Source: Thermoplasmata archaeon
Lineage (GTDB): Archaea > Thermoplasmatota > Thermoplasmata > Lutacidiplasmatales > UBA184
Direction of reading: 5' to 3'
DNA length: 64,000 nt
Assembly (NCBI GenBank): GCA_035532555.1
Contig: DATKQS010000024.1
Coordinates: 162,262-226,261 of the forward strand
A program made the translations under genes and the position numbers. Shown here in pieces: positions 1 through 64,000 of the stretch. The notes under the pieces are model-generated. The model made no database searches and was not told where the DNA came from. It was given only the letters and a program-made list of their open reading frames with translations. How positions within the stretch are numbered: position 1 is the stretch's first letter; the number at the start of each line of letters is the position of its first letter.

Positions 1-479
1 GGGTGGCCGCGTTCTGGACCTCCGAGCGAGAGCGACCCGAGTTCGCCGCGGCCCTATCGGTCGCGATCCACCACCCGAACCCGCACGAGCGCCTGGTTCC
101 GGTCCTGGCCGAGCTCTCCGGCGCGCCGGTCGGCGCCGCCCTCCTCTATCGCTACCGGAACATGGCCGGGATCTTCGGGGTCACGACGCAGCCCGAGGCA
201 CGGGGACGTGGCGTGGCCAGCGATCTCACCGGCTGGGTCGTGGCGGAGGAAATCGCCGGGCCTGGCTGCCCGTACTTCGTCCTCGCCGATTCCGCCCGAC
301 TGGAAGAGCGGCTCGTGACCCTCGGTTTCCATCCCGTTCGCACCTTCCGCGAGTACGAGCTCGCGTCGGAGATCTCCCTCGCATTGCCCTCCCCCGGGGC
401 TCCCGGAACTCCTCGATGGAGGCCCCCGCGTGCTCCGCCAACGGTCACTCGTTCGGACGGCGCAGGCTCTCGAGCTTGA
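1..479 (+). CDS. GNAT-family N-acetyltransferase, C-terminal fragment (5' end lies outside the window)
   Basis: ORF open to the window edge. GNAT-like core around 'YRYRNMAGIFGVTTQPEARGRGVASDL' (motif A Q/RxxGxG/A). The 3' end is convergent with and overlaps ppsA, so the true stop is uncertain. Confidence 0.4.
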   Translation, partial: VAAFWTSERERPEFAAALSVAIHHPNPHERLVPVLAELSGAPVGAALLYRYRNMAGIFGVTTQPEARGRGVASDLTGWVVAEEIAGPGCPYFVLADSARLEERLVTLGFHPVRTFREYELASEISLALPSPGAPGTPRWRPPRAPPTVTRSDGAGSRA

Positions 480-2793
480 GTCGCTGCTCGAGCGAGGCGA
501 TCGTACGGATGGTCGGGATCACCGTGTCCGCGTTGAGGGAGATCGAGTCGATCCCCTGACGGACCAGGAACTCGGCGAACTCGGGGTAGACGCTCGGGCC
601 CTGCCCGCAGATCCCCACGGTCCGACCCTCGGCGTGGGCCCCCTCGATCAGGAGCTCGATCGCGCGCAGCACCGCCGGGTCGCGCTCGTCGAAGTATCCC
701 ATCCGGCCCAGCGTCTCCGAATCGCGGTCGGCCCCGAGCACGAGTTGAGTAAGGTCGTTCGAGCCGATGGAGAACCCATCGCAATGCTTGGAGAACTCGC
801 GAGCGAGGAGGACGGTGGACGGGACCTCCGCCATCAGATAGAGCTGGAAGTCCCGGGACCGCCGCAGGCCGGCCTCGCGCATCATCGTCGCGATCTCTTC
901 GAGCTCCCAGGTGTTCCGGACGAACGGCAGCATCACATGGGCGTTCTTCAAACCCATCTCGGTCCGGATGCGATGGATCGCCTCGAGCTCGCACAGGAAC
1001 GCCGGTCGGTAGACCGGCGAGATGTACCGAGAGCAGCCGCGCCAGCCGATCATCGGGTTCTCTTCGACCGGTTCGTAGGCCTCTCCGCCGGGCATCCCGC
1101 GGTACTCGTTCGTCTTGAAGTCGGAGGTCCGGATGATCACCGGGCGCGGGTAGAACGCCTGGCAGACCTTGGCGAGCCCGTCGGCGAGCCGGCGGACGAG
1201 CTCCTCCTTGCGGCCCTCCTTCAGGAGCTTGAGCGGGTGCTCGCGAACGTGGGCCGTGAAGATGAACTCGATGCGCAACAGGCCGACGCCATTCACCGGG
1301 AGCTGAGCGTACTCCGCCGCCTTTTCCGGTACGCCGACGTTCACGTAGATCTTCGTGGCGGTGACGGGAGAGGCGTGTCCTCCCATGCCCAGCACGCTCG
1401 CCGCCGGTGTCGGAGCCGGGGCGGCGCGCCGCCCGCGGTAGACCTGACCGGTCTTTCCGTCCACCGTGACCTCGGTCCCGTCGACGATCGTGTGGGTCGC
1501 GGTCCGCGTCCCGACGACGCACGGGACACCGAGCTCGCGCGAGACGATGGCTGCGTGACAGGTCATCCCGCCCTCGTCCGTGACGATCGCGGCCGCATGG
1601 GCCATCGCGGGCACCATGTCCGGCGTCGTCATCGACGTGACGAGCACCTCACCGGGGCGTAGCTTCTCCATGTCGGCCGCGCCCTGGAGGATCCGCGCGA
1701 CGCCGCTCGCGACCCCGGGGCTCGCTCCGAATCCGCGCAGGATCGCGGCCTCGGGCTCGGGTGCGGCCTCGATCGGAGCGGCTTGCGCCTGGCCGGGGGA
1801 GGGAGCCTTTGCGGCTCCCGCGCTCCGGGCCTCCTTGTTCGGTATCGTGGTCACGGGACGGGCTTGGACAATATAGAGAGCGTGGGCGTCGGCGCACCAC
1901 TCCACATCCATCGGCCGCCGATAGTGCGACTCGATGACGCGGGCGAGCGACGCGAGCCGGAGGATCCGCTCGTCCGAGAGCTTTTGCACGTTCTGCTCGG
2001 CGGCCGGGATCGCCTCGTGCCGGTTCCCGCCCCCCTCCGCGCGGACGATGCGCACGCGCTGTTCGGAGATCAGTTTCTGGACCACCTGCTGGCTGATGCC
2101 GTCGATGACGTAGTGGTCGGGCGTGACCTCGCCGCCGACGATCGCTTCCCCGAGGCCCCAGCCGGCCTCGATGATCATGTGGTTCTCACCGGTGTTCGGG
2201 TCCCGGGTGAACAGGATCCCGCTGACAGTGGATTCGACCATCTTCTGGATGAGCACCGCGAGCTTCACGTCGGCGTGCTCGAAGCCCTTCCGACCGCGGT
2301 AGGAGATGACACGCGGGGTGAAGACCGAGCTCCAGCAGCGGCGGATCGCATCCAGGATCGCTTCCGTACCCCCCACGTTGAGATACGTGTCCTGGAGTCC
2401 GGCGAACGACGCGCCTTCGAGATCCTCCGCGGTGGCGCTCGAGCGGACGGCAGAGAAGCGCACGAGGTGCTCGCGGGCGAACGACTCGTACGCCTCCACG
2501 ATCTCCCGGCGGAGTTCCGGGGGGAACTCGGTCCGGTCGAACGCCGCGCGGATGCGTTGGGATGCGGTCTCCACGCTGTCCGACTTCGACACGTCGAGCT
2601 GACCGAGCGCCGTCGCGATCTCCTTGCGCAAGGTCGGGATCGCCACGAAGCTGGAGTACGCGTCGGTCGTCACCACGAACCCCGGGGGTACCGGAAGCCC
2701 TTCGCGGACCACCTCCCCGAGCTTGCTCGCTTTGCCCCCGACGAGCGCGTGGTCGCGCTCGGAGACGTCCGCGAGCGCGACGATGTTCCTCAT
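445..2793 (-). CDS. ppsA: phosphoenolpyruvate synthase (pyruvate, water dikinase)
   Basis: 782 aa. N-terminal ATP-grasp 'VGGKASKLGE', central phospho-His swivel domain 'GGMTCHAAIVSRELGVPCVVG', C-terminal PEP-utilising TIM-barrel domain. Confidence 0.9.
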   Translation of the reverse strand: MRNIVALADVSERDHALVGGKASKLGEVVREGLPVPPGFVVTTDAYSSFVAIPTLRKEIATALGQLDVSKSDSVETASQRIRAAFDRTEFPPELRREIVEAYESFAREHLVRFSAVRSSATAEDLEGASFAGLQDTYLNVGGTEAILDAIRRCWSSVFTPRVISYRGRKGFEHADVKLAVLIQKMVESTVSGILFTRDPNTGENHMIIEAGWGLGEAIVGGEVTPDHYVIDGISQQVVQKLISEQRVRIVRAEGGGNRHEAIPAAEQNVQKLSDERILRLASLARVIESHYRRPMDVEWCADAHALYIVQARPVTTIPNKEARSAGAAKAPSPGQAQAAPIEAAPEPEAAILRGFGASPGVASGVARILQGAADMEKLRPGEVLVTSMTTPDMVPAMAHAAAIVTDEGGMTCHAAIVSRELGVPCVVGTRTATHTIVDGTEVTVDGKTGQVYRGRRAAPAPTPAASVLGMGGHASPVTATKIYVNVGVPEKAAEYAQLPVNGVGLLRIEFIFTAHVREHPLKLLKEGRKEELVRRLADGLAKVCQAFYPRPVIIRTSDFKTNEYRGMPGGEAYEPVEENPMIGWRGCSRYISPVYRPAFLCELEAIHRIRTEMGLKNAHVMLPFVRNTWELEEIATMMREAGLRRSRDFQLYLMAEVPSTVLLAREFSKHCDGFSIGSNDLTQLVLGADRDSETLGRMGYFDERDPAVLRAIELLIEGAHAEGRTVGICGQGPSVYPEFAEFLVRQGIDSISLNADTVIPTIRTIASLEQRLKLESLRRPNE

Positions 2794-3824
2794 ACATCCT
2801 CCGTGGGGTCGGCCCGTACGAACTGGAAGGCGACGAGGTCGTCCTGCGGGGAATACGGGTGCACGACGTGCTGATCGATCAAGCTCCAGTGGGCGCGACC
2901 GCCGATGCGATTCACCAGATCCTCCGCGCGCACGTCCGCGCCTTCGCGGGCCGTCACTTCGTAGTAGTGTACGACTCCGCCGGGACGGACGATCGTTCCT
3001 ACCGAGGGTAGATACTTAATCCCTTCGTGAGGGAGATTCAGGATGGCGCGATCGACGGGTCTCGCCGAGGAGAGAAAGGCGGCTACGTCGGCTTCGATGG
3101 GCTCCACTCGATCGGCGTAGGGGTAGCGCGAGAGGGTTGAGCGCAAGAGCGCGATCGCGGCGGGGTTGGAATCGACGGCCGTGATCCGACGCGCGCGGCC
3201 GTCTCGGGCGAGCGTGACGGCGAACGGTCCGATGCCGCAGCACAGGTCGTCCACCTCCTCGCCTGCTTCGACATCCTCCGCTACGCGCGCGTGCTCGCGG
3301 GCGAGGCGGGGAGAGAAGTAGGCCCGTTCCAGATCGATGTCGAAGGCGATCCCGTTCTCCCGATGGATCGTCCGGAAATCCCCCGCGCCGGCAAGCGGGA
3401 CCAGCCGTCGACGCCGCTCCGTCCCGTGGACCCCGTGGTCCGCCCCGACGATCCGAGCCCCGGGAACGAATCGCAAGAGCGCCTCTCCGATGTCGGGGCC
3501 CCACCTCTCCAATTCGGGAGGAATGCGGATCAGCACGACATCTCCGACGATATCGAACGAGCGAGGCAGGAGCTCCCGCTCGGTCGCAGGCAGCTGGACG
3601 AGGTCGCGGTATTCGCGCGCGTGAGGCACCGTGAACGGCTCGAACTCTCTCTCGCTCGCCTCGCCGAACCCCGAGGGGATCTCGGCGCCCTCGACGACCG
3701 GTAGAACGATCCACTCCCCGTCGCGCAGAATGCGCAGATCCATGCGCAACGCCCCGAGACGCATGAGCTCGAGGCGCGCCTGCTCGCCGTGGATGCGAGG
3801 GACGACGAGCGCCCGGCTCTTCAT
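2790..3824 (-). CDS. tRNA (guanine37-N1)-methyltransferase, Trm5/TYW2 family
   Basis: 344 aa. Class-I SAM-binding motif 'VDDLCCGIGPFAVTLA' typical of Trm5/Taw2. 4-nt overlap with the ppsA start. Confidence 0.65.
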   Translation of the reverse strand: MKSRALVVPRIHGEQARLELMRLGALRMDLRILRDGEWIVLPVVEGAEIPSGFGEASEREFEPFTVPHAREYRDLVQLPATERELLPRSFDIVGDVVLIRIPPELERWGPDIGEALLRFVPGARIVGADHGVHGTERRRRLVPLAGAGDFRTIHRENGIAFDIDLERAYFSPRLAREHARVAEDVEAGEEVDDLCCGIGPFAVTLARDGRARRITAVDSNPAAIALLRSTLSRYPYADRVEPIEADVAAFLSSARPVDRAILNLPHEGIKYLPSVGTIVRPGGVVHYYEVTAREGADVRAEDLVNRIGGRAHWSLIDQHVVHPYSPQDDLVAFQFVRADPTEDV

Positions 3825-5158
3825 TCAGGTCGACCGTCCGGCCCGTCGAAGAGCAGCGGCAACACTTCGCGGCCGGCGAGGGTGCCCAGGGCGCCTCGAG
3901 CCGCGCTCGCCTCACCGAACTTCGGTCGCTCAGGTCCTCCCGGAGCGGGGGTGATCCCGGCCCCGAAGAGGAGCAACGGCACCGGGTCGTCCGAGTGGCC
4001 CTTCAGAACGACGGGAGTCGCATGATCCGCCGTGACAGCGATCCGAACGTGCCGTAGATCGAGCCCGTCGAGGAAGGGCCCGAAGAACGATCGATCGATC
4101 GCCTCGATGATCTCCTGCTTGAGCCGACCGTCTCCGTCGTGGCCGGGCTCGTCGGGACCCTTGAGGTGCACGTACACGAAGGGGAATGCGTCGAGGGCGG
4201 CCCGCGTCGCGGCCGCACGCTCTCGGTACCCCTCGTCCCGGTCGAGCCCCATCGGTCCGAGGTACCGATCTTCGAGGTGGAGGACGCGTGCGATCCCCCG
4301 CTCCACTGGCATCTCCGTGACGGCAGCTCCCGCTCGGCCGTACTTCGCGGAGAACGTCGGCGGCGGAGTCGATGCGAGGGACCCTGCGTTCCGCACGAGG
4401 AGACCGTTGGCGACCTTGGCCCCGGCTCGGGCGCGTCGCGTGTTGACCGGATCGTCGGCGAGCGCCGCTCGGGCACGTTCCAGGAACAGATTCGTCGCGC
4501 GAGCCGTTCGCACCGCTTCGGGGGACCCGTCGAGGGGCTCGACGCTCGGCACATGAAGGTCGGTGGCCTTTCGCGCCTGGCCCATGCCCCCAATCTTCTC
4601 GTAGAAGGGATCCGCGTTGGAGACATCGGCCGAGAGGGGACCGACGCGGGTCGATCTCAACCAGAGCACTCCCCGGTGCCCGACGGTCGCGTGAACTTCG
4701 GCCCGGATCCCCTCCGTGGCCAACAGGTCCCGAGCGGTGAGCATTCGGGCGAGCTCGATCGCCTCCAGCGTGGCGAGCGACCGGCCGACTCGGGAATCCA
4801 GGATCCGCCCGTCCGGGCCGAGGGTTGCAAAGTTCAGGCGGAACGCCACGTCCCCCGGTGCGAGGTCGATGCCGGCCCCTTCGGCCTCGAGGACGCCGCG
4901 CCCGGGGGAGTCGCGTACCGGATCGTACCCGAGGAGCGCGAAGACCCCCGCGTCGGACTCGGGTGCGATCCCGGGACCGAGCACCACGACCTGGCCCAGC
5001 TGGCCGATCGTGCACGCGTGATCGAGCTGCGGCGTGAACGCCGACTCGGTCGGAGTACGACCGCCGTTCTCGGGAATCGGGCGGTCGGCAAGGCCGTCCA
5101 GGATCACGAGCGCGTAGCGGATGGAGGAAATCCGTGCGAGGGGATCTGCTTCCTGCAT
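3821..5158 (-). CDS. apgM: 2,3-bisphosphoglycerate-independent phosphoglycerate mutase, archaeal type
   Basis: 445 aa. N-terminus 'RYALVILDGLADRP' and the metalloenzyme core match archaeal iPGM (ApgM); alkaline-phosphatase-superfamily fold. Confidence 0.85.
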   Translation of the reverse strand: MQEADPLARISSIRYALVILDGLADRPIPENGGRTPTESAFTPQLDHACTIGQLGQVVVLGPGIAPESDAGVFALLGYDPVRDSPGRGVLEAEGAGIDLAPGDVAFRLNFATLGPDGRILDSRVGRSLATLEAIELARMLTARDLLATEGIRAEVHATVGHRGVLWLRSTRVGPLSADVSNADPFYEKIGGMGQARKATDLHVPSVEPLDGSPEAVRTARATNLFLERARAALADDPVNTRRARAGAKVANGLLVRNAGSLASTPPPTFSAKYGRAGAAVTEMPVERGIARVLHLEDRYLGPMGLDRDEGYRERAAATRAALDAFPFVYVHLKGPDEPGHDGDGRLKQEIIEAIDRSFFGPFLDGLDLRHVRIAVTADHATPVVLKGHSDDPVPLLLFGAGITPAPGGPERPKFGEASAARGALGTLAGREVLPLLFDGPDGRPE

Positions 5159-5162
5159 CGTC

Positions 5163-5170
5163 TTAATAAA
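5163..5170 (+). promoter_or_regulatory. TATA-like box (TTAATAAA) about 27 bp upstream of the GTG at 5197; probable leaderless promoter
   Basis: Isolated AT-rich octamer in GC-rich DNA at archaeal TATA-to-start spacing. Confidence 0.4.
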
Positions 5171-5196
5171 CGCACGGCGGACTATCGTGCCGTTCC

Positions 5197-6273
5197 GTGC
5201 AGCCGGGTCGCGCCGTTAAGAGTTTCCTGAGAACCCGTCTGGGGTTCATCCTCCTCATTCTCCTCGCAATCGCCGTCGTCGTCGTCACGTACACGTACAT
5301 CGGCGGCCCGCTGCTCGCCATCGTTGCGATGCTCGTCTTCGGGCTCGGTCTCCCGATCTGGGTCGGAACGAGCCGCCCCCGCACCCTCGCGATCATGGGA
5401 ATCGTGATCCTCGTCGTGAGCGCCCCGATCATCACGGTCATCGAGACCGGCGCGATCCTGACCCCGACCTCGGCCGCATCTTCCTCCACCAACCTACCGC
5501 ACGGCAACGGAGGAGCCGTCCTCCAGAACGCCGCTGTCTCGCCGTTCGTTTCGGCCTCCGGCTCGACGTTCACCTGGAACGTATCGCTCTACCCGAAGTA
5601 CCTCCCGCCTCAATCGAGCCGTGCGTTGTGGCTCGATCTGTTCATCAGTACCTGTCCCGGTGCGACCGGGACGACCTCCCCGAACTGCGCCGGCGGCTAC
5701 ACCTTCTACCTCTTGAACCGCACGCTGCCCGGCGGTCTCACGAACGGCACGGTCGAATCCTTCACGGACCAGCTCAACGGGACCAACATCTGGTCCTGGC
5801 AGATGGCGGTCGCATTCCACAACGTCACGACCGGGAATCTGACCTGGACGTTCCTGATCGGGGACCCGACGTACAACGGGATCGAGGGACCCATCACGGG
5901 GAACTACTGGAGCACCTACGGCCTCCTCATCGGAACGATCTACGAGGCCGTGCTGTTCTACCTTGGGCTCGTTTTCTTCATCGCGCTGCTCATCTACATG
6001 GTCTTCAAGAACCGCAAGCGCAAGCGCCTGGATCAGGCCGCGCGCGCGAACCCGCCGCCTCCCATCGATGCCGACGCCTCGGCCGCTGCGTCCCCCTCGG
6101 CACCCGCGCCCGCCCTTCCTCCCCCGGCGCTGACTCCGGTCGCCGAGGCGGCCTGCCCCAACTGTGCGGCGGTCGTCTACCCGGGAGAGAAGGTCTGCTG
6201 GAAGTGCGGAACGAAGCTCACGTCGCCCCCACCCTCGGGCGGATCTCCCCTTCCGTCCGCTCCAAAGGGCTAG
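5197..6273 (+). CDS. membrane glycoprotein-like protein with C-terminal cytoplasmic zinc ribbon
   Basis: GTG start. Three N-terminal TM helices. Extracytoplasmic domain with at least 7 N-glycosylation sequons (NVS, NRT, NGT, NGT, NVT, NLT). A fourth TM helix followed by the basic stretch KNRKRKR, a Pro/Ala-rich linker and 'CPNCAAVVYPGEKVCWKCG' (CxxC...CxxC). Confidence 0.5.
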   Translation: MQPGRAVKSFLRTRLGFILLILLAIAVVVVTYTYIGGPLLAIVAMLVFGLGLPIWVGTSRPRTLAIMGIVILVVSAPIITVIETGAILTPTSAASSSTNLPHGNGGAVLQNAAVSPFVSASGSTFTWNVSLYPKYLPPQSSRALWLDLFISTCPGATGTTSPNCAGGYTFYLLNRTLPGGLTNGTVESFTDQLNGTNIWSWQMAVAFHNVTTGNLTWTFLIGDPTYNGIEGPITGNYWSTYGLLIGTIYEAVLFYLGLVFFIALLIYMVFKNRKRKRLDQAARANPPPPIDADASAAASPSAPAPALPPPALTPVAEAACPNCAAVVYPGEKVCWKCGTKLTSPPPSGGSPLPSAPKG

Positions 6274-6337
6274 ACGAAACGGCGAACGCCGGCTCCGGGG
6301 AGCGGACTGGGTGGTTGGAGCCGGCCCGATCTCGACT

Positions 6338-6910
6338 CTACGAGAGCGTCGTGTAGATCGAATCGTACCAGGTACCCTGACCGGTCGCGTACAGGATGTT
6401 CCCGCCGGGCTGCCCGTGCGCCGAACCGGTGTCGATCCACAGCGTCATCGCAAGGGTCAATGCATTGTCCGTCGAGTATCCCGGACCTGCGGTCCATCCC
6501 GTGCTCGATCCGGCCTGGGGACCGGGAGCGTACGCCACGAGATGATTGGATGCGTCGATGAACGTGAAGTTCCAACTCGTGGTCGAGACGGTGAGGCCGC
6601 TTGCGTTTTGCACGTAGAGGCTGAATGAGGAGGGCGCCACACCGTGGTCCGCGGTCTGGATCTGGACCGCCCAGCAGTAGTCGCCTGCCGCGCAGCCGAT
6701 TTGCCCGACGGCCGGCTGATGCACGGTCGAAGTGCCGAACGCGAAGTTAGACTGTAACGGCGTACCCGAGTGTCCGAGGAGCGGAATCAGGAGCGTGTAG
6801 AGCACCCCAGCGATGATCACGGTAATCGCGACCAGGAGGATCGTGGCGATGATCGGGGAGACTCCACGCCGGCCGCGTCGCAACCGCCTTCGACGGATCC
6901 GTGGGTTCAT
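6338..6910 (-). CDS. archaeal type IV pilin-like protein (class III signal peptide)
   Basis: N-terminus 'RRGRRGVSPIIATILLVAITVIIAGVLYTLL' is the canonical archaeal prepilin/flagellin signal (basic residues, then G|VSP, then a hydrophobic helix). About 150-aa beta-rich domain with NAS/NFT sequons. Confidence 0.7.
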   Translation of the reverse strand: MNPRIRRRRLRRGRRGVSPIIATILLVAITVIIAGVLYTLLIPLLGHSGTPLQSNFAFGTSTVHQPAVGQIGCAAGDYCWAVQIQTADHGVAPSSFSLYVQNASGLTVSTTSWNFTFIDASNHLVAYAPGPQAGSSTGWTAGPGYSTDNALTLAMTLWIDTGSAHGQPGGNILYATGQGTWYDSIYTTLS

Positions 6911-7192
6911 GACTTCCTACTTCCGAGCAAACCGGGGCTCTTCGGCACCGGACGACCCCCTCCCGCATTTGAAGCTTGAGCCCGAGTGGTCGGCCCATAT
7001 GGGACGCCGTCATGCGAACGAGTCGGTCGGTACCACGTCCGGTGCGGCCCGGAGGCCGTGAACCGCGAGACGGTTATACACGCGGAGAACGGAGAAGTTG
7101 CCCGTTCGACCGGGCATGTAATCCGTTTGACACGTCAGAGGCGGCGCGATCGGACCTAGTAGGCTCGTTACTGAGGCAGCGCGCGACGCATG

Positions 7193-7200
7193 TTTAAGTA
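7193..7200 (+). promoter_or_regulatory. TATA-like box (TTTAAGTA) upstream of the RHH/FtsZ-like cassette
   Basis: AT-rich element 8 bp before the ATG at 7208 and about 29-32 bp before in-frame GTG codons at 7229/7232; the latter fit a leaderless start better. Confidence 0.4.
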
Positions 7201-7207
7201 GCTGAAA

Positions 7208-7729
7208 ATGTGTTCATTTGGCGCAGTCGTGTTCGACAACGTTTCAAAGCGGGGAAACGGTCGCTCTCGCGAGCGGACGTCTCCCCCGAAGGACCCGGAG
7301 GAAGCGCGCATCGCCCTACGGTGCAACCGCAAGGAGCTCGAGCTGCTCGACTCGTTCGTCGCGGACGGCGAGTTCGAGAGCCGCTCGGAGCTCGTGCGGG
7401 GGGCGCTGCACGCCTTTCTTCGCGCCCGAGCGCTGTCGGCCGCACCGACCCCCCGCGTGGATTCGGAGGGCCTCATGGAGGTCCCCGTCCGCCTGCGCCC
7501 CGACGAGGTAGCGACCTGGGAAGCATACGCCAAAACCATCGCCAATGGCCGACCCGTGGCGGATCTCTTAGCCGAGGCCGTCCGCCACTACGAGCACAAG
7601 CACGAACTGGTCGACCTCGCGAAGCACGGGCGGGAGCGGGTTCGAGACGCCGTGGACAGCCGAGCCAAGGTGCATGCGCTCGGCGAGAGCGGCCGCGACC
7701 TCGAACGGAAGGGGATGGTCGGTCGGTAA
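7208..7729 (+). CDS. tandem ribbon-helix-helix (CopG/Arc/MetJ-like) DNA-binding protein
   Basis: Two consecutive RHH units: 'ARIALRCNRKELELLDSFVADGEFESRSELVRGALHAFL' and 'VPVRLRPDEVATWEAYAKTIANGRPVADLLAEAVRHY', then a roughly 45-aa charged helical tail. True start possibly GTG at 7229/7232. Confidence 0.6.
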   Translation: MCSFGAVVFDNVSKRGNGRSRERTSPPKDPEEARIALRCNRKELELLDSFVADGEFESRSELVRGALHAFLRARALSAAPTPRVDSEGLMEVPVRLRPDEVATWEAYAKTIANGRPVADLLAEAVRHYEHKHELVDLAKHGRERVRDAVDSRAKVHALGESGRDLERKGMVGR

Positions 7730-7732
7730 GAC

Positions 7733-8686
7733 GTGGTCAGCGGGGTTCGAGCGCGATGCAGAACAGGGGTGGGGGCGACGTACGAGACGGAGCAGCGAGC
7801 AATCGACGAGCATAACCCGGCGCTGGGGAACGGCGCCGTGGACACGAGCGACGGTCCGGAGGGCTGGCGGTTGGGCCACGACATCCGGTTCGTCCTGGTC
7901 GCGGTCGGCGGGGGCGGAGTTCGGATCGGGCGCGAGGTCGCCCGACGCAGGATCCGGCACCTGGAGACCGTCGCCATCAACTGCGATCCCAAGGTCCAAG
8001 GGTTCGACGAGTTCGACCGTCGGATCTATCTAGGCCCCGAAACCGGCGAAGAGATCGACACGGGAGGTTCGGCGTTCATCGGCGGCGTCCTCGCGCGCGC
8101 GGCGGAGCCCGCGCTCGAACGTCTGTTCGATGGCGCGACGTTCGTGGTCATCCTCGGCAGCCTTGGAGGCGGTGCCGGGAGCGGCGCGCTCCCCCACGTC
8201 CTCGAGGTCGCCAGCCGGCACGGGCACCTCGTCAGCACGTTCGTCGTCAAGCCGTTCCGCTGCGAGGGCGAGCGCCGGGCGCTCGCCGAGCGCGCGGTCG
8301 GCCGTCTCCAGATGGTCCAGTCGTTCGTGGAGAAGCAGAACCGCGGACGCGCGACCCTCAAGGTCCTGGACAATGAATCGCTCGTCCACACCTTCGGGCC
8401 CGTCGCGTTCACCAAGGTCGCCGGCTACTGGGCCGATGTGGTCTCCGAACACATCCAGTCCTCAATCATCGGCGAATTCGAATCCGCGATCACCGCGAAC
8501 TGGACGTCGTCGGCCGTGGTGCCGTCCGAGCTCTCGAGCCCCGTGGTCCGTTCGACCGACCCGACCCCGACCGGGGTGACCCCTCCGTCGCTCCCCAGCC
8601 CTCTTCCCGCGGCGGATGCGTCGCCTCTCGAGGCCGGCCTCACGATCGAGATCGTCACCGAGATGCGTCCGCGGGAGCTCCGCTAG
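7733..8686 (+). CDS. FtsZ/tubulin-superfamily GTPase, truncated (GTPase domain only, no FtsZ C-terminal domain)
   Basis: GTG start 3 nt after the RHH stop. T1 loop 'VLVAVGGGGVRIG'. Tubulin signature 'GSLGGGAGSGALP'. 'VKPFRCEGERRALAERAV' aligns with FtsZ 'TKPFSFEGRKRMQQAEEGI'. 'VAINCDPK' matches FtsZ 'IAINTDAQ'. The protein ends about 50 aa after the T7 region in a Ser/Pro/Thr-rich tail whose terminal peptide is 'GLTIEIVTEMRPRELR'. The N-terminus may be shorter (alternative GTG near 7838). Confidence 0.75.
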   Translation: MVSGVRARCRTGVGATYETEQRAIDEHNPALGNGAVDTSDGPEGWRLGHDIRFVLVAVGGGGVRIGREVARRRIRHLETVAINCDPKVQGFDEFDRRIYLGPETGEEIDTGGSAFIGGVLARAAEPALERLFDGATFVVILGSLGGGAGSGALPHVLEVASRHGHLVSTFVVKPFRCEGERRALAERAVGRLQMVQSFVEKQNRGRATLKVLDNESLVHTFGPVAFTKVAGYWADVVSEHIQSSIIGEFESAITANWTSSAVVPSELSSPVVRSTDPTPTGVTPPSLPSPLPAADASPLEAGLTIEIVTEMRPRELR

Positions 8687-8746
8687 GGCACTCTACCGCT
8701 CCGCCCGGTCGCCGGCCGGTTGACACCCCGGCCGGCGACCACAACC

Positions 8747-8753
8747 TTATAAT
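8747..8753 (+). promoter_or_regulatory. TATA-like box (TTATAAT) 24 bp upstream of the ATG at 8777
   Basis: Spacing is consistent with leaderless transcription of the small ORF below. Confidence 0.35.
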
Positions 8754-8776
8754 CGGCACTGCATCGAAGTCGCGCG

Positions 8777-8950
8777 ATGGACGGCAAGCTCCTGACCCTC
8801 ATCCTGCTCATCCTCGTGCCCGCCGCCCTCATCGGGGTGACAATCGTCTACTTCGGCTCGAACCCGCTATCGATCGTCGGACTGTTCGTCGTGATGATCG
8901 CGGGATCGTTCTACCTGCTCTCCTACACCGAGGCATTCGTCTCGGAGTAG
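8777..8950 (+). CDS. small membrane protein (57 aa, two predicted TM helices)
   Basis: MDGKLLTLILLILVPAALIGVTIVYFGSNPLSIVGLFVVMIAGSFYLLSYTEAFVSE. Absent from the ORF track (under 60 aa) but has a TATA-like box at the right distance and a protein-like hydrophobic composition. Confidence 0.35.
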   Translation: MDGKLLTLILLILVPAALIGVTIVYFGSNPLSIVGLFVVMIAGSFYLLSYTEAFVSE

Positions 8951-8957
8951 TTCGCCC

Positions 8958-9731
8958 CTACCGGTACATCTCCGGCGATATCGGAGGCTTCGTTCCCTCT
9001 TCGCCTTGGCCCGCATGACCCTTCATCGCGGCGCGCAGAGCCTTCTCGATCCCCTCGGCCTGTGCCCGGAGCGGCCCGGTGTCGATGTGGATCTCGGGGA
9101 GGATCCGATCGACCGCTTCGATCAGCGTCGCTCCCGCCCGGTGGTCCGGGTACCCCTCACCGGCGCGGGCACTGACCAGCAGCACCGCGACCGGCAGCGG
9201 GCCCCCGATCCCCTGGACCAGGAGCGAGCCCGATACGCCTCCGATGATCCCCTCTTCGAGGGGAAGCACGCCGCTGGGCGCGAACGCGCGCAGGATGCCC
9301 GCATCGGGTCGCGAGATCGCGGCCCAGACCGTCTCCTCCGGCGGTTCCGTATCCTCGTCGGTATCGCCCTCCGGATGCGGGATGACCCCCTCGAGGCCGA
9401 GGATCCAACGGGCCTTCCGCTCCGCGGCACCCTCCATGATCGTGCTGGCGAGCGCGGTGGCCTGAGAAGGAGTGGGCGGAAACTCCGAGACGACGACGGC
9501 GAAGTCCTTGCGCCCGTACACACGGATCGGGGGATGGACCTGTCCGCCCTGGACGACCGCGATCGGCATCATATCCGGAGCTTCGAAGCGGCCGATCCGA
9601 GGAAGCTTGAGGGTGCGGATCATGTACAGCGCCGCGACCGTGGTCGCGAGGCCCGCGCTCGGGAAGCAGGAGATCACCACAGCTCCCGGCTGGAGCGGGG
9701 AGTTCGGTTCGTCGGTCCAGCGGAAGACCAT
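8958..9731 (-). CDS. PAC2-family proteasome assembly chaperone-like protein
   Basis: Begins at the internal Met of 'MVFRWTDEPNSPLQPGAVVISCFPSAGLATTVAALYMI' (PAC2/DUF75 N-terminal pattern). About 257 aa. The upstream part of the track ORF is Arg/Ser-rich junk. Confidence 0.65.
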   Translation of the reverse strand: MVFRWTDEPNSPLQPGAVVISCFPSAGLATTVAALYMIRTLKLPRIGRFEAPDMMPIAVVQGGQVHPPIRVYGRKDFAVVVSEFPPTPSQATALASTIMEGAAERKARWILGLEGVIPHPEGDTDEDTEPPEETVWAAISRPDAGILRAFAPSGVLPLEEGIIGGVSGSLLVQGIGGPLPVAVLLVSARAGEGYPDHRAGATLIEAVDRILPEIHIDTGPLRAQAEGIEKALRAAMKGHAGQGEEGTKPPISPEMYR

Positions 9732-9810
9732 GGAGAACCTCGTCTCCCACCAGCGACTGTGGGGATTTAGACCTGACCCCTGCCGCCGACGGTCGATCCG
9801 CCCTCGGCCG

Positions 9811-11859
9811 CTACCAGATCGCGACGCGACGATCGTCCGGGCGGCGCATCGGGGCGCCCGGGGCGACCCCGAAGGCGGTCCAGAACTCCGGGAGGTTCGA
9901 GACGGGTCCGATGGCACGGAACCGACCGGGGGAGTGGGGATCGATGGTGAGACGCCGACGGAGCTCCGCCTCGCGCACGTTCGAGCGCCAGATCTGCGCG
10001 TAGGCGATGAAGAATCGCTGGGACGGCGTCAGGCCGTCGATCTTCACATCGGGGGTGCGCCCATCGGCAAGGCGTCGTTGCAGGGCCTCGTAGGCGATGC
10101 CCACCCCTCCGAGGTCGGCGATGTTCTCCCCGGCGGTCAGCTCTCCGTTGACGTGGGTGCCCGGAAGCGGCTCGAACTCACCGTACTGGTCGATGATCCG
10201 CTGGGCCCGGTGCTGGAACTCGGCCGAATCAGCCGCATCCCACCAATCCCGCATGTTCCCGTCGGCGTCGTACTTGCGGCCCTGGTCGTCGTAGCCGTGC
10301 GTGATCTCGTGCCCGATGACCACGCCGATGCCTCCGTAGTTCACGGCATCGTCCATCGCCGGGTCGAAGAACGGGGGCTGGAGGATGCCGGCCGGGAAGA
10401 CGATCTCGTTGAGCGTGGGGTCGAAGTAGGCGTTGACGGTCGGCGGCGTCATCTGCCACTCGCTCCGGTCCACCGGCATGCCCACCCGAACAATCATCCG
10501 CTGGATCTCAAAGGCCGCCGCGCGCCGGATGTTTCCCACGTAGTCCCGGCGGGAGATCCGCACGCGGGAGTAATCCCGAAAGCGCTCGGGGTGGCCGATC
10601 TTCGTGGTGAACCGATCGAACTTGGTGCGGGCGCGCCGGCGGGTCTCTTCGGTCATCCAGGGGACGCGTTCGAGGCGCTCGCGGAACACCTCCCGCAGGT
10701 CCTTCACGAGATCGGCCATCCGCTGCCGTGCGGTGGGCGGGAAGTACCGTTGCACGTAGACCCGGCCGAGCGCCTCGCCGAGGCCGTCGTCGACCACCAT
10801 CGCCGCTCTCTTCCAGTCGGGCTCGGGCTGTTCTTGGCCGAGGAGGCGACGGTGGAAGAAGTCGAAGTCTTCGGCATCCATGGCCGCGTGCAGGTACGGC
10901 GCGCTCGCGTGGAGGAGGTGCCAGCGGAGGTAGACCTTCCACTCGGCGATGGAGTGCGTGCGCAGGGCCCGGTTCACCGCGTCGAAGAACTCCGGCTGAC
11001 CCACCACCAGGTACGGTGCCTGGCCTGCGCCGCGCATGGACAGGTACTCCTTCCACCGAAGCGACGGGGTTCGTCCGATGAGCTCCTGTGGAGTCGTCCG
11101 GTTGTAGTTCTTTTCCGGATCCCGCAGTGCGGTGCGCGACCGGCTCGCTTTCGCGAGCTCGGTCTCGATGCGAAGAACGGTCCGGGCAGCGGCCGCGGCA
11201 CGGGCCTTGGGCTCCCCCCACAGGCCGAGCAATTTCGAGATGTGGGCGATGTAGGCTCGCCGCACGGGGGCGAACTCCCTCTTGAGATAGTAGTCGCGAT
11301 CCGGGAGCGAGAGACCCCCCTGCATGAGATAGAGCGCGTAGATCGAACTGTTCTTCTCGTCGGGCGCGACGGCGGTGCGGAAGAGTCCCGGGATCCCTTG
11401 ACGGTGGAGTTCCGCGAGCGCCGACACGAGGTCGCGCGTGGAGGAAACGACCCGGATCCGCTCGCTCTCGCGTGCGATCGGTCGGAATGCGAGCTTCTCC
11501 CGCTGGGCGGCGTCCATCGCGGAGGCGAAGAAGTCGCCGACCTGCGCGCGCGGCGTGCGGGCCGATCCCCTCCGCCCGCTCGAGGCCTGCTCCAGGATCC
11601 CGCGAACCTGTTGGAGGTTCCGCTCGAACAATTCGTCGAATGCGCTCCACCGGGACTTGTCCGCGGGCACGGGGTTCCGATCGAGCCACTGTCCGGTGGC
11701 GAACCGGTAGAAGTCCTTGCACGGGTCCGCCGACCGGTCCATGTAGTCTGCGGAAAATCGGGGCACCCGATCATTGGGCGGAGCGGAAGTCGGGGACGAA
11801 CGTTCCGGCGCTCGGGGCAGGACAGCCGTTGGGGGCGTGCGGGTAGCCATCGTAGCCAA
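9811..11859 (-). CDS. M13-family zinc metallopeptidase (neprilysin/PepO-like)
   Basis: 'VIGHEITHGYDDQGRKYD' (HExxH), 'GENIADLGGV' (ENxADxGG) and 'DPCKDFYRFATGQW' near the N-terminus. No signal peptide or TM, so the cytoplasmic PepO type. The true start may be the internal ATG at 11742. Confidence 0.85.
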   Translation of the reverse strand: MATMATRTPPTAVLPRAPERSSPTSAPPNDRVPRFSADYMDRSADPCKDFYRFATGQWLDRNPVPADKSRWSAFDELFERNLQQVRGILEQASSGRRGSARTPRAQVGDFFASAMDAAQREKLAFRPIARESERIRVVSSTRDLVSALAELHRQGIPGLFRTAVAPDEKNSSIYALYLMQGGLSLPDRDYYLKREFAPVRRAYIAHISKLLGLWGEPKARAAAAARTVLRIETELAKASRSRTALRDPEKNYNRTTPQELIGRTPSLRWKEYLSMRGAGQAPYLVVGQPEFFDAVNRALRTHSIAEWKVYLRWHLLHASAPYLHAAMDAEDFDFFHRRLLGQEQPEPDWKRAAMVVDDGLGEALGRVYVQRYFPPTARQRMADLVKDLREVFRERLERVPWMTEETRRRARTKFDRFTTKIGHPERFRDYSRVRISRRDYVGNIRRAAAFEIQRMIVRVGMPVDRSEWQMTPPTVNAYFDPTLNEIVFPAGILQPPFFDPAMDDAVNYGGIGVVIGHEITHGYDDQGRKYDADGNMRDWWDAADSAEFQHRAQRIIDQYGEFEPLPGTHVNGELTAGENIADLGGVGIAYEALQRRLADGRTPDVKIDGLTPSQRFFIAYAQIWRSNVREAELRRRLTIDPHSPGRFRAIGPVSNLPEFWTAFGVAPGAPMRRPDDRRVAIW

Positions 11860-11978
11860 CTCCGGGGGACCGTCAGCGGCCCTCCCTTGATGAAGGCTCG
11901 CCCGGTACGTTGCGCTCCGAACCCCGCCTCCCGCCGCCCGCGGTTAACCCCAAGTACTGGGCGCCACTCTCAGCGTTC

Positions 11979-13022
11979 GTGGGGCTCCCGTTCAAAGATA
12001 TTGTTCACGCGGAGCAGCTCCCCTGGAGCGCGCTCGCGGGCCGGACGGTCGCGGTGGATGGCTACAACGCGATCTACCAGTTCCTCGCGACCGTGCGTCA
12101 GGCGGACGGCGAACCGTTCTCCGACTCCCGTGGCCGGCCCACGAGCCACCTGATGGGTGTCTTCTACCGGACGACCGCATTGCTGGGAGAGGGCGTCCGT
12201 CCCGTGTGGGTGTTCGATGGCCGGCCCCCGGACCTGAAGGCCGGGACGCTACGGTCGCGCTTCCGCGCAAAGGAACGGGCCGAGGAGCAGCGCCAGGAAG
12301 CCCTCGCCGCCGGCGATCTACAGACCGCCCGGCGCAAGGCCGCTCAGACCTCACGCCTTACCCCCACCATGGCCGAAGAAGCGATCGATCTGCTCGGTTC
12401 GCTCGGCATCCCGACGGTCCGGGCCCCGAGCGAGGGCGAGGCTCAGGCGGCGCGGATGGCGGCCACCGGGGTGGTCTGGGCCTCCGCCTCCGAGGATTAC
12501 GACGGTCTCCTGTTCGGTGCGCCTCGGCTCGTCCGGGGGCTCGCCGCGCGTCGCTCGAAGGGGGTCGATGCCGGCGCCCAGTTGATCGACCGGGACCGGC
12601 TACTGGCGACGCTGGGAATCGATGGTGACGAACTGATCCTGGTCGGCATCATCGTGGGCACGGACTTCAACGAAGGCGCCGCGGGCTACGGTCCGAAGAA
12701 GGCCCTGAGGCTCGTCCAAGAGCACCTCGGGTGGGATGCGACGCTCGCCCGCGTCGGGATCGACCCGAAGGAGGGGGCGGACGTGGGCGAGATCTTCCGC
12801 CACCCCGACACGGTCGATATCCCCGTGCCCGAGTTCCGGCCGATCGATGACGCGGCCGTCCTACGCCGGTTGGTAGACGATCACGGCTTCTCGGAGGAAC
12901 GCGTCCGTTCCGCGATCGACCGTGCGCGGCGCGGCCTTCGCGTCGCACCGCGACCGACGCCTGCGGTGACCGCCCGAGGGCGCCAGACGATGCTCGATGG
13001 ATTCGAGGGAGCCGCGGTATGA
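11979..13022 (+). CDS. fen: flap endonuclease 1 (FEN-1)
   Basis: 'VDGYNAIYQFLATVRQADGEP...TSHLMGVFYRTTALLGEGVRPVWVFDGRPPDLKA' is canonical FEN-1. GTG start chosen so the N-terminus reads MGL..., the conserved active-site N-terminus. Confidence 0.85.
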   Translation: MGLPFKDIVHAEQLPWSALAGRTVAVDGYNAIYQFLATVRQADGEPFSDSRGRPTSHLMGVFYRTTALLGEGVRPVWVFDGRPPDLKAGTLRSRFRAKERAEEQRQEALAAGDLQTARRKAAQTSRLTPTMAEEAIDLLGSLGIPTVRAPSEGEAQAARMAATGVVWASASEDYDGLLFGAPRLVRGLAARRSKGVDAGAQLIDRDRLLATLGIDGDELILVGIIVGTDFNEGAAGYGPKKALRLVQEHLGWDATLARVGIDPKEGADVGEIFRHPDTVDIPVPEFRPIDDAAVLRRLVDDHGFSEERVRSAIDRARRGLRVAPRPTPAVTARGRQTMLDGFEGAAV

Positions 13023-14494
13023 CGCCCTTCGAGTGCGTCCCGAACTTTTCCGAGGGGCGCGACGAATCGAAGATACGGCGGATCGCGGACGCCGCCCGGA
13101 TGGTCCCGGGCGTGGCGGTGCTCGATGTGGAGTGGAACGCGGATCACAACCGGTGCGTCATCACCCTCGTCGGAGAAGGCGAGGGCCTCATGGACGCGGT
13201 GATGGGTATGATGACGGTCGCCACCGAGGTGATCGATCTGACGCACCACACCGGAGAGCATCCCCGGATGGGCGCCACGGACGTGGTCCCGTTCGTGCCC
13301 CTCGGAGGGGCCACGGTCGAGGAGGCGGTGCGCCTCGCCGAGCGTCTGGGCGAGCGCGTCTGGAAGGAACTAGGGATTCCCGTCTACTTCTACGGTTCGG
13401 CGGCCCGACGACCGGAGCGCGCGGATCTTCCCGCGGTCCGCAAGGGCGGGTTCGAGGGGATACGAGAGGAGATCGGCAAGAACCCGGACCGTGCCCCGGA
13501 CGTCGGGGAGCCCCGGGTCCACCCCACCGCCGGAGCCGTGGCGATCGGAGCTCGGCCGGTCCTGATCGCGTTCAACGCGTACCTCACGACGCCCGACGTC
13601 GGCATCGCGAAGAAGATCGCCAAAGCCGTCCGCTCTCGGGACGGCGGGCTGGCAGAGGTCCGTGCGCTGGGATTCGAGATCAAGGAGCGCAATCGCGCGC
13701 AGGTCTCCATGAACCTCACGGACTATCGCAAGACCCCGATCCACCGGGCGCTCGAGCAGGTGCGGCGCGAGGCGGAACGTTTCGGTGTGGGCGTCGAGGA
13801 GTCGGAGATCGTCGGGGTGGTTCCCGAGGACGCTCTCTTCGACGCGGCGGAGTTCTATCTCCAGTTGAACCGGTTCGATCGCTCCACCATCCTCGAGCGG
13901 AAGGTCCGGGCGGTCTCCTCGGACGCGCCGGGTGCGGAATCCCTCGCGTCATTCTCGGCCCGTCTCGCGGCGCGTACGGCGACCCCGGGAGGGGGGAGCG
14001 CCTCGGCGGCGGCCGGCGCGTTGGGCGCCGCCCTCGGGGAGATGGTCCTCTCCTATTCGATCCTACCGGCGGCGCCCGATGCCGAGCTCGTGTCCGTCCG
14101 GCGGGAGTGCATCACGGCCCGGGCCGACTTCCTGCGCGGGATCGAGGAGGACGCGCGAGCGTACGATGCCGTCCGCGCGGCTCGCAGGTCCCTGAAGGAA
14201 CATCCGGAGGACCCCGCCCTGAAGGACGCCTACGTCGCGGCGGTACGAGCGGCCGCCCACGTCCCGCTCGAGACCGCTCGCCGCGCCCATGCGATCGCGC
14301 AGCGCCTGCATGCGGTGCAACCCCGCACCAAGGCCGCCCTGGCGAGCGACATCGTCACGGCGCTCGCTCTCCTGCGTGCCGCAACGGAGGGAGCCCTCGA
14401 GAACGTGACCATCAACCTCATCGACCTGAAGAGCGCCGGGGACGCCACCGGGCCGATCGAAACCGAGGTCGCTCGCTTGCGGCTCCCCGTGTAG
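13019..14494 (+). CDS. glutamate formimidoyltransferase / formimidoyl-THF cyclodeaminase (FTCD-like, bifunctional)
   Basis: N-terminus 'MTPFECVPNFSEGRDESKIRRIADAA' (formiminotransferase). C-terminal roughly 180 aa with 'TPGGGSASAAAGALGAALGEMV' (cyclodeaminase domain). Confidence 0.8.
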   Translation: MTPFECVPNFSEGRDESKIRRIADAARMVPGVAVLDVEWNADHNRCVITLVGEGEGLMDAVMGMMTVATEVIDLTHHTGEHPRMGATDVVPFVPLGGATVEEAVRLAERLGERVWKELGIPVYFYGSAARRPERADLPAVRKGGFEGIREEIGKNPDRAPDVGEPRVHPTAGAVAIGARPVLIAFNAYLTTPDVGIAKKIAKAVRSRDGGLAEVRALGFEIKERNRAQVSMNLTDYRKTPIHRALEQVRREAERFGVGVEESEIVGVVPEDALFDAAEFYLQLNRFDRSTILERKVRAVSSDAPGAESLASFSARLAARTATPGGGSASAAAGALGAALGEMVLSYSILPAAPDAELVSVRRECITARADFLRGIEEDARAYDAVRAARRSLKEHPEDPALKDAYVAAVRAAAHVPLETARRAHAIAQRLHAVQPRTKAALASDIVTALALLRAATEGALENVTINLIDLKSAGDATGPIETEVARLRLPV

Positions 14495-14502
14495 GGCATC
14501 GG

Positions 14503-15180
14503 ATGACGCTCCCCCGGCCGCTCGTTTGGGTCAACTGCGCCGCCTCCGCCGACGGACGTCTCGCCTTCGACCGTGGAGCGCGCGCGCGCCTATCCGGTCC
14601 AGAGGACCTCGCCCGTGTGCAGCGCCTCCGGGCGGAGTCGGACGGCATCGTGATCGGCGTCGGGACCGCGATCGCGGATGATCCGTCCCTGCGCGTCCAC
14701 TGGGAGCTGTTGGACGGCGCGCCGGGAAGCCCTCCGGCACGCATCGTGCTCGATTCGGCCGGACGCCTTCCGGCGACCTCCCGTCTCCTCGATGGAAGTC
14801 TCCCGACGATCATCGCGACGAGCGAGCGGTGCGCGCGACAGTACCCGGCCCACGTTACGACGATCGTTGCGGGCGCCGAGCGCGTGGACCTCGAGCGGCT
14901 CTATCCGGAGCTCCACGCGCGGGGCCACCGTCGCCTCCTAGTGGAGGGGGGGGCGCGAGTACTCGCGAGCGCGCTCAAGCCGGGCCTCTTCGACCGGTTC
15001 ACGATTTACATCGCGCCCTTGATCATCGGCGAGCACGAGGCTCCGCCGGTCGTATCGGGCCCGGCGGCGCGCCGGATGGAGGACGTCCTTCCGCTCGACC
15101 TCCTCGCGGTCGATCGTCTCGGGGCCGGCTACGTCGCCTCGTACGGCCCGCCTCGCGCGGCCCCGCCGCTTCCACCGTGA
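14503..15180 (+). CDS. 2,5-diamino-6-ribosylamino-4(3H)-pyrimidinone 5'-phosphate reductase-like protein (RibD C-terminal / DHFR-like fold)
   Basis: 'LVWVNCAASADGRLA...DGIVIGVGTAIADDPSLRVHWELL...RLLVEGGARVL' is the RibD/RibG reductase-domain pattern. 225 aa. In frame with an upstream junk ORF; start is the ATG at 14503. Confidence 0.7.
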   Translation: MTLPRPLVWVNCAASADGRLAFDRGARARLSGPEDLARVQRLRAESDGIVIGVGTAIADDPSLRVHWELLDGAPGSPPARIVLDSAGRLPATSRLLDGSLPTIIATSERCARQYPAHVTTIVAGAERVDLERLYPELHARGHRRLLVEGGARVLASALKPGLFDRFTIYIAPLIIGEHEAPPVVSGPAARRMEDVLPLDLLAVDRLGAGYVASYGPPRAAPPLPP

Positions 15181-15245
15181 GGGAGGGCACACCCCGTCGC
15201 ACGCCTTATCCGCTATCGGCGTTCGACCCGCCCGAGGTCCCGCTC

Positions 15246-16250
15246 ATGAAGCTCGTGCACTTTTCGCTCGCCGACCAGTTCCACTTCGGGATGCTGACCG
15301 ACTCGAACGAGTACATCGATCTCGACACCGCGTGCCGCGATTACTACGGTGTGAACCCGGTCAAGGGCGCCGACCCGAGCCGCTTCCGCGACATGCAGTC
15401 GTTCTTCGCAGGCGGCGCGGAGTCGGTCGAGATCACGAAGAAGATCATCGATTACATCGATCGCCGTCGCAAGGCCGGGTGGACCCCGCGGGCCGCGACC
15501 GGCGCCCGCTTCCTGTTCAAGCCGGAGGAGGGCGTGAAGCTCCTCGCCCCGGTCGTGCGCGGGGTGAAGATCTATTGTCTCGCGTCCAACTCCAAGAGCC
15601 ACGTCGCCGAGCAAGGGAAACCGCTCCCGGCCCGGCCGTACGTGTTCACCCGCTTCTTCAATAGCCTGGTCGGCCCCAGCGAGCCGCTCGTCCTGAACCC
15701 GGCCGGGACGTTCCCCGACGTCGAGCTCGAGCTCGCCATCGTGATCGGTCAGCGCGGCAAGCACATCTCGGCGTCCGAGGCGATGAACTACGTGGCGGGC
15801 TACACGATCGTGCTCGACATGGGCTACCGCGACCTGCAGTACCCGAGCGAGGGCGTCGTCGACTGGGTGATGGGCAAAGGGTTCGACGCAACGATGGCGG
15901 TCGGTCCCTGGATCGTCCCGAAGGAAGAGATGGGGAACCCGTACCCGCTCGTCATGGAGCTGAAGGTCGGGGGCGTCGTGCGGCAGGGCGGCGACACCAA
16001 CGACTACATCTTCCGCATTCCCGAGATCATCGAGCACCTCTCCCGCGGCATCACCCTCGAGCCGGGGGATCTCATCTCCCTCGGCACGCTCGCGGGAAGC
16101 CCGGGCTTCGAGTTCGGCAAGGAGAGCCGACGCCTCCAGGCCGGGGATCAGGTCGAGGCCGCGATCGAGCGCATCGGCCGGCTCGTCATCCCGGTGAAGG
16201 CGGAAGCTCCGCCTCCCCCCGCAACACCAGGAACAGCGCCGTCGGCGTGA
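15246..16250 (+). CDS. fumarylacetoacetate hydrolase (FAH) family protein
   Basis: 'MKLVHFSL...KIYCLASNSKSH...PGDLISLGT' is the FAH-family 2-keto-4-pentenoate hydratase/decarboxylase pattern. Confidence 0.75.
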   Translation: MKLVHFSLADQFHFGMLTDSNEYIDLDTACRDYYGVNPVKGADPSRFRDMQSFFAGGAESVEITKKIIDYIDRRRKAGWTPRAATGARFLFKPEEGVKLLAPVVRGVKIYCLASNSKSHVAEQGKPLPARPYVFTRFFNSLVGPSEPLVLNPAGTFPDVELELAIVIGQRGKHISASEAMNYVAGYTIVLDMGYRDLQYPSEGVVDWVMGKGFDATMAVGPWIVPKEEMGNPYPLVMELKVGGVVRQGGDTNDYIFRIPEIIEHLSRGITLEPGDLISLGTLAGSPGFEFGKESRRLQAGDQVEAAIERIGRLVIPVKAEAPPPPATPGTAPSA

Positions 16251-17445
16251 AGAGCTCCTCGGACGCGCCGGGCGTGCCGCGCACGCCCTCCGGGAACGGG
16301 TAGTCAACGACCGTCGTGAACGTCACGCGCTGGCGTTCCTCACCGGTCGAACGCAGCGGCGCGTCGCGGAACGGATCGAACGCGTCGAGCGTCTCGCGGG
16401 TCAACGGTAGAACACGGAATCCCGTACCACCGTGCAGCGATCGCGGTAGGCGGATGAGCCGATGGATGTCCGTCGTGACGGGAGCATCCGTCTCGCCCTC
16501 GACCCGGATCGCCGCCCGAGCGAGCACGGCGTCCCAGAACTCCTTGGGAAGATCCTTGTCGAAGACATCGAGGCTGAGGCTCGTCCGGACCCTCCGGCTT
16601 CCGCCCTCCTCGACGAACATCCGGGCAAGCCGCTTCGCGCGCGCCGGGCCCATCCCGAGGGCCGCGATCTCCTTCGCGGTCTCGTCGACCCCGATCGCTT
16701 CCCAGTGCGCGAGCAGATCGAGGACCGCGCGCGTCGTCCGGCCCTTCCAACCCGGAGCGTCGGCAGGCGCGAGCTGGCGGACCTTGCCCGGAAGGTGGCC
16801 CGGGGCCCCCGTCTCATCGGGGGAGGCGTCGGACGGGGTCCACGAGCTTGGGCCTCCCGCGGACCTCGCCGTGACCGCGTCGTGGGGATCGAACCCGGAA
16901 CCCACGAGGTAATCGACCAGCTCGCGCCGCTCCGGGCTCGTGAGACTGAGGAACGCTTCGTTCCGGACGTGGACGTGGTACCCGCGACCGCCGGAGAAGA
17001 CGAGCGACGCGTCCGCGGGATCGATGCCGAAATCCCCGAACAGGAAGTCGTCGACGAGTTCGCGCAGTTTCACCTTGACCCGCGCGAGCTGGCCGGCGTA
17101 ATCGAGGTGCTCGGCCCCCCGGAGGTGATCCGAATCCAGATCGAAGATAAGGTCCGCCCCGAGCCACTCCTTCGCCGCCATGGTCGGCTCGGAAGGTTTG
17201 CGGTAGTACGCCGTGGAATAGTAGACGTGGCGCGGGACCTCACGGGGGAGCCAGGCTCGATACTCCTCCACCGTCCGGAAGGCCTCGTGCCGGCGCATGA
17301 GCGTCTCGGTCGAGAACGGGAAGGCCGCGAACTCGCGGCGCGCGAACCGGTACGGTGGCTCGACCACTGTCTCGGCGTAGTACCGGGCGAACTGTCGCCG
17401 AGCCCACGCGAGCGCAGGTCCGTCGAGCGCGACCGTCTTCGCCAC
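16186..17445 (-). CDS. priS: DNA primase small (catalytic) subunit PriS
   Basis: 'ADLIFDLDSDHL...SGGRGYHVHV' is the archaeo-eukaryotic primase catalytic core (DxD and SGxRGxH motifs). Confidence 0.8.
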   Translation of the reverse strand: MAKTVALDGPALAWARRQFARYYAETVVEPPYRFARREFAAFPFSTETLMRRHEAFRTVEEYRAWLPREVPRHVYYSTAYYRKPSEPTMAAKEWLGADLIFDLDSDHLRGAEHLDYAGQLARVKVKLRELVDDFLFGDFGIDPADASLVFSGGRGYHVHVRNEAFLSLTSPERRELVDYLVGSGFDPHDAVTARSAGGPSSWTPSDASPDETGAPGHLPGKVRQLAPADAPGWKGRTTRAVLDLLAHWEAIGVDETAKEIAALGMGPARAKRLARMFVEEGGSRRVRTSLSLDVFDKDLPKEFWDAVLARAAIRVEGETDAPVTTDIHRLIRLPRSLHGGTGFRVLPLTRETLDAFDPFRDAPLRSTGEERQRVTFTTVVDYPFPEGVRGTPGASEELFTPTALFLVLRGEAELPPSPG

Positions 17446-17448
17446 GAC

Positions 17449-18018
17449 TCACCCCGCGAGCTCGTCATCGTCCAGCGGGTCGAGCGCTTCCGCGGCCAGG
17501 TCGTCGCGGCGCAGGCGAGCGAGGAGGTGGAAGACGGTGGAGTGCTCGCTGCCGCGCAGGAGCAGCTCGACCGCGCGCGTCGCGCGCTCCATCTGCGCTT
17601 CCTCGCCGATGAGGGAGACGGTCGCTCCGTAGACGCTCACCGAACAGCCCGAGAGCTCCTCGATGCGGGCCCGCGCGCGACCGTCCGTGCCGATCAGGCG
17701 CGATCGGATGCGACGCAGCGCCCCCTTCGCGCGCTTCCCGGTCTCGAACTTGATGTCCAGGATGGTGAGGACCGTGCCTTCTTTGGTGAGGCGGAGCGCG
17801 CGCGGAGGAGAGAATCCCCGTCCGACCGCCAGCACCACGTCCCGTCCCATCATCGCGTGCTCGGGCTCGGTGTCGGGGGAGGTAATCCGGACCTGCCCCT
17901 CGTCCTCGATCGTGATGCTCGCCCCGGTCCGACGGGCGATCTCGCGCTTGGTCTGACCACCGGGGCCGATGAGGACCCCGATCCGGTCGTCGGGAATGCG
18001 GGCGTAGAGCGTCGGCAT
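17449..18018 (-). CDS. KH-domain RNA-binding protein (archaeal RIO1 operon partner)
   Basis: 'IPDDRIGVLIGPGGQTKREIARRTGASI' is a KH GXXG loop; there are two KH-like units. Directly downstream of and co-oriented with rio1, the conserved archaeal arrangement. Confidence 0.7.
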   Translation of the reverse strand: MPTLYARIPDDRIGVLIGPGGQTKREIARRTGASITIEDEGQVRITSPDTEPEHAMMGRDVVLAVGRGFSPPRALRLTKEGTVLTILDIKFETGKRAKGALRRIRSRLIGTDGRARARIEELSGCSVSVYGATVSLIGEEAQMERATRAVELLLRGSEHSTVFHLLARLRRDDLAAEALDPLDDDELAG

Positions 18019-18019
18019 G

Positions 18020-18799
18020 TTACGAGCGCTTCCCCACGTGGTCGGCCCCGATCGCGTGGAGGAACTCCTCCTTCGTGACCTTGAAATCGAGCCCCTTGAA
18101 GAACTTCACGAAGTTCGCGATGTCGCGATCGAGGAGACGGCGCGCCTCGGGATGGTCCGCCGGGATCGCCTGGGCCACGTCGATGAGGACGCACTTGCCC
18201 TCCCAGTAGAGGACGTTCCACGGGGAGAGGTCGCCGTGCACCAGCCGCCCGGGCCGGATCATCAGGCTGAGCTGAGCCACCAGGTCCTCGTACAGGGCCG
18301 CCGGGTCGTCGACCGTGGCGTCCCGCAGTCGCGGGGCCGCACCTCCGTCGGTCCCGATGAACTCCATCACGAGCACGTTGCGGAAGTGGACGTACGGCTT
18401 GGGCACGCGCACCCCCGCGGCGGTGAGCTGGCCGAGGATCGTATGCTCGCGACGGGTCCAGGCGCTGATCAATCCTGCAAAGTTGCCGACGCTCGTCTCC
18501 CGCCCAAGCTGTTCCAGGGTGTAGGGAGGCAGGTGCCGGAACGTCGTGTTGCCGATGCGGTAGACCTTCACAGCGCGGTACTCACTACCCTTCGTCGCCC
18601 GGAAGACGCCGCCTTCCTTGCCCGTGGAGATCGGGTAGTCCACCGTGTCGAACGCTCCGCGGTGCATGAGCCGGGAGACCGCAAGGAGCGTGGCGTGGTC
18701 GAAGAACTCGTCCAGGACCTTGCGGTCCTGCGACTCCTTGCGCCGGTCTTCGAAACGCTCTTTGCGGCGGGGGAAGGCCATCTCCTGAGGATTGGTCAT
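18020..18799 (-). CDS. rio1: RIO1-type serine protein kinase
   Basis: 'STGKEGGVFRATKGSEYRAVKVYR' (glycine loop plus Lys), 'LVHGDLSPWNVL' (catalytic loop), 'IDVAQA' (metal-binding DFG-like region). Confidence 0.85.
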   Translation of the reverse strand: MTNPQEMAFPRRKERFEDRRKESQDRKVLDEFFDHATLLAVSRLMHRGAFDTVDYPISTGKEGGVFRATKGSEYRAVKVYRIGNTTFRHLPPYTLEQLGRETSVGNFAGLISAWTRREHTILGQLTAAGVRVPKPYVHFRNVLVMEFIGTDGGAAPRLRDATVDDPAALYEDLVAQLSLMIRPGRLVHGDLSPWNVLYWEGKCVLIDVAQAIPADHPEARRLLDRDIANFVKFFKGLDFKVTKEEFLHAIGADHVGKRS

Positions 18800-18853
18800 G
18801 ATGCGCGGCCGCCACCGCGCGAGGCATGATAGGTTGTCGGGAGTTCCTGGAGG

Positions 18854-19519
18854 GTGCCTCCGGCGAGCCGCTCGCCCGCCCCAGTAGGTGGTTCCTCCGT
18901 AACCACCGCTATATCAGGGATGGGCGACGTTGTTCAGGCGATGTCGATCCTGCCGCTCGCCCCGGGCACACCCCGGGTGGGGTCACCGGGCGTAGGCCCC
19001 GAACCGCCTGCATTCCCGCACGAGCCTCGGCCGTTCACCCTTGCCGTCACGCTCGACCGCCCCGCCGACTTCGACGCCGTCTTCCGGGTCGTGCGGGGAG
19101 CGGTCCACTACGTGCTCGGACAGGAGCGCCCGGGCCTCGGCCTCGCGCTATCGAACCTCCCACCCGCGGTCGGCGCGTACTGGCAGGTCGCCGGGAACGT
19201 GATCGTGATGAACGAAGGGCTCCTTCGGGCGATGCGGGAGCACGCGACCTCGACTCGGGAGTTCAACTCCTTCGTCTACGTGATCCTCGCCCACGAATAC
19301 CTGCACTCCATCGGCTACATCGACGAACGCTCGGTTCGGCAGGTGACGGCGCGGGTGACGCGCACCGCCTTCGGACCGGATCATCCGGCCACCCACATGG
19401 CCGAAGGCGACCTCTGGCAAATGTACCCTTTCCTCTCGTACGCCGCCGGAGGGGACGGGAGCCGGATCCGCATCGTTCCCCGGTTCGATCTCGCGAGCAC
19501 CCAGACCTACATCCGCTAG
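18854..19519 (+). CDS. hypothetical protein with HExxH zincin-like motif
   Basis: 'VYVILAHEYLHSIGY', Pro-rich N-terminal region. N-terminus uncertain. Putative metallopeptidase-like protein of unknown family. Confidence 0.4.
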   Translation: MPPASRSPAPVGGSSVTTAISGMGDVVQAMSILPLAPGTPRVGSPGVGPEPPAFPHEPRPFTLAVTLDRPADFDAVFRVVRGAVHYVLGQERPGLGLALSNLPPAVGAYWQVAGNVIVMNEGLLRAMREHATSTREFNSFVYVILAHEYLHSIGYIDERSVRQVTARVTRTAFGPDHPATHMAEGDLWQMYPFLSYAAGGDGSRIRIVPRFDLASTQTYIR

Positions 19520-19600
19520 CGACTCGGGGCGCGCCGGCGCCTGGGACCTCCGGTCAATCCTTATGGGCAGCCGACGGTTCGATGTCGCGGAGCCGCATCC

Positions 19601-20080
19601 GTGGTGGACGACACGATAGGGATCATCCTCCTGGTCGCGGGGATCATCCTGCTCGCGGCGGAGCTGATCCACCCCGGAGCGCTGCTGCTGATCCCGGCAT
19701 CGGTCCTCTTGATGGCGGGGTTCCTGTGGATCTTCCTTCCGAACGCCCTTCTCGACAGCGATTTTGGCATCATCCTGATCATCGTGGCCGCCGTCGCGGG
19801 GGCCCTGCTTGAGATTCCCTATTACAGGTGGGTGGCGCCCGTTCATGCTCCCATGTCGACCACGGTCGGAACGCTGGTCGGTCAGGAAGGCGTGATCATC
19901 GCCCCGGTGCTCCCGGACACTCTCCGCGGTAAGGTCCGCATCGGTTCGGAGGTCTGGTCCGCCCGCGCCGACGTGGCGATCGCTCCGGGGACCCACGTCC
20001 GGGTGGTCGGAGGCTCGGGCGTGTCGGTGTCGGTGGAAGTCATCGCATCGGTCTCGGAACCGTCGGGAGTACCCCCATGA
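19601..20080 (+). CDS. NfeD-like membrane protein (short form)
   Basis: Two N-terminal TM helices plus a C-terminal OB-fold ('VVGGSGVSVSVEV'). Immediately upstream of the SPFH gene, the classic NfeD-stomatin pair. Confidence 0.7.
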   Translation: MVDDTIGIILLVAGIILLAAELIHPGALLLIPASVLLMAGFLWIFLPNALLDSDFGIILIIVAAVAGALLEIPYYRWVAPVHAPMSTTVGTLVGQEGVIIAPVLPDTLRGKVRIGSEVWSARADVAIAPGTHVRVVGGSGVSVSVEVIASVSEPSGVPP

Positions 20081-20120
20081 CCGGTATCGAAACAGTTAGC
20101 TTCGCCCGTTCGCTGGGCCG

Positions 20121-21326
20121 GTGGCGCGTGGAGGGTTGATTCCGATGGATTACACGGGTCTGATCGTCGGGGTCGTCATCGCGCTGTTCGTACTCCTCGT
20201 TCTTCTGGCCCGGATGATCTACACGATCCAACCGTACCAGCAGGGGATCGTCACCCTGCTCGGATCCTACAAGCGCATCATCAACCCCGGGTTCAACATC
20301 GTCAGCCCGCTCGCCACCGTCCTCAAGATCGACCTGCGAACGCAGGTCCTCGAGGTCCCCCGTCAGGAAGTGATCACGAAGGACAACTCGCCCACGAACG
20401 TCGACGCGATCATCTACATCAAGGTCGTCGACGCGCCGAAGGCGATCTTCCAGGTACAGAACTACCACCTCGCTACCGTCGCGCTCGCGCAGACCACGCT
20501 CCGGTCCGTGATCGGCGACATGGAACTCGATGAGATCCTGTACAACCGCGAGCGGATCAACACCCGGCTGCGCGACATCCTCGACGAGGCGACGGACCGC
20601 TGGGGCGTCCGGGTCGAGGCGGTCGAGATCAAGGAAGTCGACCCGGTCGGCCCGGTTAAGACGGCGATGGAGGAACAGACCTCCGCCGAACGCCAGCGAC
20701 GCGCGGCCGTTCTGCGCGCCGACGGAGAGAAGCGCTCGGCGATCCTGGTCTCCGAGGGTCAGAAGCGCTCCCGCATCCTGCAAGCGGAAGGCGTGCGGCA
20801 GTCCGCCATCCTCGAGGCCGAGGGCCAGCGGGTGGCTACGATCCTTCAGGCGCAGGGAGAGGCCCAGCGCTTGCGCATCCTCGCTCTCGGCGCGACCGCG
20901 CTCGATGCGAAGGCCCTCACGGTGCTCTCGCTCGACACCCTACAGCGGGTGGGCGATGGTCAGGCCACCAAGATCCTCTTCCCCTTCGAGTTCACGCGCC
21001 TGATGGAGGGCGCCTCGGAGTACCTCGGCGCCGGGCGGCAAACCCCCGACCGCCCACTCAACTCGATGGAGGACCTCGAGAAACACATCGGAACGATGGA
21101 CAGCATCCTCGGGCCGATCCCACGACAGGAAGAACTCCTGACGGAGATCCAATCGATCGAGGACGAGATCAAGGCGGAGTCCGCCGAGTCGACCCGGATG
21201 GTGGCTCCCTTCGGCCACAGCGCGAAGACCCCGACGCCGGATCTGCCGGGCGCCGACGACATCGCACCGGTACCGCCCCCCACCCCTCCAAAGAAGGCTC
21301 CCCCGACGTCGACCGAGCGGCCGTAG
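20121..21326 (+). CDS. SPFH/Band-7 (stomatin/prohibitin-like) protein
   Basis: 'YQQGIVTLLGSYKRIINPGFNIVSPLATVLKIDLRTQVLEVPRQEVITKDN' is the SPFH core. Long coiled-coil/Ala-Glu-rich C-terminal region. Confidence 0.85.
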   Translation: MARGGLIPMDYTGLIVGVVIALFVLLVLLARMIYTIQPYQQGIVTLLGSYKRIINPGFNIVSPLATVLKIDLRTQVLEVPRQEVITKDNSPTNVDAIIYIKVVDAPKAIFQVQNYHLATVALAQTTLRSVIGDMELDEILYNRERINTRLRDILDEATDRWGVRVEAVEIKEVDPVGPVKTAMEEQTSAERQRRAAVLRADGEKRSAILVSEGQKRSRILQAEGVRQSAILEAEGQRVATILQAQGEAQRLRILALGATALDAKALTVLSLDTLQRVGDGQATKILFPFEFTRLMEGASEYLGAGRQTPDRPLNSMEDLEKHIGTMDSILGPIPRQEELLTEIQSIEDEIKAESAESTRMVAPFGHSAKTPTPDLPGADDIAPVPPPTPPKKAPPTSTERP

Positions 21327-21391
21327 GACTTCCGGCCCGTCGTCCCCGATGGGCCTATATGGGCCGGAGCCCCGAAGGGACCGGGACGAGT

Positions 21392-22180
21392 ATGGAGCCG
21401 ATCCGAGCCGGGCGCGACGGGGCCGTCTTCACGATCACGATCAACCGGCCCGAGCGGCGCAACGCGCTCGATGTCCTGTCGATGACCTCGCTGCGCGAAG
21501 CGCTCCAGCGCGCGAGCCTCGACACCGCCGCCCGGGTCGTGGTGCTGACCGGAGCCGGTGACTCGTTCAGCGCGGGCGGAGACGTGTCCGTCATGGAGGA
21601 AGCGCGGGCCACCGGAACGCTCCCGAAGCTGTTCCACGAACTCACGGCCGAGATGGAGCACGCCATCCGCGAGATCGTCAGCATGCCGAAGCCGGTGCTC
21701 GCGTCCCTGCCGGGCGTGGCGGCCGGCGGTGGTCTATCCCTCGCGCTCGCGGCCGATTGGCGCATCGCGAGCGACTCCGCCGTCCTAGTGCCGGCGTTCT
21801 CCCAGCTCGGGGCGGTCCCGGACGGCGGACTGACCTACTTCCTTCCCCACTACCTCGGTATCGGGCTCGCTCAACAGATGTTGTTCTCGAACGCGCGCAT
21901 CCCGGCCGCGCGGGCGCTCGAGCTCGGGCTCGTCCACGAAGTGCTCGCGCCCGGGGCTCTGGAGCAGCGTCGCATCGAACGGGCGGACGAACTCGCCCGC
22001 GGACCGACGTTCGCCTACGGATGGACCAAGCGGCTTCTCCATTCGGCATTCACCGAACGCATCGAGGGGCAGATGGCGCTCGAGCGCCGAGGCGCGGTCG
22101 AGGCGGCCCGCGGGCCGGAGCTCGCCGAGGGCATCCGCGCGTTCCGCGAGAAGCGCCCGCCGAAGTTCCCGTCGCAGTAG
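21392..22180 (+). CDS. enoyl-CoA hydratase/isomerase (crotonase) family protein
   Basis: 'VFTITINRPERRNALD...VVVLTGAGDSFSAGGD' is the crotonase oxyanion-hole pattern. Confidence 0.8.
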   Translation: MEPIRAGRDGAVFTITINRPERRNALDVLSMTSLREALQRASLDTAARVVVLTGAGDSFSAGGDVSVMEEARATGTLPKLFHELTAEMEHAIREIVSMPKPVLASLPGVAAGGGLSLALAADWRIASDSAVLVPAFSQLGAVPDGGLTYFLPHYLGIGLAQQMLFSNARIPAARALELGLVHEVLAPGALEQRRIERADELARGPTFAYGWTKRLLHSAFTERIEGQMALERRGAVEAARGPELAEGIRAFREKRPPKFPSQ

Positions 22181-22201
22181 CGTTCGCGGGACCGCCGAGC
22201 C

Positions 22202-22819
22202 TCAGGCGGGAGTCGGCCAGGGACGGGCCAGTTTCTCTTCCAGGCTCCGGCGCACGGCCGGCCACTCGGACTCGAGGATGCTGTAGAGCACGGAAGAGCG
22301 CCACACGCCGTCCGGCATGAGCACGTCCTCGCGCATCTGGCCCTCCCGGACCGCTCCCAGCCGCTCGATGGCCCGCTGCGAGCGTACGTTCCGCGCATCG
22401 GTCTGGAGCTGGACCCGGTGGACGTGCTCGACGTCGAAGGCATGGTGGAGGAGCAGGTACTTCGCCTCGGTGTTCAGAGGGGTCCGCCAGTAGGCGGGAT
22501 CGTACCAGGTCCCACCGATCTCTACGCCACGACTTTCCCGATCGACCCGTAGGAACCGGGTCATCCCGACCGGCTCGTGGCCGGGCAACCGCCGGACCGT
22601 GAAGCAGAGATCGGTACCCGCTCGTTGACGCTCGAGCAGTACTCCGATCTGAGCGGTCATCGCAGAAAGCGTCGTCGCGGCGCCGGATCGGATGTACGTC
22701 CAAACCTTCGGATCTCGACCGGCTTCCGAGAGCGCCGGGGCGTGTTCGGTCTGGAGTGGGACCAGCTCCAGGTGCTTCCCGACCAGCGCGAGCGGCGGCC
22801 GGAACTCCGGTTCACGCAT
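22202..22819 (-). CDS. GNAT-family N-acetyltransferase (RimL-like)
   Basis: 'LELVPLQTEHAPAL...RVQLQTDARNVRSQRAIERLG' is a GNAT fold. Confidence 0.75.
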   Translation of the reverse strand: MREPEFRPPLALVGKHLELVPLQTEHAPALSEAGRDPKVWTYIRSGAATTLSAMTAQIGVLLERQRAGTDLCFTVRRLPGHEPVGMTRFLRVDRESRGVEIGGTWYDPAYWRTPLNTEAKYLLLHHAFDVEHVHRVQLQTDARNVRSQRAIERLGAVREGQMREDVLMPDGVWRSSVLYSILESEWPAVRRSLEEKLARPWPTPA

Positions 22820-22915
22820 ACGAACGCCATCAGGATGCCCGGAAGATAACGGGGTCCGGTCCCCGTCAGCCCCGCGGCAGGAAATCGGCCCGTTCGCCCG
22901 AACCCGGGTCAGGCC

Positions 22916-22923
22916 TTAAATAA
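22916..22923 (+). promoter_or_regulatory. TATA-like box (TTAAATAA) of the nuo operon promoter
   Basis: About 50 bp upstream of the nuoA ATG. A GGAGG Shine-Dalgarno motif sits 8 nt before the ATG, so this operon has a leader. Confidence 0.45.
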
Positions 22924-22973
22924 CGAAATGGGGTCCAACGGAACAGAGGCCGACCGGAAGGAGGGCAGCACGG

Positions 22974-23339
22974 ATGGACGCGGGACTGGACACTTTCCTC
23001 GTCTTCGCCGGCATCGCGGCCGCCTTCGGCATCGGCTCGATCTTCGCGAACCGCATGCTCGGGGCGAAGCGACGGCGCTCCTACCTTCAGCTCACGACGT
23101 ACGAATGCGGCGAGGAGGCCGAGGGTGAGGCGCAGATCGACTTCCCCACCCAGCACTACGCTTTCGCGATCGTGTTCGTCGCGGTCGACGTGATCGGGTT
23201 CATTCTCGCGCTGTGGGCGCTGACGTTCCGGGGCGTCAACTCCTCCTGGTACCCCGCCTTCATCGCCTTCGGGTTCGCAATTCTGGCGATCATCGGCATC
23301 TACTACGCGCTCAGCGGCGAGCGCCGGTGGGTCGTATGA
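22974..23339 (+). CDS. nuoA: NADH-quinone oxidoreductase subunit A
   Basis: 121 aa, three TM helices, '[30 protein letters not shown]'. Confidence 0.85.
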
Positions 23340-23953
23340 GCGCGGCTCCCGAGAACGTCCCTCGACCGCTGGCTCCCGCCCCCGCCATGCCGTCCTCGGT
23401 CCTTCCGATGGCCGACGCGGCCCCCGCCGTTCCGTTCCTTGAGATTGAGGCGCTCCGCGCCCAGCAGTTTATCCCCGCCGCGAAGGAGGCCCTCGGCGCC
23501 ATGATCGCGGAGCAAGGCCGGGACAAGCTGACCCGGCCCATCTTCAACTGGGCCGGACGGAACTCGCTCTTCCCACTCCACTGGGGCCTCGCCTGCTGCG
23601 CGATCGAGTTCGCGGCGGCGTTCGGCGCCCGCTGGGATGCGGAGCGCTTCGGGGTCGTGCCGCGCTCGTCTCCGCGCCAGTGCGACCTCATGATCGTCAA
23701 CGGGACCGTGACGTGGAAGGTGGCGCACAAGCTCGTCACGCTCTACGAGCAGATGCCCGAGCCGAAGTGGGTCATCGCGATGGGCAACTGCGCCACCGGC
23801 GGTGGCCCGTTCCGGACGGCGTACTCGGTCGTGCCTGGCGTCGACAAGCTCGTCCCCGTGGACCTCTACATCGCCGGGTGCCCGCCGCGCCCGGAGGCGA
23901 TGCTCGATGGGATCTTGAAGCTCGAACAGCTCATTCGGGAGCGAAAGGAGTAG
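23336..23953 (+). CDS. nuoB: NADH-quinone oxidoreductase subunit B (20-kDa, N2 cluster)
   Basis: '[11 protein letters not shown]' and '[11 protein letters not shown]...GCPPRPE' (Cys ligands of cluster N2). ATGA overlap with nuoA; the track ORF is extended upstream in frame. Confidence 0.9.
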
Positions 23954-23989
23954 TCCCGCTCGGGACTCCGCGGGCGCTGTAGGGGAGGT

Positions 23990-24466
23990 ATGGCAGCGGA
24001 GGAGTGGGCTCAGGAACTCGCTCGTCACCTCGGCGACCGGATGCTCTCGCTCATCCCGTTTGCCCGGACGCTCGGCCGAGTGAAGTTCCGCCCGGAGGCG
24101 GCGCTGGAGGTCTTCCGCGCGGTGCACGACGACCTCGGCTTCGACCATCTGTCGATGGTCGGCGGCATCGATTGGGTGGACCACCGCGAGGTCATCTACA
24201 CGGTCTGGTCCGATCGCCGCGTCGCTTACCTGTTCTTGTCGGCCGACCTGGTCGGAGACGCCCCGCACATCGAAACCGCGAGCGCGGTGTGGCCCGGCGC
24301 GAACTGGCACGAACGAGAGACCTGGGAGCTCGTCGGGATCCAGTTCGACCACCACCCGGACCTGCGCCACCTCTTGATGCCGGATGGGTACGCGTTCAAC
24401 CCGCTGCTCCGCTCCTTCAAGCTTCACGAGCCAGAGGAACTGGAGGTGAAGACGCGCCATGTCTGA
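23990..24466 (+). CDS. nuoC: NADH-quinone oxidoreductase subunit C (30-kDa)
   Basis: 'ETWELVGIQFDHHPDLRHLLMPDGY' is the NuoC signature. Confidence 0.85.
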   Translation: MAAEEWAQELARHLGDRMLSLIPFARTLGRVKFRPEAALEVFRAVHDDLGFDHLSMVGGIDWVDHREVIYTVWSDRRVAYLFLSADLVGDAPHIETASAVWPGANWHERETWELVGIQFDHHPDLRHLLMPDGYAFNPLLRSFKLHEPEELEVKTRHV

Positions 24467-25604
24467 GATGTGGATCAACATGGGGCCCCAGCACCCCATG
24501 ACGCATGGCCTGTGGAATCTCCGCGTGAAGATCGACGGGGAGCAGGTCCTGGACGTCGACCCCGAGATGGGATACCTGCATCGAGGGATCGAGAAGATCA
24601 GCGAGGATCGTCACTACAACGAAGTGATCACCCTGATGGATCGTTGCTGCTACGTCGCCGGACTGTCCTGGGAGCACCTGTACGTCCTCGCGGCGGAGCA
24701 GGCGCTCCACGTCGAGCCGCCCGAGCGCGCCGAGTACATCCGCGTGATGAGCGACGAGTTCCAGCGGATCGGTTCCCACGTGATGTGGTACGCCGCCTTT
24801 GTCCAGGACATCGGGCTGATGACGCCGTTCCTCTATGGGATGCGGGACCGCGATCTCGTCCTCGATCTCTTCCAGAGCTACACGGGCGCCCGGATGACAT
24901 GCGAGTACATGCGGGTCGGCGGAGTTCGCAACGATCTGCCTCCGGGGTTCATCGGCGAGGCGCGCAAGGTCTGCGACTGGCTCATGGACCGCTTCGTCGA
25001 GTACGACCAGCTCTGCCTCAACTCCGACATCTTCCACAAGCGCTGCGACGGCCTCGGCGTGATGAACGCGCGGGCCTGCATCGATCACGGGATCACCGGT
25101 CCGATGCTCCGAAGCGCGGGCGTCCGCCGCGACCTGAGGAAGGACCGGCCCTACTCGGCGTACGACCGGCTCGAGTTCGATGTCGCCCTCGCGGAGGCGG
25201 GGGACGTGACGGCGCGCTACCTCGTACGGATGGAGGAGATGCGCCAGTCGATCCGAATCATCCGCCAGACGCTCGACTGGCTCGAGCACCACCCGGGGCC
25301 GGTGCTGGCGCAGGAGCTTCCCCGCTGGCTCGGAGCGCCGTACGCTCCCGTCGGCCGGGAGGGTTACCTGCTCAAGCGCAACTATCCGAAGGGGCTCGGC
25401 TTCTCCGCGATCGAGGAGCCGCACGGCGAGGCGCTCGCCTACGTGGTGAACGAAGGATCCGAGCACCCCTATCGCGTAAAGTTCCGCTCGCCCGTGTTCG
25501 CCAACGTCAGCGCGGCCCGGCAGTACCTGGTCGGCTACCGGGTCGCCGACATCCCCCCCATCATGGGCAGCGTCGACGTCTGCGTCGGGGAAGTCGACCG
25601 GTAG
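24459..25604 (+). CDS. nuoD: NADH-quinone oxidoreductase subunit D (49-kDa)
   Basis: 'MNMGPQHPMTHGLWNLRVKIDGE...HRGIEK' is canonical NuoD/NiFe-hydrogenase large-subunit-like. Confidence 0.9.
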   Translation: MSEMWINMGPQHPMTHGLWNLRVKIDGEQVLDVDPEMGYLHRGIEKISEDRHYNEVITLMDRCCYVAGLSWEHLYVLAAEQALHVEPPERAEYIRVMSDEFQRIGSHVMWYAAFVQDIGLMTPFLYGMRDRDLVLDLFQSYTGARMTCEYMRVGGVRNDLPPGFIGEARKVCDWLMDRFVEYDQLCLNSDIFHKRCDGLGVMNARACIDHGITGPMLRSAGVRRDLRKDRPYSAYDRLEFDVALAEAGDVTARYLVRMEEMRQSIRIIRQTLDWLEHHPGPVLAQELPRWLGAPYAPVGREGYLLKRNYPKGLGFSAIEEPHGEALAYVVNEGSEHPYRVKFRSPVFANVSAARQYLVGYRVADIPPIMGSVDVCVGEVDR

Positions 25605-25619
25605 GAGGGCGCACGATCG

Positions 25620-26747
25620 ATGACCACTTCGCTGCTTTCCGTCTCCACCGCTCTCTCGTCGATCCTGCTCAACGGCGTGGGATCGATCTTTCCGGCGCCG
25701 ATCCAGGGTTGGCTGACGAACGGGAACACGATCGATGCGCTGGGGATCCTGATCTTCGGGGTCATCCTGCTCGCCGCGAGCATGCTCAACACGATCTTCC
25801 TGATCTGGTGGGAGCGCAAGCTCCTCGGGCGGTTCATGGACCGGCGCGGCGCGATGCACGTCGGCTACGCCGGGCTCCTGCAGAACTTCGCGGACGGGTT
25901 CAAACTGTTCCGCAAGGACACCGTGCGCCCCCGGGACGCGGATTCGATGGGGTTCTTCGTCGGCCCGACCGCCTACCTCGTCACGAGCCTCGTCATCTTC
26001 GCCATCCTCCCCATCTCCACGGGATGGAATTCCGGGAATCTCCCCCTGAGCCTCCTGCTCGCGATCACGATCTTCTCCTTCGCGCCGCTCTTCATCTTCA
26101 TCAGCGCCTGGTCGAGCAACAACAAGTACTCGCTGATCGGCGGGATGCGCTCCGCCGCGCAGATGATCGCTTACGAGGTCCCGATCCTCCTCGCGATCGT
26201 CGCCGTCGTCATCGTTTCCGGCACGTTCAGCCTCGACACGATCGTCGCCGAACAGCAGAACTACTGGTACTGGGGACCGCTCTTCCTCGCGATGGTCGTC
26301 TTCGTCGCCGGAATGCTCGCCGAGATGGAACGGATCCCGTTCGATCTCCCCGAGGCCGAGGCGGAGCTGGTCGAGGGTTGGAACACCGAGTACGGCGGGA
26401 TGATGTTTGCGTACTTCATGCTCACCGACTACGTTCGAGTCCTCCTCGGATGCTTCCTCATCGTCCTGCTCTTCCTCGGCGGCTGGACGATGCCGAGCTG
26501 GGTGCCGAGCGCCTGGACGAGCTTCCCGCTCGCGGGCATCTTCTGGTTCATGCTCAAGGCCTACGCGGTGTTCACCGTCTTCGTCTGGATCCGAGCCTCG
26601 CTGCCTCGCGTGCGCACCGACCAGCTCCTCCGTGTGGGCTGGAACCGCATGATCCCGCTCAGCCTCGTTTCGATCGTGCTCGCGGCGGGACTCGTCCTCG
26701 CCAAGTGCATCCCGGTCTTCGGTTGCCTCCCGAACCTGGGGGGATGA
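25620..26747 (+). CDS. nuoH: NADH-quinone oxidoreductase subunit H
   Basis: 'WWERKLLGRFMDRRGAMHVGYAGLLQNFADGFKLFRKD' is the NuoH/ND1 signature; 8 TM helices. Confidence 0.9.
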   Translation: MTTSLLSVSTALSSILLNGVGSIFPAPIQGWLTNGNTIDALGILIFGVILLAASMLNTIFLIWWERKLLGRFMDRRGAMHVGYAGLLQNFADGFKLFRKDTVRPRDADSMGFFVGPTAYLVTSLVIFAILPISTGWNSGNLPLSLLLAITIFSFAPLFIFISAWSSNNKYSLIGGMRSAAQMIAYEVPILLAIVAVVIVSGTFSLDTIVAEQQNYWYWGPLFLAMVVFVAGMLAEMERIPFDLPEAEAELVEGWNTEYGGMMFAYFMLTDYVRVLLGCFLIVLLFLGGWTMPSWVPSAWTSFPLAGIFWFMLKAYAVFTVFVWIRASLPRVRTDQLLRVGWNRMIPLSLVSIVLAAGLVLAKCIPVFGCLPNLGG

Positions 26748-27541
26748 GCAGGCAACGATCCATGGCGGGTGCACAGGCCGAGGAGAAAACGAAGCCGAGC
26801 CGGTCGATCCTGTGGGTCGCCCGGCCGATGCTCACGGCGGCCCGTCAGTTCGGTCGCAGCCTCATCCGGCCGAGCACGATCGTCTACCCGTTCGAGCGCC
26901 TCGAGGACCCGAAGTTCCGCGACCGCGTCGGGGTCGGCTCCGGCATGCCCATCGGGGTCGGGCACATCTGGGACAACTACCGAGGCGTGCACGCGCTGAA
27001 CATCGCCACGTGCATCAGCTGCAACCTGTGCGCGTTCAGCTGCCCGGATCTGTGCATCGACATGGTCACGGTCCCCGGTGGGGACCCGAAGCACCCGAAG
27101 AAGAGCCCCCAGATCGACTACGGAAAGTGCAGCTACTGCGGCTTCTGCTCGGACGCCTGCCCCGAGGGCTGCCTCACGATGACCACGCGCTACGAGCTGT
27201 CGGTCACCAAGCGCGCGGAGATGGTCTACTCCCCCCAGAAGCTCCAGGAAGTCTTCGAGCGAAAGCTTCCGATGAATCCGGTCCGCGTCGAGCGGCCGGC
27301 GAACGAGGACGCGATCCTGCTCGAACCGCCGCTGTGCATCGGATGCAACGCATGCGCGCGGGACTGCCCCACCAATTGCATCACCATGCTCGATATCCCG
27401 AAGGCCGAGCCGAAGCCCGGGGAGAAGGTCGCGAAGCGGATCTGGAAGGAGCCGGTCGTTAACGATTCCGACTGCGTGCGCTGCGGTACCTGCATCAGCG
27501 TCTGCCCGAAGGAATGCCTGTTCTGGGGGACTCGCACGTGA
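26744..27541 (+). CDS. nuoI: NADH-quinone oxidoreductase subunit I with an additional C-terminal 2x[4Fe-4S] ferredoxin domain (four Cys clusters in total)
   Basis: 'CISCNLCAFSCP' and 'CSYCGFCSDACP' form the NuoI core; 'CIGCNACARDCP' and 'CVRCGTCISVCP' form the extra domain. It is the in-frame tail of the 1023-aa off-frame track ORF. ATGA overlap with nuoH. Confidence 0.85.
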   Translation: MSRQRSMAGAQAEEKTKPSRSILWVARPMLTAARQFGRSLIRPSTIVYPFERLEDPKFRDRVGVGSGMPIGVGHIWDNYRGVHALNIATCISCNLCAFSCPDLCIDMVTVPGGDPKHPKKSPQIDYGKCSYCGFCSDACPEGCLTMTTRYELSVTKRAEMVYSPQKLQEVFERKLPMNPVRVERPANEDAILLEPPLCIGCNACARDCPTNCITMLDIPKAEPKPGEKVAKRIWKEPVVNDSDCVRCGTCISVCPKECLFWGTRT

Positions 27542-28026
27542 GCCCCGAGGAACTGGCGTTCCTCGCCCTCGCCTTGATCGCGATTGTCACGGGCACGCTG
27601 GCCCTGCTCGTGCGCGAATTGATCCACACGATCGTCTGGATCGGGGTGTTCTTCGTCGACCTCGCCGCGCTCTACTTCCTCCTCCTCGCCCCCTTCCTGG
27701 GGGTCCTCCAGCTCGGCGTGTACGCCGGCGCGGTGACGATCCTGCTCCTGTTCGGTATCATGGTCACGCGCAAGCGGATCTTCTCCCGGGAGGCCGCGAC
27801 CGGGATCACGGCGGTTCCGGTGGCGCTCGCCGTCGTGGCGTTCATCTTCCTGCTGATCGCCTTACCCGAGTTCCCCCAAGGTGAGCTCACCGTCCGTTCC
27901 TACGACCCGTCCCTCCTCTCCCAGAACCTCTTCGGCCCCGGGGGGCCGTGGCTCCTCCTTCTCGGTCTCGTGATGCTCAGCGCGCTGATCGGCGCGATCT
28001 ACCTCGTACGGGAGGGTCGCGAATAG
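27514..28026 (+). CDS. nuoJ: NADH-quinone oxidoreductase subunit J
   Basis: Five TM helices; 'LQLGVYAGAVTILLLFGIM' is ND6-like. Start may instead be the GTG at 27538, giving a GTGA overlap with the nuoI stop. Confidence 0.8.
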   Translation: MPVLGDSHVSPEELAFLALALIAIVTGTLALLVRELIHTIVWIGVFFVDLAALYFLLLAPFLGVLQLGVYAGAVTILLLFGIMVTRKRIFSREAATGITAVPVALAVVAFIFLLIALPEFPQGELTVRSYDPSLLSQNLFGPGGPWLLLLGLVMLSALIGAIYLVREGRE

Positions 28027-28356
28027 ATGACGACGCTCGCGATCACCGGGTTCCTCGCTCTGTCCTTCGCGCTCTTCGCGATCGCGATCTTCGGGATCCT
28101 CACGCGTCGGAACTTCATCCTGCTCCTGGTCTCGCTGGAGATCGGGATGAACGCCGCGATCCTGAACTTCGTCTACTTCGCCGCGCTGGCGCCCGTGAAC
28201 GCGGGATCGACGAGCGGGCTATCCGGTCAGTCGATCGCGGTCGTGCTGATCGGCTTCGCCGCGACCGAGATCGCGGTGGGACTCGCGATCGTGCTCGCGC
28301 TCAACCGTTCGAAGGGATCGATCAACGTCGCCGACTCGACCACCCTGAGGAACTGA
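28027..28356 (+). CDS. nuoK: NADH-quinone oxidoreductase subunit K
   Basis: 109 aa, three TM helices; 'LLLVSLEIGMNAAILNFVYFA' is ND4L-like. Confidence 0.85.
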   Translation: MTTLAITGFLALSFALFAIAIFGILTRRNFILLLVSLEIGMNAAILNFVYFAALAPVNAGSTSGLSGQSIAVVLIGFAATEIAVGLAIVLALNRSKGSINVADSTTLRN

Positions 28357-28368
28357 GGAGGAGTCTCG

Positions 28369-30366
28369 ATGGACCTATCGATCCTGTTCGGCTGGGCGTT
28401 CCTCGTACCGCTCCTTCCGGCACTCGCCTTCGTGATCATCGGGGTCCTGGGCAAGCACCTCGGACGGTTCGAGCACGGAGGCTGGATCGCGGTCCTTCTC
28501 TCGGGAGCGGCGATGGTGCTCGGGGTCCTCATCGCGGTCGGCGAGATGCTGAACCCGAACTCGTACACCGACGTCAGCTACACCTGGTTCCACGTCGGCG
28601 CCTCCGGACCGTTCGCCAACGGGGTCTCCTTCGTCGTGGGGACGCTCGTCGATCCGATCTCGGCGTTGATGCTCATCGTGGTCACGGTCGTCGGATTCCT
28701 CGTGATGCTGTACTCCGTAGGGTACATGCACCACGACGAGGGTCTCCCTCGGTACTACGCGCTGCTCTCGCTGTTCCTGACGGCGATGCTCGGCGTGGTC
28801 CTCTCCGACAACCTGCTCGAGTTCTTCCTGTTCTGGGAGCTCGTCGGCGTTTGCTCGTACTTCCTCATCGGGTTCTACTGGCGCAAGCCGAGCGCCTCGA
28901 GCGCGGCGAAGGAGGCGTTCCTGGTCACGCGGATCGGCGACGTGATGTTCCTCCTCGGAATTTTCATCTACTTCTCGGTCTACGCGATGACCGGCCCGAA
29001 CGGCGGCTGGGCCGCGAACGGTTTCCTGTTCGTCCACGGGAGTACGTCGTTCATCCCGATCGGCGCCCCGGGGAGCAGCACGCTGCTCACCGTCGCGGGT
29101 CTCATGTTGCTGGGCGGAGCCGCCGGCAAGAGCGCCCAGTTCCCCCTCGATGTGTGGCTCCCGGACGCGATGGAAGGCCCCACGACCGTCTCCGCGCTCA
29201 TCCACGCTGCGACGATGGTCGCCGCCGGCGTCTATCTGCTGGTCGTGGGGAGCATCTTCCTCGGAGGGTACACCTCGACCGTCCTGTTCGCGATCGTGGC
29301 GGTCGGAGGGTTCACCACCTTCTACGCGGCCACCATGGCCGTCGTCAATACCGACATCAAACGGGTGATCGCGTACTCGACGATCAGTCAGCTCGGCTAC
29401 ATGGTCCTCGCCGTCGGAGCCGGCTTCGCCATGGTCGGCCTGTATCAACTGTTCACGCACGCGTTCTTCAAGGCGCTCTTGTTCCTTGCCGCGGGCGCCA
29501 TCATCCACACGATCGTCACGCAGGACCTGTTCCGGATGGGCGGTCTTGCGAAGAAGATGCGCTACACGTCGATCGCGTTCTTAATCGGCGCGCTCGCGCT
29601 CTCGGGGATCCCGCCGTTCGCCGGGTTCTGGAGCAAGGACGACGTCCTGGCGTCGGTGTATAGCCAGCTCGGGGCGCACCCGGAGTACTGGCCGTTCTTC
29701 ATCCTGGCCTTCGTAACGGTCTTCCTGACGGCCTACTACATCTTCCGGGTCTACTTCCTCGCCTTCTCCGGCGAACGCACCCGAGATGCCAGCCTGCCCG
29801 CGGCGCACGAGGTCCCCTGGGTGATGCTGGTACCGATGATGGTCCTTGCCGGGTTCGCGGTCGTCGCCGGACTCTTCGTCTTCGTCCCGAGCTTCGGGTC
29901 GCTGTTCACGGGGATCCCCGGCCTTGCGACCAACGTGCCCCCATCGTACGGACCGACCGACCTCCTCCTCTCGGCGATCTCGGTGACGCTGGCCGGCGCC
30001 GGGATCCTCCTCGCGTGGGTTCTCTGGGGCAACGGCCGCGTCTACGAGCTCAGGGCGAGCTCGCCCGCCCACTCGATCCGCAACCTCCTCCTCGCCCGGT
30101 ACCACGTCAAGGCGGCCTACGATTGGGTCGGGATGGTCGGCATGTACACGGTCGCCCGGGCCGCCGATTTCTTCGACCGGTTCGTCATCGACGGTGCCGT
30201 GAAGGGGTTCGAACGCTCGTTCCGCTCGATGAGCGACGGGATGCGTCGGATCCAGACCGGGCTCGTCTCCGACTACGCCGCGTATGTCGTCGCCGGGGTC
30301 ATCGCGGTGTTCGTTCTCCTGCTGTTCGTCGCGCCGTACCTCGCGTCGTTGTTCGGAGGTGGCTAG
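28369..30366 (+). CDS. nuoL: NADH-quinone oxidoreductase subunit L (antiporter-like)
   Basis: 665 aa; 'WLPDAMEGPTTVSALIHAATMVAAGVYL' is the Mrp/ND5 antiporter-module signature. Confidence 0.9.
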   Translation: MDLSILFGWAFLVPLLPALAFVIIGVLGKHLGRFEHGGWIAVLLSGAAMVLGVLIAVGEMLNPNSYTDVSYTWFHVGASGPFANGVSFVVGTLVDPISALMLIVVTVVGFLVMLYSVGYMHHDEGLPRYYALLSLFLTAMLGVVLSDNLLEFFLFWELVGVCSYFLIGFYWRKPSASSAAKEAFLVTRIGDVMFLLGIFIYFSVYAMTGPNGGWAANGFLFVHGSTSFIPIGAPGSSTLLTVAGLMLLGGAAGKSAQFPLDVWLPDAMEGPTTVSALIHAATMVAAGVYLLVVGSIFLGGYTSTVLFAIVAVGGFTTFYAATMAVVNTDIKRVIAYSTISQLGYMVLAVGAGFAMVGLYQLFTHAFFKALLFLAAGAIIHTIVTQDLFRMGGLAKKMRYTSIAFLIGALALSGIPPFAGFWSKDDVLASVYSQLGAHPEYWPFFILAFVTVFLTAYYIFRVYFLAFSGERTRDASLPAAHEVPWVMLVPMMVLAGFAVVAGLFVFVPSFGSLFTGIPGLATNVPPSYGPTDLLLSAISVTLAGAGILLAWVLWGNGRVYELRASSPAHSIRNLLLARYHVKAAYDWVGMVGMYTVARAADFFDRFVIDGAVKGFERSFRSMSDGMRRIQTGLVSDYAAYVVAGVIAVFVLLLFVAPYLASLFGGG

Positions 30367-31851
30367 ATGGATTTCTCGACCCTCCCGATCATACCGATCA
30401 CCCTCGGCACGCTGGCGGCCGGCACGGTGCTCACCTTCGCGAGCGGTCGGTGGGCCCGCTGGGTGGCGCTCGCGACCTCGGTCGTCTTCCTCCTCGAGAT
30501 CGGCCTGATGTTCCTCGGCTACACGAGCTGGCCGGGCCGGTCGAGCTCGCTGGTCCCGCAGTTCGGGGAGTACCAGTCGTATCCATGGATCAGCCTGTCC
30601 TGGCTGCAGATCAACTTCACGGTCGGGATCGACGGGATCTCGCTGATCCTGATCCTGCTGACGGGGTTCCTCCAGATCGCGACGGTCGTGTACACCTGGA
30701 ACGAGACGAAGCGCCCCTCCGCCTGGTTCGGCCTCGTCCTGATGACGTGCCTCGGGAGCTTCGGGGTCTTTGTCTCGCTCGACATCCTCCTGTTCTTCCT
30801 GTTCTGGGAGACCGTGCTCGTCCCGATGTTCTTCATCATCGGGTACTGGGGCGGCCCCAACCGCCGGTACGCCGCGCTCAAATTCTTCGTGTACACCCAC
30901 GTCGCATCGATCGTCATGCTCATCGGTCTGCTGGCCCTCGTCTTTTACTCCGGGGCCAGCTCGTTCGACTTCTCCTCGATCTACGCCGCGGCCCAGGGTC
31001 TCACAGGGATCGTCCCGGTGGTGCTCTTCCTCTCGCTGTTCTTCGGCTTCGGCGTCAAGTTCCCGATCGTACCGTTCCACACCTGGCTGCCCGACGCGCA
31101 TGTCGAGGCTCCCACGGGAGGCTCGGTCCTGCTCGCCGGGCTGTTGCTCAAGCTCGGAGGCTACGGGCTGATCCGGTGGGCGGTGATCATCCTACCGACC
31201 ACGCTGACCCAGGTCGATCCGATCCTGTTCTTCGTCGCGTTCCTGTCGATCGTTTGGGGAGCCGTGCTCTCGCTCTCCCAGCGCGATCTCAAGCGGATGA
31301 TCGCGTACTCGTCGATCAACCACATGGGGATCGTCCTCCTCGCGATCTCCCTGAACTCCGCGCTCGGGCTCACGGCCGCGGTGCTGCTCATGTTCGCGCA
31401 CGGCGTTGTCAGCGCGCTCCTGTTCATGGGGGCGGGGACGTTCCACCATACCTACGGGACGCGCGACATCCCGAGCGTCGGGGGCATCAACTCGCGCACG
31501 CCGATCCTCGCCTCGTTGATCATGATCGGGAGCTTAGCGTCGCTCGGGTTACCCGCGTTGATCAGCTTCCCCGCCGAGTTCGCGGCCCTGCTCGCCACGT
31601 GGGACGGGCTCACGTACCTCGTGCTGATCCCGCTCATCGGGCTCGTCGTCACCGCGGCGTTCTACATCTGGATGATGCAGCGCGTGCTGTTCGGTCCTCC
31701 GAAAGGGATCCCGAACGACGCGCACGACGTCCCGCCGGCCGAAGGGCTCGGGATGGGCATGCTCGCGGCGCTCACCGTCATCTTCGGGGTACTGCCGTTC
31801 CTGCTCGTGAACGTGATCACGATGTCGCCGATCACGGGGTGGCACGGATGA
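30367..31851 (+). CDS. nuoM: NADH-quinone oxidoreductase subunit M
   Basis: 494 aa; 'HTWLPDAHVEAPTGGSVLLAGLLLKLGGYG' is the ND4 signature. Confidence 0.9.
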   Translation: MDFSTLPIIPITLGTLAAGTVLTFASGRWARWVALATSVVFLLEIGLMFLGYTSWPGRSSSLVPQFGEYQSYPWISLSWLQINFTVGIDGISLILILLTGFLQIATVVYTWNETKRPSAWFGLVLMTCLGSFGVFVSLDILLFFLFWETVLVPMFFIIGYWGGPNRRYAALKFFVYTHVASIVMLIGLLALVFYSGASSFDFSSIYAAAQGLTGIVPVVLFLSLFFGFGVKFPIVPFHTWLPDAHVEAPTGGSVLLAGLLLKLGGYGLIRWAVIILPTTLTQVDPILFFVAFLSIVWGAVLSLSQRDLKRMIAYSSINHMGIVLLAISLNSALGLTAAVLLMFAHGVVSALLFMGAGTFHHTYGTRDIPSVGGINSRTPILASLIMIGSLASLGLPALISFPAEFAALLATWDGLTYLVLIPLIGLVVTAAFYIWMMQRVLFGPPKGIPNDAHDVPPAEGLGMGMLAALTVIFGVLPFLLVNVITMSPITGWHG

Positions 31852-31864
31852 ACGGAGGCGGTCG

Positions 31865-33457
31865 ATGACCTTCGCGGATTTCGCGCTGCCGTTCCTCCCG
31901 GAGATCCTCGTCCTGGTGGGCGTTCTCCTCGTGCTCATCCTCGACGTCCTCGGCGTCAAGCGGATCGAGGTGTTCGGGTCGATCACGGTCGGGGCGACGC
32001 TCCTTGCGCTCCTGTTCGTGATCGCCGATCTAGGGTTCCTTCCGTTCGCCGCGCTCTCCACGGTGCCGGCGGGCCAGATTGACATCTCGCTCGCCGTCGT
32101 GGGAACTCCGTTATACTCGTTCACGAGCCTCGGGTTCGTCTTCCAGGCGATCTTCCTCTCGGCGACCCTCCTCGTGAGCCTCGCCTCGATGAGCCGACCG
32201 AGCTACGAGAAGGGCGCCGCGGTCTTCTACGCGCTCGTTGGGATGGCCACGCTCGGGATGCTCCTCGTGGGCATCGCCTCCGACCTGATCTTCCTGCTCC
32301 TCGCGATCGAGGTGACGGCGATCTCGACGTACCTCCTCGTCGGGTACACGCGCCGCGACCCCCGCTCCCTCGAGGCCGCGATGAAGTTCTACGTCATCGG
32401 CGCGCTCTCGACCGTGATCAGCTTCTTCGGAGCGTCACTGCTCTTCGGCGCGTATGGATCGACGAACCTGTACTACATCCGGAGCGTTGGTGGCGCGGTC
32501 GGATACCCCACGCTGATCCTCCTCGGATACGGTCTTTTGATCGCCGGGCTCGCGTTCAAGGTCACGTTGGTCCCCTTCCACGCCTGGGCTGTCGACGTGT
32601 ACGACGGCGCTCCGTCGGACGTCTCGGCGTTCCTCGCGGGCGGCACGAAGAAGATCGGGCTGTTCGCGTTCTTCCTGGTCTTCTTGGGGCCGGTGCTGTT
32701 CTTCACGACCACGGGCACCAGCAATCCGTTCAACGCCGGAGTGCTGAACACGGGGCCGATCTTCCAGATCGTGCTGGGGGTGCTCGCCGTCGTGACGATG
32801 ACCGTGGGCAACGTGCTCGCGCTGATGCAGAAGGAGATGAAGCGAATGCTCGCCTATTCCTCGATCAGCCAGGTCGGCTACATGATGATCGGCATTGTGA
32901 TCGCCACCTCGCCGGCGATCGCCGGGGCCACGCTGCAGATCTTCTCGCACACGTTCATGAAGACCGGGGCCTTCCTCGTCGTCGCCGCGGTCGCGAGCCT
33001 CGGGATCGGCCCACTCATCTCCGACTGGAAGGGGCTCGGCCAGCGCCGGCCGTGGCTGAGCGTCGCCTTCGCGCTGATCCTCCTGAGCCTCGCGGGCGTT
33101 CCGCTCACGGTCGGCTTCGTGTCGAAGTTCGTGCTGTTCAGCTCGGCGGTCCAGGCGCAAGGCTACTTCATCTGGCTCGCGGTCGCCGGTCTGCTCAACA
33201 GCGCGATCTCCGTGTTCTACTATGGGCGAGTGCTGAAGGTGATGTTCTTCGACGCTCCAGATCCCGTGGTGGAAGTCCCGGCGGCGGGCCCGACCGCGCC
33301 GGCGCCCGAGCGCATCCCCGTGGGCGGGCTCGGGTACGCCCGCGCGAGCACGATCGCCCTCATCGCCGTCGTCATCGTCACCTTCGGCATCTTCCCTCAG
33401 GTGATCCTCGGACCGATCCAGAGCGCCGCGCAGCACTTCCTCATCGCCGGACCGTGA
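31865..33457 (+). CDS. nuoN: NADH-quinone oxidoreductase subunit N
   Basis: 530 aa; 'FHAWAVDVYDGAPSDVSAFLAGGTKKIGLFAF' is the ND2 signature. Confidence 0.9.
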   Translation: MTFADFALPFLPEILVLVGVLLVLILDVLGVKRIEVFGSITVGATLLALLFVIADLGFLPFAALSTVPAGQIDISLAVVGTPLYSFTSLGFVFQAIFLSATLLVSLASMSRPSYEKGAAVFYALVGMATLGMLLVGIASDLIFLLLAIEVTAISTYLLVGYTRRDPRSLEAAMKFYVIGALSTVISFFGASLLFGAYGSTNLYYIRSVGGAVGYPTLILLGYGLLIAGLAFKVTLVPFHAWAVDVYDGAPSDVSAFLAGGTKKIGLFAFFLVFLGPVLFFTTTGTSNPFNAGVLNTGPIFQIVLGVLAVVTMTVGNVLALMQKEMKRMLAYSSISQVGYMMIGIVIATSPAIAGATLQIFSHTFMKTGAFLVVAAVASLGIGPLISDWKGLGQRRPWLSVAFALILLSLAGVPLTVGFVSKFVLFSSAVQAQGYFIWLAVAGLLNSAISVFYYGRVLKVMFFDAPDPVVEVPAAGPTAPAPERIPVGGLGYARASTIALIAVVIVTFGIFPQVILGPIQSAAQHFLIAGP

Positions 33458-33462
33458 GCCCT

Positions 33463-34563
33463 ATGGAGGAGTTCGACGTGGTGGTCGTCGGCGCCGGGCC
33501 GGCCGGCTCCCTCGCCGCCCGTGCCGCGGCCGAAGCGGGCGCGCGGACCCTACTGCTCGACCGCCGCGCCGAGCTCGGAGAGCCCGTCCAATGCGGCGAG
33601 TTCCTGCCTACCCCGGGCGAGCTCGCCGACATCTTCCACTCCCCCGAGCTGATCGAAGAGGCGTTCCAGATCCCCCCGGAGACGATCCTGCGGGAGACCC
33701 ACTGGATGGCATGCGTCTCTCCTTCGGGCCACCGGTTCCGCTTCCCACTCGCGGGCTACATGGTCTCCCGACGGGCGTTCGACAAGGCCCTGGCCTGCGC
33801 GGCCGAGGGCGCCGGGGCCGAGCTGCGCTACCCCGTTGGGGTCGCGCGCGTGAGCGGCGAGCGGGTCGAGATGGTGAACGGTACGACCGTCCGCGCGAAG
33901 GTCATCATCGGGGCCGACGGCCCGACCTCGACCGTCGCCCGCTCGGTGGGCTTCGCGCCCTCCCGGGAGATGTTCCGCATGATCACCGCGACCGCCGACG
34001 GGGTCGGCGGTGATGAGATCGACCTGTACTTCGGGCGCTCGGCTCCCGGAGGGTACGCCTGGTCGTTCCCGCGCTCGACGGACGCGAACGTCGGCCTCGG
34101 TGTCACGGAGCTACCGCCCGGCGAATCGCTCAGTTCACTGCTCGACCGCTTCCTCAAGCGGGAGCGGCTCGGCGTCGCCCGCGACCGGACCCGCTGGTGG
34201 GTCCCCATCGGGCCCCCGCCCGACACGCTCGTGTTCGGCCGGGCCCTGTTCTGTGGGGATGCCGCGAACCTCGTGATGGCCACGAACGGCGGAGGGATCC
34301 CGACGGCGATGCTCAGCGGCTGGCTCGCGGGCCGTGCGGCGGCGCGGCACGCCCGGGAAGGCGCGCCTCTCTCCGAGTACGATCTTGCCTGGCGCTCGGT
34401 CCTCGCCCCCCCCCTCGCCCGAGGCCACCGGATCAAGGAAACGACCGACCGGGTCGTCCGTTCGGACCTCGCCCTGACGCTGGGAATGAGATATATTGGA
34501 GCGTCGGGATTGGATGCGGTGATGCGCCTGAGGTGGCCGCGCCGCCTCGGGAGGGCTTCGTGA
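33463..34563 (+). CDS. geranylgeranyl reductase family protein (digeranylgeranylglycerophospholipid reductase-like)
   Basis: 'MEEFDVVVVGAGPAGSLAARAAAEAGARTLLLDRR' is an FAD Rossmann motif; 'GDAANLVMATNGGGIPTAM'. Five bp after the nuoN stop. The track ORF is extended upstream in frame. Confidence 0.85.
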   Translation: MEEFDVVVVGAGPAGSLAARAAAEAGARTLLLDRRAELGEPVQCGEFLPTPGELADIFHSPELIEEAFQIPPETILRETHWMACVSPSGHRFRFPLAGYMVSRRAFDKALACAAEGAGAELRYPVGVARVSGERVEMVNGTTVRAKVIIGADGPTSTVARSVGFAPSREMFRMITATADGVGGDEIDLYFGRSAPGGYAWSFPRSTDANVGLGVTELPPGESLSSLLDRFLKRERLGVARDRTRWWVPIGPPPDTLVFGRALFCGDAANLVMATNGGGIPTAMLSGWLAGRAAARHAREGAPLSEYDLAWRSVLAPPLARGHRIKETTDRVVRSDLALTLGMRYIGASGLDAVMRLRWPRRLGRAS

Positions 34564-35624
34564 CGAGCAGTCATCCACTTCCGGACGCAGGCATCGATTC
34601 CTCGGCCCTCGAGGCGGTCGTCCGACAAACGATCGGGGCGGAGGCCCTCGCGGAGCTCTCCGCGCTCCTCCCGGTGCTCGTTCGCGACCTCGCGGACGTC
34701 GATTGGCGGGTAGAGCAGGCGCTGGGTTCGCAGTACTCCCAACTGAGCGAGGCGGCGCGTTACGCGTGCTCCACCGGTGGCAAGCGGGTGCGTCCGCTCC
34801 TCATGGCGACGATGGCGCGCGCCCTCGGCGCCACCACCACCCAACCCCTTTTGTCGCTCGCGGCCGCGTTCCAGCTCATTCACACCGCCAGTCTCGTGCA
34901 CGACGACGTCATCGATCACGCCGATCTGCGCCGAGGAAGGCCGTCCATGCCCCGTGCGTATGGAACGGCCCTCGCCATCGTGACGGGCGATTACCTGTTC
35001 GTTCGCGCCTTCGAGCTCGCCGCCGAGTACCCGAAGGCGATCATCGTCCGATGCGGGGAGGCCTGCGCGGAACTGGTCGAGGGCGAGGTGCTCCAGGAGA
35101 ATACCCTGTTCGATCTCGCCTCGGGCCGGGAACACTACCTGCGCGTGGTCGAGCGGAAGACCGCGTCGATCGTGGCGGCGGCCCTCTCCTCGGTCGCGGA
35201 GCTCGCCGGAGCTCCCCAAGCCACCATCGACGCCGCCGGCACGTACGGCCGGTCGCTCGGCATCTCCTTCCAAATCCGGGACGATCTACTGGATGTCTAC
35301 GGCGACCCGGACCTATTGGGAAAGCCGCTCTACGCGGACTTCCGGGAGGGAAACCCCACCCTCGTCGCGATCGAGACCTACGCTCGGCTCGACCCGAAGC
35401 GCCAGACCGAGTTCGAGCGACTGTTCCAGCGCCGGCACAAGAAAGCGAGCCACCTCATCCGCATGCGGGAGCTTGCCGATGCCGCGGGGGTCCGAGAGCC
35501 GATCACCCTCGAATCCCAGCTCTGGGCCGAGCGCGCGATCCGCGCGCTCGCTCCGGTTCCCCCGGGACCGTACCGCGTGCTGCTCGAGCGGCTGGCCCAC
35601 GGGGCGGCCGAGCGCCGGTTCTGA
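34560..35624 (+). CDS. polyprenyl (geranylgeranyl) diphosphate synthase
   Basis: FARM 'LIHTASLVHDDVIDHADLRRG' and SARM 'FQIRDDLLDVYGD'. GTG start in a GTGA overlap with the reductase stop. Confidence 0.8.
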   Translation: MTSSHPLPDAGIDSSALEAVVRQTIGAEALAELSALLPVLVRDLADVDWRVEQALGSQYSQLSEAARYACSTGGKRVRPLLMATMARALGATTTQPLLSLAAAFQLIHTASLVHDDVIDHADLRRGRPSMPRAYGTALAIVTGDYLFVRAFELAAEYPKAIIVRCGEACAELVEGEVLQENTLFDLASGREHYLRVVERKTASIVAAALSSVAELAGAPQATIDAAGTYGRSLGISFQIRDDLLDVYGDPDLLGKPLYADFREGNPTLVAIETYARLDPKRQTEFERLFQRRHKKASHLIRMRELADAAGVREPITLESQLWAERAIRALAPVPPGPYRVLLERLAHGAAERRF

Positions 35625-35693
35625 GCGTTCCGCTGGAGCGAAACCTACATAGTCGCCTCCGCCGCATCGAACGGCTCGGACGGGACTCCAACG

Positions 35694-36149
35694 ATGTCTC
35701 CGGCAGCCCACGGTACGGTCCATGAATTCGACCACCTCCCGGAGTCCTGGGAGACGTTCGCCCACGTCCCACGCCGCCCGATCGGCGTGGCGGTGCTCTC
35801 GGCCCTCATCGCGGCCGCCGGCATGCTCGCCATCGTGGGAGCCGCCTTCTTCCTCATCTCCCATTACATGGGATGGGCCACGCCGACGAGCGTTCTACCG
35901 GCCCCGCTCAACTTCGCCGGCATCCTCGCGGGACCCTTCGGCGCGATGATCACGCTTGTCGTGGGCGGGGTCGGCCTCGGGGTGGCGACCAGCCTGTGGC
36001 GCCAGGAGGTCTGGGCGCTGTGGACGGTCACCGTGTTCGCCTTCGCCGGGGTCGCCTACTTGGTCCTGACCGGCTCCTTCACGGTGCTCCTCGCCCTCCT
36101 CGTGATCCTGGTGGTCTACATGCTCACCGTGCGCCGCTACTTCTTCTGA
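35694..36149 (+). CDS. hypothetical small integral membrane protein (four TM helices)
   Basis: Hydrophobic segments 'IGVAVLSALIAAAGMLAIVGAAFFLI', 'FAGILAGPFGAMITLVVGGVGLGVA', 'LWTVTVFAFAGVAYLVL' and 'FTVLLALLVILVVYML'. Confidence 0.4.
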   Translation: MSPAAHGTVHEFDHLPESWETFAHVPRRPIGVAVLSALIAAAGMLAIVGAAFFLISHYMGWATPTSVLPAPLNFAGILAGPFGAMITLVVGGVGLGVATSLWRQEVWALWTVTVFAFAGVAYLVLTGSFTVLLALLVILVVYMLTVRRYFF

Positions 36150-36197
36150 CCTCGGGACGCCGTCCGGATCGAGCTTCGTTCGACTCCAACCTTGGAC

Positions 36198-36204
36198 TTA
36201 TAGA
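36198..36204 (+). promoter_or_regulatory. TATA-like box (TTATAGA) upstream of top6B
   Basis: Only 9 bp before the GTG at 36213 but 24 bp before the in-frame GTG at 36228, which argues that 36228 is the leaderless start. Confidence 0.35.
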
Positions 36205-36212
36205 GGTCCATC

Positions 36213-38246
36213 GTGCCTCGCACTCTCGTGGCCCCGGCCCGTTCCATCGCCGAGCAATTGGCGTCGAAGCAGCGCGAGATCTCGGTCGCCGAGTTCTTCG
36301 AGCGGAACCGCCAGATCCTGGGGTTCGACAACCCCCAGCGCTCCCTCCTGACGACGGTCAAGGAGGCCGTCGATAACGGCCTCGACGCCTCGGAGGAGGC
36401 CGGGATCCTGCCCGACCTCCGGGTGGAGATCTCGAAGGAGGGCGAGAGCGGCGACCGGCTGCGGGTGGCGGTCGAGGACAGCGGGCCGGGGATCGTGCGG
36501 CGCGAGATCCCGAACGTCTTCGGCCGTCTCCTCTACGGCTCCCGATTCCATTCCAACCGCCAGGCGCGCGGGCAGCAGGGGATCGGGATCTCGGCGGCGG
36601 TGCTGTACGCGGGCCTCACCACCGCTCGCCCGGCCCGGATCACCTCGAAGATCGCCGAGGAGGAAGGAGCGCGGGTGCTCGAGCTCATCCTCGACACCCA
36701 AAAGAACCTCCCCCGGATCATCTCCGAAGAGGTCCGGCTCTGGGACCGGGAGCACGGCACGCGCATCGAGCTCGTCCTGAAGGCGAAGTACGTTCGCGGT
36801 CGGCAGTCTCCGCTCGAGTATCTCCGCGGCACGGCGATCGTCAACCCGCACGCGCGGATCGTTCTCGTGGAGCCGGACGGGACCAAGGTCACCTTCGAAC
36901 GCGCGACGAGCGATCTACCGCCCATCTCCAAGGAGACGCTGCCGCATCCGTACGGACTCGAGCTCGGCGAGCTCGGCTACCTCTTGAAGGCCTCCAAGCG
37001 TGAGAACATCCGCGAAATGCTCTCCCGCGACCTCGCCGGCGTGAGCGTGCGGACCTCGCGCGAGGTCGTAGCGGCGGCCGGCCTCAAAGGCAGCGAGGCA
37101 CCGGCGTCGCTCTCGGGCGAGGCCCAGGAGAAGCTCCTCGCCGGCCTTCGCAGTGTGGAACTGGTGGCCCCCTCGGCGGAGGGTCTCTCCCCGATCGGCC
37201 CCATGCTCATCAAACGCGGACTGCGCAACGTGCTCGGCGACGTGCGCCCGGATTTCTTCGCGCCTCCCGTCAGCCGGCCCCCAAAGGTGCGCGGAGGGTT
37301 CCCGTTCCTCGTGGAGGTCGGCCTCGTCTACGGCGGTGGGCTGCCGGCCGACCAGCCTCTGCAGCTCCTCCGGTTCGCCAATCGGGTCCCCCTGCTCTTC
37401 CAGCAGGGCGCCTGCGCGATCACGAGCGCCGTCGGCTCGATCGATTGGCGGCGCTACGGCCTCGATCAGAAGGGTGGGAACGGGCTCCCGACGGGCCCGT
37501 GCCTATTGCTCGTGCACGTGGCCTCCACCAAGATCCCGTTCACGAGTGAGGCGAAGGAGGCGCTCGCCGAGGACGAGGACCTCGACCGCGAGCTCACGCT
37601 GGCGATCCAGGCCGCGGCCCGTCACCTGAAGACCCATCTCTCTCGGGTCGGGCGGCGCCAGTTCGCGAGCGACAAGTTCGCGATCATCCAGAAGATCCTG
37701 CCCCGGCTCGCGGAGAAGGCGAGCCGCCTGATCGACCAGCCCGTGCCCGATCTCGCCCCGGTGATCACGAAGATCATGGACGTGGTGACCCTCGAACCCA
37801 CGGTCGTTGCCGACGCGCGCTCGGTGCGGATCGTGGTGGAGATCACCAACTACACGGCTCGGCCCCGCGTCCTCGAAGTCTTCCTGGAGGTCGACCCGAC
37901 GACGCTCGCGCTCGCCGAGTACGCGCCGGCTCCCGAGGGGATCGACCGCGGGCTCGGACGGGCCTGGTGGACCCTCGAAAAGCTGGCCTCCAACGCGCGC
38001 ACCCAGATCGAGCTTCGGTTCCCCGCCCGGACCGACGTCGAGGCCAACGACCTCGATTTCTACGTGGCCGGCGTCGACGAAGCTCATCTCCTGGGCGCCG
38101 ATCCGCTCCCCGGCGACTGGGACGTACGCCTCCCCCGCGCGATCATCGAGGCGGCCGAGGCCGCCGAGAACGGCCCTACCGACGAAGAGGAGGTGGACTA
38201 CGATGCCGCGGAAGCGAGCGCCCACGTCTCCGAAGACGAAAGCTGA
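36213..38246 (+). CDS. top6B: DNA topoisomerase VI subunit B
   Basis: '[38 protein letters not shown]' is the Bergerat/GHKL ATP-binding N-terminus; H2TH and transducer regions follow. The real start is probably the GTG at 36228. Confidence 0.85.
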
Positions 38247-39342
38247 GGATGAGCCGAAGGTCCGGGCCGATGCCCTGCGGCCCACGATCGACCTCGCGCG
38301 GCTCATCCACTCCCAGCTCGTCGATGGCGAGATCCCGCGGATGCGCCTGCCGCTGCGGACCAAGCAGAACATCGCCTTCCAGATGCGCGAAGGCGTCTGG
38401 CGGCTCGGCAAGGCGACCGGGACGCGGAGCGCGCGCAAGCTCGACGGCGCCCTGATGCTCCTGAGGACGTTCTACCTTGTCGATTTCATCAACGAGATGG
38501 CCCGCGACGGGAAGACGTCGACGTTGCGGGAGCTCTACTACATCAGCGAAGGATGGGAGGAGGGCAAGTTCCACAGCGAGGACGAATCGAACCTCCTCGT
38601 CGAGGATCTCGAGGTGATGTGCTCGCGCCTACGCGAGGACTTCCGCCTCCACCCCGAGGAGAACGGAGCCAGTATCATCGGCGACATCACGATCCGTGAG
38701 CGGAACCGCAAAGGAGCGGTCAAGACGATCAACTGCCGGGAGGATGTCGGAGACGGGGGATACGCGCTCCCGTCGAACGTCGAGAAGGAGAAGATCGAGT
38801 TCGTGAAGGCGAAGGCCAAGTTCGTCATCGCGATCGAGTGCGGCGGGATGGTCGACCGGCTCGCCGAGAACGGGTTCGACGAAGCGAACGATGCGCTCCT
38901 CGTGCATCTGAAGGGGCAGCCGGCCCGCTCGACGCGCCGCTTCCTCAAGCGCGTGAACGAGGAGCTGAAACTGCCCGTGGTGGTGTTCACCGACGGGGAT
39001 CCCTGGTCGTTCCGCATCTTCGCGAGCGTCGCCTACGGCGCGATCAAGACCGCGCACATCTCCCAGTACCTGGCGACCCCCGGAGCGGAGTTCCTCGGTG
39101 TGACCGCCTCCGACATCGAGAACTACGACCTTCCGTCCGACCGCCTCAGCGAGGTCGATATCAAGGCCCTGCAGGCCGAGCTCTCCGACCCGCGCTTCGC
39201 AACGGCCGAGTGGCGCTCGGAGATCGAGCTGATGCTCAAGAACGGGAAGAAGGCCGAGCAGCAGTCCCTCGCGAAGTACGGCCTCAACTATGTGACGGAC
39301 CACTACCTGCCGGAGAAGCTCAAGGAGATGGGCGTTCTCTAA
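38203..39342 (+). CDS. top6A: DNA topoisomerase VI subunit A (Spo11-like)
   Basis: 'LYYISEG' carries the catalytic Tyr in the winged-helix (CAP) domain; the Toprim domain is 'IAIECGGM...[13 protein letters not shown]' (E...DxD). Starts at the internal ATG 38203 of the track ORF and overlaps the top6B 3' end by 44 nt. Confidence 0.85.
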
Positions 39343-39784
39343 CGACGTGCGGCGCGCCAGAGATGCGGCGCGCGTCCCGGGCCGCCCACGCGATCAGAGC
39401 GACCAGCGCGGCCAGGAACCCGAACTGGATCGAGGCGAGGCCGAGCGGGACCGCGCCCGACGCCAGTCCGGCCCCGACGGACGCCATTCCGACGAGCACC
39501 ACGAACGCCCCGATGCTAGCGCCCAGGACATGGCCGGGTTCCCGGCGCAGTCCGGCGGCGAGCGCGATCATTGCGACGGTGAGGAGGAGGAGGAGACCCG
39601 CCGCGATCTCGTGGATCAACCCGACCCACGTCGCGGGCGACGCAAGGCACGCCGGGAACGCCGGACAGGTGGCGGTCTCGCTCGTCGTGCCGAGGACGAT
39701 GAGCGTGGCCGCCACGAGCCCGACCGCGATCGCGACGAGCCCCACCGAATAGAGCGCGTGGGCACGGCGTTCGAACGTGGTCAT
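39320..39784 (-). CDS. four-TM membrane protein with a CPxxPxC loop; possibly a half-size CtaA-like heme A synthase (speculative)
   Basis: TM1, a loop 'TCPAFPACL' (compare the CPDWPLC Cys pair of type-1 CtaA loop 1) and TM2 with His ('LIHEIAAGL'). 154 aa, similar in size to the 4-TM Aeropyrum-type enzyme. No His in TM4, so the assignment is weak. Confidence 0.3.
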   Translation of the reverse strand: MTTFERRAHALYSVGLVAIAVGLVAATLIVLGTTSETATCPAFPACLASPATWVGLIHEIAAGLLLLLTVAMIALAAGLRREPGHVLGASIGAFVVLVGMASVGAGLASGAVPLGLASIQFGFLAALVALIAWAARDARRISGAPHVVRERPSP

Positions 39785-39841
39785 GGAGGGGCGAGGGAGC
39801 GCTACGCCTGTTTATCTCCGAGCCACCGCAACCGGGCGGCG

Positions 39842-40258
39842 TTAGGCGAGCCCGAGCACGCGCCGACCGTCGTCGGAGAGGACGCGGTCGAACTCCTCGC
39901 GAGCGACGTAGACGAACGAGTCGGGCGCGAGCGCGACGCGTCGGAAGTCGAACCCCTGCTCTCGGAACTCGGTCCCCTCCGCCGCCGACTCGACCGCCGT
40001 GCCGGCCTCGCGCGGGCCCGGCCGCACGCCGTCCGGGGCGAGGAACAGGAGATCGGCGCCGATGTCGAGGACGACCGAGGCGCGAGGGACGATGACCCGC
40101 AGGTGGATCAGGTGGGGGCGCAGGCGGCTCTCGCTCTCGGTCTCGGTCCGGGTGAAGACGACGAACTCGATCCCGCCCACGGTCGCGAGCCGATCGTAGG
40201 AGAACGACTTGTGCCGGAACTCGAGAATGTTCACCTCGAAATCGGAAGGTTCGAGCAC
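39842..40258 (-). CDS. hypothetical protein (138 aa)
   Basis: Protein-like composition ('FEVNILEFRHKSFSYDRLATVGGIEFVVFTRTETE'). Only its frame is non-degenerate here; no recognisable motif. Confidence 0.35.
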   Translation of the reverse strand: MLEPSDFEVNILEFRHKSFSYDRLATVGGIEFVVFTRTETESESRLRPHLIHLRVIVPRASVVLDIGADLLFLAPDGVRPGPREAGTAVESAAEGTEFREQGFDFRRVALAPDSFVYVAREEFDRVLSDDGRRVLGLA

Positions 40259-40398
40259 GCGCGCGGGGAACCGGGTTCGCTACATAACAGGGGTCGGGCG
40301 CGGAACCTTCCCGTCCCGGCCCGCGTCCGCCCTCGACCGGCCGCCGGTAACGCTAATAAGCCATAGAGGCACCGCGACCCCACTCGGATTGGGGTGCG

Positions 40399-40506
40399 AT
40401 GAAACGTAGCTCGCGCGCATGGAAGAAGCGCGGCCACATGCGATGGAAATGGCGCAAGAAGCGGATGCGCCGACGCATGCGGGCCCAGAAGATGCGTAAG
40501 CAGTGA
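40399..40506 (+). CDS. rpl41e: 50S ribosomal protein L41e (35 aa)
   Basis: MKRSSRAWKKRGHMRWKWRKKRMRRRMRAQKMRKQ matches the archaeal/eukaryotic L41e pattern (K/R-rich, 'WKKxGxMRWKWxKKRxRR'). Too short for the ORF track. Confidence 0.7.
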   Translation: MKRSSRAWKKRGHMRWKWRKKRMRRRMRAQKMRKQ

Positions 40507-40570
40507 GGGCCGGTCGGCCTTCACTGCAACCGGATCCGCTCCCTTCGGAGCGGATCCCCTTCCCCGGCGT

Positions 40571-40777
40571 TTACCAATCGAGACGGGCGAGCTTGCGGGC
40601 CTCTTTGGTGGCTTTCTTCCACTCCTTGTAGTGGGCCTTGCACAGATGCGCCCGGCGCCCCTTCTCCGAGAGCTGCGGGAACGCTTTGCGCGCCTCGGTC
40701 AAGGCAAGGTTGCGTTCGGCCTCTCCCCCGCAGCCAGGGACCGCGCAGATGGAGGGCGTCGGGGCCTCGGGGCTCAC
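40571..40777 (-). CDS. small Cys/His zinc-finger-like basic protein (68 aa), translationally coupled to sucD
   Basis: GTG start in a GTGA overlap with the sucD stop. '...ICAVPGCGGEAERNLALTEARKAFPQLSEKGRRAHLCKAHYKEWKKATKEARKLARLDW' has a CxxxxC...HxCxxH arrangement and a Lys/Arg-rich C-terminal helix. It is the 3' tail of the off-frame track ORF 40571..41452. Confidence 0.4.
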   Translation of the reverse strand: MSPEAPTPSICAVPGCGGEAERNLALTEARKAFPQLSEKGRRAHLCKAHYKEWKKATKEARKLARLDW

Positions 40778-41658
40778 CGGCGGCCCCGCTCCCGAAGAAC
40801 CTCGGAGACGAGATCCGGAATCTCGAAGGGGAACCGCCCGACCCGCGCACCGGCGGCCTCGAGCGCGGCCTGCTTCGACTGCGCCGTGCCCTTGCCACGC
40901 GAGATGATCGCTCCGGCGTGGCCCATCCGCTTTCCGGCGGGTGCGGAGCGGCCGGCGATGTAGGCGACCACGGGCTTGGTGAAGTGATGACGGATGTACT
41001 CCGCGGCGTCCTCCTCGGCGGTGCCTCCGATCTCTCCTACCAGGACGAGGATATCGGTGTCCGCGTCGTTCTCGAACCAGGGAAGGGCATCGACGAAGGA
41101 GGTGCCGACCACGGGGTCTCCCCCCAGGCCGATACAGGTCGACTGGCCAAGACCGTTCTCCCGGATCCCGTTGACGATCTCGTAGGTCAGCGTCCCGCTT
41201 CGGCTGATGACCCCGACGCGTCCCGGGCGGAAGACGACGTTCGGGATGATCCCGACCTTCGCCTTCCCCGGCGAGGCGACGCCCGGACAGTTCGGGCCGA
41301 CGATGCGGGCGCCCCGCTCCTTCGCGTAGTGGTACATGATGAGCATGTCGTGGAACGGGATGTGCTCGGTGACGATCACGACCAAGCGGATGCCCGCGTC
41401 CACGGCCTCGAGGAGCGCGTCCTTGGCGAACGGCGCCGGAACGAAGATGCACGAAGCGTTCGCGCCCGTTCGATCCACGGCCTCCCGGACCGAGTCGAAG
41501 ACGGGAACCCCTTCGACCTGGGTGCCGGCCTTACCGGGGGTCACACCGGCGACGACCTTCGTGCCGAAGAGCTTCATCTGGCGAGTATGCCCGCTCCCCT
41601 GATGGCCCGTGATGCCCTGGACGACCACCCTCGTGTCGGCGTCGACGAGGACGCTCAT
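40774..41658 (-). CDS. sucD: succinyl-CoA synthetase subunit alpha
   Basis: 'TRVVVQGITGHQGSGHTRQMKLFGTKVVAGVTPGKAG' is a CoA-binding Rossmann fold; the phospho-His loop is 'GHAGAI'. Start is the internal Met (MSVLVD) in an ATGA overlap with the sucC stop; the track ORF is over-extended. Confidence 0.9.
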   Translation of the reverse strand: MSVLVDADTRVVVQGITGHQGSGHTRQMKLFGTKVVAGVTPGKAGTQVEGVPVFDSVREAVDRTGANASCIFVPAPFAKDALLEAVDAGIRLVVIVTEHIPFHDMLIMYHYAKERGARIVGPNCPGVASPGKAKVGIIPNVVFRPGRVGVISRSGTLTYEIVNGIRENGLGQSTCIGLGGDPVVGTSFVDALPWFENDADTDILVLVGEIGGTAEEDAAEYIRHHFTKPVVAYIAGRSAPAGKRMGHAGAIISRGKGTAQSKQAALEAAGARVGRFPFEIPDLVSEVLRERGRR

Positions 41659-42806
41659 GCGCGACCTCCGGCCGCCGTGGGGCCCTGGGCGGCGGCGACG
41701 ACCGACTGGGCCGACTCCTTCAGGCTCGAGAGCGCCGTGATGCCCGCCTTGCGGAGGATCTCGATCCCCTCGACCTCGTTGTTCCCGCGGATCCGCGCGA
41801 CGAGCGGGAAGCGCTCGGCCGGCGGGATCTGGCCCATCGCCTGCACGAGACCGGTCGCGACGGTATCGCACCGCGTGACGCCTCCGAAGATGTTCAGGAA
41901 CACGGCCCTCGGTCTCGCTTGAGCCATCAGAAGGAACGCCTCGGACACCTTCGCCGGGTCGTCCGTACCCCCGAGGTCGAGGAAGACCCCCGGGTGGCCC
42001 CCGAACTCCGTGAGCACATCGAGCGTGGCCATCGTGAGTCCGGCCCCGTTCGCAATCACGCCGATGTTGCCGTCGAGCTGAACGAAGGCGATCTCCTTCT
42101 CCCGTGCGATCTCCTCGAGCGGGGTCCGGTCGTCCCGGATCTCGGAGTACTCCGGATGCCGGAACGCGGCATCATCTTCGATGATCACCTTGGCGTCCAG
42201 GGCGACCAGTCCCTCTCCGACCACCGCGAGCGGATTGATCTCGATGAGCTCGGCATCCTCGGCGTTGAACGCCTTCCACAAGGCGTCGAGCAGCGGGGAG
42301 AGGGCCCTGCTCGCGGCTCCCGTGAGCCCGAGCGACTGGGATGCGCGGCGCTTCTCGTACGCTGCGAGGCCGGGGAACGGATGGATCGGCTGGCGGATGA
42401 TGGCCGAGTCCTCCACGATCTCGATCTCGACTCCTCCCTGGGAGCTCGTCAGGAGGATGGGGACGCGCGCGCTCCGATCGAGCGTGATCGCGACGTAGAG
42501 TTCCCTCCCGATCGCGAGCTTGCCTTCGAGGAGGACCTCGCGGACCCGCTCTCCCTTGAACTCGAGTGCGAGGATCGCCTGCGCCGCCGCGCGGACCTCT
42601 TCCGGGGTGTTCGCGAATCGGACGGCCCCGCCCTTCCCGCGGCCTCCGGCGAGCACCTGAGCCTTGATGACGCAGGGGAGAGGTACACTGCCGTCCCGGA
42701 CCCACTGCTCGGCCTCCGCAGGGCTCCGGGCGACGCGCCCGGGGGGTAGCGGAACCCCATACTTTCGGAAGATCTCCTTGCCTCTCCACTCGGCCAGTTT
42801 GACCAT
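41655..42806 (-). CDS. sucC: succinyl-CoA synthetase subunit beta
   Basis: ATP-grasp N-terminus 'LAEWRGKEIFRKYGVPLPPG...VIKAQVLAGGRGKGG'; 383 aa. Confidence 0.9.
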   Translation of the reverse strand: MVKLAEWRGKEIFRKYGVPLPPGRVARSPAEAEQWVRDGSVPLPCVIKAQVLAGGRGKGGAVRFANTPEEVRAAAQAILALEFKGERVREVLLEGKLAIGRELYVAITLDRSARVPILLTSSQGGVEIEIVEDSAIIRQPIHPFPGLAAYEKRRASQSLGLTGAASRALSPLLDALWKAFNAEDAELIEINPLAVVGEGLVALDAKVIIEDDAAFRHPEYSEIRDDRTPLEEIAREKEIAFVQLDGNIGVIANGAGLTMATLDVLTEFGGHPGVFLDLGGTDDPAKVSEAFLLMAQARPRAVFLNIFGGVTRCDTVATGLVQAMGQIPPAERFPLVARIRGNNEVEGIEILRKAGITALSSLKESAQSVVAAAQGPTAAGGRA

Positions 42807-42842
42807 GCTCGCGCGCCTCGCCCGCGCGAAGGTTGCGCCGTA

Positions 42843-44141
42843 TTAAGGCCGATGGCGCCGCACCGCGGGCTTCCGGGATCGGGCCGCCCGGGCCGGGGGT
42901 CGCGCTCGGCGGTTGTTGAGCTCGCGCCCGATGTCGTCGAGCAACTTTCCCGCGAACGTGTTCTTGGTCCCCCGGATCCAGTGATGGCCCCCGCCCGGAG
43001 GCAGCACGAGGGCGTTCGTGGTCGGGCTCCCCATCGTAGCGACGTCGTTGGCGACGACCCAGTCGAGACCGGCGGCACGCTGCAGGCGGCGCGCGGAGGC
43101 CTCGAGCTCCGCGTCGGATCGATCGGCTTCGAGCTTGAACCCGATGAGGCGCGTGGGAGGGGGGGCGAGCCGCCGCAGCTCGGGGAGCACTTTGGGGGCC
43201 GGGCGCAAGACTATTTCGAGATCCGCGCGATCGTGGGACGATATCTTCCCCGACGCGCGTGCGGTCGTGAAATCCGACAACGCGGCCGGCACGAGGATCG
43301 TGGAGGTCTCGCGAAGCTCCCGCGCCCGGCGGCGGGCCAACGCGCGAAGATCCGCGACGCTTCGCCAGGTCCGCGTGGCGATGAAGGAGGGTATCGGCAC
43401 TTGCATCGGCCCGGCCCACAGCTCCACGTTCGCCCCCCGGAAGTGTGCCTGCACGGCGAGGGCGATCCCGGTAGCGCCACTGCTCTCGTTGGTGATCGAT
43501 CGGACTCGGTCGATGGGCTCGCGGGCGGCGCCCGCGATCACGACGACCTTTCGTCCAGCCCACGGGCCGCGGGCCGCGCGGTGCAGCACCGCCGCGGCGA
43601 CCTCCTCCGGGGTTGCCAGCTTCTCCTCGCCCTCGACCGTCTGGCCCTGGATCAGCTCGATTCCCCAGGAGCTCAGCTTCGCGAGGTTCTCCCGGACGGC
43701 GGGGCTGAGGCCCATGTGGGTGTGCATCGCGGGGGCGATCAGCATCGGAACGCCACCGCCGAGGGCCATCGAGGCGCAGGCGGTCACCGGAGTGTCGTCG
43801 ATCCCGTGCGCGATCTTCGCGATCGTGTTCGCGGTCGCCGGAGCGATGAGGTAGAGGTCCGCACGACCTTCGCCGGGGCCGAGCAGGGTAACGTGTTCGA
43901 CGTTCCCGCTTAGTTGCACCACCGGAGGATGGCCCGTGGCGAACTCGATGACCTCCGGAGTCACTAGGCGGGTCGCGTCCGCGCTCATCACGGCCTGGAC
44001 GTCGGCGCCATGGCGTATCAGCTCGCGAGCGATCCGGGGGACCTCGATCGCAGCGACCGACCCCGAGATCCCGAGCACGATGCGCCGCCCGGCAAGGAGG
44101 GAGGTCGCTCGACCGCGGATCGAATCGCTCGGGTGGACCAT
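42843..44141 (-). CDS. coaBC: bifunctional phosphopantothenoylcysteine decarboxylase / phosphopantothenate-cysteine ligase
   Basis: Flavoprotein N-terminal domain 'IVLGISGSVAAIEVPRIAREL' (PPC decarboxylase) and C-terminal CoaB domain 'VVVIAGAAREPIDRVRSITNESSG'. Confidence 0.85.
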   Translation of the reverse strand: MVHPSDSIRGRATSLLAGRRIVLGISGSVAAIEVPRIARELIRHGADVQAVMSADATRLVTPEVIEFATGHPPVVQLSGNVEHVTLLGPGEGRADLYLIAPATANTIAKIAHGIDDTPVTACASMALGGGVPMLIAPAMHTHMGLSPAVRENLAKLSSWGIELIQGQTVEGEEKLATPEEVAAAVLHRAARGPWAGRKVVVIAGAAREPIDRVRSITNESSGATGIALAVQAHFRGANVELWAGPMQVPIPSFIATRTWRSVADLRALARRRARELRETSTILVPAALSDFTTARASGKISSHDRADLEIVLRPAPKVLPELRRLAPPPTRLIGFKLEADRSDAELEASARRLQRAAGLDWVVANDVATMGSPTTNALVLPPGGGHHWIRGTKNTFAGKLLDDIGRELNNRRARPPARAARSRKPAVRRHRP

Positions 44142-44349
44142 GGATCACTGCTCCCGGCGGGCGCACGGAGCTTCGAGAGCGTATAGGCCCGGCCCCCTTA
44201 AGACGGTCGTTCCGCTTTGCCCCTCGATGCCCTCACGGAAGCCTCGCCCGCCCCGCCCGGCGGCTCGAACGACGCCGCCGGAGGCCGCTCCGCTCGAGGG
44301 CCGAGAACTCCCCGTCGTGGGCCGCGCCTCGGAGTCCTCCTTCGTGGCC

Positions 44350-45132
44350 ATGCCGGCGGTCCGTGTCGCTCCCGCGAGCGTGGCTCCACGTCGGGTGCGC
44401 CGGGGCGTGGTGGTCTTCGACCTGGACGGCACGATCCTGGACGATCTCTCGCTGATCAGCCACGTGGCGTCGGACGTGCTGAACAAGGCGTTCGGGACCC
44501 CGCCCGAGGAGGGTCGGATCCATTACCTGGCCACGACCGGGATGCCGTTCGAGGCGCAGCTCGCCCAGCTGTACCCGGACGCCCCTGCGGCCTTGCGCGC
44601 TTCGACCGCGCGGACCTTCCACCAACGCAAGATCTCCGAGGCCTACGCCCACGCCGGGCCGTTCCCCGAGATCCCCAAACTGCTCAAGCGGCTCGATCGA
44701 GAGCAGTGGACCATGGTCATCTCCACCGGTGCGGAGGCCGAGATGGCCGACCTGATGCTCGAGCGAGAGGGGTTGCGGTATTGGTTCGAGGACGTCCTAG
44801 GCTCCAAGGACGGGACCAAGCGCGAGCACCTCGCAGAGTACCGCCGACGGTACCCCGGGGTTCCTCTGTTCTTGGTGGGAGATTCACGCTTCGACATGGA
44901 GGCCGGCCGCGGCGTCCCCGGGGCGCTCCCGGTCGCCCGCGCCACCAGCCTTCACGGCTGGGCCCTCACCCCGGAGGATCTGCGACGTTGGGGGGCCGCG
45001 TGGGCGGACTACTCGCTCACGGGCCTACCGGAGGCGCTCGCCTCTCTCGAGATCGGACGCGCCGCGCCTTCGAAGTCGAAGGTCGCTGCGAAGAACCGCC
45101 CGAACACCTCGCGCCGGCGCGGCGCGAAGTAG
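44350..45132 (+). CDS. HAD-superfamily hydrolase
   Basis: Motif I 'VVFDLDGTILDD', motif II 'ISTG', motif IV 'LVGDSRFDMEAG'. Starts at the internal ATG 44350 of the track ORF. Confidence 0.7.
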   Translation: MPAVRVAPASVAPRRVRRGVVVFDLDGTILDDLSLISHVASDVLNKAFGTPPEEGRIHYLATTGMPFEAQLAQLYPDAPAALRASTARTFHQRKISEAYAHAGPFPEIPKLLKRLDREQWTMVISTGAEAEMADLMLEREGLRYWFEDVLGSKDGTKREHLAEYRRRYPGVPLFLVGDSRFDMEAGRGVPGALPVARATSLHGWALTPEDLRRWGAAWADYSLTGLPEALASLEIGRAAPSKSKVAAKNRPNTSRRRGAK

Positions 45133-45308
45133 GGCCGGGACCGAGAGTCTCAGGAAACGGGGGACGGCCCCGTCTCGCTTTGAACCCGGGTCGAGGGATC
45201 CACAGTCCCCCAGGATAGGCCAAGCTACCCCATCCCGGCCACGCCGGCCGGAGTTCGGGCCAAGATGAAAAGCCTTGCTCGCGCCGGAACCACCCGCCGG
45301 TCGCTTCT

Positions 45309-45536
45309 TCACCGAGGCAGGGAGGAGTTCTCGCGCTCCAGGAACGCTTGCCGCGCGCGTCGCTCGGCGCGTCCGACGTAGACGAAGAAGCCGCCGAGGC
45401 CGATGCCGAGCGTTACGTACGCGTAGAGGTACGCCCCTTCCCACCCGATCCCTGCGGCCGCGAGCGCGACCCAGAAGCTGACGCCGAGCGCGATGAGGAG
45501 CGCTCCTCCGATGACGAACCCCGTTTCGCGGAGCAT
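45309..45536 (-). CDS. hypothetical small membrane protein (75 aa, two TM helices)
   Basis: MLRETGFVIGGALLIALGVSFWVALAAAGIGWEGAYLYAYVTLGIGLGGFFVYVG... is more protein-like than the acidic low-complexity plus-strand frame it overlaps. Confidence 0.3.
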   Translation of the reverse strand: MLRETGFVIGGALLIALGVSFWVALAAAGIGWEGAYLYAYVTLGIGLGGFFVYVGRAERRARQAFLERENSSLPR

Positions 45537-45617
45537 TCGAGCGGTACCCCCTCCCCGACAGGCCCCGCCGGGTTAAGCCGACCGTGCCGCCGGGCCGCTT
45601 CCCCTGCCCGTGCCGTT

Positions 45618-46196
45618 ATGACCTCTGCAGTTGCTCCGGGTGCGATGGCGTTTACGCCCTTCGCGTCGGTCGACCGCGAGGCCCTGCGCTGGCTCCGCGT
45701 CGGCCCGACCTCGCCCGAGTTCCAGCTCCTATCGGGGCCGGTGCTGGTCGGTTCGCTCTCCTGGACGAGGGCCCAGGGATCCCTCGCGCTCGCTCGGATC
45801 GCCGATCGGGAGTTCACGATCAAGCGGGTCGGTTTCCTGAACCCCCACGTCACCGTTCGGCGGAAGGGGGAGGAGAAGGATCTCGCCCGCCTCGTCGGTC
45901 ACCTCAGCCACCATCGCATCGAGCTCGCCGGCGGCGCCCGCTACGACCTGAAGCGCGCGGGACTGCTCGTTCCGGCCTGGCAGCTTCTCGCCGACGATGG
46001 GACGGAGCTCTCGCACGTCGAGCCCGTGCGGGAAGGCCGTCGTCTCGACGGCGGGACCGTTCAGGTATCCGCCCCCGCTCGCGACCTCACCGAGCTTCCC
46101 CTGCTCCTCCTCCTAACGTGGTACTTCATCGTCCTCTCCTGGCGCGAGGACGAAGCCGTCTCCGAATGGACGGACCACGCCGAGGGCCAGTTCTGA
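45618..46196 (+). CDS. hypothetical protein (192 aa) with one C-terminal TM segment
   Basis: Starts at the internal ATG, which avoids overlap with the minus-strand small ORF. 'FTIKRVGFLNPHVTVRRKGEEKDLARLVGHLSHHRIELAGGARYDLKRAGLL' is beta-rich (PH/bPH-like). 'LLLLLTWYFIVLSW' is hydrophobic. Confidence 0.4.
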   Translation: MTSAVAPGAMAFTPFASVDREALRWLRVGPTSPEFQLLSGPVLVGSLSWTRAQGSLALARIADREFTIKRVGFLNPHVTVRRKGEEKDLARLVGHLSHHRIELAGGARYDLKRAGLLVPAWQLLADDGTELSHVEPVREGRRLDGGTVQVSAPARDLTELPLLLLLTWYFIVLSWREDEAVSEWTDHAEGQF

Positions 46197-46218
46197 GACC
46201 GCGCCGTACCGCGCGCGC

Positions 46219-47286
46219 TCACTTCGGGGCCGGCGGGAAGCCCACCGCCCGGAGCAGGCGCGGGATCATCACATCGTATCGCGGGCCTTTGTCGAAGTGG
46301 CCTCCGGGAAACTCCTGGTGATCGATGGAGACCCCCTGGCGTCGTGCCTCGGCCGCGAAGACACGGGAAGAGACATCCAGCCCGAACTCGTCCTTCAGGC
46401 CGCCATCGGCGTAGACGTAGGCGAGCGACCGGAGCGCGGATCGGTACCTCTCCTCACGGATCATGCGGACCGGGTCCCAGGCGAGCCACCTCGCCCAGAC
46501 GTCGGGCCGGAGCTCTCCGGAGTCGAGGTCGAACGGTAGGTCGAATCGGCCCGGTTCGGAGTCGATCGCCGAGTAGCAGGAGGCATACGCCATCGTCGAC
46601 AGCGCCTGCAGATCCTCGTTCTTCGGTCCGAAGCCGTCGGTCGGAGTTTGGAACAGCGTGCGTAGCAGTGCTTCCGGCCCCCCGGCTCTGCGGATGGCGC
46701 GGAGGGCGTGGGGGAAATCCGGCGGATAGCAATACTCGAAGTACATGTCCCCCGCGTTCGACGCCGCGGCGCGGAAGACATCGGGGTGCCGCAGCGCCAA
46801 GAACAGGGCCCCGTACCCTCCGCTCGAAGTCCCCAGGGTCACGGTCGGCCCCGTGCGGTACTTCGCTTGGATCATTGGAACGATCTCGTCGACGACGTAG
46901 TCCTCGTAGCGTCCCGTGGCGCTCGAGTTCATGTACTGGCTTCCTCCGAGCGTCGTGATGCAGTCCGGCCCGACCATGACGGCCTCGGCGGCGGCACCGC
47001 TCCGGATCAGGCGATCGAGCCGAGCTACGATCGATTCGCGCAAGTAGTCCGAAGAACGGAAGTGGGCCGGGCCGGCTCCCGTGTAGCCCGAAAGCAAGAT
47101 CAAGAGCGGTCGGCCCTCGGTGCGGCCGGACGGTGGGATGTAGACGGGCACGCTGCGCTCGGTCGGATCTCCCCATGGATTCCCGCGGAGCACCGTACTC
47201 GTGAACCGATGGGTCTCGATCCGGCCGCTCAACTCCGGAGGGAACATCTCTTCGGCGCGTGCATCGGTCGGGACTTTCCAGGTCAT
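46219..47286 (-). CDS. putative esterase (esterase D / enterochelin-esterase family, alpha/beta hydrolase)
   Basis: 'VTLGTSSGGYGALFLALRHPDVF' (GxSxG nucleophile elbow) and 'GPDCITTLGGSQYMNS'. Confidence 0.7.
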   Translation of the reverse strand: MTWKVPTDARAEEMFPPELSGRIETHRFTSTVLRGNPWGDPTERSVPVYIPPSGRTEGRPLLILLSGYTGAGPAHFRSSDYLRESIVARLDRLIRSGAAAEAVMVGPDCITTLGGSQYMNSSATGRYEDYVVDEIVPMIQAKYRTGPTVTLGTSSGGYGALFLALRHPDVFRAAASNAGDMYFEYCYPPDFPHALRAIRRAGGPEALLRTLFQTPTDGFGPKNEDLQALSTMAYASCYSAIDSEPGRFDLPFDLDSGELRPDVWARWLAWDPVRMIREERYRSALRSLAYVYADGGLKDEFGLDVSSRVFAAEARRQGVSIDHQEFPGGHFDKGPRYDVMIPRLLRAVGFPPAPK

Positions 47287-47424
47287 GGCACCGCCATTCC
47301 GAAGAGGGGCTTACGGGTTCCGTTCGGGCGCGCTCCCCCGCGCACTCCTTGGATTCGGCCGGAGTGAGGTGCGCGTTAGCGCCGGCTTGAATAAGGCTGC
47401 GGGCTCGTTTCTCACGGAGCAGGG

Positions 47425-47751
47425 ATGGAGAAGTGGGGTGCGGAAGCGTTCCGCGGGGATCGGCTCGACCGGCCCGGAGATTGGGGAGTCTGCTTCCTCG
47501 CCGACTGGTGCCCGTTCTGCCGGGATTACGTGCCCCGGTTCCAGAGGCTCGATGGGGTCGCTCCGTTCCCCCTCGCCGTCGCCGATGTCACGGACCTCGA
47601 GAGTCCCCTGTGGGACATCTTTCACATCGACGTCGTCCCCACGCTCGTCGCGTTCCGCGACGGAAAGGCGATCTGGCGCAAAGACGGGGTGCGAATGGTC
47701 GGACTCAACGCGAGGGACCTCGACGAGCTACGCCAAGCGCTCGCCCGGTGA
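47425..47751 (+). CDS. thioredoxin-family protein
   Basis: 'VCFLADWCPFCRDYVP' (WCPFC is a CxxC active site); thioredoxin fold; 108 aa. Confidence 0.75.
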   Translation: MEKWGAEAFRGDRLDRPGDWGVCFLADWCPFCRDYVPRFQRLDGVAPFPLAVADVTDLESPLWDIFHIDVVPTLVAFRDGKAIWRKDGVRMVGLNARDLDELRQALAR

Positions 47752-47817
47752 CCCCGACCTCGCTCCTCCCTCCCTGCCGGCCGTCCTCGGGGTTTTTGAC
47801 CCCCTGCTTCCTTCCCG

Positions 47818-48651
47818 GTGGCCGTGGAATCCACCTCGAAGCCCGTAGCACTCGTCACCGGAGGGGGTACGGGTCTCGGGCTTGCGATCGCGGCGGGGCT
47901 GGCCGACGACGGGTACGACCTCGCGATCGCGAGCCGATCGGACGAGCACCTGACCCGCGGCTCGGCCGCTTTGCGCCGGCACGGGGCTCGGGTCGTCGCG
48001 GTCCGGACGGACGTGAGGGAGCCGGATCAGGTCGATCATCTCCTCGCGGAGATCCAGCGCGAATACGGACGACTCGACGTCCTCATCAACAACGCCGCCG
48101 GCAACTTCCCGGTCGCCGCCGAGTCGTTGTCCCCGAACGGATGGAGAGCCGTCGTGGGGATCGTCCTGGACGGGACGTTCTTCTGCTCGCGGGCGGCGTT
48201 CCCCATGCTCTCTCGCTCGCCCCACGCCTCGATCGTCAACATCATCGCGGCGTACGCATGGATGAGCGGGCCGGGAACCGTTCACTCGGCGGCCGCCAAG
48301 GCCGGAGTGCTGGCGCTCACCCGGACCCTCGCGGTCGAGTGGGCCTCCCGGGGGATCCGGGTGAACGCCGTCGCTCCCGGACCGATCCGCACAGAGGGCA
48401 CCGATCGACAGCTGTGGACCTCGGAGGAGCTCGTCGAGCGGGTCCGGCGCGGCATCCCCATGGGACGGTTCGGAACCCCGGAGGAGATCGCCGACGCAGT
48501 TCGTTTCCTCGTGAGCTCTCGGGCGGGCTACATCACCGGCCAGGTCCTTGCCATCGACGGGGGCCAGTGGCTCGGCACGGGGGTCATGGAGCTCCTCCGG
48601 CCGTTCGTGTCCGACCGCTCCTCAGTGCCTCCCGGGAACCCCCCGGGGTGA
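47818..48651 (+). CDS. short-chain dehydrogenase/reductase (SDR)
   Basis: 'ALVTGGGTGLGLAIA' (TGxxxGxG), 'NNAAG', and the YxxxK region 'SAAAKAGVLALTRTLAVEW'. Confidence 0.8.
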   Translation: MAVESTSKPVALVTGGGTGLGLAIAAGLADDGYDLAIASRSDEHLTRGSAALRRHGARVVAVRTDVREPDQVDHLLAEIQREYGRLDVLINNAAGNFPVAAESLSPNGWRAVVGIVLDGTFFCSRAAFPMLSRSPHASIVNIIAAYAWMSGPGTVHSAAAKAGVLALTRTLAVEWASRGIRVNAVAPGPIRTEGTDRQLWTSEELVERVRRGIPMGRFGTPEEIADAVRFLVSSRAGYITGQVLAIDGGQWLGTGVMELLRPFVSDRSSVPPGNPPG

Positions 48652-48800
48652 CCCGTCGGTTTCTCTCGGCCCGAGGGCGGCGACAACCCCACGCGCGGGG
48701 CATGGCGAGGGACGGGCCTGGATCGTCGAACTCCGAGGTCGCTCCTACTACGGAGGCCGTAGGTAGAACGCGATGCGGTCGGGATCGGAGTCGGCGTTGG

Positions 48801-49634
48801 CTACATCGTCGGTACGTTGCGTTCGACGAGGAATGCGAGCAGGGTGGCGACGTAGAGGTCCGGGTGGGTGATCTGCGGATCGTGTCCCGCGTCCCGCAGT
48901 TGCCGCACGGTCGCGTTAACGAGGGCTCGCTCGAGCGCCACGCTCATGCGGTGCAGGAAGGCCGGGCTCACCGTTCCCTCCGTCAGGAGGATCGGGATCA
49001 GCAGCTCGCGGAGGCCCGGTCCCGCCGGGGGTCGTTCCGTCGCCGGGTCGCTGAACTCCTCCAGCCATCGCGGAGTGTAGCGCAGCAGCTCGGCCCGCGT
49101 CTCGGGCCGGAACCGATCCCACGCCGTCGGGTCCCCGGCGAAGTGCCCGAAGACCTCCCGCGCCGCCCCTTCCAGGTCCCCGCGCCGGATCCGGTCCTGC
49201 TCCGCGCGAAGGCCCGAGCGCAAGCGCTCCGCCTCGGGGGCCGTTGCTGGATCGTCGTCCAGCAGGCCCAGGTACGGCGGCTCGTGCAGCGACAGGCTGC
49301 GCACCAGCTCGGGCCGATCTACGGCGAGGCGGAGCGCCACGATCGCCCCGTAGGAGTGTCCGACGAGGTGGGCCGGATAGTGGTTCGTGGCCTCGAGCAG
49401 GGCGCCGAGATCGGCCGCGTCACTCTCCAGAGCGTGGGCTCGAGGGACGAACGTGCTCTGCCCGTGCCCCCGACGGTCGTAGGCGATCACCTGCATCGAT
49501 CCGGCGAGTCCCGGAAGGACCGCGCGCCAGGACCGTAGGTCGACCCAGGACCCATGCACGAGTGCGGCCGGATCTCCCTCGCTGCCCCGGGCCACGTAGT
49601 GGAGCTCGACTCCGTTCGCGTGGATACTCGGCAT
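48801..49634 (-). CDS. alpha/beta-fold hydrolase
   Basis: 'HLVGHSYGAIVALRLA' (GxSxG) and 'VHGSWVDLRSW'. Starts at the internal Met (MPSIHANGVELHY); the upstream part of the track ORF is Arg-rich junk. Confidence 0.75.
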   Translation of the reverse strand: MPSIHANGVELHYVARGSEGDPAALVHGSWVDLRSWRAVLPGLAGSMQVIAYDRRGHGQSTFVPRAHALESDAADLGALLEATNHYPAHLVGHSYGAIVALRLAVDRPELVRSLSLHEPPYLGLLDDDPATAPEAERLRSGLRAEQDRIRRGDLEGAAREVFGHFAGDPTAWDRFRPETRAELLRYTPRWLEEFSDPATERPPAGPGLRELLIPILLTEGTVSPAFLHRMSVALERALVNATVRQLRDAGHDPQITHPDLYVATLLAFLVERNVPTM

Positions 49635-49650
49635 CGATCGCTCCGACCCG

Positions 49651-50721
49651 TCACCGACGACGCGCGACGTAGAGGACCGCGAGGGAGTTCGCCGGCGCAT
49701 TGTGGGTCTCGACGCGATGGAAGCCGCTCGCGTGCAGTAGCCGGCGTGCCCGCTCCACTCCCCACGCCGTCCCCAAGCCCGCGCTCCCGTGCGCGAGCGA
49801 CACCGGCAGGCAGTACGAGACGCTGATACCGTAGAGAAACGCGGCCCCCGGGTTCCCGAGGTTCGCCTCGAGGCGGCTCGATGCTCGCGGTTCCTCCGCG
49901 AACAAGATCCCGCCCGGCTTGAGCGAGCGCGCCACGGCTCGGAGCGCAGCGGGAGGATCTGCGAGATCGTGGATCGCATCGAACATCGTGACCGCATCGA
50001 AGGGCCCGAACTCGGTCACGCGTTCGATCTTGCCTCGCACGTGCTCGACGTTCGTCAGGCCCCAGGCGCGGGCCTCGGCGCGCGCCATGCGCAACGCCGC
50101 CGAGGCGTCGTCGATCGCGATGAATGTGGAACGGGGGAACGCTCGAGCCAGGAGGTGCGTCGTGTGCGCACTCCCACAGCCCAGGTCGGCGAGACGCGCG
50201 CCCGCCCGCAGTCGCGCCGCGAGCCCCCGCGCGAGCGGAAGGTACGCTTGCACCAGCAAGGCGTCGTATCTCCGGCGGTTGAGCTCATCCATGATCTGGG
50301 GGAAGTCGGGAAGATAGGCCGAGTACCGGACCCCGCCTCCGCGGCGGAACGCCCGAACGAGGCGGGATGCCTGAGGGGCGCCGACAAGCGCCATTCGGCT
50401 GCCGGCCGCTAGATTGTACGGCGAGTCTCCCGTGAGGCAGACCGCGCGATCGGGATCCAGGGAGAATGTGCGGCGGCGCGGCTCGTAGGCCACGATGCCC
50501 GCCGCGGCGACCGCGCTCAGCCACTCGCGAACGTACCGCTCCGTCAGGTGCGAGCGCTGGGCGATCTCCGCGCTCGTGCCGGGGGCCTCCGCGAGGGTCT
50601 TCCATAGGCCGGTCCGGGACCCGAGGTCGATCATCAGCGCGAGCGTCGCGTGGGAGTACGTATCGAGAAGCGTTCGCGCGAACCGGCGCGTCTCGGGGGC
50701 GAGTTCGATCCGATCGGTCAC
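49651..50721 (-). CDS. SAM-dependent methyltransferase with N-terminal winged-helix domain (O-methyltransferase-like)
   Basis: 'LADLGCGSAHTTHLLARAF' (motif I, GxGxG-like) and 'DAVTMFDAIHDL'. A TATA-like GATATAGCC lies about 25 nt upstream of the ATG on the minus strand (around 50745-50753). Confidence 0.75.
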   Translation of the reverse strand: MTDRIELAPETRRFARTLLDTYSHATLALMIDLGSRTGLWKTLAEAPGTSAEIAQRSHLTERYVREWLSAVAAAGIVAYEPRRRTFSLDPDRAVCLTGDSPYNLAAGSRMALVGAPQASRLVRAFRRGGGVRYSAYLPDFPQIMDELNRRRYDALLVQAYLPLARGLAARLRAGARLADLGCGSAHTTHLLARAFPRSTFIAIDDASAALRMARAEARAWGLTNVEHVRGKIERVTEFGPFDAVTMFDAIHDLADPPAALRAVARSLKPGGILFAEEPRASSRLEANLGNPGAAFLYGISVSYCLPVSLAHGSAGLGTAWGVERARRLLHASGFHRVETHNAPANSLAVLYVARRR

Positions 50722-50841
50722 GTCCTGCCGACCCCTCGGCGGCTATATCGGTGCCCGCAGGGCGGCCCGGGCGGTGTCGCGGGCCCGTGGGGGCGATCGA
50801 CCGCCGGCTTTACGTTCGGCGGCCGGTTGCGCGCTCCGGAT

Positions 50842-51118
50842 GAGCCACATCTTCCAGCGGCCGCTGTGCGACATGGGACGGGCGTACGATTTTGCGTTCC
50901 GACCGCTGACCGGCGAGACCGAACCGACCACGGGGGGACCCTGCGACGATCGACCGACGCGCTTCGAGCTGTACGCCGCGCTCGCGGATCCGGCCTCTCC
51001 CCACGCCGATCGGCAGCGCTTTTCCCTGTGTTCCGAGCACGTCGCGCAGCTCCGGGGCTACGACGCCAAGCTCCAAGCGATGGGCCGGCCCAGCCGGTTC
51101 CGCACGACTCCGGCTTAG
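50842..51118 (+). CDS. possible small ORF (92 aa), very uncertain
   Basis: 'MSHIFQRPLCDMGRAYDFAFRPL...RFELYAALADPASPHADRQRFSLCSEHVAQLRGYDAKLQAMG'. Protein-like composition but no motif, and a competing minus-strand frame exists. Confidence 0.2.
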
Positions 51119-51128
51119 GCCGGATCGG

Positions 51129-52133
51129 TCAGGGAAGAGGCGCCCGGTACGCCGCGGTCCGCTCGAGGCAGATCTCCCACAGACAACCCGCCGCCTCGCG
51201 GTCGCGAGAGGCGCGCGAGGAGCCGTGGGGTCGGCTCTGGACGAAGTAGCGGCCGGTGACGCCCGCGAGCTCCGGAGCCGTCGCGACGTACGTCGGGGTG
51301 TCGGCCCCGTGCTCAGGAGATAGCCCGAACATTCGCTTCGCGACGCGGAAGGCCCGGGCCGAGAACGTTCCCCCCGCGTCGCCGAATCGGCTGCGGATGA
51401 AGCCCGGGTGGCAGGCGTTGAAGGTGACCCCGAGGCCCGCGTGGCGCCGAGCGGCCTCGTACGTCACCATCAGCAGGGCGAGCTTGGACTGGCCGTAGGC
51501 CCCCCACGCCGAGTATCCCCGGGCGCGGTCGAGATCCTCGAGGTGGAGGCCGGCGGTCCGATGGGCCGCCGAGGAGACGTTCACCACGCGCCCGTGGTGG
51601 GGCTTGAGCCGATCGAGCAGGAGCTCGGTCAGAAGGAACGGAGCGAGGACGTTCAGCGCGAACGTGGCCTCGTTGCCCTCGGCGGTGAGGGTCTGGGTGA
51701 AGAAGATCGCCCCGGCGTTGTTGATCAGCACGTCGAGATGGTCCGAAGAGGCCCGGACCTCTGTCGCGAGACGGCGGACCTCCACCGGTCGGGAGAGATC
51801 CGAGAGGTAGAAGCGGAGATCGGCGCCGGGGACCGTGCTATGGATTCGCTCGATCGTCTGCGCTCCGCGCTCCGCGGAGCGGCCCACGAGAAGCATCCGA
51901 GCGCCCTGGGCCGCGAGACGGGCGGCCACGACCTCCCCGATGCCCGAGGTCGCTCCCGTGAGCAGGCAGACGGGTCCGGTGCGGGTGGATGCGTCCTCCG
52001 GGGGTCCTCGGCCGGTCACGAGAAAGGTACCGGGGCGCCACGCTCCCGGGGACCCTTGGCGGTTGCGGGAGGGGCCCTCCTCGCCGCCTCGAGCGTTCAC
52101 CGTTATAAGCCCCGGAAGTTGGCAGGTGTACAT
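51129..52133 (-). CDS. short-chain dehydrogenase/reductase (retinol-dehydrogenase-like SDR)
   Basis: 'VCLLTGATSGIGEVVAARLAAQGARMLLVGR', 'NNAGA', 'YGQSKLALLMV' (YxxxK). The N-terminus is probably shorter: an in-frame GTG (VTGRGPP) lies near 52019. Confidence 0.75.
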   Translation of the reverse strand: MYTCQLPGLITVNARGGEEGPSRNRQGSPGAWRPGTFLVTGRGPPEDASTRTGPVCLLTGATSGIGEVVAARLAAQGARMLLVGRSAERGAQTIERIHSTVPGADLRFYLSDLSRPVEVRRLATEVRASSDHLDVLINNAGAIFFTQTLTAEGNEATFALNVLAPFLLTELLLDRLKPHHGRVVNVSSAAHRTAGLHLEDLDRARGYSAWGAYGQSKLALLMVTYEAARRHAGLGVTFNACHPGFIRSRFGDAGGTFSARAFRVAKRMFGLSPEHGADTPTYVATAPELAGVTGRYFVQSRPHGSSRASRDREAAGCLWEICLERTAAYRAPLP

Positions 52134-52162
52134 ATCGGGGAAACCCCCCGGACGAAGGGACC

Positions 52163-52441
52163 ATGGTTACCGTAGAAGTCCAGCACAACAAGTGCACGGG
52201 TTGCCAGCACTGCCGCGATGTTTGCCCTGTGACGGTGTTCGAGATGCAACCCCGCGAGAAGTTCCCGGACGCCGTGGACGACCCGGCCGTAGCCGCGAAG
52301 TTCCAGTTCCGGGTCGAGAAGTCCGCCGTCATCGCTGGACCGGACTGCATCATGTGCGAAGCGTGTCTCGCGGAGTGCGAGGGCGAATGCATCACGATCG
52401 TGGACGACGAGGGCAAGGTCCACCAGTCCACGTACAAGTAG
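52163..52441 (+). CDS. 2x[4Fe-4S] ferredoxin
   Basis: 'CTGCQHCRDVCP' and 'CIMCEACLAECEGEC'; 92 aa. Confidence 0.8.
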   Translation: MVTVEVQHNKCTGCQHCRDVCPVTVFEMQPREKFPDAVDDPAVAAKFQFRVEKSAVIAGPDCIMCEACLAECEGECITIVDDEGKVHQSTYK

Positions 52442-52469
52442 ACCCCACCGACGCGGGCCCCGGCCCGGC

Positions 52470-53258
52470 CTACGGCGCGCGGCCGGAGGGGCGATCGTGG
52501 GGGAAGAGGTCCTCGAGCAGCGGGGGCAGATCCTTCCACGATGAGAGCACCCGCTCCGGAGGCGGGTCAATCCGGTCCTCGGTGTGGGAAAGCGCCGCGT
52601 ACAAGGCCCCGTAGTTGCGCGCTCCCTGGAAGAGGACCGAGCAGCGGAACCCCGCGGCCCGGGCGCCGTGGACGTCACTGCCGAGATCCCCGAAGTGTAC
52701 CGCATCGGCCGGCAACGTCCCGATCGGCTCGAGGGCCTTCCAGAAGATCTCCGGCGCGGGCTTCGCCCATGGAAGCTCTTCACTGAGCGCCCAGGACTCG
52801 ATGAACCGGGCCATGTCGAGGCGCTCCAAGACCCTGCGCATGCTCTGGCCGCTCTCTCCTACCAAGTTCGAAACGACCGCGATTCGGTAGCCCTCGTCGA
52901 CCAGCCGGCGAAGCTGGTCCCGGGCCCCCGGGACCTCCTCGAAGGGCTGGGCCGCCACCAGGGTCTCGATGGCGGCGACCCAGCGCTCCGGCTCCGGTCG
53001 CCGTCCCGCGTGGCCCGCCGCGACGCGGGCGAGGTCAGAGATCGGCGCACCTCGGCCCTCGCGCGCGAGCGCCGAGGTCCACGCTTCGTGGGCGGCATCG
53101 GCCGGATCTATCGCCCGTCCCGGCTCGCGCCCGGGCGCAGGAGGGGAGGTCCGGAGGATTTCGGCAAGTGTAGCCTCCTGCAGCCCGATGTACCGGTCCT
53201 CGGCCTCGGGAGCCAGCTGGATCAGCGTGTGCCATAGATCGAAGGTGATGGCGGCCAT
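52470..53258 (-). CDS. HAD-like hydrolase with atypical motif I
   Basis: 'AITFDLWHTL': the second Asp of DxDx(T/V) is replaced by Trp. 'IAVVSNL' (motif II, S/T) and 'HFGDLGSDVHGARAAG' (motif IV). Confidence 0.55.
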   Translation of the reverse strand: MAAITFDLWHTLIQLAPEAEDRYIGLQEATLAEILRTSPPAPGREPGRAIDPADAAHEAWTSALAREGRGAPISDLARVAAGHAGRRPEPERWVAAIETLVAAQPFEEVPGARDQLRRLVDEGYRIAVVSNLVGESGQSMRRVLERLDMARFIESWALSEELPWAKPAPEIFWKALEPIGTLPADAVHFGDLGSDVHGARAAGFRCSVLFQGARNYGALYAALSHTEDRIDPPPERVLSSWKDLPPLLEDLFPHDRPSGRAP

Positions 53259-53376
53259 CCGTCACCTCATCGGAGCCCTGGGCGAAATATGACCGTGCCG
53301 GGCGGGTCCCCGACTCGGTGGGATCGCCGGTCGGAGCCCCGGGGGGAGGCGGGGCGGCGCATCCGCGGTCGTGCGA

Positions 53377-54366
53377 TCAGACGGTCCAAGGCGCGGGGAT
53401 CCGCCGGAACGCGTGCTTCACGGTGGGCGTGCCTCCGCTCCGTGGGAAGCGCACGTCCACCGCGGCGGATCGGCCGAACGCGCCGAACTCGAGCGAGTAC
53501 CAGGTGACGACGTACCCCGTCGTGCCGTCGTCCCACACGTACCCGAAGTGATAGCTGTCGGCGAGGAAGCGGCTCGAGTTCCGTGCGAGCGGGTACGAGC
53601 GCTCGAGCGCGTCCTCCGCGCTCGTGACGGGCCGGTCGGGGGATCCGGGGGACTCGAGCGGGACGTCCACCGTGAGGGGCCCCCGGGTGATGCCACGCCC
53701 GAAGACGTAGCGGGCGAAGCTCGTGCGCATCCGGTCGGCGCTCTTGCGCTCGGAGATCACGATCCACACGAACGGGTTGGACGTCGGGACGACGTGATCG
53801 TAGTCGCCGAGGCGATGCAAGCGACGACCGACGTAGAGGCGGGCCGAGAGTCGCAACGCGAAGTACGCGATGAAGAACCCCGCGAGCGCCCAGAGCGTGC
53901 CGAGGTAGATCGAGTAGGCCACGCTGTTACGCTCGACCCCGAGGAGGAGGTAGAAGGCGACGACGCTCACGATCAGCGTGAAGAAGTTGATCGCCCGGTC
54001 GGCGTCGAGCTCGAGCTTGCGCTCGGAGAACGGAGCGAGCGGTGGCACGGAGAAGTTCGTGAACCCATCCTGGAGGATATGGGCGCAGCCTCCGATCTCC
54101 ATGACGATGAAGTAGATCCAGGGGCTCCCCGGGAGGATCAGAGGCGCGAGGAAGGCGCCCGCGACCGCTATGACGGTCACCCCGAGCAGCGAGTGGGTGA
54201 TCCCATGGTGGCGCAACAGCGGCCAGCGCTTGCTCAACGGGAACAGGAGGGCGTCCGCGTCCGGGAGCCCACCGGCCAGCGCGCCGGCCGCGAGGTATCC
54301 GGGCTGAAGCCCCGTGATCCCGAATGTGATGAGGTAGGCGACGAGGACGTGGGTGAAGAGGTCCAC
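53377..54366 (-). CDS. integral membrane protein, possibly a DUF457/YdjM-like membrane-bound metal-dependent hydrolase
   Basis: 6-7 TM helices; conserved-looking His and Asp residues ('RHHGITHSLLG', 'GGCAHILQDGFTN'). Family assignment is tentative. Confidence 0.4.
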   Translation of the reverse strand: MDLFTHVLVAYLITFGITGLQPGYLAAGALAGGLPDADALLFPLSKRWPLLRHHGITHSLLGVTVIAVAGAFLAPLILPGSPWIYFIVMEIGGCAHILQDGFTNFSVPPLAPFSERKLELDADRAINFFTLIVSVVAFYLLLGVERNSVAYSIYLGTLWALAGFFIAYFALRLSARLYVGRRLHRLGDYDHVVPTSNPFVWIVISERKSADRMRTSFARYVFGRGITRGPLTVDVPLESPGSPDRPVTSAEDALERSYPLARNSSRFLADSYHFGYVWDDGTTGYVVTWYSLEFGAFGRSAAVDVRFPRSGGTPTVKHAFRRIPAPWTV

Positions 54367-54388
54367 GGAGGGGAGAGGAGGCGCCGCT

Positions 54389-54655
54389 TTACAGCAGGCC
54401 TTCCTCCATCACCTCGACGGACTCTACGTGGGGGATCTTGGCCAGGGCCTGTTCCGTCGAATCGAGCACGCCGCCCTCGTCCGTCATGACGACGCTCACG
54501 AGGAGGGCCCTGAGCCCGAACGCGATGTCCTTGACCTGCATGCCGCGGACCCGGACGCCCTCGGGCATCGCGGCCCGCACGGCCTGCGCGATCCCTTCCA
54601 TGTTCGTCTCGACACCCGTGGGCATCAGGCGGAAGAGCACGGCCACTTGACCCAT
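54389..54655 (-). CDS. ef1b: translation elongation factor aEF-1 beta
   Basis: 88 aa. 'MGQVAVLFRLMPTGVETNMEGIAQAVRAAMPEGVRVRGMQVKDIAFGLRALLVSVVMTDEGGVLDSTEQALAKIPHVESVEVMEEG' matches archaeal EF-1beta ('...IAFGLKAL...'). The track ORF is over-extended at its N-terminus. Confidence 0.8.
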   Translation of the reverse strand: MGQVAVLFRLMPTGVETNMEGIAQAVRAAMPEGVRVRGMQVKDIAFGLRALLVSVVMTDEGGVLDSTEQALAKIPHVESVEVMEEGLL

Positions 54656-54675
54656 CGCTCGACTCCCCGGCCCGC

Positions 54676-54849
54676 TCAGGGCCCCGTGAACCCGCACTTC
54701 GGGCACGTGTAGAGCACGCTCTGATCGCGGCAGCGCGGGCAGCGGCCGATCGTGGCCTCCCCGCAGCCCGGGCACACGAACTGGGTCGAGCCCTTGACGG
54801 GCAGGGCGTTGCCGCAGCTGGTGCATTCGAGGGTCGCAGCCTCTGCCAT
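54676..54849 (-). CDS. small zinc-finger protein with four C(P)xCG-type motifs (HVO_2753/COG2888-like)
   Basis: 57 aa: [57 protein letters not shown] carries the motifs CTSCG, CPGCG, CPRCR and CPKCG. Directly upstream of and co-oriented with ef1b. Confidence 0.65.
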
Positions 54850-54878
54850 GATGGATCTTCCAACCGCCCGCGGACCGT

Positions 54879-55766
54879 CTACGAACGGCCTCGGTTCCGC
54901 CGGCGGCCGCCCACCAAGATGAGAGATATAAAGGCCACGGCTGCGAAGGCGACCACGCCGAGCACGATCCACAGCGTGTAGTCCGGTGCGGGCCCCGTGA
55001 TGTAGAAGGAGTAGGAGTAGCTGCCCTGCCCGTTCGGGAACGTGACGAGGCCCTTGTCCGCGGTCGGGATCGCGAGCGTGAAGGTGTGCGAACCCGCGGA
55101 GAGGGGCGCCGAGGGGTAGGCCCAGTTGATGGTGTAGACCTCGCCCGGCGTCAGCGTGGGCACCTTGTAGTTGCCCGCATAGGAGCCGTCGAGATAGATG
55201 TTGATCAGGAAGCTCAGGATCGTGGAGTTCGGTCCGGCGGTGATCGTCACCGTGAGCGTGTAGGGCTTCACGACGAGGACGGCGTACGTCAGGTTGATCG
55301 ATTGGTTCTTGTCGAGGTAGACGGAGGAGATCATCACGTGGATCGTGACCGTCTCGCTGACGTTGCTTACGGTGAGGCTGCTGAACTGAGCGGTCGAGTT
55401 GATGAGGGCCCCCTTCGTGGGGCTCATGGAGACCTTGGTGAGGTTGGTCGCGCTGAGGGCGATGTAGTAGGTGATGTTCCCGATCATCACGCCCGAAGAG
55501 CTGTAGGCCGGGCCCCCAACCGCATTGATCGTGTAGAACTGCGTCGCGTTGTATCCGAGCACCGTCGGGCCCGTGATCGATCCGGTCAGGGGGGGCGATG
55601 CGGCGGTGGCAATCGGGTTGGCTGATGGCGGTGGGGCGGTCGGGCTTGCCGCCGCGCCACCGGCGAAGCCGATCGCGCCGGCGGCGAGGAGGGTCGTCAA
55701 TAGGACCGCGAGGAAGACCGGGCCGGCCATGCGGCCGCGAGGGTTTCCGCTCATCGTCGCTCCCAC
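54879..55766 (-). CDS. secreted, C-terminally anchored cell-surface glycoprotein
   Basis: Signal peptide '[29 protein letters not shown]'. At least 9 N-x-S/T sequons (NAT, NIT, NLT, NST, NVS, NQS, NLT, NST...). C-terminus '[35 protein letters not shown]' (PDY, TM, Arg-rich). May start at the Met at 55730; the longer form overlaps the aglB stop by 16 nt. Confidence 0.6.
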
Positions 55767-58700
55767 CGGCGCGTGCGGTTCCAGCGCCAGACGACCACCA
55801 GAACGAGGAGCGCGATCGCCGGGACGAACACCAGGACCGGGACGAGCCAGTCCGGCAGGGTCGCCGGGGGACTACCTACCCCTGCTCCGACCAGGTGGAA
55901 GGTCGACGGGTCGACCGATATCGTCACGACCGGCACCGTCACTTGGGAGGTGCGCACGAGGCTCGAGTTCGCGGAGGACGTCGCCGCGCTGATCGTGACC
56001 GATCCCGGCAGGATGAAGATCGATCCCCGGGCGGTCAGGTTGAGCAGGTAAGTGGTGTTCGCACCGGCGGCGAGCTTGACGGGCCCGGAGATGACCGCGC
56101 CGTTCCGCGTGATGTTGTACGACCAACCGAGACTCGCGAGCCGGGTCCCGTCCACGACGTTCATCGTGGCCGTCTCGTTGATATTGCCCGTGTTGGCGAT
56201 GTAGAACGGTATCAGGATCCGCGTGGGGGCGACCTGAACGGGGGAGGTCGACGGCACCGAACCGAGCGAGAGGCCGTAGTACGGCACGACATGGACGATC
56301 GGAGCCGGCGCGACCTGGGCGAGGGTCGTCCCGTTCGAGGCGACGATCGAGAGCACGATCGGCGGATGCGCCACGAGCTCGCCCGCCGGCACCCGGATGG
56401 TGACCCCGACGTTCACGGCGCCGGAGGTCGCTCCGGCCGGGAGCGTGACCGTGGACGGAGAGAAGGTGAAATTCCAGTAGGACGGGCTTCCGACGAAGTG
56501 CACGGTCTCTGGTCCGGTGCCGTTGCTCGTCAGCCGGAAGGAAAAGCCCGTGCTCGCTCCTCCGGGGATCGTAGAGGACGTCGGCCCCGAAAGCGTGCCC
56601 GTGACCCGGTACTCGAAGGCGTAGGCGAGCGTGAGGGTCGAAGCGAGGTTGCCCCGCACGATCGAGATGGTTTGGGACACGGTCGCGTTCGCGGGGGGTC
56701 CGTACGGCGTGCCCACGGCATAGGCGTGGACGGTGTAGCTTCCCACGGGCAACGAGACGGTGTACGGCACGCCGAGCGCGAGGCCCGTAAACACGGCGGT
56801 GGCGCTCGTTCCGGTGGCTCCCACGCTGAACGATACCGTCCCACCCGCGATCCCGCCCGCCGTCGGAGCGACCACCGTTACGCTGTAGCTCCAGGTCGGC
56901 TGGAGCGGGATCGACGAGGGGCCGACGGACGGTATCAGAATCACCTGACCGATCGCGGCGAGGGGGTCGCTCGGACCTCCACCGGACGCATAGATCGTGT
57001 ACTCCCCAGGGGCGAGGAGAACGGAGAACGTCCCGTTCGTCGCGGTGAGCGTCGTCACGTTCAGCGACGGGTAGGGGCCCGAGATGCGGATGGTTCCCGA
57101 TACCGGAAGCGTCCCAGCGGGGTTCGTCAAGGTTCCGTTGAACCAGACCGGGTCGATCCTCGCGGTCGTGACGATGGTGCAGACGGTGCTCGTCGTCGCG
57201 GGGACCGTGCAGGTCGCTCCGACGGCCGAGTAGGTGGTGTAGATGCTTCCGTTGGGGCCGGGGCCGAGGAGGGTGTCGCCGAAGGTGACGGTGTAGGTCG
57301 TCGCGGCCGGTAGGAGGACCGAGTACGATCCGGCGCTCGCGCTGCCGGTGACGTTGGCGAGGTCCGGGGCGTGGAACGTCAATGTCGCGTTCGAGTTGAG
57401 GATCTGGCCGGACGAGTCCACGACCGTCCCGTTGACGAGGTTGGCCCGCTGGGACAGATCGACGGGCGTCGTGACCTTGGCATTGTCGCCGACCTGTACG
57501 AGAGAGAGGTTTCCGTAGTATTGTCCGTTCCCCTTTCCGGTCGCGTAGAGGGAGTACGTTCCAGGGATCGCGAAGAAGCCCTTCTCGAACTGGGTTCCCG
57601 TCACGGTCGTGTTGACGAGCGCGGAGCGGAGGTGAACGGTGACCGAGGAGAGCGGGACGCCGGCCGGTACGACGAGCGTTCCGGTGACCAGGACCTGGGA
57701 GATCAACAAGAGCGAGAGCCGGGTCTGGCTGGTGCCGACGAGGATCGTGGTCGAGAGCGCCTGCGGCGGCAAGAAGATCGTGCTATTCCCGATCGTCGCG
57801 CGAGCGCCCACCCCGTAGACTCCGGGGTACATGGTGAACGAGTAGACCGGGCCGCCCGCGACCGTGAACGACCTCGCGGTCGGGCTCGAGCTCGTGAGGT
57901 TCACGGTGATCGGAACGCCCGCCGGCACCCCGTAGACGGTCAGGGTCACCGGGACGGGGGTCAGCGGCACGACGAAGTGCGTGAGGGCGACCAGTCCGGT
58001 CGGCGTGATCCCGCATTGCTGGGTCGTGTTGAAACCGAAGTCGGAGGCTCGCACGCAGTAGCTGCCGCCGGAGACCTGTGCCGCCACCAGCATCGTCACG
58101 CTCCCCTCCGCATCTGCGAACGCGGTCTCGGTCGGACCCCCCGGACCGGCCGAGATGTTCACCATCGCGAATGCGGCCGGATAGAGCTGACCGGTGGAGT
58201 TGATCGGGCTCCCCGACTGGAAGTGGACGAAGTTGCCGACGACGGGAGTCAGCGAGATCGTGCTGCCGTAGACGAGCGAGACCGAGGTCATCGTCGTGTA
58301 GACCGGGGTCGCGGCGGTGCTCAATCCCTGGACCGCCTGCACGGTGTACGGGCCCGAGGGCAGGAGCAGGGTGAACGCTCCGCTCGCGTTCACAGGGGTC
58401 ACGATCGAAATGCCCGCCGCGTTGTAGGCGATCACGAACGTGCTCGTGGAATTCTGAGCGTCGGCCTTGCCCACGATGCCCGAGAGAGGGAATGCCGGCG
58501 CGAGGGCAAGCGTGGTCGGATTGGTAAAGTCGAGGCTCGCGGGAGTATGGATCGATGTCAGGCCACTATACAGCCGGTTCCCCACGTACCCCACCGCGTA
58601 GATCGAGTAGTTGCCCGTGGGCAGGGTCCCCGAGACCACTCCGTTCGAGTTCGTGGTGAAGACCATCGCCGTCGCCTGGGCCGTCGCGTAGTAGCTCAAT

Positions 58701-61700
58701 GCCGAAGCGCTCGAGGAGAGCGTCGGTATCGGGACGAACCGGACGGGGAACCCCGCGACGGGCTGCCCGTTCGCCGTCACCGAAAGGTCGAAGGAGACGC
58801 TCGGGGTGATCACGAGGGTCAGGTTGATCCGCTCGCCGGGCTTCGTCACGATGGCGGCTTCCCCGAGCGATCGGTAGCCCGCGTACGGGCCGCTCGCGCT
58901 GACCGTGTAGTTTCCGGGCCCGAGGTTCCCGAGCACGAACCTGCCGGTGGAGTTGGACGTGGTGCTGGATACGACGCCGGTCGCCGAGATCGCGGTCACG
59001 GTCGATCCCGATACGGAGGCACCGCTCGGTAAGGTGACCGTGCCCTGGAAGATCGCCGGTGCGAGCCCGACCGTGGCGTTCTCGGGAGTGCTCGGTTTCA
59101 CGGTGACCGCGCTCTCTGTGTAGTTCGTTCCGTCGTAGAGGATGTTGTAGTTGTAGACGCCCGGCGGAACATTCGACAGCAGGAACGATCCGCTCGCGTC
59201 CGTGGTCGCCGTGAGCTTGGTCTGGTTGACGGTCCCCCAGAAGACGACCTTCGCGCCCACCAGGAGCTGGTCGATCGAGGAGTTGTAGGAGGTTTGGTTG
59301 GCGTTGTTCCAGTACACGAAACCCTGCAGGCTGGAGGAGTGCACGACAATGGGGACGACCATGTTCGGGGTGTTGTACCCGAACCCCTGCGCGGCGGAGA
59401 CATTGATCTTCATCGAGGAGAGGAGCACATTGCCGGCCTGAGAGAGTCCCTGGAACGTCCCGGTCGTCACGTTGACGGTGTCCTCCCCGGGAGGAAGGAT
59501 CACGGAATAGGAGCCGTCCGCGCTGGTCCGGGCCATCTGGTGCGGGATCCCCCATGAGTCGTAGACGGTCACCATCGCTCCCGGGACCGGCGCGCCGTTC
59601 GGCAGGTTGACCGTGCCGATGAGCGGCTGGCCGGCGTAGTAGACCAGCATCGACTCCCCGCCGTTGAAGTACGACGTGGCGGAGGTGTCGGCGGTCCCGC
59701 CCGTCTGCGCCGCGAGCGCCGTGGCGGCGGGCAGGTTCATGGCGACATTGCAGTTCGGATTGGAGGAGGTCTCCCCCGGCGGACAGTAGTAGGCGGTCTT
59801 GTAGGCGACCTGGAAGTGCTGGAGCATCCAGCCGGGCTCGATCGGAGAGCTCGCGGCAGCGCCCTGGAGCCCCGGGATCCCGTTCGCGAGTCCGATATCG
59901 GTTCCGTTGTACCCGATGTAGATGTGATAGATCATCGACCGGTAGAACGGCGTGAAATAGTTGATGTAGTACTGAACCGCGCTAACAGACGCCGGCAAGG
60001 TGCCGGCGTCGTAGTACCTCCCATCGGACCCGAGGATCGTGACGTTGAAGTACGTCTTGGGGTTGCCACCGGAGTCGATGACGCGCCCGGTCAGGTCCGC
60101 CGGAGCGTAGAAGATCCCCGTGTTCTGGCCGCTGAATGGGAAGAGGCGGCTGTCGCTCATCGAGTAGCGAATCGACCAGCCCGTGTAGGACTGGAGGTCG
60201 TTGTAGAGCTTCGCGACCCCGTTGAGGGGAAGGACCTGCGCGATGTAGTACGAGATCACCATGTACATCGCATTCAGGCTCGTGAGCGTGTTCGGATTGA
60301 CCGCCAGGAAGATCTGCGGGTTATTGATGACCTGATAGTAGTCGGTCGTCAGGTTGACCAAGAACCCCTTGATGATCGTCGGGCTGACCCCGTCGGCCGC
60401 GAGGATCTGGTTGATCGGTGCGGACAGGGTCGCGCCCGGTTGGCCCTGGGCCCCGACGAGCAGCGTGGCGACCAACACGCCAATTGCGATCGACTCGTTC
60501 TGGCTCAGGAGGAACTGGCCGCTCGGGTCGATCCCGTTCTGGAAGTTGTCGGCGACGGCCGGGTGCTGACCTTGATCGATCGCCTGGAATCCGTAATCCC
60601 ACCAACTGATGAACGCCGGACGTTGCGGAGCCGGTACGTTCGAGTCCTGCATGGCGAGCCAGTTGTACGCGGCGGAATCGTACAGGTTCGGCGTGTCGAT
60701 GGAGGAGCCGGCTGCTCCGAGGTAGTAGCCGCTCGCGCCCGCACCGCTCGCCTGGAGCCAGGACGGTAGCGAGTGGTAGATCTGGGCCGAGTACTGGGAT
60801 TTCTCGTTGCTCGGGATCCCCGCATCCATCGCGTACCAGACGTTGGGGACGAGGAGCCCGACCACGACGATGATCACGAGCACGTGACGCGGCTTGATCG
60901 AGCGTCGGAACGCCCTCCAGCGACTGCGACGCTCCTCGGCGAGGGAGCTCATGCTCTCGCGCATCTCCGAGTAACGGCCCACATCCCAGAGCCGCTTGAT
61001 CGCGAACGCGGGCAGGAGCGCGAACGCCGGGGCCCCCAGCAGCAGGAACTTCGACGCCGAGAAGGGCAGGTAGAGCGAGAGGATCCCGAAGACGAGGAAC
61101 AGCGTCAGCCAGCGCTGGAACTTGTTGCGGACCAAATCCCAAGCGACGAGGGCCACGCCCACGAAGGCGAGGAAGAACGTGATCACTCCGTAACTGACGA
61201 TTAATTGGTCGATCGAGGGCGACTGGGCCTCGGCGACGGTCGAGTAAATGAGTGTCTTGGTGAAGTAGCCCTGTCCCGTGACCAGGTTCGTGAAGTAGAC
61301 CGGGCTCACGATCGACAACGCGAGGGTGGCGAACCCCACGATGGCCACGAGGATCGGGAGGGAGATCACCCAGGGGTAGTCCCGCATCAGCAGGAAGGGG
61401 AGCAGGAGGAGAAGGGTGCCGAAGAACAAGAGGAGCGGCAGGTCGAACCAGTTCGTGAACTCTCCCTGCACGAGGTAGTAGGGCACCGCGAGCGGGAAGC
61501 CCACGAGCCCGACGATCCAGGTGACGACGTAGACCCCGAAGGAATCGACGCGCCGGATCCGCTCGATGATCATCGTGATCAAGATGAACACGGCGATGAT
61601 CGCCACGAGGTAGGTGTACCCCTGCCAGGCGAGCGCCAGCGCTCCGAAGCAGACTCCTGCGAACACCGCCCATTTGACGGCGCTGCGTTCGTAGCGTAGG

Positions 61701-62338
61701 AAGTTCCTAAGCCCGGCCCGGAACGACCCGGCGGACCGGTAGCTGACCACCCACCGACGCGAGCCGACCGCCTTCACGGCCCGCATGTACGCGTAGAGCG
61801 CGACCAAAATGATGAACGTGTAGAACGAGAGATAGTTGGCGTAGCCGTAGATCGATTCGTTGATGCTGGCGACGAGGAACGGGGAGATGATGGCGGCGAT
61901 GAGACCGACCCGGCGGCCGCCGACCTCTCGGCCGATGAGGTAGGTCGGGAAGACGCTGAGCGCGGCCCAGAGGGGGGCCTGAAGGTCCAGGAACCACGCC
62001 CCGGCGACGTTGGCATTCCCGCCGAAGAACGGGGCGAAGACGATGCCGAGGATGGCGTTCATCCAGTCGAACAGCGGCTCTCGCGGGTTGATCGCACCGA
62101 TCGGGTAGCGCAGCAGCGGATCGTGGATCAGATTCGTGTGATTCGCAATGATGTAGCTCATCACGCGCGAATGGTAGTACGAATCGGAACCGCCCGCGTA
62201 GGTGTACAGCGGCCCCCACAGTTCTACGACGGGCCCCGCCCAGATGGTACGGACGGCGAACGCGATGCCGAACGCCGTGAGGAGGATGGCAGCCGTCCAG
62301 CCGTGCTTATGCCACCAGCCTGATTTCTCCGATTCCAT
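55751..62338 (-). CDS. aglB: oligosaccharyltransferase AglB/STT3 fused to a roughly 1500-aa sequon-rich multi-domain extracellular region with a second C-terminal membrane anchor
   Basis: N-terminal roughly 600 aa with 13 TM helices and '[17 protein letters not shown]' (the WWDYG catalytic motif of STT3/AglB/PglB). It continues for about 1550 aa with repeated prealbumin/CarboxypepD_reg-like beta-sandwich signatures ('[12 protein letters not shown]', '[17 protein letters not shown]', '[18 protein letters not shown]', '[16 protein letters not shown]', '[16 protein letters not shown]') and dozens of N-x-S/T sequons. It ends '[35 protein letters not shown]'. Start set at the ATG 62338 (a GGAGG motif precedes it); the track begins at an upstream TTG at 62377. 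Confidence 0.85.
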
Positions 62339-62383
62339 CGGCCTCCGGCTCTCCGAGCCGGCGGCGCGCGAGACCAAGGGCCG

Positions 62384-62393
62384 CTATAAATAG
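62384..62393 (-). promoter_or_regulatory. TATA-like box (CTATAAATAG, palindromic) upstream of aglB
   Basis: Sits 46-55 nt upstream of the ATG at 62338. It would place the TSS downstream of the TTG at 62377, which supports the ATG start. Confidence 0.4.
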
Positions 62394-62445
62394 CCTCGGC
62401 CTCGTCAATATCGGCGCGCTCGTCGCCGTCGCAGCGCCCCGGGGG

Positions 62446-62982
62446 CTACCCGAGCGCTCGGAACCGGTAGAACGATCTCCCGTCGGCCAGCGGGTAGGCC
62501 TCGATGCGGACCTCGTCGCCGATCTTCAGGGCCGTCCACGGCCGGCCCTCGATCCGGCCGAAGAGGCGCAGGGGAGAGCCGGCAAGATCGACCAGGCCGA
62601 CGGCGAAAGGCACGTCGGCCTCCATCCCGAGGGGCGCCCCGCCCAGCACCGCGCTGAACGCATAGATCCGCCCGTGTTCGGGCAGATCGATCCACTCGAG
62701 CTCTTCACCGTGACAGATGGGACAGGCGACGCGCGGTGGCCAGTGGACCTCGCCGTCCCGGGGGCAGCGCGTGGTCGAGACACGGCCCTCCTTGAGCCGG
62801 TCGTAGAACCGCGATAGCCGAGTCTGCCCGGCGCCTTGGAGTGGGAAGAAGTCCAGAAGGAAGGGAGGCGAAGGCGCCACCACCACCTTCGGACGCGGCG
62901 GCTCTAAGGGGACCGACGTGGGCGGTGCGGGAGCGACGGTCACCCGGGGGCGCTTACGGCCGGGGGGCGCGGATTCGCTCAC
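62446..62982 (-). CDS. DUF35-family OB-fold/zinc-ribbon protein (thiolase-associated)
   Basis: 'RCPRDGEVHWPPRVACPICHGEEL' (rubredoxin-like Zn ribbon) and an OB-fold 'GRIYAFSAV...FAVGLVDLAG.PLRLFGRI'. GTG start in a GTGA overlap with the thiolase stop; Pro-rich N-terminal extension, so the true start may lie further in. Confidence 0.6.
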   Translation of the reverse strand: MSESAPPGRKRPRVTVAPAPPTSVPLEPPRPKVVVAPSPPFLLDFFPLQGAGQTRLSRFYDRLKEGRVSTTRCPRDGEVHWPPRVACPICHGEELEWIDLPEHGRIYAFSAVLGGAPLGMEADVPFAVGLVDLAGSPLRLFGRIEGRPWTALKIGDEVRIEAYPLADGRSFYRFRALG

Positions 62983-64000
62983 GGCCCGCCACCTCCTTCG
63001 TAGACCATCACGGAGTGCACGTTGGCGCTCCCCGAGAGATTGTGAACGAGCGCGAAGCGAGGATCGGGGACCTGACGCGCCGCCGGGACGGCTCCCGCGA
63101 ACTGTTGGAAGACCTCGACAGCTTGTGCGATCCCCGTCGCCCCGAGCGGGTGGCCGCATCCGAGAAGCCCGCCCCGCGGGTTGATGACGATATCGCCACC
63201 GAGATCGCTCCGCCCTTCAAGCGCGTACGGGCCTCCCTCGCCCGGCGGGCACAGACCGAGCGCCTCGTACTCGACGATCTCCGAGATCGTGAAGCAATCG
63301 TGGATCTCGGCAAAGTCGATGTCCTGGATGGTGAGCTTGGCCCGGCCGAGCGCCTCGCCGGCGGCTCGCGTCAAACCGGGCCACTGCGTCAGCGACCCCG
63401 CGTGGGCCAGGTTGTGGAAGTCGGAGTACTGACCGGTCCCCCGAATCCAGGCCGGACGATCGGTGAAGCGGCGAACGAACTCTTCCCCGGCCACGACCAC
63501 GGCCGACGCACCATCGGTCATCGAAGAACAGTCTCCCAGCCGCAGCGGGGGCGCGACCACCGGAAGGCCGAGCAGCTTCTCGGAAGAGAACGTCTTGGCG
63601 TAGAACTGCGCGGTCGGGTTCGTATTCGCGAACCGGTGGTTCTTCTCGGAGACCCGCGCCAACGCTTCCGCCGTCGTCCCGTGCTCGAGCATATGGCGCT
63701 GGGCCACCATCGCGAAGAACGGCGGCGCGGTCGCTCCGTGCGGCCCGTCCCACGCCCGGTCCATCACGCATCCCATCGAACTGTTCGCCTCGGCCATTGA
63801 CGGCAGGTTCATCTTCTCCACGCCGACCGCGACGGCCACGTCGGAAAGCCCGGCCGCGATCGCGGCGTAGGCCGAACGGATCGCGGACTGACCGGAAGCG
63901 CACGCGAGCTCGGTGCGCTGCAGGATGCGATACGGCCGAAGGCCCATCTGTTCGGCGGCGAGCGGCGCCACATGCGACTGGAACGCGAAACGCTCGGGCT
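62979..64000 (-). CDS. thiolase (acetyl-CoA C-acetyltransferase / SCP-x-type), 5' end outside the window
   Basis: 'NPRGGLLGCGHPLGATGIAQAVEVFQQ' (C-terminal catalytic His/Cys region) and 'GLCPPGEG'. The frame is open to the window edge. Confidence 0.8.
   Translation of the reverse strand, partial: PERFAFQSHVAPLAAEQMGLRPYRILQRTELACASGQSAIRSAYAAIAAGLSDVAVAVGVEKMNLPSMAEANSSMGCVMDRAWDGPHGATAPPFFAMVAQRHMLEHGTTAEALARVSEKNHRFANTNPTAQFYAKTFSSEKLLGLPVVAPPLRLGDCSSMTDGASAVVVAGEEFVRRFTDRPAWIRGTGQYSDFHNLAHAGSLTQWPGLTRAAGEALGRAKLTIQDIDFAEIHDCFTISEIVEYEALGLCPPGEGGPYALEGRSDLGGDIVINPRGGLLGCGHPLGATGIAQAVEVFQQFAGAVPAARQVPDPRFALVHNLSGSANVHSVMVYEGGGGP

Follow-up and report, generated by a model that had tools for sequence, protein, structure and literature searches.

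The locus considered here lies in a 64,000-nucleotide stretch of DNA, hereafter the window, and raises the question of whether an N-glycosylating enzyme and a very long surface stalk can belong to one polypeptide and, if they do, what the stalk would be to the enzyme. Positions 55751-62338 contain one genuine intact gene for a 2195-residue protein (hereafter giant AglB), deposited as HUZ80519.1 under the title "carboxypeptidase regulatory-like domain-containing protein". The gene and its start signals are the following:

55751..62338, minus strand: coding sequence of giant AglB, 2195 aa and a TGA stop (55751-55753), an intact single ORF
62342..62346, minus strand: Shine-Dalgarno-like GGAGG, read directly, its last base 3 nt 5' of the ATG
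62385..62390, minus strand: TATA-box-like TTTATA, read directly, about 47 nt 5' of the ATG

The ATG at 62338 gives the 2195-aa product and coincides with M1 of the homologues in the alignment. In-frame translations of the DNA 5' of this ATG recur among related loci, which suggests a conserved promoter region; a TTG start at 62377, proposed by a mechanical ORF call, falls inside this region.

The unusual length of giant AglB could also be produced by a sequencing frameshift or a chimeric assembly which fused adjacent AglB and surface-protein genes, and a few related loci with broken ORFs (L020, 1996 aa; L002, truncated at the N-terminus) would be in line with such an origin. We give this artefact practically no credence, and sequence conservation already refutes it. 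A frameshift or chimera across 55751-62338, which would have refuted the first reading, is contradicted by the homologues: 119 of the best 120 database matches are 2135-2211 aa long with 50-96% identity and 97-100% coverage, a lower bound which places the near-full-length homologues at no fewer than 119. More than 100 assemblies, made independently in several projects and including megabase contigs, show the same ORF of about 2200 aa without interruption; for example, a 2.31-Mb contig (ERZ25039587) has a full-length homologue of 2197 aa called as a single gene. The 90% cluster of giant AglB has 19 members; of the 15 listed, 13 have the exact length of 2195 aa. Each 50-residue block of the family alignment contains 4% gaps or less. 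Also, GC3 for the entire ORF amounts to 0.89, and the AglB/stalk junction is a folded domain, weakly alignable to the terminal domain of Archaeoglobus fulgidus AglB-L itself. The single-gene claim of the first-pass annotation is thereby confirmed, together with a length far beyond that of characterised AglBs (868 aa in A. fulgidus AglB-L).

A genome scan yielded 581 relatives of giant AglB, and the best 80 of the 581 are all derived from archaeal MAGs; 79 of these 80 loci are titled Thermoplasmata or Ca. Lutacidiplasma, and one of the 80 comes from Ca. Lutacidiplasma silvani, with a homologue of 47% identity. In the wider Thermoplasmata clade the plan of STT3 followed by CarboxypepD_reg/NOMO-like repeats and CARDB is common to anchored proteins of 2000-2800 aa, and 73 of 88 long representatives terminate in a TM helix with a basic tail; a single anchored form of 1442 aa was found in the AglB clade.

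According to sequence and predicted structure, residues 1 to about 900 represent a divergent AglB/STT3 oligosaccharyltransferase composed of two parts:

60824..62338, minus strand: GT-C transmembrane module, residues 1-505 (hydropathy, AF2 helices, Foldseek, HMM alignment to A. fulgidus AglB, column counts)
59633..60823, minus strand: AglB extracellular globular domain, residues 506-902 (Pfam, HMM alignment, AF2, column counts)

By analogy, the first part would span the membrane with 13 TM helices. It carries D52 of the first DXD motif, NPREPLFDW in EL1 (84-92), an EL2 variant N160-E161...N168-Y-L170, the TIXE motif T367-V-A-E370, and K430, while around residues 506-902 there are the DGGK-like D505-A-G..K513, WWDYG at 579-583 (nt 60590-60604), the DK variant D604-P-x-G-Q608, the conserved sequons N614, N662, N765, and N811, and the invariant pair C852/C863. 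In a search with the AF2 model of residues 1-1000, which is of low confidence in the catalytic loops, the top Foldseek PDB match is 7e9s_A (A. fulgidus AglB; E 4.7e-21, TM 0.62), followed by human STT3A/B, yeast Stt3, and PglB, and the family profile matches the A. fulgidus sequences 5gmy/3waj.

Motif columns, defined as in PMC8342417, were counted in two sets, 120 close homologues and a wider-clade alignment of 121 sequences (the window protein and 120 divergent representatives). The G-S-D52 segment aligns with G-N-D47 of A. fulgidus AglB in the HMM alignment; among the close homologues 118/120 have D52 and two show a gap there, and in the wider clade the count is 120/121. T367 is found in 120/120 and 121/121 and E370 in 120/120 and 120/121, respectively, and WWDYG, the catalytic region expected on realignment, is invariant in the 120 close homologues with one exception (F at 582) in the wider clade. 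The second DXD motif, whose residues D161-H-H163 are metal ligands in A. fulgidus AglB, is absent at its HMM register, which gives N168-Y169-L170; N at 168 is kept in 118/120 close homologues, whereas D-H-D stands at this site in 83/121 wider-clade sequences. The DK segment reads G-I-D604-P-x-G-Q608-F-L-L, with an invariant Q in place of the K of D-A-A-K in 3vu0, and position 430 is K in giant AglB and R in the wider clade. The module had been described as an ordinary AglB of some 600 residues, and this has to be amended, since it is motif-variant, runs to about 900, exceeds the Pfam STT3 cutoff narrowly (27.3 bits versus 24.5), and stays below the cutoffs of AglB_core-like in Pfam (23.9 bits versus 27) and of the NCBIfam model for archaeosortase A system-associated AglB (TIGR04154, 225.9 bits over residues 17-808 versus 450).

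Such weak Pfam and NCBIfam scores, together with substitutions at the two metal-ligand sites in the second DXD (N168, L170; D-H-D in most of the wider clade), Q608 at the DK lysine, and K for R430, would be expected if the AglB module of this N-Y-L subfamily were inactive and only held the stalk, as a polytopic anchor or by lectin-like binding, glycosylation being left to another AglB. We find it improbable: D52, E370, and WWDYG are invariant, the external loops are the best-conserved parts of the protein, and other sublineages vary the second DXD as well (R-M-H, G-Y-D). Moreover, E87 and D91, both invariant, were gained in the subfamily together with a covarying acid at 160/161 (D-S or N-E; D160 in 108/120 and N160-E161 in 10/120 close homologues), so the site looks rebuilt rather than decayed; D160 or N160-E161, with E87 and D91, may represent a relocated acid and might act as metal ligands. 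A second STT3-like gene was found neither in the window nor within 10 kb of the gene in 80 related loci, which weakly opposes the same alternative. Giant AglB probably retains oligosaccharyltransferase activity.

The rest of the chain consists of the stalk and the second anchor:

56624..59632, minus strand: eleven transthyretin/CarboxypepD_reg-like beta-sandwich domains, D1-D11, residues 903-1905
55904..56623, minus strand: two CARDB-like beta-sandwich domains, D12-D13, residues 1906-2145 (AF2, sequence pattern)
55847..55903, minus strand: linker with a conserved L-P-D-W motif, residues 2146-2164 (AF2 at low confidence, motif conservation)
55787..55846, minus strand: predicted 14th TM helix, residues 2165-2184 (hydropathy, AF2 helix)
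55754..55786, minus strand: R/W-rich tail, predicted to be cytoplasmic, residues 2185-2195 (sequence, alignment)

Pfam recognizes CarboxypepD_reg four times in giant AglB (136.8 bits); its cutoff is passed by only 3 of the 13 stalk domains, with four more weak matches, and the domains lacking a match are called beta-sandwiches from the structural model. Residues 1000-2195 were modelled by AF2 as all-beta (pLDDT 87.9, pTM 0.62) with a terminal helix at 2165-2189, and pLDDT falls below 50 at model residues 1148-1162, that is, in the linker 2146-2164. No Pfam match was obtained in D12-D13 of giant AglB, while CARDB is matched just before the anchor in the divergent relatives P0199 and P0236. The beta-sandwich stalk stands at about 1250 residues instead of the 1550 first supposed, as the AglB globular domain reaches to about 900.

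The anchor is a hydrophobic segment (2165-2183, Kyte-Doolittle 3.17) followed by a tail with the family consensus YRWWRTRRWTRR. The block 2151-2195 has 60% identity to homologues compared with 26-53% for the stalk, sequence conservation of TM14 being limited to the giant AglB subfamily and not kept across the wider clade; residues 1-650 are the best kept (49-82% per 50-residue block). AF2, hydropathy, and Pfam together bear out the combination of STT3/AglB, a sequon-rich beta-sandwich region, and a C-terminal TM anchor in one polypeptide. The topology thus implied, with both ends embedded in the membrane as had been suggested, is coherent by analogy with A. fulgidus AglB: 13 TM helices would put the C-terminal domain outside and TM14 would bring the Arg-rich tail to the cytoplasm, in agreement with the positive-inside rule.

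Giant AglB contains 43 N-x-S/T sequons in total, 36 of them in residues 931-2150 compared with 14.2 +/- 3.4 in composition-preserving shuffles, and 25 sequon columns over the whole protein are kept in at least 60% of 120 aligned sequences, in keeping with the dozens of sequons reported at first. Per 100 aa the stalk has 2.95 sequons and the product of the adjacent small gene (partner) 2.7, while most window proteins have 0-0.6, and a strong enrichment separates exported from cytoplasmic proteins of the window. This use of sequons in exported proteins implies active N-glycosylation, a further argument against an inactive AglB module. N-glycosylation of the stalk is plausible from the sequons and, if it occurs, would be performed in trans by other enzyme molecules.

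The stalk had also been described as an S-layer-type substrate fused to its own glycosylating enzyme; in that case the protein would chiefly be a coat subunit that forms a lattice and stands on a catalytic foot in the membrane. The stalk is indeed large, poor in charged residues, and rich in Ser/Thr and sequons, it ends in a TM anchor with a basic tail like many archaeal surface glycoproteins, and most cultured Thermoplasmatales have no conventional S-layer (PMC5155288), which leaves room for another envelope protein. However, fold searches with the stalk returned generic transthyretin/Ig-like matches only, with no specific match to a lattice-forming S-layer protein, and SlaB scored no better than pilins or carboxypeptidase domains, so that this part of the description received no specific support. 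A coat protein would be expected to evolve fast, whereas the stalk is held at both ends with a near-invariant length and domain order; indels are rare in the family and its length hardly changes, which gives the stalk the appearance of a defined module and not of a coat protein prone to vary. Equimolar amounts of enzyme and coat protein would be unusual as well, and the housekeeping surroundings with a single small partner do not favour a coat function either. We therefore consider the coat subunit an unlikely explanation.

The gene of giant AglB is placed in a housekeeping neighbourhood, where it has one small partner:

54879..55754, minus strand: partner gene, 291 aa (HUZ80518.1, "hypothetical protein"), translationally coupled

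The partner ATG overlaps the giant AglB stop as ATGA. This operon arrangement recurs: the partner lies directly downstream in 69 loci, with an ATGA or GTGA overlap in 57 of 66, and in the 2.31-Mb contig an independent gene caller gave a 272-aa partner homologue with a 4-nt overlap. The partner protein has an N-terminus resembling a signal peptide, followed by a region rich in sequons (8 in number) where CARDB is matched weakly, and at the C-terminus a conserved TM with an RRRNRGRS tail. By these sequence features it is a predicted membrane-anchored surface protein with conserved coupling to giant AglB, and the two may form a complex.

Among known systems A. fulgidus AglB-L (3WAJ, 5GMY, 7E9S) shares the 13-TM GT-C module, the first DXD Asp, TIXE, WWDYG, and the globular domain, and its last domain (773-827) aligns weakly with D1; giant AglB, however, is 2.5 times longer, has 12 more beta-sandwich domains and a 14th TM helix, differs in the second DXD (N-Y-L, not D-H-H) and in the DK motif (Q for K), and is only about 15% identical. 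Shorter Thermoplasmatota AglBs of 1100-1290 aa (P0259, P0261, P0267) belong to the same AglB clade (eight forms at 367-432 bits with the N-terminal profile) and also continue into CarboxypepD_reg-type beta-sandwich domains after the catalytic part, but the added domains are few, the C-terminal TM anchor and basic tail are absent, and there are 8-16 sequons per protein.

In the eukaryotic OST complex the catalytic STT3 fold matches giant AglB, which has the extra domains and the extra TM within one polypeptide. The single-pass OST accessory subunits ribophorin I/Ost1 and OST48/Wbp1 have lumenal beta-rich domains and C-terminal TM helices packed against STT3. No homology to Ost1 or Wbp1 was detected in the transthyretin-like repeats, and the resemblance would be in architecture only. 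STT3 itself bears a functionally important N-glycan (PMC8342417).

The best PDB sequence-profile match for the stalk is NOMO of the BOS complex (PDB 9C7V; 9c7v_B, E 4.1e-17 over several repeats), where a transthyretin/Ig-like bead chain likewise leads to a TM helix and a short tail, and NOMO_5th passes the Pfam cutoff in the divergent relative P0134. NOMO length sets ER membrane spacing (PMC8327139). In contrast to giant AglB with its N-terminal membrane module, NOMO is a type I non-enzyme with a signal peptide and a free N-terminus, and the examined flanking genes have no nicalin-like or TMEM147-like Pfam annotation. Archaeal C-terminally anchored surface glycoproteins (PGF-CTERM/archaeosortase substrates, SlaB-type stalks) are similar in the sequon-rich beta-sandwich chain and the hydrophobic helix with a basic tail; they begin with a signal peptide rather than a 13-TM enzyme, the motif before the TM helix in giant AglB is L-P-D-W and not P-G-F, and with CTERM/sorting-signal models neither the whole protein nor its final 60 aa gave a match, even when E<=10 was allowed.

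The mechanism which we propose with moderate confidence as a whole is the following. The 13-TM GT-C module with the globular domain (1 to about 900) would sit in the cytoplasmic membrane with its active site on the outer face, where the N-x-S/T sites of exported proteins would receive a glycan from its lipid carrier. The chain would run on past the single terminal beta-sandwich at which A. fulgidus AglB-L ends into 13 such domains and re-enter the membrane via the conserved 14th TM helix, with the Arg/Trp-rich tail left in the cytoplasm. Since both ends would lie in the same membrane, the stalk must then close into an arch or loop above it, with a fixed size; enzyme molecules that have already folded probably N-glycosylate the stalk in trans at about 25 conserved sites. 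Giant AglB and the small membrane-anchored glycoprotein from the overlapping downstream gene would be made in fixed proportion, and we infer that the arch most likely surrounds the enzyme at the cell surface as an integral scaffold or spacer coated with glycans.

In summary, the explanation which we somewhat favour for the whole is that giant AglB, from an uncultured high-GC soil Thermoplasmata archaeon, is a giant, lineage-specific variety of the archaeal oligosaccharyltransferase AglB, and it is a previously undescribed yet widespread version of a well-known enzyme.

The giant AglB is encoded by a single open reading frame that spans window positions 55751-62338 on the minus strand. Mechanically this frame begins at a TTG codon at 62377, a start that was rejected because it falls in the promoter region and the homologues begin at the ATG at 62338. 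The latter is the credible start, since it matches the first Met of the homologues in the alignment and is preceded by two signals:

62390-62385, minus strand: TTTATA box
62346-62342, minus strand: GGAGG

Counted from this ATG the product is 2195 aa, exactly the length that the first-pass annotation had claimed. In the best 80 related genome loci (L001-L080) read-through translations of the ~40-110 nt upstream of the AglB start recur in-frame and in three registers (IYTPPRSRAPP, LFIPPPGLARR, and YLYTPQVSRAAG), so the surroundings of the TATA box are conserved at the DNA level.

Chimerism and frameshift had been named as possible sources of so long a frame. The search covered 5.8 billion proteins, and 119 of the 120 matches listed range from 2135 to 2211 aa in length at a coverage of 97-100% and an identity of 50-96%, while the sole exception carries a "partial" annotation; in the 120 aligned sequences gaps do not exceed 4% in any 50-residue block. 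The identical protein is public as HUZ80519.1, a length of exactly 2195 aa recurs in 13 of the 15 members listed for its 90% cluster, and a full-length homologue of 2197 aa lies on a 2.31-Mb contig, where an independent gene caller reports one gene. The claim of a single gene therefore holds, as the homologues are of similar length and the gene on the 2.31-Mb contig is intact, and an artefact has next to no probability. In a genome scan with one genome per species 581 relatives were found, and the best 80 all come from archaeal MAGs (79 bear Thermoplasmata or Ca. Lutacidiplasma in the title, with Ca. Lutacidiplasma silvani among them) of many soil, peat, and mine drainage projects. A few related genomes contain interrupted versions, namely, an ORF of 1996 aa in locus L020 and an N-terminally truncated ORF of 2157 aa in locus L002, which could be local assembly errors or pseudogenes. 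The GC content is ~0.63-0.67 around the gene, and the GC3 of 0.89 is typical for window genes; this agrees with the description of the order Lutacidiplasmatales, whose genomes are given as ~69% GC and 2.1 Mb in size. A haloarchaeal origin, prompted by the high GC, was ruled out, since the protein is not acidic and the named relatives are all Thermoplasmata.

The AglB identity of residues 1 to ~900 is well supported. Hydropathy and the AF2 model, for which the window sub-region was aligned with full-length search matches, indicate a helical membrane module to approximately residue 505 followed by a mixed alpha/beta globular domain. The best PDB match of the model is Archaeoglobus fulgidus AglB-L (7e9s_A; E 4.7e-21, TM 0.62), followed by human and yeast STT3 and then PglB, and A. 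fulgidus AglB (AfAglB) sequences were also matched by the family profile. Catalytic motifs as defined by Taguchi et al. (PMC8342417) were located as follows:

D52: first DXD Asp, invariant
N168/L170: aligned with AfAglB D161/H163; second DXD not kept
T367-V-A-E370: TIXE, invariant
K430: equivalent of AfAglB R426, placed by HMM alignment
D505-A-G...K513: plausible equivalent of DGGK
579-583: WWDYG, invariant
D604-P-x-G-Q608: DK, variant

The protein scored 27.3 with Pfam STT3 (cutoff 24.5) and 226 with NCBIfam TIGR04154 (cutoff 450). One curated-family threshold is therefore missed, and one defining motif, the second DXD, is lacking. Judged from its modelled fold it is an AglB and should work like one. 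The first-pass annotation had described it as an ordinary AglB; the second noun is justified by the fold match and the kept motifs, the adjective is not, given the lost second DXD and the lukewarm scores.

The second DXD motif differs by sublineage across the wider clade. When the window protein was aligned with 120 divergent representatives, this position was occupied by D-H-D in 83 of the 121 sequences, by R-M-H in 14, and by N-Y-L in 8, the last being the group of the window protein, while G-Y-D, D-W-D, L-F-D, R-A-H, and R-H-Y were also noted (P0121-P0269, columns corresponding to residues 168-170). The N-Y-L subfamily has an invariant E87 (Pro in most others) together with D91, and an acid alternates between position 160 (D-S, 108/120) and position 161 (N-E, 10/120; the type of the window protein). 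The N-Y-L site is read as probably rebuilt rather than decayed, since conservation in this protein is highest in the external loops. Loss of the D-H-D motif raises the alternative that the AglB module of this subfamily is a pseudo-enzyme that serves as an anchor, but the catalytic residues are invariant, and this explanation is considered unlikely. In some other lineages the replacement of a metal-binding Asp by Arg could point to metal-independent catalysis.

Beyond the catalytic module, the AF2 model of residues 1000-2195 (pLDDT 87.9, pTM 0.62) consists entirely of beta-strands, which form successive sandwiches, and 13 stalk domains (D1-D13, residues 903-2145) were counted from strand patterns and a recurring P-x-G-x-Y motif. 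D1-D3 are above the Pfam CarboxypepD_reg cutoff; D6, D8, D9, and D10 match this model weakly, D4 gives weak matches to other Ig-like models, and D5, D7, and D11-D13 had no match in Pfam. The weak mutual similarity of the domains (z ≤ 9.7) indicates an old, fixed array, and since the tandem structure is also fixed across the family, a recent repeat expansion was ruled out. D1 aligns weakly with the last domain of AfAglB-L (-0.1 bits, not significant alone), a hint that the stalk may have grown out of AglB's own peripheral domain. The invariant Cys pairs 852/863, 1428/1442, and 1710/1720 are consistent with an extracellular location. The first-pass annotation had compared the stalk with S-layer proteins; nothing specific was found in support of this identity, and an S-layer subunit fused to its own enzyme is accordingly given a low probability. 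The domain-level likeness to NOMO is real, but the domain is very common; the two proteins also share the architecture of a bead chain with a TM helix, and in NOMO the chain length sets membrane spacing (PMC8327139).

After a low-confidence linker (residues 2146-2164) the chain ends with a strongly hydrophobic segment, residues 2165-2184, which is a helix in the AF2 model (TM14), and an 11-residue tail. The subfamily consensus of this anchor, L-P-D-W-L-V-P-x-L-x-F-V-P-A-I-A-L...Y-R-W-W-R-T-R-R-W-T-R-R, is unusually conserved, with 60% identity to homologues in the last block versus 26-53% in the stalk. None of the curated sorting-signal models fits this C-terminus, and the NCBIfam CTERM models had no match on the C-terminal tails of the giant AglB and its partner, the small surface protein encoded directly downstream. 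When other proteins in ~1.7 Mb of related loci were examined for a common C-terminal signal, the TM-plus-basic-tail ending was seen in the partner alone, too few cases for this comparison to have power. Thirteen TM helices put the globular domain outside and the fourteenth brings the basic tail back inside. The stalk is hence attached to the membrane at each end and has to form a loop.

The plan extends far beyond the close homologues. When a profile of the first 1000 residues was run against 1.84 billion cluster representatives, 338 matches at E ≤ 1e-30 were obtained; 88 of the 149 newly returned representatives were at least 1950 aa long (up to 2775 aa), and 73 of these 88 had a TM helix and basic tail at the C-terminus. 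The named members are Thermoplasmata, Thermoplasmatota, or Euryarchaeota MAGs. In four divergent members STT3 is combined with several CarboxypepD_reg/NOMO-like domains, and two of the four also match CARDB directly ahead of the anchor. Weaker matches of 1100-1290 aa have a few such domains and no anchor, and one form of 1442 aa has an anchor. The long anchored forms and the shorter ones thus mark the giant AglB with its two anchors as an innovation at class level, of which intermediates can still be seen.

The giant AglB contains 43 sequons, 36 of them in residues 931-2150 (14.2 ± 3.4 in shuffles), and the equivalent region of the homologues has 27-49. There are 25 columns at which 60% or more of the sequences keep the sequon, and the AglB globular domain accounts for four of them. 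Most window proteins have 0-0.6 sequons per 100 aa, and the sequon-rich exceptions are predicted exported proteins, including the partner (2.7) and the stalk (2.95). This concentration, with near absence elsewhere, argues for active N-glycosylation in the organism and shows sequon richness to be a general trait of its exported proteins, not peculiar to the stalk. Values of 1.7 and 1.05 were obtained for 5197-6273 (plus strand) and 6338-6910 (minus strand), respectively; the latter encodes a Ser/Thr-rich 190-aa protein with 2 sequons that begins MNPRIRRRRLRRGRRGVSPIIATILLVAIT, an N-terminus which we take to resemble an archaeal class III (type IV pilin-like) signal peptide.

The gene is embedded in the conserved order thiolase, DUF35/OB protein, giant AglB, partner, aEF-1beta, and YdjM, which holds in virtually all loci whose flanking DNA is long enough (thiolase in 55 loci, DUF35/OB in 60, partner in 69, aEF-1beta in 68, and YdjM in 65). 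The junction with the partner is as follows:

54879-55754, minus strand: partner, 291 aa, HUZ80518.1, with a signal-peptide-like N-terminus
55751-55754, minus strand: ATGA, overlap of the AglB stop with the partner ATG

Besides its 8 sequons the partner contains a conserved TM and an Arg-rich tail, and it matches CARDB weakly. A stop-start overlap was found in 57 of 66 loci (ATGA in 40, GTGA in 17), which points to translational coupling; such conserved coupling suggests synthesis of the two proteins in fixed proportion, and they may physically associate. Immediately upstream and co-oriented, at 62446-63971 (minus strand), are the thiolase and DUF35/OB-fold (ChsH2-like) genes, also seen in 55 to 60 related loci; the pair corresponds to the acetoacetyl-CoA thiolase/HMG-CoA synthase scaffold in the mevalonate route of archaea. 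This route also supplies the dolichol carrier; a functional link of the pair to AglB is speculative. In locus L082 a 57-aa ribosomal aS21 gene was called between partner and aEF-1beta (17428-17601); the otherwise identical L081 has no such call, a gene-calling inconsistency. Elsewhere in the window, a co-oriented run at ~23200-33500 (plus strand) with AT skew down to -0.28 and very hydrophobic products looks, from N-terminal sequences, like a NADH:quinone oxidoreductase (nuo) operon.

On balance the favoured reading is that of an active oligosaccharyltransferase (OST) whose own peripheral domain would have been lengthened into a fixed 13-domain glycosylated arch, tethered by the conserved TM helix and made together with a small anchored glycoprotein, the arch probably acting as a built-in scaffold or spacer. 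A more far-reaching reading, that the protein is a single-chain equivalent of the multi-subunit OST holo-complex, is regarded as rather doubtful. By analogy with eukaryotic Ost1/Wbp1-type subunits, TM14 and the partner TM would pack on the catalytic TM bundle; the glycosylated arch would act as a chamber or spacer, either to position exported substrates or to fix envelope thickness in archaea that may have no conventional wall; and the N-Y-L enzyme would run on a rebuilt site with moved metal ligands (E87, D91, and D160/E161).

Among the enzymes of archaeal N-glycosylation AglB alone is, to our knowledge, near-universal, and descriptions so far have taken it to consist of a single subunit of roughly 600-1000 residues. 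In Thermoplasmata from soil, peat, and mine drainage, a whole clade at class level, it is instead 2000-2800 aa long, with the addition of 13 extracellular domains and of a second anchor in the membrane. The NCBI name is only "carboxypeptidase regulatory-like domain-containing protein", no description of such a giant AglB was found in the literature searched, and the Lutacidiplasmatales paper and its supplements contain nothing on AglB/STT3 or glycosylation, making this protein a blind spot of annotation and literature. For the OST metal site, the sublineage that lost the second DXD and retained the other catalytic residues amounts to a natural experiment. Should the stalk and the coupled partner be built-in accessory modules, they would form a prokaryotic counterpart of the eukaryotic multi-subunit OST and a tractable model for the role of such subunits; should the stalk belong to the envelope, one molecule would join the glycosylation machinery and the cell-surface architecture.
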